Positions 1 to 40,523 of a stretch of 40,523 bases of DNA are shown piece after piece. The notes under the pieces are model-generated. The model was given only the letters and a program-made list of their open reading frames with translations. It did not search any database and was not told where the DNA came from. The translations under genes and the position numbers were made by a program. This stretch comes from Cyanophora paradoxa CCMP329. Lineage: Eukaryota > Plantae > Glaucophyta. The DNA lies in the NCBI GenBank assembly GCA_004431415.1, contig QPMI01000146.1, forward strand, positions 1 through 40,523, in the 5' to 3' direction. How positions within the stretch are numbered: position 1 is the stretch's first letter; each line of letters begins with the position of its first letter.

Positions 1-555
1 ATCACATATCGAATTTGCAGGTGCTGTGGGCGAATTACGACTGGTGGTGCTGCTGAAGGAGAAGGAGCCGAGCACCACGACGGTTACGAGCGGCTGCACC
101 AAATTCTGTCCGCGAAATTCACGGCGGCGGGGCAGCGCCTCGTAGACCAGAAGAGGGCAAGGCAGGGCCTCAACCGAGCATCGATACGATGGTGGAAATC
201 GCAGAGCTCGAGCGCATGCTGACGGAAGAGAAGATAGGCATGGGAAAGATCCGCCCACCGTCCTTGCGTCGCTGATCCCAGAGGAAAATTACGCGAGCAA
301 GCTGCAGGAGTACCTCTCAAAGACGCTGCCCGACAAGCAGAGGCGCGATTTACTGAAAGAGTGGTCGCACGCGCGAAACACGAACAACACCGACAACAAC
401 ACGGACGGGTACCTCTTCACGATTTTCCAGGCGGACGCCGGCCAGGCGGACGATCCCCGCTTCGCGCCGCAGGCCGCGGAAATCGGCGACCTGAGGGCCA
501 GGGGCCGAGGGCGCGGCAAAGGCAAGGGGCGCGGAAGGGAAGGGGTAGCGGATAA
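1..555 (+). CDS. Partial viral hypothetical protein (5' end outside the window, frameshifted)
   Basis: Frame from about 263 reads LASLIPEENYASKLQEYLSKTLPDKQRRDLLKEWSHARN..., which looks protein-like; probable stop TAA 553-555 after a frameshift. Confidence 0.45.
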
Positions 556-577
556 TAAATCTGACGGGCCCGCGAAA

Positions 578-841
578 ATGTTCCAGGGGGAATGCACCCA
601 CTCGGACATCATCACCGTCGTCTGCGGCGCGCTCTTCCTGGTCTCGGAGCTGCTGGGCGGCACGGAGCGCGTCGGCCCCAACACAGTGCTGGGCGCCCTG
701 AAGGCGGCGGCCCTTAGGGTCGTCCGCCGCGGACAGCCCGAGCCCGACCCCCACCGGAGCAGCAGAGGCGCGAGAGCACGCAGACATAGGCCGCACCACG
801 TCGACATTCAGATGACGCAAACCGGTACCCGTTTTTTCTAG
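578..841 (+). CDS. Small viral membrane protein
   Basis: AAAATG start; hydrophobic stretch IITVVCGALFLVSELLG; upstream TCT motif. Confidence 0.55.
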   Translation: MFQGECTHSDIITVVCGALFLVSELLGGTERVGPNTVLGALKAAALRVVRRGQPEPDPHRSSRGARARRHRPHHVDIQMTQTGTRFF

Positions 842-846
842 AGAAC

Positions 847-1216
847 ATGGGAAATGGAGACTCCCGCGACACCAGCCCCCAGCGCAGAGGCTCCAGCGCC
901 CAGCAACTCCAGCAGCAGCACGCGGCCTACCCTTGGCTTCTTAGGACTTACGCGCGAAAGAAGCAGCAGCAGCCGAAGGCACCGGCGAAATGGCGGCTGA
1001 CCTGGATCGGTGCACCCGCCGCGCATCGCGAGCTACGCCAAGCGCGTCGAGCAGTACCACCCCAGATGGCAGAGGACGCCCGGGCGTACGCGAAGAACCC
1101 CGCCGCGAGCCGCCCGTGATGGCCGCCGTCATCGACCGCTGCAGTGGGCGCTGCACGAGGAGGGAGAGCGCGTCAGGAATTTCTTCATGCCAAGTAAATT
1201 TCTGAATGGGCCTTAA
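847..1216 (+). CDS. Viral hypothetical protein (frameshifted)
   Basis: ORF 847-1119 joins overlapping frames ending at TAA 1214-1216 (...LQWALHEEGERVRNFFMPSKFLNGP). Confidence 0.4.
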
Positions 1217-1218
1217 CA

Positions 1219-1427
1219 ATGTCGTCCATGCTCCCGAGCCTCGATGATATCACAGCGATTCCCGCTACCTGGGCAGCCTGCTGACCCTCGGCGCGGTCGC
1301 CTACATGTCGCCCGCGCGCTACTACCTCGTGCGGATCCTCGCCGCGCAGTTCGCGGGCTACTACTTCGTGGGGCCCTACCTCCTCAAACGGCCTGAGGAA
1401 GGCATAATTTCTCAGGCCCCTTCCTAA
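1219..1427 (+). CDS. Small two-helix viral membrane protein (frameshifted)
   Basis: MSSMLPSLDDI../RYLGSLLTLGAVAYMSPARYYLVRILAAQFAGYYFVGPYLL; preceded by AATTTTCT-N15-ATG. Confidence 0.5.
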
Positions 1428-1430
1428 ATA

Positions 1431-1893
1431 ATGTCCTGCGTCAACCTCTACGTCCAGTCGAACGGAGAGACGCAGGATTCCGAGGGCTTCTGGCGCCTCA
1501 GGCTGAACCAGATCCCGCCGACATCGACACGCTGCAGATCAAGGGCGTCTACCTGGAGCTGGACACGACCGCGATTCCGGACCCCACCGCCGCGAAAACC
1601 GTCAACGTTCTGCTGATGGACGTGCCCGACTTGAACGTCACGACCATCTCGAACGTCAACACGTGCATCAACAAGGTCGTGATCCGACGTGGGGCACGAC
1701 GGCCTCGAGAACACCATCCTCTACTGGTTCGAGTGCCCATGGCCGTGCGCCCGAACTACGTCGCGTACGACAAGTTCCAGGAGCTGCGCGTGCGCTTCAC
1801 CGACATCACGGGCGCCACCAAGAAGAACAACGCCTTCATCGTCAAGAACTTCGGCTCTGGCCTTTGCGAAATAGATTTCGCAGGCCCCCTTAA
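1431..1893 (+). CDS. Putative minor capsid (penton-like, single jelly-roll) protein, frameshifted
   Basis: Reconstructed about 150 aa beta-rich protein: MSCVNLYVQS..WRLRLNQIP/ADIDTLQIKGVYLELD..VLLMDVPDL..KFQELRVRFTDITG..NNAFIV/ELRLW. The C-terminal 'xLxVxFxDxxG..N' pattern resembles PLV/virophage pentons. Judged by eye. Confidence 0.45.
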
Positions 1894-2367
1894 ATGCGCC
1901 TGATCATATTCCCGCGAAAGGGCTCGGGCGTCAAGACGCGCACCTTACGGCGTGCCTGGCTACCCCTCGCCCCTCACTTACAGAGTCGATCTTGTAACCG
2001 CCTCTGGTCCAATTAAATACGGGCTGCTGCACAGCCTCAGTCACATCCGTCTCGGCGAGAGCGCATGGCAGGACTTGGCCTTAATCGTAGAATTCGAGTA
2101 CAGGGGGGTAACACGCTAACGGGCGAGCACGTTTACAGGGTACGGGTAGCAAGGGAGGGGTACTCGCTGCCGAACGGCACGGGCGGGGAATACTGGGAGC
2201 CGAAAATACGCGACGCCTCCGAGGCCTACCGCTGGCTGCGTGACGAGCAGATCACTATCAGGCCCGATTACCCCTACGCCGACGTTTTCTGGCAGGTGCC
2301 CGTGGGCCGTTGGACAACGGGCGAGGTGAGCGGCAAGCTGAAGTGGACGTGGGACGCGGAGCATTAG
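1894..2367 (+). CDS. Viral hypothetical protein (frameshifted 5' half)
   Basis: TAAATG start abutting the previous stop; the C-terminal 100 aa are open (..YRVRVAREGYSLP..YRWLRDEQITIRPDYPYADVFWQVP..). Confidence 0.5.
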
Positions 2368-2392
2368 TTAATTTTTCTCTCTCGCGGATAAA

Positions 2393-5300
2393 ATGTCGAT
2401 GCTCGACGACCCCTGGCGCATGGCCATCCCGAATCCGGACGAGGTGCTGAACGGCGCCTTCGCGATAGACGGGAGCCTGAGCGTGAGGGGAATTTACGCG
2501 ACGAGATAAGGCTGCGCAAGGGCGGACCTACAGCGATTTCCTGACGTCCGTCGGTACCTTGGACGATTACGGTGACCTCACCGCAATTATCAAGGGGCTC
2601 TGGGCGTCACGACCGAGACGGGCGTGGACTGGAACATTATTAAGAGGGCGGCCGACGTGAAAATCGCAAACTCCGTTACAGCGAAAGACGCCACCCTGAA
2701 CCTCGTGAAACTGACTCTAAAGGGCGCAGAGGGGACGTGAGCCCGGGTACAACGCACTCGAGCGCATCGCGGCCCCCTGCGCCACATCTACTGGAGCCGC
2801 CAGGCGCTGCCGAGCATGGAGCCCGAGCAGTACAGGCGCGACAGGGAGGAGTTTTCGCGTGGTTCGACCACTTCAAGGTGAACATCCGCGCCCTGAGCGC
2901 CGACAGGACGGGCGAGACGCCGGAGACGACGGCGGGGGCCGCATCCCAACGGCACCCGACGTGCTCCCGATCGCTCAGACTGGGCGAAGACGCAGAACTG
3001 GGCGCTGAAGGACCACTTCCACGACGAGAGGTACGCCTCGTCAAGCACCCGCATGTGAAGGCCGACATCACGGACTGGGCGCACCGCCACCTGTACGACG
3101 ACATCATCGCGGGCCCAAGGTGCCGGGCGCGATTCCGGGTGGGGTACGGCGGCGGAAGCACGGGAGGTGGGGGTACAGGCACCGGGGGTGGGGGTACAGG
3201 CACCGGGGGTGGGGGTACAGGCACGGGGGGCGGAGGGGGCCCCAGTGGCACGCCCGTGGGAGGGGCGGGGGTAGCAGCGGCTCGGGTGGCGGCGGCTCGG
3301 GCGGAGAGAGCGGCGGAGGGGGTACGCTCGTGCCGATCCTTGGTACAACAACGGGAATCTTCGCGCGCCCTGATTGCAGGCGGTGCAAAGTACTACAGGG
3401 ATCGAAGGCGTACGAAAGGGACATTGCAGAGCTGCAGAAAGATAACAAAACGATCGTTTACTCAGACGAGCAGGTGAGAATACTGGCAGAGGAGCTGAAG
3501 ACAAGGGAGCGGCAATTTAACGAAATGAGACAGGGCCGAGAAAAAGATAGCGGACGATTTTGAAAGAGGCGAGCGATAGAATGAGAATCCCTGGAGGCGA
3601 GGAGAAAGCCGAGATCCGGAAGAGAGAGGCCGATAGGATCGTGGAAAACGCGATAAGGGAGGCAAAGGAGCAGGCAAGGACCGAGCTGGAGAAACTGGAC
3701 ATGGAAATAGCAAACAAGGTCAACATAGCAAACGAGTCGAAGAGGGCACAAAGATGCTGGACGATGAGCGAAAGGCAGCGGAGGAGCAAGCCAGAAAAGC
3801 AAAGGAGGATTTAAGGCAGCTCGAACTGCGAGAACAGGAGAGGCAGAAGGCAGAGGGGCTCGCATCCACCATACGATTCAACCTAGAGCAGCAAGTGAAA
3901 ACGCTGACGGCCGAGCTGCAGAGGATAGGACGGCTGTGCCAAGGGGCACAATGGAGACGCAGACGACGCCAAGGCCCGATCCAAGGCCGGCCGCCGAGAG
4001 GCTGCCCTTCGCGCGGCTGGGTAGGAGCGACCAGGTGGAAGAGCTCATTGGCCTCACGCTCGAGGATCAGAGGGCCCTCTTCGACGCGTTAGAGCAGCGG
4101 CGCAGGGCGGACGAGGAGGCAGCTGCCAAGACAGAAGAGGAACGACTGAAGGCAATGCAAACTGCATCAGACGAGGAATTTGCACGGCTGGAGGAGCCGA
4201 AGGTAGCGGAGCGTAAGCGACGACTGGAGACGTTCAGGGGGCGCAGATGGATTTTTACCGCTCGGAGCTCAAAAGACTGAAAGAAGGAAATGCATCGGGG
4301 ACAGGCTCCGCGCCATGGAAGAGAACATGCGCGACTTTAGCTACGTTATGGATCAGCTGACGGGAAGGGGTCAGAAAGACGCCGAAGAACTGAGGAGAAA
4401 GATGCCGATGAGAAGTGGAAAAACTTTGAGCGTCAGGCTGTTCAGAGGCCCATCAGCGATGCCATCTGGATAGCATACGGCGACGTGGAGGAGATGCACA
4501 GAGAACTGCGGACGGAAGCGAGCCTGTGGCGGGGAGCCCTCGAATGGTCACTGTACCGGATACAAAAGGGGGAGTTTTTGGCAGAGCTGCGAGCCAATCC
4601 GAAAACGGTGAGCGCGGGCGCACAGAGCGCGTACCTCTCCATGGTCGATTACGTGGGCAAGCTGAGCAAATTTTGGGAAATGCGAAGAGCCATCATTCCA
4701 GCGGAGGGGCTCGCGCAGTACGATGCCATGGTGCGCGATCTGGAGGCCTTCAAACGTGAGCACCCACCCGCCAATACAAGATTCACATAGATACGACGGC
4801 ATTCATGGGCGATCTAAGGAAGAGAGGAGACGAGGCCAAGAGTCAGATCGAGGAGCGCTACAGAAAGGCCCAAGCGGACAAGGAGTACGCAAACAGGGTG
4901 ATCGAAGAGCGGAAGCAGCAAGCCAAGGAGAACGCGGCGAGACGCAACGCCGAGATAGAAGAGCAGAGGCGGAAGATCGCAGAGCGCAAGGCGGCAGAGG
5001 AAGAGGCAAGAAAGACCAAGGTAGAGACAGAGTACCAAGCATTGAAACGGGAGGCCAATCAACTGTTAAAAAGGAGGGAAGGGCCTACGCCGACGAGGGC
5101 GCGGGCGTGGGCTCGGCCAGCCCGGACGACATCACCCTCGCGGAAAGGGACGACGTTTCCGTAGAGGAAATGCGCCCGGGCACGGCTCGCCTGCCCTCCG
5201 AGGGCGTATTTCAGACGCTCGACAGGCGCGTGATGGGCGACTCGGACGTTATTCTGCGCAACGCCCTCATGCCCTACGGCGACTGGAACCGCGCCACCGC

Positions 5301-7457
5301 CGACGCCCTTGCGATTTCGACCTCGAGCGATTCACCACCAAAGAGCAGCGCGACGCCTTCCTGGGGCGCCCGAGGGCCAGGCGGCCCGGGGTGGCCAAGG
5401 AGGCCTTCAGCGCAGAGACCCTCTTCTCCGCGATGGGTACGGCGAACAACGACGGCATGTCTTTCGGGGCAGCCGATTTATTTCAGGGGCGGGCATCGAC
5501 TTGGTGGGCGCCGGGCTGGGGGTACGGGCTCGCGGGCCATGCGGCGGGCGGGCGCGGCGGCGGCCGGCCTTGGGCTGGCGACGGCGGCGGCCTGCTCTCG
5601 CCTACCAGGCGCTCTCGCAGGGCAAGATAGGGGAGGCCGAGTTCTTCGATACGTTCCGCGATCAGATGATCATGACGGTCGGCTCCTTTGGCCTGCAGAC
5701 GGGCATGTCGTCCGCCCTGAGCGCCCTCACGAAAATGAGGATCGGCACGGTGGGCGGACTTGGCCTGTCCATCCTCGCGGCGCCATCGCGCAGGTGATCG
5801 TGGATATCATCAACGGGCGCAGCGCGGAAGAAATCGTGAAGAACTTTTTCAAGTACCCCGTTGACTGGGCGGCCGACACCATCCAGTTCATCGCGCAGCT
5901 ATCGCAGCAGATCTACGACTGGGGCGTCGAGACGTGGGGCGACGAGGCGAGCCAGCTGCGCAACCGAATTAATCGGCTGGAGGGCGAGCTGGGCTCCGGA
6001 TTTTTGGGTGTGTACGACCCCTCGGAGGCGCGCGAAATGGCCTCGCTCTTGGCCCAGGAGCTGCGGTTAAACGAAATCAAGGAGCCGAAGGAGCTGCAGG
6101 CCTTCATTCGCGCGCTCGACAACAGCATCAACGATTACCGTACCCCAAGGACCAGAAGACGCTGCTCGAAATCGATCGCGCAACCGTGCTCTTCCTCTCC
6201 CAGCTCACCGTTAAAATGCAGGAGGGATTCGGGTCGACCTCGCTCGCCTGAGTCGGCTGATGCGCGATTTAAAGCAGATGGTGAAGGAGGAGACCAAGGG
6301 CGGAAGCGCGTCTTAATTGCCGTCTACCAGGAGGGCCTCAACAGGATCAATCACATCGAAGCCCTAAGGCGCGAATTCGGCTCGCCATCCGTCACTCGGG
6401 CGTCTCGTCGAACGGAGGGCGCAGGTGGCCCGCCTGGCGGACGCCAACTCGCGCCTCGAGATTCCCGGGACCTTCCGCATGCAGGATTGGTGGGAGGCCG
6501 AGGCCTTCAGGAATTACGGGGCCTTCATAGACAACGGGATCAATTCGCAGAGCCCAAGGCAAACTGGCTGGTACCCAAGGCCTACGTCGATAAATTGGTT
6601 GACAGGCCTGCAGCACCATACACAAGAAGATCGCCAAAGGCATCGAGTACTGGGCGCCCGAGCCAGGCCAGCCCGTGTTTGCATCGCAGAACTACGAGTG
6701 GCACATGGCGCCGGGGGCGAGCCAGGCCGTGAGCACCGTGGGCGTTGCCGTGCCGCAGCTGGCGACGGTGGCACACACGGGGGCGTATGCAGATCTCAGC
6801 GGGAGCCGACGATACCCGTGATACCAACAACGTGGGCGTGGGATAGCATCACGGGGAAGCCGAGTACGTATCCCCACGCAGACCACCAGCACACCATCTC
6901 TCAGATCAGCGACTGGACGGCCCGGACTTGACGAACATCTCCGTGGATTGGGACAACGTAACGGGCAAGCCACTACCTTCCCCCCTCTACACACAGTCAC
7001 AATGTGTACTGGGATAATGTCATCGACCGACCCACTTCCTTCCCACCCTCTACGCACAGTCACACAGAGTACTCGCTCACCAGCCACGGGCACAGAAACG
7101 TGAACATGGATGCGTACATAACGCACGGCACGTCCTTCCACTCCTACGCTGCGTACACGGAGTTTAACATCAATTCAACATACACGGTGACGTTCAACAT
7201 TACATTCGGACAGGCGTACGACACTGGAGGCGGACTGGGGACCCCAGCAAACCAACGCCGGTTATTAACGTAACCCCTCGTTCGACATCAATCCCGGCGG
7301 CAGCACGGATGTCGATTTCTACGGGGCCAACGTCACGGCGGTGAGTCACACTGGCTTTACAGTTAAAGTGAGATTCCAACCCAGAATGACGGTCACGCCC
7401 ACCCAAATTGTCCAGCTTTTTATTCATTGGACCGCGATCGGCAAGCTGCTTATGTAA
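2393..7457 (+). CDS. Giant fibre-like virion protein (about 1,690 codons if one gene): HxH tail-fibre repeats, Gly-rich hinge, long coiled coil, Gly-rich hydrophobic segment, C-terminal H-type-lectin/gp53-like domain; many frameshifts
   Basis: Overlapping frames give continuous protein-like text from ATG 2393 to TAA 7455-7457. Motifs: HPHVKADITDW, LATVAHTGAYADLSG, WDSITGKPSTYP, WDNVTGKPTTFPPSTHSH, ITFGQAY..VTAVSHTGFTVKV..FIHWTAIG. Confidence 0.62.
3155..3310 (+). repeat. 21-bp tandem repeat encoding GGGGTGT within the giant ORF
   Basis: GGGGGTGGGGGTACAGGCACC about 3 copies, followed by Gly/Ser-rich sequence. Confidence 0.8.
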
Positions 7458-7481
7458 TCGATTTTCTGATGCAATCCAAAA

Positions 7482-8518
7482 ATGTCGGTCGCTGTCCCTC
7501 TATTTACCTATGCTGCCAGCGTGAATCACAAGGGCGATCACACGATTAAGGAGACCACCCTCGGAAACCAGGCCACCGAGGCCCCCTACAACGCCACGGC
7601 CGTCCCCTTTTCCGAGGCCGACCTCGTCCGCGTCGGCGAGCTGCGCTGCGACAAGATGCGCACGCGGGAGGGCGGGTCGGCCGTGCCGGGGCGCGTGAGG
7701 ACGCAGAGGCTCACCGTCACGAACGGGGCCTGGACGGGAGCGGGTACACCACGAATCAGGTGACCTTTAATGGGACTGTGAACGGGGAGGGGAATGCGGC
7801 TCTGTATGTGCAAGGAGGCGGAGCAAACGTGGTGGGGGGCTTAGGTGAGCGGGGCTTCAAACTTGGCGGGCATCGTTACATTGGACGATAAGCTGCAAAT
7901 TACCGGAACGTCACCGTACATAAATGGCGGTGGTTCAGGCGTAGCTATAAAGTACAACGAAAACGATAGACTCCTCTGTGGGACTCTTGGCGTTGGTGTT
8001 ACAGGTACTCTATTTACCTCGGCAATCGAAGGCCCTACTAATGGCCTAAGCATAGCAAACACTTCAATCGTTGATAGCGGAAGCGTCAGCTCTGGTCTAT
8101 CCTTGAGAAACAACGGCACCGAACGACTGCTGTGCGGAACCGTCGGCGTTGGCATCACGGGTCGGCTCATCGTCTCGACGCTCACGGGCGATGGAAACCG
8201 AGCCGTTTATTCGGATGCTCAAGGATACCTGACAAACTCGTCGAGCGATAGCCGCCTGAAAGAAAATGTCGCGAGCATGTCGGGCATTCTCCCTCTTCTG
8301 CTGCAGCTGAATCCGTGTCGTTCACCTGGAAGAACACATCCTCGGGGGTTCGAAAACGGATTACGGTCTCATCGCACAGGAAGTCCAAGGCGTCTTCCCG
8401 AGTCTCGTTTCGAGAACGCGGATGGATTTCTCGGGTAAACTACGACAGGCTCATTTCCCTGTCGTTGAAGGCAATTCAGGAACTTTCACAAGAAGTTCAA
8501 ACTCTCAAAGACCAGTAG
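7482..8518 (+). CDS. Fibre protein with C-terminal intramolecular chaperone (peptidase S74) domain; frameshifted
   Basis: SSDSRLKENV..LLQLNP/VSFTWK../LIAQEVQGVFP/..VNYDRLISLSLKAIQELSQEVQTLK is the classic S74 signature. Internal repeat RLLCGT(L/V)GVG(V/I)TG occurs twice. Confidence 0.85.
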
Positions 8519-8555
8519 CGGCACTGGCGAGCTGATCTGGAACAACTAGGAATAA

Positions 8556-10692
8556 CTACACCGCGAGTATCACAATTCGACCGTTGCCACCGTCGCTGAA
8601 AGACGAGCCACCGTTGCCGCCCCTACCAATGCCTGCTGCGTAGTGAGCGTCTCCGCTATTTCCTGCCACCTGGCCGGACCCAGGATACACCGTAGCATCC
8701 GTCAAGTTTCCTATGTAGCTCGAGCCACCGCCACCTCCAAACATTCTTGCTATTGGGTTCTCTGACACTCCGCTCCTGCTGGACCAGAGCCTCCACCGAA
8801 GTAACCACCACCACCACCACCACCGAACCTGTAGCCGCTTGAATCAGGCCCAGTCTCTCCACCTTGGCGCAAAGTTCCCGGGTTGCTGGGCCTGGCCCCT
8901 GAGGCCACAACACCGGCTCCGCCAGCGGTTTGGGTGCCTCCTTGAGCCGGTATCTCTCCGGTTACTCCAACCAACCCAGCCGCACCACCGGTCAACCCCC
9001 GCCTACTCCCCCGCCGCCATTCGAATCACATGTACCCCCACCTCCGGCCCCTGCAACAACCAAGTCGGTCCCTGCAACGCGCTGAATTGCAGAACGACCA
9101 CCACCGGCGCCGTTTTTGTACTCCGGATCGACGCTATGGCTCCAGCCCCTTCCACCACCTCCGTAGACGGTAGCAGTGGCAGTCCCCGATACACCCTTTG
9201 GGCCGCCGCATCCAACAACAAGGATGAGCGTCTCCCCCGAGGACACAGCCAATGTACCAACTACGCAAGCACCCGCGCCTCCACGGACCCCCGTACCTGC
9301 GCGTTCTCCGCCTCCACCCCCGGCCGCCCATACGATGACACGCACAGCCACAGTCCCCGTTGGTACTACGAAAGTCTGGTCGGCCCCGGTGTAGGAGAAT
9401 GTACCCAAAACAGGAGCGTTTGCAGTTGTTGCACTGGCAGACGAGGACTGAGGGCCTTCCTCGCCGATCTGGTTGACGCCCTTGATGGTGTAAGTGTAAG
9501 TGGTTCCGTAAACGGTCGTTGTGTCCGAAAAGGGGCTGCTCGTGTCGCTGGCAAGGAACACGCCACCCCTGTAGATGTTGTAGGAGACGGTGACGCCCGT
9601 CACCGGCACCGACCACTCGAGCACAACAGGCTGTGCTGCCCCCGCCGCGGGGTTGCAGTGAGCCCAGTGGCGCCCCCGGGTCCGTGGTGACGTACGCCGC
9701 AATACTCTTCGGCCCTCCCCTCCCGTGTTCGTCGCGGAGATCTGGTACTCGTACCCTGTACCCCAGACGGTGGTCGTGTCGCTGTAGGAGTTGGTCGCGG
9801 AGTCTGTGAGGTAGGCCCCGTCTCTGTAAATCTTGTATCCCGTCGCTCCCGTGGACGCAGTCCAGCTGAGGCTGACAGGCTGCTGCTGGTCGTTGGGTGC
9901 TGATGCCGTCACGTTCGTGGGGGCGTTTGGCATAGTCCAGACCAGGAGCGGATCGGACTTGTCGTATTCGACACCGCCCACGATGCCGGCCACCTGGTAA
10001 GAGTATTCCGTGCCCCACGTAAGAGCAGTGCTATCGTCAATGTACGAGGTAGACAGGGCACTGCTCGCAAATCCGATTGGCGTACCGTTCCTGTAAATTC
10101 GAATCGAGTCCGCGCCCTCCATGGCCACCCAGTTGATTGTGACGACTATGGCGGGTTTCGGGAAGCCCGAAGACGCGGGGCCGCCCCCGGCAATAAAATC
10201 GCCGTAGGTCTGGGCCGTGGCGGTCGTGAGCGTGGTGTAGGCTTCGATCTGCGGGCTGAAGCCGCCTATGCCTTGGAAGAGAATGTAATTGCTCATGGCA
10301 CCCTCGTGGGTGTAGAGAAGCGACTGTGCGTAGGTTGTGGGCGGGGCTTTGCCATCAGAGCCCGTGCTGCTGCTGCCCTGTTCGCGAACCGCCGCCACGC
10401 GGTAGAGTCGCTGGGCCCCCAAACTAAAGGGAGAGTCCGTGTAGGTGACGGTTGGCGCATTCACCGTGGCCACGAGATCCCAGGGGCCGTTGATGCTGGT
10501 CGCCCTGTACACCTTGTACTTGACGGCGTTGGTGACCGCGACCCAGTTCAGCTGAAAGCCGTACGTACTGTTCCCGTTGTTGAGCACGGAGCCCGATCGC
10601 ACCTGGGGCCTGCCCACAGTCAGCGAGATCGGCTCCACGCCATACTGCGGAGCCTGCACCACCTGCTTTTTCACGAATACGAAGCGGGGCAT
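8556..10692 (-). CDS. Protein with four fibronectin type III repeats and a C-terminal glycine-rich domain (ALK/LTK-like Gly-rich type); frameshifted
   Basis: Four LxW...YxIYR...YxD...GxxYxYxV/I units. FSYTGADQTFVVP..VRVIVWAAGGGG, GGGGGYFGGG, GGGGSSY and terminal GGNGRIVI. Confidence 0.85.
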
Positions 10693-10731
10693 TTTCCTCT
10701 ACGATCCGAAAAAATATCTGCCCCGGGGTAA

Positions 10732-11411
10732 ATGACTTCCAACTGGTACCAGACCCTCAGCGGCTCACTTGACGTTGGCAACAACACCAAGGATTTCGCA
10801 CGCATACCCTCCGGCAGTTACGTCGACGTCTTTCTGCAGAATCCCGTCGTGATTCAGGTCGTTCAGAACGCCTACGCCACGCCCAAGATTTATTCCTACC
10901 AGCTCTTCTTCGACCCTCTGAGCCTCAGCGCAGAGGTTATCGAGCTGCTGCACGAATCAGGACTCGTGAAAAAGGTGGCACCTGCCACGGCCACTGCCAA
11001 CGTCTTGCGCTGTCTCGAGGTCAAGTTCAGGGAGACGGGGTACGGCCCCACCGTGAACCGGTACCCCAGTTCTTCGAATCTTCCGGGTACGGGAACTTAC
11101 CAGATGAGGGGTACGCTCAAGGGCGACGTGCTCTTCACGAAATTCAATCCAAGTCCCGCGACCCTGGGGCCCTCTACACGGGCGGCAACCCACGCGGCTC
11201 GACTCTACCCCGCTTCCCCTTCACCTTTTTCAGGTTCCAGGTCTTCCCCCTCTCCTACGCCGCCGACCAGCCCCACTTCAGCACGGGCGCCAGCCTCTGC
11301 GCGGAGCTGCGTGAGTGCTCGATTTCCTACGCGTACGGCACCGACGCTGACTCTGTGCCTGGGGCCCGCGTCATGAACATCGGTGGCGACATCACCCTCT
11401 TTCACGGATAA
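10732..11411 (+). CDS. Viral beta-rich hypothetical protein, paralog A (frameshifted 3' third)
   Basis: ORF from TAAATG; shifted frame ends AELRECSISYAYGTDADSVPGARVMNIGGDITLFHG* at 11409-11411; similar to the next gene. Confidence 0.65.
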
Positions 11412-11434
11412 TCTTTCTCATTTGAGGTCGCAAA

Positions 11435-12245
11435 ATGCCGACCACCTCGGCCACCATCGTGAAGACCGTGTCTGCCGGCTCGATCGTCCCCGATTTCTAC
11501 GGCAACGCTGGGAACGTGGCCAACGCAGGGACGGACAAGGTGGAGTGGGACGGAAACTACGCCACCCCGCTCACCGTGAGGGTCCAGAATCCCGTCATGT
11601 TGCGCGTCACCTCCAACGATTTCGAGAATCCCGCCTCCTGCTCCGTGTACGTGTACTTTGACATCGACTCGGGCGTGAGCGCGGATGAGGCGGAGGCGCT
11701 CTGGCTCTCGGGCCTCCTGAAAAAGATAGAGCCCTCTGTGCCTGATCGGCCCGCCATTCGCGTGCTCGAACTCAGTTCACCGCTAACACCGCCCTCACTC
11801 GCAAATTCGGGAATGGTGCGAATCCGAACATCAAAACGCATTTAGATGGCGCCCTCATCGATGCCACACACAAGACCACGCAGGCCGTTCCCTTTGAGAT
11901 GTACAACCTCTGGAAGATGACCGCAAAGGAGATGATGACGAATGCCACCACGGGCGGCGCCTCGGGTACCGATTATTCATACGGCGCCTCGAATCCCCGT
12001 ACCCAGGTCTGGCCCCGCTCCTCTTCACGAAATTCACTTTCAAATTGTACAACAACATCGCCGGAATGCCTACCTCTGGAATGGTCGTGGGCTCTACCCT
12101 CATGGCCGAACTAATTGAGGCAGAGGCGGACTACACGACTGCGACTACCAACTCGACAGCGCCAGGCGCCGGAGCCGAAGTTTACGTGGCCTGGGAAACG
12201 GTCGGTCGCGAGTACGACACCAAGATTCACACCACTAGCGTCTAG
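11435..12245 (+). CDS. Viral beta-rich hypothetical protein, paralog B (frameshifted)
   Basis: ORFs 11435-11845, 11899-12114 and 12045-12245 join into about 270 aa. Shares QNPV, SGL(L/V)KK, LFTKF and AELxE..PGA with paralog A. Confidence 0.65.
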
Positions 12246-12599
12246 ACTGGCTAAGCTGCATTAGCACCTGTGTCGCCTCCATCATCTCCCGAATCTCCTC
12301 GCTCTTCTCCTGTAAATTGGCGTACCCCCTCCTCTTCTTGCGAATCTCCGACATTGATGCCCAGCGCAGGTTCTCCCTCCTGTAGTCCAGCGGGTTGCCG
12401 TTGATGTGTTCCACGTAGCGTCCACGTGGCGACTTCCCGAGGATCAGCTGGAGAGGTAGTGCTTGCGCCCTCCAAACGTCTTGCTCACCCTGTCCCTGTC
12501 CACTCTCCAGGGAAACTCCAAGGCACTCGGGGGTACGTCCGAGTTGACCAGGACGTTGTAGGCGACGTCTTGCGAGTCGGTGCACCGGAGCAGGGCCAT
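12235..12599 (-). CDS. HNH endonuclease (HNH_3-like), one frameshift
   Basis: MALLRCTDSQD..RKHYL/QLILGKSPRGRYVEHINGNPLDYRRENLRWAS matches the DHINGxxxDNRxxNLR pattern; AAAATG start at 12599. Confidence 0.8.
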
Positions 12600-12620
12600 T
12601 TTGCCCTAGGTTCAGAAAAA

Positions 12621-12709
12621 CCTGGGACTTGGACTTGGGACTTGGGACTTGGGACTTGGGACTTGGGACTTGGGACTTGGGACTTGGGACTTGGGACTTG
12701 GGAAGAGTT
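12621..12709 (+). repeat. CCTGGG(ACTTGGG)11AAGAGTT module, copy 1 (G-quadruplex-forming)
   Basis: 10 perfect and 1 imperfect heptamer, counted directly. Confidence 0.95.
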
Positions 12710-12810
12710 GAAACCCAGGTCCCGGCCCAGACTTTCTCCAGGATCAGAAATTTGTCAGACAAGTCAGGTGAGTTTTCTACCGACTTTTTTACTCCTACCA
12801 CTCCTCATAC

Positions 12811-12857
12811 TCTTTTTTACTCGTAGTCTTTTTTACTCGTAGTCTTTTTTACTCGTA
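12811..12857 (+). repeat. 16-bp tandem repeat TCTTTTTTACTCGTAG, about 3 copies
   Basis: Read directly; a further degenerate copy lies at about 12784. Confidence 0.9.
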
Positions 12858-13136
12858 TCCCATCTCGTACCCTCCTTCTCTCGACATCTCACACGAAAAC
12901 TCCTACCCCTCTTCACATCCGTTTTCGGTTGCATACTCTCGTGAGCTTTCATGTCCAGTATCATGCTACAAGTCGTACACCAGTTCAGACTCTACCTCGC
13001 TTGAAATCTCACCTGGAATGTCACCAGAAACGTCATATGCAGATTTCCGTACCCCTCTACATGTCTGCCCGGTGGTTAGGGACTTGGCGCGGCAAACTCT
13101 CAGATCCAGAGAGATTCTGGCCCAGACCCTGAGTCT

Positions 13137-13198
13137 AACTCTTCCCAAGTCCCAAGTCCCAAGTCCCAAGTCCCAAGTCCCAAGTCCCAAGTCCCAGG
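13137..13198 (-). repeat. CCTGGG(ACTTGGG)7AAGAGTT module, copy 2 (inverted relative to copy 1)
   Basis: AACTCTT(CCCAAGT)7CCCAGG on the + strand. Confidence 0.95.
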
Positions 13199-13268
13199 AT
13201 CGCGCCAAGTCGTAACTGAATAGTCGGCCAATTTTACAAGTATGTACAATGGAATGACGCAATACTAT

Positions 13269-14338
13269 TTACAGCATCTCAAAGTCAGAGTCATCGTCAT
13301 CGGAAACCAACTCAATGAGGCCCTCGGGCGCCGACTTAAGGGGAATGCGGGGAAGGGACTGCGCTGCCTGCACCAAGTCCTGCCGCTCGCGCTCGCGCTG
13401 CGCCGCCAAGGCCGCTGCCGCCTCTGCCTCGCGCTGCTGCTGAGCCTCGATGCGCGCCTTGAGCTCGGCCGCCTCCTTCTGCTTGCGCTCGGCGATCCGC
13501 GCCTTGTTGATCTGGTACTGGACAAGGCGCTCGTGGCGCCGCTTGCGCTCCAACTCCTTGCGGAGCTCGTTGCAGAGGACGCGCTTCTCAATGGTCTTGA
13601 CGTGCTGAGTCAGGCGCTCGCTGTAGTGTGACGTCACGCGAGAACGGGCAATGCCGGCGCCGAGCTTCAAGTCCTTCTCGTGTGCCTTGGCGGGGTCCTT
13701 GACGCGCTCGGAGTTGTCGGTGAATGACGTAGTCTCCATGAACTTCTTCTTGACGATTGACTTGGTCTTGATAATGCGGCGCTTGCGAGTCGGGTTTTCG
13801 TTGTCGCCTTCAGAGTCAGAAGACGACTCAGAGTCGTATGGAATCGGCACGTCAAAGTCGATGAAGTCGTTGATGTCAGACTCGACGTCAGAGGCCTCGG
13901 ACTTGGCGTCATCGGCGGGCTCGGGGGCGGGCTCGGCGACGGGCTGAGGGGCAGATGACGACGATGACGGAGGGGGGTAATTCGTGAAGACTTGAGGGGG
14001 GTAGGCCCAGGCGAGCGTCTCGGCAGCAGACTCGGCGAAAAGCTTGGGGTCGCCCCAGCCGTTGGCGGTCTTGACCCAGCCGGGACGGGGGGCACGTCGA
14101 CGGGGGGCTCGGGCTTGGGTTGCTTGGACTTGGATTTCTTGGCCTTGGACGTGAAGGCGGACTTGGGGAGAAGTTGCACTTCGGGGCCAGTGGCGCGTAA
14201 GATGGCATAATTGTAGATGTACCCCAGAGCGTCGGCGCGCTGCTCCATCTCAGGGGTAGCCCCTTGAGTGCCACCGGAGTTAGCCCACGTTGCTTGGACA
14301 AAGGCGAAGTCCTCGGCAAGCTCAGCGGGAATCGACAT
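13269..14338 (-). CDS. Viral hypothetical protein: Pro-rich/acidic linker, basic NLS-like stretch, coiled coil, C-terminal SIM-like acidic tail; frameshifted
   Basis: MSIPAELAEDFAFVQATW.. joins ORF 13269-13850 (RKRRIIK, ELRKELERKRR.., LIELVSDDDDSDFEML*). Confidence 0.7.
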
Positions 14339-14678
14339 CTGCGCAAAGGGAAAAGAAATCAGCAAAGGCAAAACGTGAGGTGACTGTGAGGGCGGACTTG
14401 TGAAAATTCGGAGAGGCGGGGTTTCCTTGGGCTGAGAGAAGGCGGCGAACCCGTTTCAAGAGTGAGCCAAAATGGCGGCGGACCGCGGTTTTGTGGGCGA
14501 TTTTTTTCGCGGTCTAGTTCGCAACGGAAAACGTTGCCAACTGGCCTGAAAAAAGCCAAATTTAGCGTTGGACCGAAGGCAGAAAAAGGGAGCCGGCCTG
14601 ACGGAAATCGCCCGAGTGCGTCCGCCGAAGGTCGAGTCTCGGGCCGGGGGTACACCCTCAGGGGCCCCCCCTGGCCCC

Positions 14679-15148
14679 TCACCCTGGTAGTGCCCTCTCA
14701 AAGGGATTTTCGAAGCCGTACAATTCTTGGTAAGTCTCGTAATCCGGGCTGTACCCCCTCACAATCTGCGGGAGCCCCATTGAAAGCCTCCGTCTATCCT
14801 CTCTCAATTCCCTGCGGAAAAGTCTACGGTCTTCTCGAGCTTCGCGTGTCACGCCAGCTGGGCGTGGTCTATGATTGTTAGGGTTGTCGTAGCCTGGTCC
14901 CACCAGCCTCACGAAATTTTCGCGTATGGCCTCGGGGAGGCTCTGGAAACGGCTCGTCGCGTGGAACTCAATCCATTCATTGAATCGACGCGGATATTGA
15001 CGGATGACTTCAAGCACGCCCTGTGTGTTGGGCTCTGGTGTTACGTCGGGATGTCATGTCCCGTGAGGTGCCAACGCCAGAACTCGCGCAACCTCTCGAA
15101 TGCCATATTCAACTCAAAGGGAAAATCGTAATAGAGATTGCCTGACAT
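14679..15148 (-). CDS. Viral hypothetical protein (one frameshift)
   Basis: MSGNLYYDFPFELNMAFERLREFWRWHLTGHDIP/DVTPEPNTQGVLEVIRQYPRRFNEWIEF..; AAAAATG start with the upstream motif. Confidence 0.65.
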
Positions 15149-15199
15149 TTTTCTCCCCGTCCGAAAATTTCCCCGCTTTTGGGTCCAGACTCTGATTCC

Positions 15200-15261
15200 A
15201 ACTCTTCCCAAGTCCCAAGTCCCAAGTCCCAAGTCCCAAGTCCCAAGTCCCAAGTCCCAGG
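15200..15261 (-). repeat. CCTGGG(ACTTGGG)7AAGAGTT module, copy 3 (direct repeat of copy 2)
   Basis: AACTCTT(CCCAAGT)7CCCAGG on the + strand. Confidence 0.95.
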
Positions 15262-15869
15262 TCACATTTTTCTCCCATTTTGACTCGAGATTCTGACCAA
15301 GTCCAAATCCGGGCCCGGGATTCGAACCCTCGTTTTCGATCGATTTCACGCGTGAAAACGGCACTTTTCGGCCTTTTCCGATTTTTCCTTTCTCGCGATC
15401 GCATTAATGTCCCCGATCTCGAAATCGCGATCGAAAAGGGTCGCGATCGGGAGAAAATCGCGATCGCCAGGGTCGTGATCGGGTCGCGATCGCCGCGATC
15501 GCCAGCCTCGGAGGGGGTACCCCCACAGCTGTTGCGGCGGTTATAAGAACCTCCGCAATCCAAGCGTCACTTCCGAGTCTCGAGCTCTCGGAGTTGACTT
15601 TTCGCGTTTGGCCCATTGATGGCCCTCATATATATACCGTATACGTAGTATAGTGCGCATACGCGGTTCCGCGGCGGGGATCCGCGGCCGGTACCGATGG
15701 CCGGGCTAGCCATCGAGTTTTCTGATCATGAGGATACAAGCTTAAGGGTCTAGTCTAGAGCTTAAGCTTATGTATGTATCGGGCGGTGGAGGCCAGGGCC
15801 GGGGCATGCGGGCCTCCCCAGCTGCAGCCTCCCCATGGCCACGAGGGGGGAGGGGCCCCGAGCCCGCCC

Positions 15870-17585
15870 CGCCGGCGCGCCCTCTGCCTTCGCACCCTCC
15901 TCTAGCCCGGCCCACGTGCACACCCGACTCCCCTTCTGCCCCCCCCCCCCCTCCCTACTGATTTCTACCTCCTCCTTCCCCCCCCCCCCCCCACCCCAAC
16001 CCCCACCCCCCCTCCCCTAGGCCTCCGGCGCGGCTGTACGGCTTTCCGATACACGGGGTACACGCACGCACGACTTGGCCCAGTGGGGGCCGGTGGTGGG
16101 GTGCAGGGGGCAGGTCACGACCAGCTGAAGGCCTTAAGCTCAATATAAAGCTAATTATATAAGAGGCGGGGAGGATCTTGGGGCTGCCCGGGGCGCCGCC
16201 GGCCTCCCGAGGCCCCACTGGACGCGCTGCACGGAGACGGAGCGCGCGGCCGGGCGGTGCAGCGCAGGCTTGAGCGAGGGCGGGGCCGGCACGGCCGGCG
16301 CCCTCCTCCGGCCGCCGCCCCTCCCTCCGCGCGCCCCGCCGCCCTCCTGCTCGAGGACTGCCTCCTCCCCGCCGACGAGGCCGCCTGGCCCCCCGCCGCC
16401 TTCGCCGGCGTCAGCCGGTGCGCCGTCTCGAGCGCCGGTTCGCGCTGTACCCCCCAACCGAGCGTCCCGCAGGGTCTCGATCCGGGTGCGGGGCCGGGGC
16501 CCCCGGGCCGCGGCGGGGGGCCTGCCCCTCGCCGCCATGCGCTGGCTCCACCGTCCGCCCCTAGCCTCCCTCTCTCCGCCCCCAAAACCCCCCTCGGCCG
16601 AGCCCCCGCTAACGTAAACCCAGGCGGGGCGCACGCGGGGACGCTGGGGGAGGTCGAGGTCGAATTGAGCGGCCCCGACCTCGAGTGGCCCGCCCGCCCC
16701 GCCCCGCCCCCGCCCTCCCCGGTGCCCCGGGCCCGCCCCGCGCACCCACCCACCCAAGCCCTCTCAAGCCCGCCCGCCCCGCGCGCCCCGCCCCGCCCCG
16801 CCCGCCCCGCCCCGCGCTAGACCTGGAGCGCCTGCCGGGGAGCTCGCGCGCCTCCCGGAGGGCGCCCGCGTCGTCCTGCGCCTCCCCGCCCGCTTCCGCG
16901 GCTCCAGGTGCGCACCCCCCTCCCCCCACGAGTCTTCTGAGCGCGGGGCCGGCCGCGGGGCGCCAGGTTCGTGGACGGGCGGCTCCCGGCGCTGGTGGAG
17001 GCCGCGCGGGCCTTCCCGCGCCTCCTCCGCGCCCTCGAGATCCACGAGGGGGAGGAGGGGGAGGGGGAGGGGGAGGGGGAGGGGGGGGCGGCCCGGGGCA
17101 CCCTCGACCGCGCCCTGTTCCGATACCGCGCCGCCCGCGTGCGCCCGTACCCCTTGCCCCTTCATCCAGTATGTGGGATCGCTGAGGGGCGCGCGGGGTG
17201 CAGGAGTGCCTGGCGGCGCTGGACGCGGCCGGCGCGGCGGCGGCTTGCGAGCTAGCGCTGCGCCCCCTCTTCCTCCGCACCCTCCTCTAGCCCGCACCTG
17301 TACCGCCCTCCCCCTTTCTCTGATTTGTACCTACGTATACTCCCCTCCGGATCCCCCTCCTCCGGATCCCCCTTGGCCTCCGGCGCGGCTGTACGTATAC
17401 GGCTTTCCGACGTCGACTGCACAAGCTTAAGGGCCGCCCGTGGTACACACACGCACACGGGACTTAGCCATGGGCCGGGCCGGGCCGGGCCGGGGGCGGG
17501 ACTTAAAATTCGACCGGCGGGTCATGATCACGATGGCCAAGGGGGCGCGGCCGGCCGCGGGGCCCGGGGCGGGGATGACCTTGCC
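15870..17585. repeat. Diverged, partly tandem duplication of the 3' end and downstream flank of the C2-domain gene (homologous to about 34020-34490)
   Basis: 16175-16295 matches 34368-34487 (CCCCACTGGACGCGCTGCACGGAGACGGAGCGCGC). 17100-17480 matches 34025-34325. 15890-16080 matches 17275-17470. Confidence 0.8.
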
Positions 17586-18103
17586 AACTTGGCAAGTTGG
17601 GGCTCAGCGGCTGCCCATGGCCAGGGCCCCGCCGGCCATCTCGAGGCGCCGGCCTCACTAGTACTAGTACTGGACCTCAGGGCCTGCCGCACGCCTCCGC
17701 CTCACCTCAGAGCTCAGAGCTCATGATCAGAGAACAGAGAACAGCATTCAAGCTCGAGCTCAAGTGCAAGCTCGAGCTCGTTGTCAAGCGTCTTTAATAT
17801 AATGAAGTTTTATCAAGCTTCTTGGCTCACCTTCAAGCTTATAATTAAGGCTGAGTTCAAGCGCGTGGCTCTCAGAGTCTTGAGCACATGTACAAGCTTC
17901 CCGGCTCGAGCTCAAGCTACAGCAAGCGCCATGCTCAAACCTTTAGGCTTGATCTCGAGCTTCACAATCAAGCTCAAGCTCAAAGCTCCGAAGATCAGGC
18001 AAGATCTAGAACGGCTAGCGCCGACCACCAAGCTTAAGTTATTTCCGGCGAAAGCGGCACCCCGCCCAGCGCCTCAGCGGCCGGGCGCCCCCGGCGCCGG
18101 CGC

Positions 18104-21100
18104 ATGCGCATGGCCAGGGGGAGCCACGACGCCGCTTTCGGCGGCATTGTGGCTCTCCGTACAGCCGATCTGGAGGCCTGGACGCGCTTCGCGGATCGCG
18201 GGCGGATCCGGAGCCGCGCAGACGATGTGACCACCGAGGAGGCGTGTTCGGTGTTCCGCGCTTGCAGCATCACCTCTAGGCAGTTCTTAGAACGCTGCGC
18301 GAGGCGCGCGGAGTGCCCGTATGGTGCGCTATCCCGATGACATCGATATCCGGGATATATCGATCCCGAAGATCACGGAGCCTCCAGGACGAGTTCGACC
18401 GCTCACGCCCGACGCGCAGCATGGTCTTCCGAGCACGACAAAGTGTCCGCGAGCGTCCCACATCGATGCAGCTACGTGTACCAGGCCAGCCGAGCCCCGC
18501 CGCGCGTCGTTGCGCCCCGAGAGCCTCTGCCGATCAGCGATCCCTCGAAGAAGCGAGCGCGGCCGAGCGGCGTGCAGGAACAGTATGCACTGGACGTTGC
18601 GGAGCGCGTCATGGCGAAGCAGCGCGGCGTCGCCGAGCGCGTCCTGCGGCAGCTCGAGCCGGAGGACTCGAACTCGCGCGCCGCGATCGGGCGCTTCCTC
18701 CGCGCGCTGCGCGCCATCGACGACGACGACGACGACGACTCCGACGACGACGACGAGCATCTCGCCGCGGCGCTCGAGGACGCTCGCGACGAGGCGGCGG
18801 CGCTGCACCGCCTGTCGCTCCGGCAGGTCGACGAGGTGACACGGTCCCCGCCGCTCCGCCGGCGCCGCGGCTGACCCCGGCGCAGGCCTGCCTGCTACGG
18901 CTCGTGCAGGTGCACATCTGGACGCTGCTGCTGCGCGGCGAGGCGCGGGACGCAGTCCTCGAGCCGCTCGCCGCCGCCGTGACGGACAGCTTTGCGCCCG
19001 ACGCCGGCCGCGCCTGCCGCCGCTGTGGCGAGGCGTGCCCCTGCGGCGGCTGCGGCGGCTGCGGCGGCTGCCGCTCGCGGGCGCCGCACGGGCGCGTGCC
19101 TGGCGCCTGGCACCTGCACCCGCACGCCCTCGGAGCCCCGGCGTACGCGGACTTTCGCGCCGCGCTGCTCGACGCCTTTCCTCACCTCCTGACCGCCGAG
19201 ATCGTTGACGGTCAGGAGCTCTCATGGTGTTCTCTGCTTTCGTGACCATGATGGCCTTCGCAGCGGAGGCGCTGAGGTGCGCGGTGTGGGAGCGGAGGCG
19301 GCGGGAGGCGGCGCGCGAGGCGGAGAAGTGGGGCGCCCTGAAAGCCGCCTGCACGCCGCCGAACCTGGTCAGCGCCCTCCTGCGGACCGCGCGCGCCTAC
19401 CTGCACAAGGCCGCGCGGCGGTTCCCGGCGCCAGCTGCAGTGCGGGAGGGGACGGCAGCGTCGCGCGTGCGCGTGCTGGACCTCAGCGGCAAGGAGGTGG
19501 GCAGCGACGGGCAGCCTGCGGGCCTGCACGAGCGGCTGCAGGAGGAGGCGGCGCGGGCGGCGGCGCGCGGCGCGGCGGAGGCGGCCGCGCTGTACGAGGA
19601 GCACGTCGGCGGGGCGGCGCGGCGGGCGCTCGGCGCGGGGCGGGGGCGGCCGGCGCCCGCCGACGTCGAGTGGGAGGAGCTGCTCATCGTACGGACGCTG
19701 GCGGAGGGCGACGCCGCGGCGGCCGCGGCCGCCGAGGCGCGGGCGGCGGAGGCGGGGCGGCGCGCGGATCGGCTGCAGCGCGCAGCGGCAAAGGCGGAGC
19801 GGGCGGCGGCCGTGGCCGAGCGGGAGGCGGGGCAGGCGGAGCGGGCTTTCGCGAGGGCGTCGGTGGCGGCGGTTGCGGCGGAGGCGGAGGCCGAAGCGGC
19901 GGTGCGGCAGGCGCAGGCGGCGGCCGAGAAGCAGCCGAAGGCGGCGGCGGACGCGGCGGCCGCGGCGGCCTCGGCGGCCTGCGCGAGGGCCGCGGAGCAG
20001 CTGGACCGCCTCCTGGAGAGGCAGGAGCGGCTGGAGCAGCGGCGGGCGGGTGCACCGGAGGGCCGCGCGGCCGCGCAACGGGCCCGGGCGGTGGCCGACG
20101 AGGCGCTCGCGGAGGCGGCGGCGGCGTCGCGGGCGGCGGGGCGGGCGTCCTGGCCGCCGCTCTACGCTCGCTTCCGGCGGCTGGCGGCGGAGAGCTGCGG
20201 GCAGCCGGCCGAGTGCGTGGACCTGGCGGTGTGCGCGGCGCTGGCGCGGCGGGCGGTGGCGGGGAGCTGGAGGGGCGGGCCGGGGGCCCCCTGCTCGCCG
20301 CCCTCGTGGAGCGCTGCGCGCCGAGCGGCGACGGCCGTGGCCGCGCCGCCGACGAGTGGCTCCTCGACCCGAACGCCTTCGACGAGGTCGAAGGGTGCCG
20401 GCCGGCCGATCGCGACCCATCCCTCTGCGCGTGCGCCCCGGCCCCTCAACTCGACCTCGTTCGCAGATACGAGAGCTTCCGGTCGGCGTCCGCCATCGCC
20501 GTGTGGCGCATGCTCGACGTGGGCGATCTCAACCCGGCCAGTGCCCGCTCCTCCTCCGACCTCGACGCCTTCGTGGACGGTCCGTCCTAGGCCTCTGCCG
20601 CAGCGGGGCCTTCGAGCGCGCCCCGATCGCGATTCCCGCCGCAGAGACCGTCCACCGGACGGTGCTGGAGCTCGCGCGGCGCAACGCGGGGCGCTGGCGG
20701 CGCGCCAACGCCCGCGCCCGCTTCCTCGCCTTCCTCGCCCGCCACCGCAAGGCCGCTTCGCGGGCCAAGGCGCCGATCCTCGACCCCTGCGCGTGCCAGC
20801 CCGACTGTGTGCGCTCTGCTTCGAATCTTTGTTTGGCGATGAACGACTGATGCGTCTTCCTGCCTCAGGACGACGGGCAGGCGATGGCGCCGCTGTTCGC
20901 TTCGCGCTGGGTTCGGCCGCATCGGTTCGGGCCGCCGCTGGGCCGCTCGGCCCTCTCCGCGGCGCAGGCGGCCAGCGTCCGCCGCGAGTACCTCCGCTGG
21001 GCGCAGGCGGATGTCGGCTGGCCCGACGGCCTGCCCCCCTCGGCCCCGCTCCCCGTCGACCTTGCGGCGCCGGTGGATCCGGAGGACGACCCGCCGGCGG

Positions 21101-24100
21101 TGCCGGAACTCCCCGCGAGCCCGTTGGACGCCTTTGCGTGGTGGCGCGGCGCAGGACGACTTGGAGCCGTGGCCCATCCGCTTCTTCCAGGCGCGCGCAG
21201 CCCAGACCGAGGCGGCGCCGCAGACCAAGATCTCGACCCGGGTGACCACCCAAACGGACCCGCCAGTCCCCAACAACAGAGTTTCTCGCCTCGTGCAGGC
21301 GACTCTGGCCCCTCTGCCAACCGCAACACGGTCAACGGCGACCGATCCGCTCGTATGGACGGCGGGAACACAGACGGAGGACGTTGTCCAGCCGTCGGTC
21401 GACAGCAGCGCCACCCAGACGGACCGGCAGGGCATTAATTGGAAGCAGGCGGCAAGGCAGACGCAAGTTTCTGTGCCGCAGGCGTCCGGTGGCACGCAGA
21501 CCGACGCCCGGCGCGCCTTCACACAGAGCACCGAGACCGACCAGACGACAGCCGACCGCGGCACGTACGCGTCGACGGAGCGTCCTCGAACGCTGGCCAA
21601 GTCCTCTGACACGCGCAACGTGCAGTCGGGCGGCGTGCAGACGGACGGCCCGGCGACGCACACGCGTGGCCTGCAGCACTCTCGTCCACAGCGGTGCGAC
21701 AAGGCGGTGCAGTCGGACCCCGCGCCCCTTCGGGGCCGCCGCGTCAGCACGCACACGGAATGGTGGCTGCCCGCTGCCGCAGTTCAGACCAGCCCACCGG
21801 TGCCGCCCGTGGACGCGGGCGTGCAGACAATTGCCCTGCCTCGGCCACGTCGAGCGCGTCCGGCGCCGGTGCGGCCCTGCGTGCCCGAGCGCGTTCGCTT
21901 CGCTGACGCTTTGCAGCAGCCTGCTCCTGTGCGTCTGGATCCGCCGCCGGCCCCCGCTCCGCAACCTGCCCTCACGACCCCCAAGCCCCGGACAGCCCCG
22001 CGGGCTTCCGTCGCCGTGACGCCGGAGCCGGAGATCGCGTCGAGCGCGGTGCGGCTCTGCTAGCCCGAGCAACGTGTTTGCAGCGCTGACGCTTTGCGCA
22101 GCCCGCTCGCGTGCGGCTGGACCCGCCGCCGGCCCCTGCAGCTGCACCGCCGCGGCAGGCGGCACCTTCCCCTCCGCCCCCCAAGCTCCGGACACCCCCG
22201 CGGGCGCCCGTCGCCGTGACGGCAGAGCCGGAAATCGCGTCGAGCGCGGTGCAGACAAAGGCGCTTGTCGCATCCAGCGAGGCGCAGACAGAACCGCTCG
22301 CCGTGCCGGTCGCGATTGAGGGACCGGCCACGGCCGCGCCTCCAACGCGCTGCAGCATGGGGGTCCAGACCGACGCGAAGCGGCACGCCGCCACCGGCAC
22401 TGAGGCGCACATCGCCACGTACAAGACGCAGGGAACGTCGTGCCAGGACTCGGTCGCGGTGCAGACGGACGCGGCGCCGGCGCCGCCGGCCTCGCGGAGC
22501 GTCGGGACGCAGGCGCCGCCTCGGCCCCCCGAGGTCGCGGTGCAGACCGACGCGGAGCCGACACTCGCGAGCGTCTGGACGGCGACCGAGCCGTCCATCG
22601 CCGACGTCGGCGTGCAGGCGGACATCGAAGTCTATGTGCGGACGGGCGGCACGCAGACAGAGGTGGCGTGGCGGTGGAACCAGGGGGTCCAGTCGGACGA
22701 TCCCGTCGCCGTCGGAACGAGCACGGACGCCATCCCGGTCCGCTCGGTGGCGACGGTGTCAGACCCGGTGGCGCGCGTCCTTGCGGCCGTGCAGACGGAG
22801 CCGCGCTGGAGCGCCGGCGAGGCCGGGACGCAGGCGGACATCGAGCCGGACGTCCGGGAGCGGGCCGTGCAGACCGCGGCGCCGCGCTTCGGCAGCTCTG
22901 GCGTGCAGACGGAGGGCCCCAGGCCGGGGCTTGCCGCCGCGGCGCAGACGTCGTTCAGCAGCCTGCGGGGCGAACCTGAGGTGGCCGAGAACGAACCCGA
23001 GCCGGAGCCTTCCCCCAAGTCGGTCGACGTCTTTGCGGCGCTCGATGAACCTGATCATGAGCCGGAGCATTCCCCCACGTCGGTCCTCGCGGCGCTCGAT
23101 CTGGAGACGATGGTACGCTCCAGCCTCGTTTCGTTGCGCCGGCGGCGTACGCGTCTAGATCTGACGGCAGGTCGCTCGCAGGTTCCGCGCCCCAGGCGGC
23201 GCCGGCGGCGTCCAAAGCGCCGGCCCGGGCAAGAACTTGCGTCGGAGCCGGAGCTGCCCGGCCCGCCCCGGACTGTCCGCCGGCCCAGGGCGCCGCAACC
23301 CAAGGCCGCGATTGAGGCGTGGAGCGTTCCGCAGACCCCCTCGAAGCAGGTTCTCGCCCTCGCTTCTTTTCAGTCGGATCGCTGCTCGTCCTTAGTCGTT
23401 CGGCAGGCGCGAAGCCGGTCCCCGGGCCCCAGAAAAGCCTGGTACACAATTAATCCCGAGCCGAGCGTCGACCCCGATCGCGAGGAGCTCCCCTCGCCGC
23501 CGCCCACGGTCCGACTCCGTTTCTACTGTGTCAATCACGTCGGCTGAGAACCCGCACGCAGGTTCCCCGCGTCAGGCGGCGGCGGCCCAAGCGCAGGACA
23601 AGCCCCGGGCCCGGAGCGGAGCCCGCGTCGGACCCGGAGGCAAAGCCGGAGCCTCCGGAGCTGCAGCCGGCGCCGCCGAGGTCCTACGACCCGAAGCGAG
23701 CCTGGCAGTACGGCATGAGCGCGAGCACGAAGGTCCGCATCGCGGTGCACAGGTGCGCCGGAAGGCATGCAGCTCGGGCTGACCGCCGGCGCCGGCGTCC
23801 GCGCAGATACGCGCGTCCATGCGACTGCAGCCGCCGGGCCCCCGGCCGCCCTTCTCCCCGGGGCCCTTCTCCTGCCGGGTGCACAGTTTTCGTGCCCGCA
23901 CCCGTCCACAATCGCCCGCCTCACCCGCCGCCCCGCCCCGCCCCGCCCGCCCCGCCCCGCCCCGCCCCGCCCCGCCCCGCCCCGCCCGCCCGCCCGCCCC
24001 GCCCCGCCCCGCCCCGCCCCGCCCCGCCCCGCCCCGCCCCGCCCCGCCCCGCAGTGCGTGATCGAGGGCCCCGAGGTGCGGTGGCCGGAGAAGCCCTGCG

Positions 24101-24750
24101 GCGCCCACCCGCGCCCCTTCGACGCGCTGTTCCTTTCCGCCCTCGACCGCCACACCCGCACCGTGCGCGCCCCGGCCCCGGCCCCGGCCCCCGAGGGCGC
24201 GGCGCCCGTGCCCGCGCCCGCGGCCGTCCCCTCACACGCGGCCGGCCCCCGGATCCGCAGCACCTCCGAGTGCTGGAAGGGCCCGTGCCCTGCTGGGCCT
24301 GCGAGGGCAGCCCGCCGCGCACGCGCGCCCACAGGCGCGCCCACGCCGAGGAGTACTTCCGCCAGGTCTCCCCCCCTTCTCCACCTTCTTCGCCTTGCGC
24401 CGCCGACTGACGGCGCGCGCGGCAGATGCGCGTCGTGACGCTCTTCCGGCAAGAGTTCGCGAAGCTCATCCCCACCGTCCAGCAGATCCAGCAGCTCGAA
24501 GGCCGGTCCCTTCTTCTTCCTTGATCTGCTTCGCTTAAGAGGTCTTTCTCTGCGCAGCGGTCGCCCGGGACGAGCGGGTCGCCCGCGGCCCCGAGCCGGA
24601 GGGGGTACGCCTGCGGCTCGTCTGGCTGCTCGAGCAGCCCGGCGCCCCCTTCGATTTCGGGGCGGTACCCCCCGACGACGCCCTCGGGGCGCTGCCCGAG
24701 GGTCTGCCGCCGCCCCCCGCGGTGCCCAAGCCGCCGCCGGCCGCCCTTTA
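18104..24750 (+). CDS. Large multi-exon host protein: helical/coiled-coil N-terminal half, Cys-rich patch, then a disordered region with a long array of TQT/VQT (dynein light chain LC8-binding-type) motifs; exon boundaries and ends approximate
   Basis: ORF pieces join through short GT..AG introns (e.g. 18324-18387, 18836-18885, 21869-21919, 22049-22101, 23509-23561). Repeated TTQTD, GTQTE, ATQTD, GVQTD, AVQTD. Confidence 0.65.
23923..24051 (+). repeat. (CCCCG)n intronic microsatellite
   Basis: About 25 pentamer units directly before a CAG acceptor. Confidence 0.9.
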
Positions 24751-25131
24751 ACCGTCTGCGGCTCCGAGTCCCGCGCTGGCCGCGGCCCTGCCCGCTTAGC
24801 TTACTGATCGGCGCTATAGCTAGCGCTCTCTTTCTCTCTCGCAAACATATATACTAGTAGTCATGTCCCCGCCCTCCCGGAGTCCGGATCCGGAAATCAT
24901 GTGAGTCCCCACTACTAGAGTCACTAGTACTATATATAGCTACCAGCTGCAGTAGTCGACGTCACAGTACTAGTGACGGTCACACTGATCGGCTGCGAGG
25001 CTAATCATCAGCCAGTGATATATATGCGCGATACTGTAATGAATTTCAACAACCCAGCGTACCCGATACGTATAATACCCAAGGAGGCCAGCTCGGTACG
25101 CATCTGCTAATAAAGCCGAGAATTACTAGTA

Positions 25132-26300
25132 TTTTTTTTGATGAATTACCGGCCACAGTCTCTAGACACCAGCACTGCGGGGGCTGCCCAGGGGGCATAA
25201 AGACAAAAAAGCAAAATAACTAAGACAATAGCACGAAGAAAGATAAGACAAAGAGCCAAAATCGACAATAAAAAAGGAAAGACACAGAGCTCGAGACAGA
25301 TCGATAGCGAGAAGAGACGATAAATCGAGCAGATCTAGGGACAGAGAATAACTGACACGAAGAAGAGCCAGAGCTAGAGATACCATCAATATCAGAAGGA
25401 ATTACATCACTAAGAAGCGGGACAAAATTGAGAAAGATAAATAACAGGAAGAAGACAAGTAAGAGGAACAACAAGACGACATGGAGGCGGAGGCGAAGCA
25501 GGACGATGCGAAAGGGCAGAGCTACGGCACGAGGTAGAGGAGGACACAGGAGGCGGAGCAGGCGGAGCAGGCGGATCAAGAGCAGGCAAAAGGACAGTCA
25601 AAGGAATCACTAAAGCCGGCCGGGGTCGAGGCGGGCAATCGAACTGCAAACGACGGCGAACAACAGGTCGAGCACGAGGACTATATATAGCTAGTATTGA
25701 AACTAACTCTAGCATCAACACTACGATCAGAATCCGAACCAGACCGAACTAAACTAGAAGACGAAGAAGTACGCCGGCGCCGGCGGGATACGATCGCGAC
25801 CAGCGAAGCAGAAGACGAAGGCAAAGGCGGCAGTCCGGTATCAAGAACAAAGGCCGGAGGGTCCGGCCCGGCAAACCGCCGGGGGGAAGTAGAAGGAGCC
25901 GCAGGCTCGGCAAGCCGGCGACGGGTACGACCACGAGTCCGGGAGGAGATCGGGGAAGCCGGTCCCGGAGCTGAGGGCCCAGGAGCAGAGCCAGGAGAAG
26001 GTAAGCCCGGCGAGAAATCTGACCCGGAGCCGGAACCCAGCGAACGACGACGACGAAGAGGCCCCCGAGGAGCCACGACGGGGGAGCTACCGAGCAAAGT
26101 ACTGACAGCCGGCGTCGAACACGGCGGCGGAGGTACCCCGCAGACAGTGGCAGGCGGAGAATCCAGGGCCGATCGAGAGATCCGCCGACGGGAATGCGGC
26201 GGGGGCCGACGAGACGGAAGAGGCGAGGAGGGAGCCGAGGAAGGGTCGGAGGCAGGGGAAGGGCGGCTAGTAGCCTTGGAAGGCTGATCATGATTCATGA
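25132..26300 (-). mobile_element. Possible 3' fragment of a non-LTR retrotransposon or retroposed sequence
   Basis: Strongly A-poor, pyrimidine-rich minus strand with an S/P/R-rich ORF and a T-rich UTR-like tail ending in GTAATTCATC-A8. No RT motif or clear TSD. Confidence 0.35.
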
Positions 26301-27317
26301 CCTATATATATATATGTACAGCTACTAAAAATCTACCAGTTGCGAAGTTCGTACTAATATTGATGTTTGACTACGGTAGGGGCCGTATATATACGTAGGG
26401 CGAACCCCCCCGCGTAGGTAGTAATATTAGAAGACAACAAAGCAATCGATATCACAAATCAAAAGAGTCGCAGCTGCAGGCAATCACAACTTCACAAGAC
26501 ATGTGCATAAATTAACTAGCTCTCCAGTATTATAAGAGCTATTACTACCCGGTACTATTTTACCATACGAATCATTGAATAGTACCTACGAGCCTACAAT
26601 CCTACGACCCTCAGGTTGATAGGGCCCCGCCGTCTCCGGCGTCGAGATCGAATAGATCGAGATCGAACTTCATAGAATCTCAATCGAATAGATCGAGATC
26701 GAACTTCATCGAAGTATGGACACTGGAGGCTGGAGCTCGAATCGGCGATCGGCGGTGAGTCGGTGACCAGAATTTGCTCGATTTCAACGTGAAATTTTGT
26801 TTTCGCCAAGTTCAACGGTTGAAGCACATGAAAACAATTTTCCATTGTTTTTTTTGGCCAGTTACCACGGTAAGTATAAGACGTGCCACGCGGCGTGCAC
26901 GCTGGCACGCGCTGCCGCAGTGCGCGCATGCACGCGTACGTATATACGCACTGCGGCACTGCGCATGCGGGCCTGCGCAATGCGCATGCCAGGATGCGCG
27001 CGGCTGCACTGCCACTGCAGTGCCGCAGTGCGGCACCGTGGCACAGTGGCACTGCGGCAGTGTGGGGCCACTGCGGGCCTGTGCCCGGCCGCTAGGGATG
27101 CCGCGCTCAAGTTTGAGTGCACTAAAACTTGAGCGTTTTAGTCAAGTTTTAGTCCTACAGTACCGGTACCGTCACGGCGTAGTCTAGCACTTTCAATTTT
27201 GAAAAATAGTTTAGTAGTCTGGCCATGCATATGGGCCCCAGGGCCCAAGTCACCCCGGGCCCCATCACGGTCCCCATGCTACTGCCGCACCCTAGTACTA
27301 GACTACTACTAGTACTA

Positions 27318-27596
27318 CCGTGTGGCACTAATTATAAATTACCGCGGCATAAATCACCGCGTTAGAAACTCCGGCCCGCGAGGGTGGCCAAAATACCGCG
27401 GTACCAAATTACCGCGTTTTCAAGTTTAAAAAACTTGAGGCTTGTATGGGGCGGTTATTCGGGGGGGTACTGTATGGGGCAACTTCTCAGCAGCAAATTA
27501 CCGCGGTACCAAATTACCGCGTTTTACCAAATTCTCGACGCGGTAATTTGGTACCGCGGTAATTAAGTGGGCGCGGTATTATAGTGCGCCGCACGG
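27318..27596. mobile_element. MITE (279 bp) with TA target duplication, Tc1/mariner-pogo type ends
   Basis: TA|CCGTGTGGCACTA ... TAGTGCGCCGCACGG|TA imperfect TIRs; many internal AATTACCGCG motifs in both orientations. Confidence 0.75.
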
Positions 27597-27818
27597 TAGT
27601 CTAGATCTAGACTCATCTAGTCTAGTAGTAGAAACTTACTAGAAAGTACTAGAAACTCGTACTCGGCTCGCGGCGCCGCCGGCCCGCCGCGCCAGCCGCC
27701 CCGGAAAGTTTGTACGCCCCGGATTCGAATCCCGCCCGTTCCATAAGTTCGATCAATCATGCCCTACGGCCCCTACCGAAGGGCTACCTACGACTCTACG
27801 AGGATAAGCTTAAGCCTA

Positions 27819-28055
27819 CCGTGTTACACATAAATACTGGACTCACTTAATTAACAGAGTCCCAAATTAACAGACCGAAATTTTGACGTAGTCTGTTAAT
27901 TTGGGGCTCTGCTAATTCGCCGCTGACAGTTTTATAATTACCATACAATCTACCCCCCCCCCGAAACAAAAAACCAAATTACCGCCCCCCAAAAACCAAA
28001 AACCAAAAAATTACGGCCTCATACAAGCCCAAAAATTTCATAGTCTGTTAACAAG
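27819..28055. mobile_element. Truncated related MITE, inverted relative to the 27318-27596 element
   Basis: Starts TA|CCGTG and is colinear with the reverse complement of the first MITE (CACTTAATTA, CCAAATTA, GCTGA, CCATACA, CATACAAGCC). Confidence 0.6.
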
Positions 28056-28439
28056 ATCCGTGCTCCTGCGGAGCACTAAGTACGGCGAAGCCTCGCGGAC
28101 GCCCTCGCGGCTGTCACAGTAGGCCTATAGGGCACTGGCCAGCGGCCTGGCCGATCGCGAACAGCTTTCTGGTTGGAAGCTGGCCGGCTGACGGCCAGTC
28201 CAGCTACCGCTGGCCGGCTAGAGGAATATAACTAGAGGAATATTAATGTACTGAGGAAATAAAGGGAGGCCGGAGCAGGTTGAGATTAGAGGAGATGAAT
28301 TATATATAATATTGTTGAGAGGGAGGCCCGGGAGGGGCAAGGTTCTCGCGGCCAGGCGCATGCACAGAGCTTGCGAATCGCTTAAACAGAATCTTGAATG
28401 CATATAGCTATAGCATCGATGTGCGGGGCTGCGGAGCTC

Positions 28440-28930
28440 GAGGCGAGGGCGCGCGGAAAGATGTGCAGGTCCATGCAGGATCGAATTTTCGGGGTCGGCT
28501 GGGTCCTCGCGGCCCGTCGCATACGCAAAGCGTGCGGAAGACTTTGCCTACATCTTAAATGCTTATGCTATCGTTCCGCGCATGCGCCGCGGCGTGGGCG
28601 CGCGGAAAGATGTCAGGGCGCGTGCAGGATCGAATTTTGGCCGTCGGGTACCTTCCTGCGCTGTTCCGGCTCCGAAAAGCGGATTTCGGGGGTGCGCAGG
28701 CCCTGCTATGTCCATGCGCGCCAGTACGCATCGATTGCGCGCGTCGCGGGACCGGGCGGGACCGGCTAGCGCTGGATCAAATTTTCGGCCGACTCTTCGC
28801 ACTGGAGCGTCGACGGCGCTTGAAATCGAGCTTGCGGCGATGCGCTCGCCCTCGCGCGGCATTCTGTATCGTTCTGGGGCGTCCCTGGCGCGATTTCGTC
28901 GCGGGACCGGGCGGGACCGGGTCCCACCTT
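28440..28930 (+). repeat. Degenerate direct repeats of about 150 bp (probable transposon subterminal region)
   Basis: GCGCGCGGAAAGATGT twice, GGATC(G/A)AATTTT three times, CGCGGGACCGGGCGGG(G)ACCGG twice. Confidence 0.55.
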
Positions 28931-29324
28931 CTGACTCGGACTGCATTTGTCGGAGGTTAAGTACCGGAATTGATCCAGAGGGAAATTCGATTTTCGCGCG
29001 ACGCCCACGGGCGAGCGGTCGTCTTAGGGGAGCCACGACGCTAAAAATGGATCTAGAGAGGTCTGTGGGGGTTAGGGTAGCTGAGTCATTAGCGGCAATC
29101 GCGTCCGTGTCGAGGCAGAATTAATAATTCGTCCTCGAGGGAGTGCGACGCGGAAATTATTTAGCAGGGGGGATCTTGAGTGGAAAAAAAGGTTAAAAAA
29201 GGAATTTATATCGGCGGTTTTTGGGTTTGAGAAAGAGGCTTCGCCTGATTTGGGACTCTGTTATTTCGCCTCAGGGAGCTTTTTTTTTTGAGAGACTACG
29301 GTGGGGCGAACGAGGGCCGGCAAA

Positions 29325-29524
29325 ACCCGCCGGCACTTTAATTCGCCAAACCTGGAAATTGATTTCGCCGCCCCGCGACTTCGCAATAGAGGGATCAACC
29401 GCAAGTACCCCTCTCTCCATGTAAAGGCTTAATTCACCGGCGTCAAATATTAAATATTCCAGCGCGAGGGTCTGGCGAATAAAGTCGAAATCAAACGCTG
29501 GCGGATATTCGTACGTTTACAGTA
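29325..29524. mobile_element. Small inverted-repeat element remnant (MITE-like)
   Basis: ACTTTAATTCGCCAAACC (about 29335) is nearly the reverse complement of GGTCTGGCGAATAAAGT (about 29469); the right end is TTTACAG|TA. Confidence 0.4.
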
Positions 29525-29569
29525 TATATATATATGCGAGCGAAGCGACCAGGCCGTGACCATGAGGCT

Positions 29570-29890
29570 CCCGGGAGTCCCGGCCCGGCCTCCACCGTAG
29601 CCTCCAGTGGCCCTCCACGAGGACCACGAGTTGGGAGTCAGTTGGGAGTCTTGGGACTCCCAAGTTGGGACTCGGGAGTCGGGAGTAAGTTGGGAGTTTC
29701 GGGACTCTAAGTTGGGAGTCAAGTTGGGACTCAATTAAAGTTGGGAGTCGCGATCATCGAATCGGGATTCAATGATTCGGGACTTTGGATTCGGTCCATG
29801 GCCCGCGGCCGCGGCCCGGCGGCCATTCGGCCCGGGGATCGGGACTCGGGAGTCGGGACTCGGGAGTCTCGGGACTCGGCCCTCGGGACC
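29570..29890 (+). repeat. Degenerate GGGA(G/C)TC minisatellite
   Basis: About 20 or more units such as GTTGGGAGTC, TTGGGACTC and TCGGGACTC. Confidence 0.8.
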
Positions 29891-30165
29891 ACTAGCACTG
29901 GGCCACGTGCACGCGTACCAGTACGAGCGACCACATGGGCTCCACAGGACCACAGCCCGCGGCCCTAATCATTGAATATATAGGGCCTATATGTGCATTG
30001 TGCATGCGCACTGCCAGGGAACGTTGCAACGCTCGCCGCACGCACTAGTCTGTTCTCAAAATTTGCAGTTCGATCATCGCCAAGTCGGATCGCGACCGTC
30101 GGACCAGTTTTGCAGTTCGGATAGCGATCAGCTTTGCAGTTCGATCATCGGATTGCGATCGGCAT

Positions 30166-33100
30166 CATGGGTGATTGGTGGGGCCAACTCGCGTGTGCGC
30201 GCTCGCTTTGCATTTGTCACGTAGACCGGACCAAGTAAACCTCGTCTTCAGCTTCTAACACGCTTTGGCATCTCAGCCTATTACAGATGCTACAGCGACT
30301 CCGGCTGCACAGGCGCCGTTCTCAGCGAAGGCTCGACCACCATCGATGGGGCGTTTGGAACGGGCAGCACGAATTGCTCCGCCGTGGGAGCCAAGTCCTT
30401 CGGCTACAATGAGATGTCTTACAATCACTGCCACAACCTCTCTGTCGTGTCGGTGCGTGCATGTCATGCGCGCCGCGCGCGTACGGCCAGGACATGGAGC
30501 CTATCCATGATCCAAATGCGCAGAAACCTGTATCCAACGACCATGTAACTGCAATGATGCGAGTTCCTTTCTTCTGCACCTGACACATGATCGCGCGCTA
30601 TAGCTTTGCGCCTCGATATCTTTACGTTTACTCAACCTTCCAATTCGCAGAGGAGCAGGCTGGAAGAACGTCGGCTTTGGCAGTTCGGCAGCTGCGAGCT
30701 CTGAGTGTGAGCTCGAGTTTCAAGCGTGTCCGACGATCCTTGTAATGTCTACTGACTAAGCAGACCTGTCTACGTATATCAGATCCAGGTGGATATACCG
30801 CCAACCTGCTCACGGGTGCGGAGCACAACGTATTCGAAACACCAATTTTAATATCATGATGATCACGAGCATATTTTAAAACGACACTCACAACTTTCAG
30901 ATGGTACTGGAGAGCATGGCGACTTTGGGCGCACGAAGGGCTGGCATTCGGGCCAGAGTGATCCGAAGCCTCAAGTATCTATCGTCCTGGAGGTAACTAT
31001 AAGCAGACGCGCAATGTTGATATATTGTATTCGTCCCACGCAGGCGTATTCTAATTCACTTGCCGCGCAGAAAGATTTTATGATCGGAGAAATCGATGTT
31101 TACAATGTGCGAATGCAATATATATCAAAGCCAAATTGCCCTGCAGCTTGGAAATTATTCATATCTCTATCGCGCAGCGCTCGGACAGTACGTTGTACTG
31201 CTGCATTAATATATTGACACACTGTTCATGATGTCCTTGCAATTGGCTATTTTATTGATATACGTATACCGTGCTGTTCTGCGTCCGGTCCGCAGACGGC
31301 CTTGGCTTCAGATACGACGACATAATCATCGAGGCGAGCATTTCTCAATCTGTCGCCTGACCTTGATGGCTGACCCATGGCCAAGCGTTTTCAAACATTA
31401 ATTGGATATTCCACAGGTACTCAACGACGGCGAGCTGGTTCGCCTTGATTCCTTCATGTCGATATTATGACATCGAGCGGGTTTTCAAGCATGCGCTCCT
31501 GAGCCAGCACTAACTGTTCAGCAGGTGTACCAGACCCCGACGATCTCGGAACCCTTGTTCAACCCTAAGTACCCGAATCTAGCTCAACACGTGATTCCTA
31601 AAATTGTCGGTACGAGTCCAACGTGTGTGTATATAGAAAGCGTGGTTTCTCACTCACAGTCCATATTATCGTGCACTTGACCAGGCGATTCCATTCGAAT
31701 CACAAAAATTCCTTCTTCGGCCAACGGTACACTTTCGAGTTCACGATCTTTTGAATGCCTTTGTTAAATTACGACGTCGACGTCGCAATACGTTTATTCA
31801 GGACAAGTCCTCAATTTTAGCGAGGTCGACGTCTGGGGCAAGGAGACGTGCGCACTCATTGAATAGTTTGATCGCGCTTCGAATTCTAGATCTCTGCTTC
31901 CGTAACATGGCCTTATGCACTGAGAATCAGAGCGTCTCCGGCGCCTGCACGGCCGGTGCTGAGTAATGTGGCCCTCAACATGCCGGCCACCGCATCTTCC
32001 GAGCGTGAGTTTTTTCTTTGATTTCTCTTCTCCGTCCGGGTTCCGAAATTCAATGCAGATGATTCAGTAAAATTTTACGCCGGCCGCGCTGTTGGTGCGC
32101 ATACTTATTCTCTGCATACGCATGTATGTGTGCATTTGTACGGGCTGTTAACTAGGAGACGTGGGGGCGCGCGTCAGATGGTTTGGGGCTTCATGGAGAT
32201 TTCATGCAGACGTTCGGCTTTTCTTCGCTCTTCGGAGGAGATGCAGCCCCATGGGTACCGCATCTCTTGCAAATTGATCATGAGATCCATTGCGTAGATC
32301 GTATGACCTTAAAGAATTGCAGTGGAAAGTAGACCTGCAGAAGGACTGTGCCATTTCCTCGGTGAAGATACACAACGTGCGTCGCATTTGTTATAATCAG
32401 TAGATTTGTGGCTTGCAACTGAAAAACTGATCGCGGCTGTACTTTTTGGCATCGGCAGCGGACGGACAGTGCGTGCTTGCTGCGCATGCTCTAGATGATC
32501 GTTGTCCTGGTCCCGTCTGCATTTGTTGATAATGATCATGATCCTGGTCCCGTCTGCATCTTCAGATGGAACTTCTACGCGCCTGAAAAACTTTGTTGTC
32601 CAAGTTTTGGACAACGGAAAGACCGTGCGCGACAGCTAAACCATGCTGTCATATGCATGTACATGGATGAATAACCAATTGCAACCATTCATTGCTGCAA
32701 CGCAGGTGTACGAAACCCCTGAAATCGTAGATCCTGCCTTCGACCCCGCAAATCCAAACGTGTTCACGCTCCCATTGAGCGGGATCGTCGGTCCGTCAAA
32801 GCGGTTGTTCATGTATTCGGCGATCGTGGGATTAACGATTTGACTGTGCCGGCAGGTGATGCCGTCAAGCTTTCTATGCCTTCAGGCGGTACGAGTTTTC
32901 ATTAGCTATATATAGGTCTAGATCTAGATCTAGACACTATAGATAGTATTTCGTCAATTTTTATCTCAATATATATATGCCGCGGCCGGCGATTAAGTAT
33001 TTGCGATCGCTGAAGAGTAAACGTCGCGCAGGGTGCATCAACATCGGGGAGGTCGAGGTCATTGGTAAGCGATCTAATCAAAGAACTGCCTATTCGATGC

Positions 33101-33433
33101 AGTCTCACCAGAGCACCGCTTCAACTATAGGGACAGCAGCCGAGCTCACCGAGGCGTATCAGTGCAAGTCGAAGTCTGGACTAATGGACACTCTGGAATG
33201 TAAGCTTGCATAAGCTCGTGATCGGATTCTCTATCTGTTAAATTGACCGGCGCTTTAATTTCTTAGGCAAGAAGAGCAACCATGTCGACGAGGCCAAAGG
33301 GGTATTCGACGAATCCGAGCTCGAGTTCCAGCTTGATCTGGATACCCTCGACCTCAACGATGACATCTTCGCCGAGCTGGATTCGGAGGCTGCATTTTCG
33401 AGTGGCTCCAGCGAAGTGGCACTGGTCGAGTGA
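30166..33433 (+). CDS. Micro-exon-rich host gene encoding two tandem F-type lectin/discoidin (F5/8 type C-like) domains and an acidic tail; 5' end uncertain
   Basis: Spliced domain 1: DGTGEHGDFG..WHS..PQVSIVLE|KDFMIGEIDVYN|RSD|NGLGFRYDDIIIE|..VYQTP..|GDSIRITK|GQVLNFSEVDVWG. Domain 2: ..WKVDLQKDCAISSVKIHN|RTD|NGTSTRLKNFVVQV|VYETP..|GDAVKLS|GCINIGEVEVIG. Stop TGA 33431-33433. Confidence 0.75.
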
Positions 33434-34350
33434 CGTCGACATGATCACGACGTCGACACCTCGCAGTTTCCAAAAAATTAGAATTTCGTATAGCGACTTA
33501 AGCTTGATCGTTCAATCCACGATTGATATCGAAATCTCGATCGATCGTTCCTTCTTTTACTCTATAGCTAGATCTCCACTTCTCGCGATATCGATCGCAC
33601 AAACGTTAACCGTTTGCATGCGCAAGCTCCCGGAGTCCGGGATCCGTGGATGTAATCATGATCATGATCAGATCGCTGTGTTAGGAAATACATATGCATA
33701 TTCATTATATTGTGTGTTCGCCCGCTGCGTTGCGCTGCGAATTCGAAATTTTAGCTATAGCGGAGCACAGCCGACACTGACTCAGTGAGCACGCGTGATC
33801 ATGAAGTGAATTTCAGAGCAGTCTAAAGCAAGGACATTTTTGGATCCGCGCGAATGCATATATCTAGCCGTGCAGAAGTTGGCTTCGATCGGAGGGCGCT
33901 GCGCCCCGGCCCCCTCTCCAGCCCTCGACAGCGCAAGCTTTAAGGCAGCTGCAGCTCTGCCCCATCTGCCCCCATCAGGCCTCCACGCCCGCCCCGCCGG
34001 CGGGGGCGGCCTAGGCCTGGGGCGCCCTCCACCGCGCCCTGTTCCGATATATACCGCACCGCCCGCGTGCGCCCGCACCCCCTTCAGCCCGCTTTTTCAA
34101 GCAGCTTCTGGCCTCTCGCTGAGGGGCGGGCCCGGGCGCAGGATCCGAAGTGGCCGGCGAGCTGCCCGCCTTCTTCCTCCCCACCCTCCTCTAGATCTAG
34201 ATATAGCTTCCCTGCCGTACCCCCGTCCCCTTCAAACTTCCCACCCCTCCCCTCTCTGGCACGGCTGTACGGCTTGCTGATGGTACAAGGGCCGCCCGGG
34301 GTACACACATGCATACAGGACTTGGGGGCGGGTCACGGTCGATATCGGGC

Positions 34351-37300
34351 CTAGGGGGCGGGGATGACCTTGGGGCTGCCTGGGGCCCCGCCGGCCGTCC
34401 CGGGGCCCCACTGGACGCGCTGCACGGAGACGGAGCGCGCCGCCGGGCGGTGCAGCGCCGGCTTGAGCGAGGGCGAGGCCGGCACGGGGGGCGGCGGCGG
34501 CGGCACGGCGATGCCGGGCGGGGCCGGCTCGGCGGCGCCGAGGAGCGGGGCGAGGGCGGACTGGGCGCGGGAGGCGGCGAGGTCCGAGGGCCCCGCGAGG
34601 GGCTCCGGGGCGCCCCCCGCGGAGGGCGCGAGGGCGGCGTCGAGGGCGGGCCCGCGGGGGGCCCCCACCGCCTCCAGCACCGCCCGCCTGCACGCGCGCG
34701 CGCGCCCCTGTCAGTCAGCTCTGGGGGAGGAGGAGGCCGCCGCTGCTGCGTGGGAGGGGCCGCCGGGCGCGCACGCGAGGGCCGGCTCGCTGGGGGCCGC
34801 CCCCGCTGGCACCAGGTAGACCCTGCGAGGGGCGCTGGCGTGAAGCGGAGAATGCTGGAGCGGGGACGGGGGAGCGCACGCGCGGGGGCCCGGCGTAAGG
34901 AGAAAGTCCGCCGAGGGGACCGGCCCCTGCGCGCGGGGCCGCGCCGTTCAAGGCGGGCGGGAGGGGTCGGCGGGCGGGGCGGGCCTCGGCGAGGAGGGCG
35001 TCCAGCTCGATCGCGCGCGGCGTCTGCTGCGCCGACGGCCGCGCCAGCAGCCGCAAACGCGCCTGCCGGCGCGCCAAGCTCAGACCGCGGGCGCTGGGGT
35101 CAACAACGAGAAAACGAGCGGCTTCGCACCTCTCCGCCGCAGGCGGCGAGGGCGGCGGAGGGGGCCTCCCTGCGCCCGCGGGGCCGGGCTCGGAACGGCG
35201 GGACGGACGGACTGAAGGGAGGCGGGGCGGGGCGGCGCGGGCGCAGGCGCACAGGAGGGCCCCCGTGAAGCCGTCCCCTGCAGCGGCCCCGCCTTGTCAG
35301 GGCCGGCGGAATGCAGAAGGCGGAAGGGAAGAGGGCGGACGGGCGGGGGAGGCGAGGGAGCGGGCGGGCCCGGCGGCGAGCTCGAGGCGCAGCGCCAGCG
35401 GCTCCAGCGCCGGCGCCACGGCGAGCTCTGCCCCGGCGGCCTCAGCGAGGGGGAGGGCGGGCGGGCGCGCAGGAAGGGCGGCGCGCCGCAGACGCGAAGG
35501 CGGAGGGCGGCGGGGTCCAGCGCCGCCGCAGGGGGCGGCGAAGACGCCACCAGCGGCGCCCCGGCCTGCGCAGCAGGACGGAAGGAGGACGGGAAGGGGG
35601 AGGGGCGGGGGGGAGGGAAGGGGGGGGGGGGTACGGGAAGGGCCTCGCCGAGGACGACCCGGCGCACGGCCGGCGGGGACGGCTGCGCGGGCCTCACGGG
35701 GCGAACGAAGGCGGGGGGCGGGAGGGGGAATCCGCAGGGGCGGGGCGGGGCGCGCGGGGCGGGCGGGGGGGTCGACGTCGGGGTAGAAGACGCCGCGCTC
35801 GCTGTCGAAGCCCCGCACTGCGCGAACGGAATCCGGAGGAATGTCGGAGCGGAGGGGGCGGGCAGGAGAGATCAAGCAAGCTTAAGCAAGCTTGGCCCAG
35901 GGCTGGGCCCGGGGGGCGGATGCGGGTAGGGTACCGCGGAGGAGGATGGATCCCGAGGGCGGGCGCGCGTTGTGCCGCCCGCTCGGCCCCCGGTCGTCGG
36001 GCGCCGGCCTGCAGCGCCGGTCCCGGTGGGCGGGCAGAGTGGCGGCGGCGGGGGGGGGGAGGCGCACCGCGGGGCGGGTACGTCCTCGTCGGCCCCTCGG
36101 GCCCGCCAGCGGCGGCAGCGCCGCCGCTGCCTCCGCCGCCGCCGTTCCGGGCCGGTCGCGGGGTGGCGGGTCGAGGCCGCGGGGTCGCGGGCGGCGCGGG
36201 CGGCCTTGGCGTCGCCGGCGGCGGCGGCGGTGGGCGCGGCGCGGCCCTCGGAGTCCCGCAGCTGCCCCGCCGCCGGCCCCGCTCGCTCGAAAGGCGTTTA
36301 GAGTGGGGCTGCGCGGGGCGGGGCGTACGGGGAACCAGCCGTCGACGGCGCGGCGCTGCCGAACCTCGGATATCAGGAGCGTCACCTGCCGGCCCCGCGC
36401 AACCCGCGTCAGGCGGGACCAGGCGTGACGGACCGGGCCGGGCGGGGCGGGGCGGGGCGGGGCGGGCCTGGCCGAGGAGGGTGTCTGGGAGGAAGGCGCG
36501 GTGCCGCCAGAGTTCGACCCGCGCCTCGTGCGGCTCCCCCGTCGCCACCCTGCGGCGAAAAGGAGGAGGCTCCGGCTCGGCGGGGCGGGGCGGGGCGGGG
36601 GGAGGAGGAGGGGGGGGGGGGGGGGGGGGAGGGGCGGGGAGCGCACAGCGTCGCTTGCTCGTGGAACTCGAGGCGCCCGCCCCGCCGCGGCAGCCCTGCC
36701 GCCCTTCAGATCCAAGCGCGGGGCGGGGCGGGCGGGGCGGGCGGGGGCCCGGCACGGGTGGGGGCCTGCAGCCGCTGCGTGCAGGCGCCCATGCGGCACA
36801 CGGCGTACAGCAGCGGCTGCCGCGCCGCCGCCCGCGTCGGGCGAGCCGAGCCGAGCTGAAGGGGCGGGGCGGGGCGGGGAGAGCGGACGCGGCGGAAGAG
36901 GCCGCGGGGCACGCGGAGGTCCTTCGCCTCCAGGAGGGTGAGGCGGAGGCGGGCCGTCCCCGCGGGGGCCACCGCACTGTGCTCCACCCGGCCCCCCTCC
37001 CCCGGCAGCCGCACCACAACCTAGCCCGACAGTCCCCGGCCGACGGTCAGCGCCCGCCCGGGCCCGGTAGCCGGGCACGAGAGAAGATTAAGGGTCGGGA
37101 CGGACGCGGATGCGGCCGGTGGGGTGGTGCCGCCCCGAGGGGCTCCGCACTTCGACCCAGACGTCCTTCGTCGCCCCGCCCGTCAGCGCGCACGACGGCA
37201 GCGAGCCCTGCCGAGACGATTGAGAGGGGCGATGGCGGGAAGGGTGCGGGCGGGCAGCGGGCGCGCGGAGCCGAGGCGGCGAGGCGGGAGGCCGGCGATG

Positions 37301-38706
37301 CCCTCCTGCCAGAGCTCCGCCCCAAGGGCGCACGTCCCGCCGCCCTCCGCGGGGGCGCGCCTGCCGCCCGGTCGATATCAGACGCCGATTGCGGAGGGGG
37401 GAAGGCGCAGAAGAGGGGCGGACAGCCCCAGCTCGGCGTCCCAGACCACGTGCCCGCCGGAGTCCGTCGCTGCGCGCCGCGCTCAGGCAGGGCGAACGGG
37501 CCGGCGGCGCAGAGCGAGGAGAGGACGCGCAGGCGAGGAGGGTCTCGGCGCGGTCGCCGCCGAACGTGAAGGCGGCGAAGACGCGGATGCCCGCCGCGAG
37601 CCCCTCCGCCTCCAGCGCTGCGGCCCCGTCGCGCGCCGCGGGGCCCGGCGGCGCCGGCGGGCGCGGGCGGCGCGCCGGTGATGTGGAGGCGGCGGGCGGC
37701 GGGCCCCTCGACGACCTGCACTCCGCCCGCCGGCGTGGCCACCGCCTGCATCGCCCGCGGGGCCGGCACCAGCGCGCAGCCCGCCGCCGCCGTCGCCGCC
37801 GAGCAACCGCCCGCCGGCGGGTGCTGTGCCGAAGCGGCTTCCGAGGCGGACGCGCACGGGAGGGCGCCTGGGACGCACTGGCGCGTGCGCGAAGTGGAAG
37901 TCTCGGATGACCGGCGGGGCCGTCAGCTGCGGCGGCGGCGGCGGGGCCGACGGCGGCGGCGCGGCCTTCGGCGGAGCCGCTCCAGCGCCACTCTCAGCTC
38001 GCCGACCTGCGGCGGCGGCGGCGCGGGCGTCGCGATCGGCCGCGGCCGCGATGCGACCTGCAGCCACAGCGGCCGCGCCGCACCTGCCGCTCGCCGCGGA
38101 GGTCCCACAGCGTCGCCGTCGCTGCGAGCGGCTCCGCCCGCGCCGAGCGCGGCAGCGCGAAAGTGGCCTGCGCGCGGAGCGCAGTCGTCACGGGTGGGCT
38201 GGAGGCAGACCGGGCCCCGCGGCAGGGGCGCGCACCGAACCGAGGAAGAATTCGACGACGCCAGCCCACATGACGTCCCACACTTCAGCCGTCAGATCCG
38301 GCGTGCCCTGCGCGTTCTGCTTGGCCCCTGTGTCTCCGTTTGAATCCGCGTCCGGGTGCGTAGCGGGCGAAGACGGCTCCTCGCTGCGATGTGGATTTGA
38401 ACTCGTTTTTGTTGCAAATCCGTCGCGCGGCGGCGCACGGCGGCAGCGGGAGCTCCAGCGCGTCGCCCCAGGCCGGCTCCGTCCCGCTCGCATCTCCGGT
38501 CGACACGCTGTGTTCCCCGAGCACCAGCCTCACGTGCGGACGGATCTGCGGCGCGCTGAGGCGCGCGTACGCGCGGGGAAAGGCAGCGCGGGCACGTTGC
38601 GGAAGGGCGCGACGGGCACGAGCCCTCGAGCGTCAATTACTACCGACACCGCGTCAGCAGCGACTCGCGAGCCTCAGCGCCCGCGCGCACCGCGTACGCG
38701 AAGCAT
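34351..38706 (-). CDS. Multi-exon host protein with at least two C2 domains; internal exons and 3' end approximate
   Basis: Spliced N-terminus MLRVR|VIDARGLVPVAPFRN|IRPHVRLVLGEHSVSTGDASGTEPAWGDALEL..DLTAEVWDVMWAGVVEFFLG|ATFAL..|VGELRVAL. Second domain ARLRLTLLEAKDL..LYAVCRMG..ARVELWRHRAFLPDTLLG..DGWFP. Likely last exon ends at TAG 34351-34353. Confidence 0.7.
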
Positions 38707-38932
38707 TCGGCGAGGGGGGCAGAAGTTGAAGGTGGGGGAATGAGCTCGCGGGGGCTACCGGTGCGAATGATCATGCGCACGTGCGGAGCGTGGCCCGTGC
38801 GGCGTGGCGGCTTCACACGGACGCGTGCAGGCCGAACGACCTCCCGCTCGCCTCGCCTCTGCTCTCATTCGCATCTTTGCTCTCCGCCTTCCCGCAGTCC
38901 TCCTCCGCTCTCAACCCTAGCGCTAGCGCACC

Positions 38933-39598
38933 ATGGCGGCGTTCTTCTTCCCCTCGCCCGTGCCCGTGCCCGTCCCGGTGCCGGTGCCTGTGCCGAACCC
39001 GTGGATCCGGCGCGGCGTTGCCTCGTCCTCGACGAGCCCTGTTCCGCTGCGCTCGAGCTTCGCTGGGCGGCAGCTGCGGCCGCAGCCGGCGCAGAGCTTC
39101 GAGCCGGCCACTCCGATCCGCCGGGTGAGAAATGCGCTTCTCTATCTATCTTCATGTCCGTTGCTTACGCCCGCGGTGCGCAGTTCGAGGCGGTTGAGGC
39201 GAAGACGCCGCGGCGGGCGCCGGTCGACCCGGAGGCGATCCCGCCGATCTCGCAGGCAATCCCGACGCGGCTGAACATCAATCCGGCGGGGACCGGCCGG
39301 TTCGGCTTCGGCAGCAACTCCGAGCTGTGGAATGGGCGGCTGGCGATGCTCGGGCTCGTGGCGGGCCTCGGCCAGGAGGCGGTCACGGGCCAGGGCATCT
39401 TCGCGCAGATCGGCCTCGACCGGTGCGGGGCGCCGGCTGCTGCGCATGCGCGGCGCAGGCGGTTGCTGACGGGGCGGGGCGCGCAGGCCGCTCGACAAGC
39501 TGCTGGTGCTGCTCGCGCTGCTCGGCGTCTCGGCGGCGACCTCGATCGGCTACATCGCCATCAACACCGCCGACCGCGCCCCGCAGGAGGAGCCCTGA
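38933..39598 (+). CDS. Plastid-targeted two-helix stress-enhanced protein (SEP; LHC/ELIP/HLIP superfamily), 3 exons (38933-39124, 39184-39422, 39487-39598)
   Basis: MAAFFF transit peptide; chlorophyll-binding motif FGFGSNSELWNGRLAMLGLVAGLGQEAVTGQG; second TM helix LLVLLALLGVSAATSIGYIAI; GT-AG introns of 59 and 64 nt keep the frame. Confidence 0.9.
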
Positions 39599-40523
39599 GC
39601 GCCCGCCCTCGGCTCGCGAGCCCGGCCCGCCGGCCCGGTCCGCTGTATCTCTCCCGTAGCGTCTAGCGCTCAGGCCGTGTAGTAGGTAGCAGTATACGTA
39701 GTCGTGGGGTCTCTTAGTTTACTTGCACAGTGTTGGTTTTGAATTTTGCCTTCGCTTCACGTATCTTCGATCTTGTTCGTGGCTTCGAGGAATGAACAAG
39801 CGAGTCCCTGCGGAGCAGGAGTGGCCTTGGGTCTTGGGGTTTCAAGGGGTGAGGGTGGCCGCTCTTTGTTTTAAAACGGGGCCCGCAACCGCGCGCGGTT
39901 ACTGTTGAGAGGACTACGCCGCCTAGTAGCTTCTAGCTTGGTCTAGCGCTAGCTAGCGCCAGCGACACGTATACGCGTATACGCCGATAGCTAGGCTTCG
40001 TCGTATAGCAACGCCGGCGCATGCTGGCGCGGCCGCGGCGCCGGCGTCGATATCGATCGCGACGTCGACGTCGACGTCGGCGCCCGGCGCCGGCGCATGC
40101 TAGCTACAGCGCTAGCGCTGGCGCTCGATCGTTAACGTTGATCGCGATCGTTTGCGAAGCGACGCGCGGCGATTCCGCCGGCGAAGCGCCTAGTGACTCC
40201 AGCCTTCCAGCCGGGTACAGAGGCTCTTTGCAATTTCCATCGGCGAAGGGGAAGCAAGCTGGAACCAATGAAAATCGCGCTTGTCCGTGAATGGGTGAAT
40301 TGACTTTTTGTGCCAATGGCGATCGGGCTTGACGCGAACAATTTCGTTCGTACGTGCTGTTAGTGCATGTTAGAGGTGTCACATTTGAAAAGTAGCGCCG
40401 CCATCGTGTTCCCTAGGGTCGAAAATGGGTACCTAGGTCCAAAAATTTTGACCTGAATCGCATTTTGAATCCACTGACAAGACAGGCACAGACCTAAGGG
40501 CCTCTCCTTTCCCAAGGCCGATA

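What the first reader, a model, noticed from the sequence alone, without database searches (positions are those of the whole stretch)
1..15530. Endogenous eukaryotic DNA virus with a phage-like fibre/adhesion gene module, integrated in an algal (probably glaucophyte) genome
Seen: about 15 tightly packed ORFs abutting intron-rich host DNA. More than half the visible element (2393-10692) encodes three fibre or adhesin proteins: HxH tail-fibre repeats, an S74 chaperone, and FN3 plus Gly-rich domains. Established: Polinton-like viruses and virophages are 15-40 kb integrating viruses with pentons, and S74/HxH domains typify trimeric virion fibres. Inference: this is a PLV/virophage-like provirus with unusually elaborate attachment machinery, possibly from an undescribed lineage. 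The hallmark MCP, ATPase, polymerase and integrase would have to lie left of the window.
Basis: partly seen in the sequence, partly recalled or inferred. Interest (0 to 1): 0.88.

Follow-up and report, generated by a model that had tools for sequence, protein, structure and literature searches.

The report
Cyanophora endogenous Polinton-like virus, right arm
This is one end of a DNA virus-like element repeated on dozens of contigs of the alga Cyanophora paradoxa, carrying a predicted capsid-vertex protein and phage-like attachment genes; it is likely one of the integrated Polinton-like viruses already counted in this alga, so the main claim is real but mostly known.

Summary
Real, but largely known and overstated. 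Bases 1 to about 15,500 are the right arm of a multi-copy element of Cyanophora paradoxa; three of its genes have relatives on 55 named contigs in conserved order. The many frameshifts are likely long-read deletion errors: sister proteins tile the window almost exactly, and short-read contigs carry the missing letters. Only about 25% of the DNA is fibre-like, not over half. The 5-kb gene 2393-7456 is mostly charged coiled-coil-like sequence with a short fibre and H-lectin tip. Published surveys already count 366 capsid genes and 156 elements in this alga, call S74 fibres ubiquitous in PLVs, and note a PTR-PTR-H-lectin fibre in a C. paradoxa PLV. Not found in my searches: a shared AT-rich TCT motif before most genes, two tandem OB-fold-like paralogues, and three fibre-tip types among copies. 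MCP, ATPase, integrase, the left TIR and reads across the right junction were not testable.

The parts
1..15530 (.). Right arm of a multi-copy endogenous element; continues left of the window; right end between about 15,475 and 15,630
   Evidence: Change point 15475, first TATATA 15629; X9 record 25 runs 1,398 letters left of base 1; family on 55 named contigs
1..555 (+). 3' part of an unassigned gene, open at the left, end uncertain
   Evidence: Frames; no Pfam or PHROG family
578..810 (+). Small gene with a hydrophobic stretch, unassigned
   Evidence: N-terminus of P0012 and P0091; upstream motif at -18
854..1119 (+). Probable small gene, unassigned
   Evidence: Flagged by the upstream motif; frames
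1219..1427 (+). Small membrane-like gene, unassigned
   Evidence: N-terminus of P0024; motif at -18
1431..1880 (+). 149-aa single jelly-roll protein, predicted penton (minor capsid protein)
   Evidence: P0014 tiles 140 of 149 aa with 3 frame switches; model pLDDT 69.5; best solved matches EhV-201 chain Z 9.3 and PBCV-1 chain Z 8.0, mavirus penton Z 5.8
1894..2367 (+). Probable gene, unassigned
   Evidence: 2122-2274 matches P0088 at 96%; no family
2393..7456 (+). One gene of about 1,680 aa: N-terminal domain, Gly linker, long E/K/R/Q-rich coiled-coil-like part, hydrophobic stretch, then HxH tail-like repeats and an H-lectin-like tip (about 6700-7456)
   Evidence: P0100 tiles 1,649 of 1,678 aa with 42 frame switches; composition; phrog_14 E 1.5e-9; H_lectin E 0.005
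7482..8535 (+). Short beta-rich fibre-like gene with a C-terminal Peptidase_S74 chaperone
   Evidence: S74 fragment E 4e-4, 21.0 bits against cut-off 22; tail-fibre PHROGs E about 1e-3
8559..10692 (-). FN3 repeats plus Gly-rich (ALK/LTK-type) domain, putative adhesin
   Evidence: fn3 E 1e-6, RGI_lyase E 8e-9, ALK_LTK_GRD E 4e-5; phrog_1696 E 3e-21
10732..11411 (+). 226-aa protein, weakly predicted OB fold (T7 gp2.5-like ssDNA-binding)
   Evidence: P0035 tiles 226 of 226 aa with 1 frame switch; best Z 4.9 to Cdc13 and T7 gp2.5; phage SSB rows at TM 0.3-0.36
11435..12245 (+). 270-aa paralogue of the preceding gene
   Evidence: 29% identity over 202 aa, E 5e-18; P0050 tiles 269 of 270 aa
12241..12599 (-). 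HNH endonuclease
   Evidence: HNH_3 E 3.4e-7, 30.2 bits against cut-off 24.8; start flagged by the motif
12617..15266 (.). Three arrays of one 7-nt G-rich unit with conserved flanks: the first inverted to the other two (about 13119-13198 and 15182-15261)
   Evidence: Families D6, D7 and pairs I1, I2
13272..14338 (-). Acidic, Pro-rich, coiled-coil-like gene, unassigned; its start follows a pyrimidine tract and AG, like a splice acceptor
   Evidence: Frames; upstream sequence; no family
14679..15148 (-). Last gene before the right end, unassigned
   Evidence: Start flagged by the motif; frame

Best explanation
This is the right arm of a multi-copy element in the Cyanophora paradoxa assembly that is likely an integrated, probably intact Polinton-like virus of the family already counted in this alga. 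Shown: the family is on many contigs in conserved gene order, ends at a sharp compositional border, and carries fibre-, S74-, FN3- and HNH-like genes. Predicted: the 149-aa protein is the penton, and the two tandem paralogues are OB-fold ssDNA-binding proteins. Inferred from known PLVs: MCP, A32 ATPase, rve integrase and a pPolB or helicase lie to the left; the element builds a double jelly-roll virion whose S74-matured fibre and lectin-tipped long protein bind host surface glycans; it enters the nucleus and integrates. The shared AT-rich TCT motif would be one promoter class, possibly read by a helper giant virus as with mavirus.
For: Multi-copy and syntenic: 55 named contigs; 16 of 17 contigs with both the penton-like gene and a 226/270-aa gene have them within 8 gene numbers. 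Intact-looking: sister proteins tile 98-100% of three genes and 94% of a fourth; all 12 shown of 103 indel places are single letters put in, at full depth for 8 of 12 in X1 and 10 of 12 in X9. Penton: top two of 48,161 chains are EhV-201 and PBCV-1 capsid chains (Z 9.3, rmsd 3.1, 124 aligned; Z 8.0, rmsd 3.8, 128 aligned), with SGIV, Sputnik and mavirus penton lower; top BFVD hits E 5e-5 and 6e-4, the second an adintovirus protein. Literature: 366 MCP genes in C. paradoxa; 156 elements with A32 in 139, rve in 85, S74 in 37, HNH_3 in 40; PTR-PTR-H_lectin in a C. paradoxa PLV. One of six listed MCP contigs, tig00020936, also carries penton-like P0015.
Against: No MCP, ATPase, polymerase or integrase is in the window, and the left part could not be read. 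The MCP link is one shared contig of six, with unknown distance. The right junction was not tested with reads. The penton model is middling (pLDDT 69.5), and unrelated pro-activin scores Z 7.3, within 1 of the PBCV-1 chain. The OB-fold match has no Z of 5 or more. S74, H_lectin and ALK_LTK_GRD scores are under their Pfam cut-offs, and Pfam PTR was not hit. Contigs pool many copies, so they show the family's majority, not this locus. Only 2 of 156 glaucophyte elements hit PLV MCP models.
Confidence: 0.78

Rival explanations
1. A separate lineage of small integrating double jelly-roll viruses, closer in its capsid module to Nucleocytoviricota or mriyaviruses than to described PLV groups.
For: The best structural matches of the penton-like protein are giant-virus capsid chains. 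HHpred best hits of six C. paradoxa MCPs are ascovirus, iridovirus and PoV MCPs. Only 2 of 156 elements hit PLV MCP models and 15 hit an NCLDV-type mCP model. T7-like SSBs occur in mriyaviruses and NCLDV families.
Against: 107 of 156 hit the PLV-type ATPase model, 85 carry rve and 49 pPolB. An adintovirus protein is the second BFVD hit. HHpred hits reflect which MCPs are in its database. No VLTF2/3 or other mriyavirus marker was seen in the window.
Confidence: 0.1
2. A decayed provirus: the frameshifts are real and this copy is a fossil.
For: 42 frame switches in one gene; 103 indel places in 12.6 kb; minor deletion forms exist as joints (table 5).
Against: Substitutions are rare while single-letter losses are many: 226 of 226 and 269 of 270 residues match sister proteins exactly. 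The 12 indels shown are put-ins carried by most or all contig depth in two DNA runs. Bellas 2023 shows that such EVE breaks are often assembly artefacts.
Confidence: 0.06
3. An endogenous virophage (Maveriviricetes).
For: The upstream motif resembles the AT-flanked TCTA promoter of mavirus and type 4 EMALEs; Sputnik and mavirus pentons match at Z 5.8.
Against: 0 of 156 glaucophyte elements have a virophage MCP, ATPase or protease. The penton-like protein is only 149 aa, against 297 and 362 residues for the virophage chains.
Confidence: 0.03
4. A bacterial prophage or a chimeric join between a contaminant and host DNA.
For: Phage tail PHROG hits; the junction was not read-tested.
Against: No match in 50,697 phage records by blastn or tblastn. 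All but 2 of 38 homologue clusters are C. paradoxa gene models. The family sits on 55 contigs. 14 DNA runs of one organism hold about 0.8 of the words of 6000-15900. A penton-like fold is not a tailed-phage feature (established knowledge).
Confidence: 0.03

Closest known systems
Endogenous PLV-type elements of Cyanophora paradoxa (Bellas 2023, PMC10120064, Tables S1, S2, S4; Bulzu 2025, PMC12220804, text, Table S6, Fig. S6)
   Same: Same host species; multi-copy; S74 and HNH_3 genes; tail-like repeats ending in an H-lectin domain; one MCP-bearing contig also carries this family's penton-like gene.
   Different: I could not match this locus to a listed element or to one of the two MCP clusters (272 and 94 copies). 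The passages I saw do not mention the promoter-like motif, the OB-fold pair, the coiled-coil body of the long protein or the tip types.
PLVs with phage-like fibres: Gezel-14T, cryptophyte, Paulinella and Tetraselmis PLVs (PMC12220804 passages; bioRxiv 2025.10.09.676808 passages)
   Same: S74-ended fibres, long modular attachment proteins, structural genes clustered on one arm.
   Different: No laminin G, collagen, BppL or discoidin domain here; FN3 plus Gly-rich domain instead ('fibronectin' has 0 hits in the Bulzu main text). No sequence relatives in IMG/VR scans.
Mavirus and EMALEs (Maveriviricetes; PMC8547959 passages)
   Same: Integrated small DNA virus; AT-flanked TCT-type motif upstream of genes.
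   Different: The motif is not TCTA in most starts; the penton-like protein is half the size; no virophage MCP or protease in the glaucophyte survey.
Mriyaviruses (PMC11253617 passages)
   Same: Single jelly-roll minor capsid protein; T7 gp2.5-like OB-fold SSB in gamadviruses.
   Different: No VLTF, HUH or RuvC gene seen in the window; the glaucophyte elements mostly carry rve and many carry pPolB.

Membership tests
Polinton-like viruses | Double jelly-roll major capsid protein | not testable with these tools
   None in the window; left part unavailable. Indirect: MCP and P0015 share tig00020936.
Polinton-like viruses | Single jelly-roll penton | tested here: met
   Predicted fold of sister protein P0014 matches viral capsid chains best (Z 9.3 and 8.0; mavirus penton Z 5.8). 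That the top chains are pentons is recalled; only confirms that the PBCV-1 penton is a single jelly roll.
Polinton-like viruses | A32/FtsK-type packaging ATPase | not testable with these tools
   Not in the window; 139 of 156 surveyed elements have one.
Polinton-like viruses | Integrase (rve or tyrosine recombinase) and replication enzyme | not testable with these tools
   Not in the window; rve 85, YR 0, pPolB 49 of 156 in the survey.
Polinton-like viruses | Terminal inverted repeats and target-site duplication | not testable with these tools
   Only one end is present; the inverted repeats found are internal 7-nt arrays.
Polinton-like viruses | Integration in a eukaryotic chromosome, multi-copy | tested here: inconclusive
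   Multi-copy met (55 contigs); compositional border and intron-bearing host gene on the same contig; no reads laid across the junction.
Polinton-like viruses | Length 14-40 kb | tested here: inconclusive
   At least 15.5 kb plus 1.4 kb further left; total unknown.
Virophages (Maveriviricetes) | Virophage-type MCP, ATPase and cysteine protease | not testable with these tools
   Not in the window; 0 of 156 glaucophyte elements in the published table.
Tailed-phage prophage | Similarity and synteny to phage head, portal, terminase or tail modules | tested here: not met
   No blastn or tblastn match in the phage collection for the regions queried; only short accessory tail-domain PHROG hits among 21 proteins.
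T7 gp2.5-like SSB | OB fold with T7-type additions | tested here: inconclusive
   Best Z 4.9, rmsd 4.2, 117 aligned to 1je5; tied with Cdc13; model pLDDT 63.8.

The most novel reading that the evidence does not exclude
An intact, glaucophyte-specific lineage of integrating double jelly-roll viruses, hundreds of copies strong, with a giant-virus-like capsid module that standard PLV models miss, one promoter class tuned to an unknown glaucophyte giant virus, a pair of OB-fold proteins beside telomere-like 7-nt arrays, and a 1,680-aa coiled-coil virion protein whose lectin tip is swapped among copies like phage tail-fibre tips.
Probability: 0.25. Interest if true: 0.62.

Novelty: already known. 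Interest (0 to 1): 0.32.

Why it matters
Glaucophytes are the third lineage with primary plastids, and a published estimate puts these elements at about 7% of the C. paradoxa genome. If they are intact, many 'host' gene models in this reference proteome are viral and are broken by false introns. The shared upstream motif gives a testable handle on who transcribes them, host or helper virus. The tip types give a small model of receptor-binding diversification inside one genome. The headline claim, a PLV with phage-like fibres in an alga, is ordinary.

Tried and rejected
No whole genome was held, so the contig could not be extended. No related loci were found in IMG/VR, JGI metagenomes or prokaryote genomes; these scans need short exact patterns and show no absence. 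The profile search of 1.84 billion proteins gave 9 hits: 6 family members and 3 long repetitive proteins that I dropped as spurious. No PDB sequence match for the 226/270-aa family. The ESM Atlas gave no answer for P0001, P0014 or P0050. I first guessed that the 226- and 270-aa genes were extra pentons; the fold search gave OB folds instead. Pfam found nothing at E 0.05 in 17 full-length sister proteins; PTR was never hit. Expression: no RNA holder listed. Two runs guessed to be RNA have contigs over 832-1855 and parts of 6575-12600, and none over about 2100-4200; DNA carry-over from a high-copy element is not excluded and contig depth cannot rank genes, so I do not count this as evidence. Summed depth (about 2,000-9,000 in X1) is not a copy number. 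GC as a boundary marker was rejected because host 24.8-34 kb is also low in GC. Earlier findings of this scan: none.
Full report
What is there. Bases 1-12,250 have GC 0.60 and 12,250-15,530 have 0.57, against 0.74 for 16-24.8 kb; but host 24.8-34 kb is 0.52, so GC alone does not mark the element. Word usage does: TATA occurs 2 times in 1-15,600 and 89 times after, and a 4-mer model trained on 1-12 kb against 17-40.5 kb peaks at 15,475. The flank is algal nuclear DNA: a gene at 38,933-39,598 has a Chl a/b-binding hit just under the cut-off and two apparent introns. I count about 14 genes in the element.

Host and copy number. Searches with three window frames returned 11, 17 and 10 clusters; 36 of these 38 are EukProt gene models, and their accessions name Cyanophora paradoxa. 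The names listed cover 55 contigs; 16 of the 17 contigs with both the 149-aa gene and a 226/270-aa gene have them within 8 gene numbers. This is a lower bound, as only the first name of each row was counted. Fourteen DNA runs of one organism hold 0.77-0.81 of the sampled words of 6,000-15,900. In two of them, contigs cover all 30 bins of 1-12,600, show 129 substitution places, mostly at partial depth among the 40 shown, and one contig runs 1,398 letters left of base 1.

The frameshifts. The window's frames break constantly. Of 103 indel places, the 12 shown are all single letters put in, at full depth for 8 of 12 in X1 and 10 of 12 in X9. Sister proteins tile the window in exact blocks: P0100 1,649 of 1,678 aa with 42 frame switches, P0035 226 of 226 with 1, P0050 269 of 270 with 2, P0014 140 of 149 with 3. 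More distant copies tile less (P0084 46%, P0104 60%, P0079 73%). Many deletions with almost no substitutions point to long-read error, as Bellas 2023 describes for other EVEs. Contigs pool copies, so this speaks for the family more than for this locus.

The attachment module. 2,393-7,456 is one gene. Its first ~1,430 aa have no Pfam family, reach 40-50% E/K/R/Q over long stretches and hold two hydrophobic segments. Only the last ~250 aa are fibre-like: phage tail PHROGs (phrog_14, E 1.5e-9) and H_lectin below cut-off. 7,482-8,535 ends in S74 (fragment, 21.0 bits against 22). 8,559-10,692(-) has FN3 repeats and a Gly-rich domain. Fibre-like DNA totals 3,945 of 15,530 bases, 25%. Among 9 copies with a tip, the 140 aa before the fibre part are 85-100% identical (P0105 has only 56 of them), while the last 90 aa fall into three groups: four at 98-100%, four at 89-100% to each other and 48-54% to the first group, and one at 19-29% to both. 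I left out copies whose models end early. These are gene models, so the single third type needs confirming.

Hallmarks found. The 149-aa gene at 1,431 was folded from sister protein P0014 (5 sequences, pLDDT 69.5, all beta). Against 48,161 solved chains the best are an EhV-201 capsid chain (Z 9.3, rmsd 3.1, 124 aligned) and a PBCV-1 chain (Z 8.0, rmsd 3.8, 128 aligned); SGIV scores 7.0, Sputnik and the mavirus penton 5.8, and unrelated pro-activin 7.3. Foldseek ranks the same PBCV-1 chain first at E 2.7e-3 and an adintovirus protein second in BFVD. That the top chains are pentons is recalled; one search confirms only the fold of the PBCV-1 penton. The 226- and 270-aa genes are paralogues (29% over 202 aa). 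The 226-aa model (pLDDT 63.8) matches mostly OB-fold proteins, best Z 4.9 to Cdc13 and T7 gp2.5, none at 5 or more, and phage SSBs weakly. An HNH_3 gene lies at 12,241-12,599(-). Three arrays of a 7-nt unit follow.

A shared upstream motif. Four A/T letters followed by TC(T/G) lie at -24 to -16 in 7 of 8 starts and at -15 in the eighth; background is 369 of 24,414 positions, 1.5%. I saw the motif by eye on these starts, so this is not an independent test. It then flagged 854, the HNH start and 15,148, and also four ATGs that I do not take as gene starts (1,206, 5,269, 5,458, 10,121) and one in-frame second ATG. Mavirus and type 4 EMALEs use an AT-flanked TCTA that matches the CroV late promoter. 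A helper-read promoter is a hypothesis only.

What is in print. Bellas 2023 (PMC10120064; parts 1-3 of 7 of the text, supplement rows) does not name Cyanophora in the main text, but its tables list 366 MCP genes in two clusters (272 and 94), an estimated 7.3% of the genome, and six MCPs whose HHpred hits are ascovirus, iridovirus and PoV capsids. One lies on tig00020936, which also carries P0015, 99% identical to P0014. Bulzu 2025 (PMC12220804; passages, supplement rows and part 33 of file 1) calls S74 ubiquitous across PLVs, reports two PTR repeats fused to H_lectin in one C. paradoxa PLV, and tabulates 156 glaucophyte elements: PLV MCP model 2, mCP 97, A32 139, pPolB 49, rve 85, YR 0, protease 0, S74 37, HNH_3 40 (columns counted by me). 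Starrett 2021 (PMC8502044, one passage) notes adintovirus-like proteins in C. paradoxa contigs. Also seen as passages: PMC8547959, PMC7019647, PMC11253617 and bioRxiv 2025.10.09.676808. Four searches for Cyanophora with PLV terms returned only the Bulzu and Starrett works; 'promoter', 'single-stranded', 'tape measure' and 'coiled' have 0 hits in the Bulzu main text. The library lacks most subscription papers, and the authors' per-element files were not seen.

Verdict. The element is real and is best read as the structural and attachment arm of a C. paradoxa endogenous PLV (0.78). The fibre module is typical of PLVs, not exceptional, and this family is probably among those already counted. MCP, ATPase, integrase, TIR, TSD and junction reads remain untested. 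What is left of interest is the uncharacterised state of a large, apparently intact, divergent family: penton, OB-fold pair, promoter-like motif and tip types. Interest 0.32.

Noticed in passing
window 1-15600 against the rest: The element nearly lacks TATA (observed/expected 0.04) and CTAG (0.13), while the host flank is rich in TATA (4.3). This is a sharp marker for finding other copies and may reflect avoidance of host promoter or restriction-like signals.
   Followed up: partly
window 12617-15266: Three arrays of a 7-nt G-rich unit with conserved flanks, one inverted, next to two OB-fold-like genes. The array also follows the 270-aa gene in another copy (end of model P0055). A telomere-like binding site is possible but untested.
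   Followed up: partly
window 13272-14400 (-): The gene near the right end lacks the shared motif at its apparent start, which follows a pyrimidine tract and AG; it may be a spliced, host-transcribed early gene.
   Followed up: no
window 3308-11884: Contigs show joints that skip 147-1,979 bases, most at low depth, one (3308-3954) at high depth: length variants among copies.
   Followed up: no
EukProt models P0011, P0012, P0013, P0049, P0081: Host gene prediction joins neighbouring viral genes and bridges frameshifts with false introns, so viral genes are filed as Cyanophora proteins.
   Followed up: partly
P0089 (Logan), P0026 (JGI), P0018 (Logan), P0106 (ENA): Relatives of the penton-like protein at 57-84% identity to P0014 exist outside this assembly, P0089 on a contig of 8,181 bases; they suggest related viruses in other samples.
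   Followed up: partly
window 38933-39598 (+): Host HLIP/OHP-like gene with a probable plastid transit peptide and two apparent introns.
   Followed up: partly
window 24800-34000: A 9-kb low-GC host stretch (0.52): palindrome-rich repeats at 25-30 kb and an intron-rich gene at about 30.2-33.4 kb, not identified.
   Followed up: no
window 16190-16300 and 34383-34493: An 88% identical 111-nt direct repeat in host DNA, apparently ends of two paralogous minus-strand genes.
   Followed up: no

Follow-up and report, generated by a model that had tools for sequence, protein, structure and literature searches.

Three capped heptamer arrays as candidate gene-boundary repeats in a multi-copy, virus-like element of Cyanophora paradoxa

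What are the three G-rich tandem arrays that lie between genes on one contig of the glaucophyte Cyanophora paradoxa CCMP329, and do they serve the DNA that carries them? We analysed the whole stretch of 40,523 nt (contig QPMI01000146.1, assembly GCA_004431415.1), here called the window, starting from an original prediction that described three telomere-like modules with fixed caps. The modules and the genes around them are as follows.

8992-10692, minus strand: fibre-like gene with fibronectin type III, RGI-lyase beta-sheet and phage-tail-like matches
12238-12599, minus strand: HNH endonuclease gene with a frameshift here (121 aa in intact relatives)
12621-12709, plus strand: module copy 1, consisting of CCTGGG, a 6-nt unit ACTTGG, (ACTTGGG)10 and AAGAGTT
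13137-13198, minus strand: module copy 2, CCTGGG(ACTTGGG)7AAGAGTT, 70 nt past the gene 1 stop codon, its G-rich strand being the gene 1 sense strand
13269-14338, minus strand: cassette gene 1, with no assigned function; the intact form has 356 aa, and here a G is missing after 14081
14679-15148, minus strand: cassette gene 2, with no assigned function and a frameshift near 15047-15050 in this copy
15200-15261, minus strand: module copy 3, CCTGGG(ACTTGGG)7AAGAGTT, with the gene 2 ATG 51 nt downstream, its G-rich strand being the gene 2 sense strand

The three arrays, each of the form CCTGGG(ACTTGGG)nAAGAGTT, were found with their fixed caps where they had been predicted. A 17-nt two-unit probe, allowing up to 2 mismatches, matched the window 22 times, and all 22 matches fell inside the arrays, against an expectation of 0.00 from 100 shuffles. 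Tandem Repeats Finder delimited arrays of period 7 at 12623-12703, 13143-13196 and 15206-15263, with 97-100% matches. The predicted unit numbers of 11, 7 and 7 hold for the two arrays of seven, and for copy 1 the figure of 11 is reached only by counting the unit that is short of one G. The array-side boundary of the module is sharp in all three copies and the outer ends are at CCTGGG; heptamer identity between arrays is perfect over 49 nt, and positions 13119-13198 and 15182-15261 (copies 2 and 3) are 95% identical over 80 nt. The cap-plus-tail motif had no fourth copy in the 40.5-kb window. This anatomy was read from one copy of the element.

The arrangement was also as described. Copies 1 and 2 are inverted around a spacer of 427 bp (about 430 bp had been claimed), whereas copies 2 and 3 are in direct orientation, with starts 2,063 bp apart, and bracket two genes (14338 to 13269 and 15148 to 14679). 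Of the two copies said to lie near gene starts, copy 1 is 21 nt from the HNH gene ATG at 12599 (minus strand), in opposite orientation, and copy 3 precedes the gene 2 ATG in the same orientation. All three copies are intergenic. Other gene gaps in the element are about 40-60 nt, and the 670 nt that separate gene 1 from the HNH gene form the largest non-coding gap in the compact gene region at 4.7-15.2 kb.

The families of the genes flanking the modules were found in Cyanophora paradoxa only. Among 5.8 billion clusters, the gene 1 family comprised 29 clusters, and its 56 member sequences were without exception C. paradoxa entries of EukProt. The fibre-like gene family comprised 21 C. paradoxa clusters. 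On 25 contigs a gene 1 model is separated from a fibre-gene model by 2-4 gene numbers, with the same gene order throughout, as in a dispersed multi-copy mobile element, and the HNH model adjoins a gene 1 model by gene number in 10 of the 12 named HNH models. From DNA sequencing runs, 154 and 195 short contig pieces fell on the 2 kb at 13205-15195, with alternative letters at the same places, the cassette being represented by several co-existing sequence variants at high k-mer depth. Together, the C. paradoxa-only families, the kept gene order and the sequence variants indicate that the modules lie inside a dispersed, multi-copy, virus-like element. None of the listed runs that contain the stretch is recorded as RNA. 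Six runs guessed to be RNA contain 23-35% of the words, and their contigs, 90-99% like the window, cross intergenic DNA, so these runs may be DNA.

Judged by its sequence, the element is virus-like, dispersed and multi-copy, with fibre-like genes and an HNH nuclease gene, in agreement with the virus-like surroundings that had been assumed from the start. In this copy the HNH gene, gene 1 and gene 2 are all frameshifted. Polinton-like viruses are integrated in protist genomes, C. paradoxa included (PMC12220804), and the element resembles them in forming, within the genome of an alga, an island that is present in many copies, poor in introns, lower in GC and equipped with phage-like fibre genes. 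Unlike them, it showed no capsid or packaging ATPase gene (no Pfam or PHROG match in ORFs of at least 70 aa at 1-16000), and the window yielded no recognisable gene for a polymerase, primase-helicase, Rep protein, integrase, recombinase, reverse transcriptase or transposase, nor terminal inverted repeats enclosing the element as a whole. The window may cover only part of the element. A text search of the main text of Bellas et al. 2023 (PMC10120064) found no mention of Cyanophora, glaucophytes, tandem repeats or telomeres.

A 669-aa ORF had only 13 relatives; a search of viral contigs found none, and Atlas searches with this ORF and with gene 1 returned nothing usable. Gene 2 had no significant match in a PDB sequence search, none of 10 ORFs around the arrays was present exactly in the protein collection, and the window scanned negative for Rfam families and for tRNA genes. 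A scan for bacterial-type promoters and terminators, which is not applicable to a eukaryote, found nothing near the modules.

Does the module occur outside the element? In probe searches, the capped module was found in 0 viral and 0 metagenome contigs. The bare (ACTTGGG)4 probe matched at least 120 metagenome loci and 1 viral contig; among 124 metagenome ACTTGGG arrays, none had the AAGAG cap and 4 had CCTGGG. None of 81 ORFs flanking these arrays, picked from 150 listed of 153 found, had an HNH match, and those with family matches were ordinary bacterial genes. We therefore rejected the bare arrays as relatives, since those in metagenomes lie between bacterial housekeeping genes, without the AAGAG cap and without HNH neighbours; they look unrelated to the capped module.

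Within C. paradoxa, summed word depth in two of the runs (X1 / X4) was 7,448 / 4,037 for the module 3 flank bin and 9,207 / 4,569 for the module 2 flank bin, and gene bins ranged over 3,393-18,733 / 1,222-10,743. Both flank depths thus lie inside the gene-bin range, and none of the 10 loose ends listed, of 11, falls at 15100-15195, indicating that the flanks are as multi-copy as the genes. As far as tested, neither of the two outcomes that would have told against the original prediction, a host-wide repeat unrelated to the element or a module missing from related viral copies, was observed: the flanks of modules 2 and 3 are as multi-copy as the cassette genes, and searches beyond this organism did not find the capped module. 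Equal depth is no proof of function, because amplification by copying retains neutral DNA too.

The sequences that adjoin the arrays bear on how the three copies arose.

12710-12766, plus strand: tail of copy 1, homologous to the copy 2 tail and terminating in the splice-donor-like CAG/GTGAGT
12710-13136, no strand assigned: spacer between inverted copies 1 and 2, 427 bp, containing no ORF with a family match
13075-13136, minus strand: tail of copy 2, holding GACTTGGCGCG (13081-13091, plus strand)
15145-15199, minus strand: tail of copy 3, terminating in the 13-mer GGGAGAAAAATGT (15145-15157), which includes the gene 2 ATG
15264-15276, minus strand: second exact copy of the GGGAGAAAAATGT 13-mer, 2 nt 5' of module 3

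The predicted inward likeness of copies 1 and 2 was recovered as a 53-nt gapped alignment, with mismatches, between their tails, which 2 of 2000 shuffles reach, and the outer flanks of these copies are unrelated. Homologous tails with unrelated outer flanks favour an inverted duplication of copies 1 and 2. The array-proximal 78 nt of the arms, at 12650-12727 and 13119-13196, are 90% complementary (whole arms, about 145 nt), and the foldback at 12621-13198, 578 bp long, has a predicted energy of -127 kcal/mol (z = -19.7). The spacer carries a 16-nt tandem repeat, TCTTTTTTACTCGTAG, in 2.9 copies at 12811-12857. We rejected a PacBio palindrome artefact as the source of this structure, because the arms extend for no more than about 145 nt, the two tails have diverged from each other, and independent short-read runs contain 72-79% of the words of 12300-15600.

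Copy 3 has a different setting. The second GGGAGAAAAATGT 13-mer is reached by 0 of 2000 shuffles, and the two 13-mers enclose module 3 and its tail in a way that resembles a target-site duplication; such an exact direct repeat, together with the sharp array-side boundaries, favours an insertion-like origin. For copy 1, AGGATCAGAAA in the tail (12740-12750) matches AGGTTCAGAAA (12608-12618), just 5' of module 1, at 10 of 11 positions, a weak match that 51 of 2000 shuffles reach, among ten comparisons. The flank repeat of copy 2 is an inverted 11-mer, not a direct repeat: the reverse complement of GACTTGGCGCG lies at 13201-13211, across array 2, with 11 of 11 positions matching (3 of 2000 shuffles reach it). 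The flanks of the 12621-13198 pair share no direct repeat and show no target-site duplication.

We tentatively favour the reading that all three arrays derive from a single non-coding module, situated in the intergenic DNA of the multi-copy virus-like element and spread within it by one insertion-like event and one inverted duplication, and that they would, if they act at all, be punctuation at gene boundaries and not a telomere mimic. With its heptamer array, its fixed ends and a tail of 20-55 nt, the module measures about 120-150 nt. Copy 3 or its ancestor would have inserted at the start of gene 2, duplicating 13 nt of the target, and an inverted duplication with its breakpoint at the array would have produced copies 1 and 2 and hence the 578-bp foldback; array length would then have drifted by slippage to 7, 7 and 11 units.

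It is also possible, if somewhat doubtful, that the module is a small parasitic repeat nested in the element and without a role for it, either a foldback or MITE-type transposon (copies 1 and 2 forming the 578-bp element and copy 3 a solo arm) or a very short retroposed 3' fragment whose terminal tandem repeat, read on the C-rich strand as (CCCAAGT)n, abuts a target-site duplication of variable length. Some foldback (FB-type) transposons and MITEs have terminal inverted repeats built of short tandem repeats, and the pair at 12621-13198 is like them in its long inverted arms, made mostly of a short tandem unit, its sharp CCTGGG outer ends, seen in all copies, its non-coding loop and its strong predicted hairpin. 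It is unlike them in that no target-site duplication surrounds the pair, a third, solo copy has the 13-nt direct repeat, and no transposase gene is nearby. Non-LTR retroposon insertions, for their part, have 3' tandem-repeat tails and target-site duplications of variable length; here the array is at the extreme end, by the flanking repeat, the unit number varies, and the direct repeats of copy 3 (13/13) and copy 1 (10/11) differ in sequence and length, as in target-primed insertion. However, the unique part is just 30-50 nt, the window holds no reverse-transcriptase partner, the copy 2 flank repeat is inverted, and the homology of copies 1 and 2 continues through the putative duplication of copy 1. 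Further against a parasitic repeat, the depth of the tail-3 bin is not above that of neighbouring gene bins, which, at a likeness of at least 90%, gives no hint of additional copies beyond the element, and the array-encoded peptide, in the one frame searched, is in no C. paradoxa gene model of 103-331 aa.

A role at gene boundaries would depend on the G-rich strand. Each module satisfies the G-quadruplex consensus (at least 4 runs of at least 3 G, with loops of 1-7 nt) with 8-11 GGG runs and 4-nt loops, and ViennaRNA with its G-quadruplex option predicted two three-layer quadruplexes per module; the C-rich strand folds at 0.0 kcal/mol. The claim that the GGG-N4 repeats form G-quadruplexes is thus sustained at the level of prediction. 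G-rich RNA polymerase II pause and termination elements and promoter-proximal G-quadruplexes are known, and the modules are like them in having GGG runs on the sense strand past the gene 1 stop (copy 2) and before the gene 2 start (copy 3), with a predicted G-quadruplex. The G-rich strand would meet polymerase arriving from gene 1 at copy 2, from the left plus-strand genes at copy 1 and from the right flank at copy 3, an argument from orientation that covers three sites only, with a known upstream gene at two. Facing an arriving polymerase in this way, the arrays would pause or stop it at the edges of transcription units, through a G-quadruplex or an R-loop, and copy 3 might also be a promoter-proximal leader of gene 2. 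Unlike G-rich pause elements, copy 1 is antisense to the nearest gene start, that of the HNH gene, so a single strand-specific role does not fit all copies.

Less probable is a replication origin or other structural cis site, in which the 670-nt gap would extrude a cruciform or G-quadruplexes and so recruit an initiator. The size of this gap, its 145-nt inverted arms with 16-nt direct repeats in a pyrimidine-rich loop, and its G-quadruplex-capable arrays are in keeping with an origin. TTGGGA[CG]T words match the window 32 times, against 1.44 expected, and 9 of the 11 matches outside the arrays are in a second non-coding repeat cluster at 29631-29748, a recurrence that would fit a protein-binding word. 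However, copy 3 lies outside the 670-nt gap, and the lack of any recognised replication gene (polymerase, primase-helicase, Rep) in the window argues against an origin.

More improbable still is programmed recombination, with inversion of the 427-bp spacer through copies 1 and 2 and excision or exchange of the two-gene cassette through copies 2 and 3, possibly after a break by the HNH nuclease. Homologous recombination would have an ample substrate in the 49 nt of perfect identity between arrays and in the 80 nt over which copies 2 and 3 agree at 95%, an HNH nuclease gene begins next to copy 1, and the N-terminal ~80 aa of gene 1 are hypervariable among family members. Yet the arrays do not border the variable part of gene 1, and no recombinase gene was recognised. 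The adjacency of the HNH gene and gene 1 at 10 of 12 named loci indicates that cassette loss is not common. Contig joints fall at 14036-14398, inside the cassette rather than at its ends. We consider it very unlikely that the arrays are cis sites of a cassette system, serving as G-quadruplex-forming marks for HNH cutting, with the two-gene cassette inverted, excised or exchanged among at least 50 element copies.

Two viral analogies offered by the original prediction fall away. The modules do resemble baculovirus hr regions and herpesvirus arrays as dispersed intergenic repeats in a virus-like genome. Baculovirus hr units, however, are imperfect palindromes of about 30 bp at several genome sites; the 7-nt unit here is not palindromic, so this analogy fails on structure. 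That the arrays imitate telomeres, so that the element could integrate at host chromosome ends or be tethered there as herpesviruses are, is barely credible: the likeness is one of general form only (a T/A-containing unit ending in GGG, in tandem), whereas the arrays are internal, not terminal, Tandem Repeats Finder returned no TTAGGG array in the window, and the unit ACTTGGG differs from the glaucophyte repeat TTAGGG, which is the product of Glaucocystis telomerase and agrees with that study's database searches for Glaucophyta (PMC3622300). The herpesvirus-style integration reading is thereby left with no basis here, and the telomere analogy can be dropped whichever reading holds.

The module is a real, well-delimited repeat, a result of modest practical weight. 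Within the plant supergroup the glaucophytes branch deeply, and little has been described of their mobile and viral DNA. As nested parasites, the modules would represent repeat-on-repeat colonisation. If they are the cis-acting signals that we tentatively favour, they would offer a first handle on the organisation of transcription or replication in a many-copy virus-like element of a glaucophyte. As inverted and direct repeats, 50-90 nt long, that surround a two-gene cassette, they supply recombination substrates and may drive variation among the copies of the element.

A non-coding module of 120–150 nt, consisting of the capped heptamer array CCTGGG(ACTTGGG)nAAGAGTT and a tail of similar DNA beyond AAGAGTT, occurs three times in the window, always between genes:

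12621-12709, + strand, module copy 1: one 6-nt unit ACTTGG, then ten perfect heptamers
13137-13198, - strand, module copy 2: seven heptamers
15200-15261, - strand, module copy 3: seven heptamers

The arrays have a period of 7 with 97–100% matches (Tandem Repeats Finder). A two-unit probe allowing up to two mismatches gave 22 matches, all within the arrays, versus 0.00 in shuffled sequence; across all 40.5 kb there are exactly three instances of the cap-plus-tail motif. The original prediction had counted 11, 7 and 7 heptamers; both sevens stand, and the eleven becomes ten plus the 6-nt unit. The geometry it described, with copies 1 and 2 inverted and copies 2 and 3 direct, was borne out, with 427 bp between the former and starts 2,063 bp apart in the latter. 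Copies 2 and 3 share 80 nt at 95% identity, and for copies 1 and 2 the tails gave a gapped 53-nt alignment whose score was reached by 2 of 2000 shuffles. In all three copies the boundary is sharp on the CCTGGG side, and similarity fades on the AAGAGTT side. Two three-layer G-quadruplexes are predicted per module; structure prediction gave none for the C-rich strand.

The modules lie inside a dispersed, multi-copy, virus-like element, with the following genes around them:

8992-10692, - strand, fibre-like gene: fibronectin type III, RGI-lyase beta-sheet and phage-tail-like matches; 21 C. paradoxa clusters
12238-12599, - strand, HNH endonuclease gene: two clusters, 12 named members
14338 to 13269, - strand, gene 1, between copies 2 and 3
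14679-15148, - strand, gene 2, between copies 2 and 3

Relatives of gene 1 form 29 clusters at 90% clustering (56 member sequences), all from a single source, with none outside it among 5.8 billion clusters. In its accessions that source is given as Cyanophora paradoxa (EukProt EP00741), and the gene-id format agrees with what the 2019 PacBio assembly paper gives (PMC6704402). From contig and gene numbers, models of gene 1 and of the fibre-like gene are 2–4 gene numbers apart on 25 contigs, and 10 of the 12 named HNH models adjoin a gene 1 model. At 4723-8532 (+ strand) there is what looks like a long fibre gene, split into pieces. For its 669-aa fibre-type ORF, a set of 1.84 billion representatives contains only 13 relatives, one of them of 1,395 aa; 6368-6928 has PHROG tail-protein matches and 8311-8532 a near-threshold endosialidase-chaperone (Peptidase_S74) match. 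Family matches of the window ORFs revealed no recognisable capsid, ATPase, polymerase, integrase, reverse transcriptase or transposase gene. Reports on C. paradoxa describe giant-virus-derived regions (PMC12344493) and polinton-like viruses (PMC12220804).

Fourteen DNA runs with one organism label contained 72–79% of the words sampled from 12300-15600. Comparison of two DNA sequencing runs (X1 and X4) with 13205-15195 produced 154 and 195 short contig pieces with alternative letters at the same places, and these co-existing sequence variants agree with the proteome count. Summed word depth there was 3,393–18,733 in X1 and 1,222–10,743 in X4, a depth without single-copy baseline and not a copy number. 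Both in the bin with the module 3 tail (15148-15195) and in the stretch that separates module 2 from the stop codon of gene 1 (13205-13271), depth was of the same order as in the gene bins, and among the 10 loose ends listed, of 11, none falls at 15100-15195. This indicates that the DNA beside modules 2 and 3 is multi-copy to the same degree as the genes, with no excess over them. The module flanks are thus as abundant as the element, and we infer that other element copies also carry the arrays.

All three genes adjoining the modules are frameshifted in the window copy (14081; 15047-15050; 12446-12599), and in other element copies the missing bases are present or the encoded proteins are intact, at 356 aa and 121 aa. 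Gene 1 lacks a G after 14081 that is present in every contig covering that place, and the intact form P0006 (356 aa) equals the two reading-frame pieces plus two joining residues. Compared with the DNA-run contigs, gene 2 lacks one base at 15047 or 15050; the ATG frame of the HNH gene stops after 51 codons, with the HNH motif in another frame. These frameshifts point to either slight decay of the window copy or indel errors of the long-read assembly. The N-terminal part of gene 1 and its upstream region (14036-14398) are hypervariable among element copies, with contigs joining 14036 to 14333, 14113 to 14362 and 14133 to 14309, and one contig having 181 other letters in place of 264 nt. Among the full-length family members compared, the first ~80 residues differ strongly and the rest is about 90–100% alike.

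Capped-module probes gave no matches in viral contigs or in metagenome contigs. The bare (ACTTGGG)4 occurs at no fewer than 120 metagenome loci, but these arrays were rejected as relatives because none of 124 has the AAGAG cap and because, among 81 flanking ORFs scanned (picked from the 150 listed of 153 found), no HNH match was seen and those with family matches were ordinary genes of bacteria. Two loci on bacterial-looking contigs (L034 and L051) contain (CCCAAGT)4, 15 nt and then (ACTTGGG)4, a tight heptamer hairpin that differs in architecture from the 427-bp-spaced pair in the window.

Just past module 3, the palindrome-containing word TCGCGATCG is found in five exact copies within 100 nt (15393-15492), and in 13 matches across the window versus 1.08 expected; the cluster may be iteron-like, or the element may have its terminal region here. 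A second non-coding cluster of related words (29631-29748 and 29835-29889), 14 kb away in a different lower-GC island, comprises nine irregularly spaced TTGGGA[CG]T words followed by alternating GGGACTC/GGGAGTC units. TTGGGA[CG]T has 32 matches in the window, against an expectation of 1.44, and the three module arrays account for 21 of these matches. Two direct-repeat pairs connect, in swapped order, the GC-rich blocks flanking the 25–34 kb lower-GC island, and a host-type gene lies further right:

16190-16300 and 34383-34493, direct-repeat pair, 88% identity
17075-17125 and 33999-34049, direct-repeat pair, 80% identity
38740-39663, + strand, host-type light-harvesting-like protein gene; best solved relative a PsbS-type photosystem II 22-kDa protein (E = 3.5e-12)

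Copy 3 and its 42-nt tail lie between the two units of an exact 13-nt direct repeat, GGGAGAAAAATGT (15264-15276 and 15145-15157; score reached by 0 of 2000 shuffles), and the ATG of gene 2 falls inside the downstream unit. This repeat suggests that copy 3 arrived by an insertion-like event at the gene 2 start. The flanks of copy 1 show a weaker direct repeat (10/11, reached by 51 of 2000 shuffles) and those of the copy 2 array an inverted one (11/11, 3 of 2000). Copies 1 and 3 share, at a corresponding distance in their tails, AGAAAwwTGTCAGnCAA (14 of 17 positions, 54 of 2000). For copies 1 and 2, homologous tails together with unrelated outer flanks suggest an inverted duplication that had its breakpoint at the array. 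That the modules are a functionless nested parasite, foldback or retroposon-like, is only slightly less probable than the reading that we favour below.

As single-stranded DNA, 12600-13220 is predicted to form one long hairpin (-127 kcal/mol, z = -19.7 versus 20 shuffles). Its pyrimidine-rich foldback loop holds a perfect 16-nt tandem repeat, TCTTTTTTACTCGTAG, in 2.9 copies (12811-12857). It is unlikely that the 670-nt gap between gene 1 and the HNH gene, which leaves copy 3 outside, serves as a replication origin or as some other structural site. Programmed recombination sites are still less probable. The telomere likeness seen in the original prediction fails on the unit, ACTTGGG versus the TTAGGG that PMC3622300 gives as the glaucophyte telomerase product, and a telomere mimic is highly improbable. 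A small share of probability goes to explanations beyond these four and the one that we favour.

The G-rich strand of copy 2 is the sense strand, 70 nt past the gene 1 stop codon, and that of copy 3 is the sense strand as well, 51 nt ahead of the gene 2 start codon; in copy 1 the G-rich strand faces rightward transcription. Judging from position and orientation only, we tentatively favour a reading in which transcription would pause or terminate at the modules, at the borders of transcription units, with a promoter-proximal role for copy 3.
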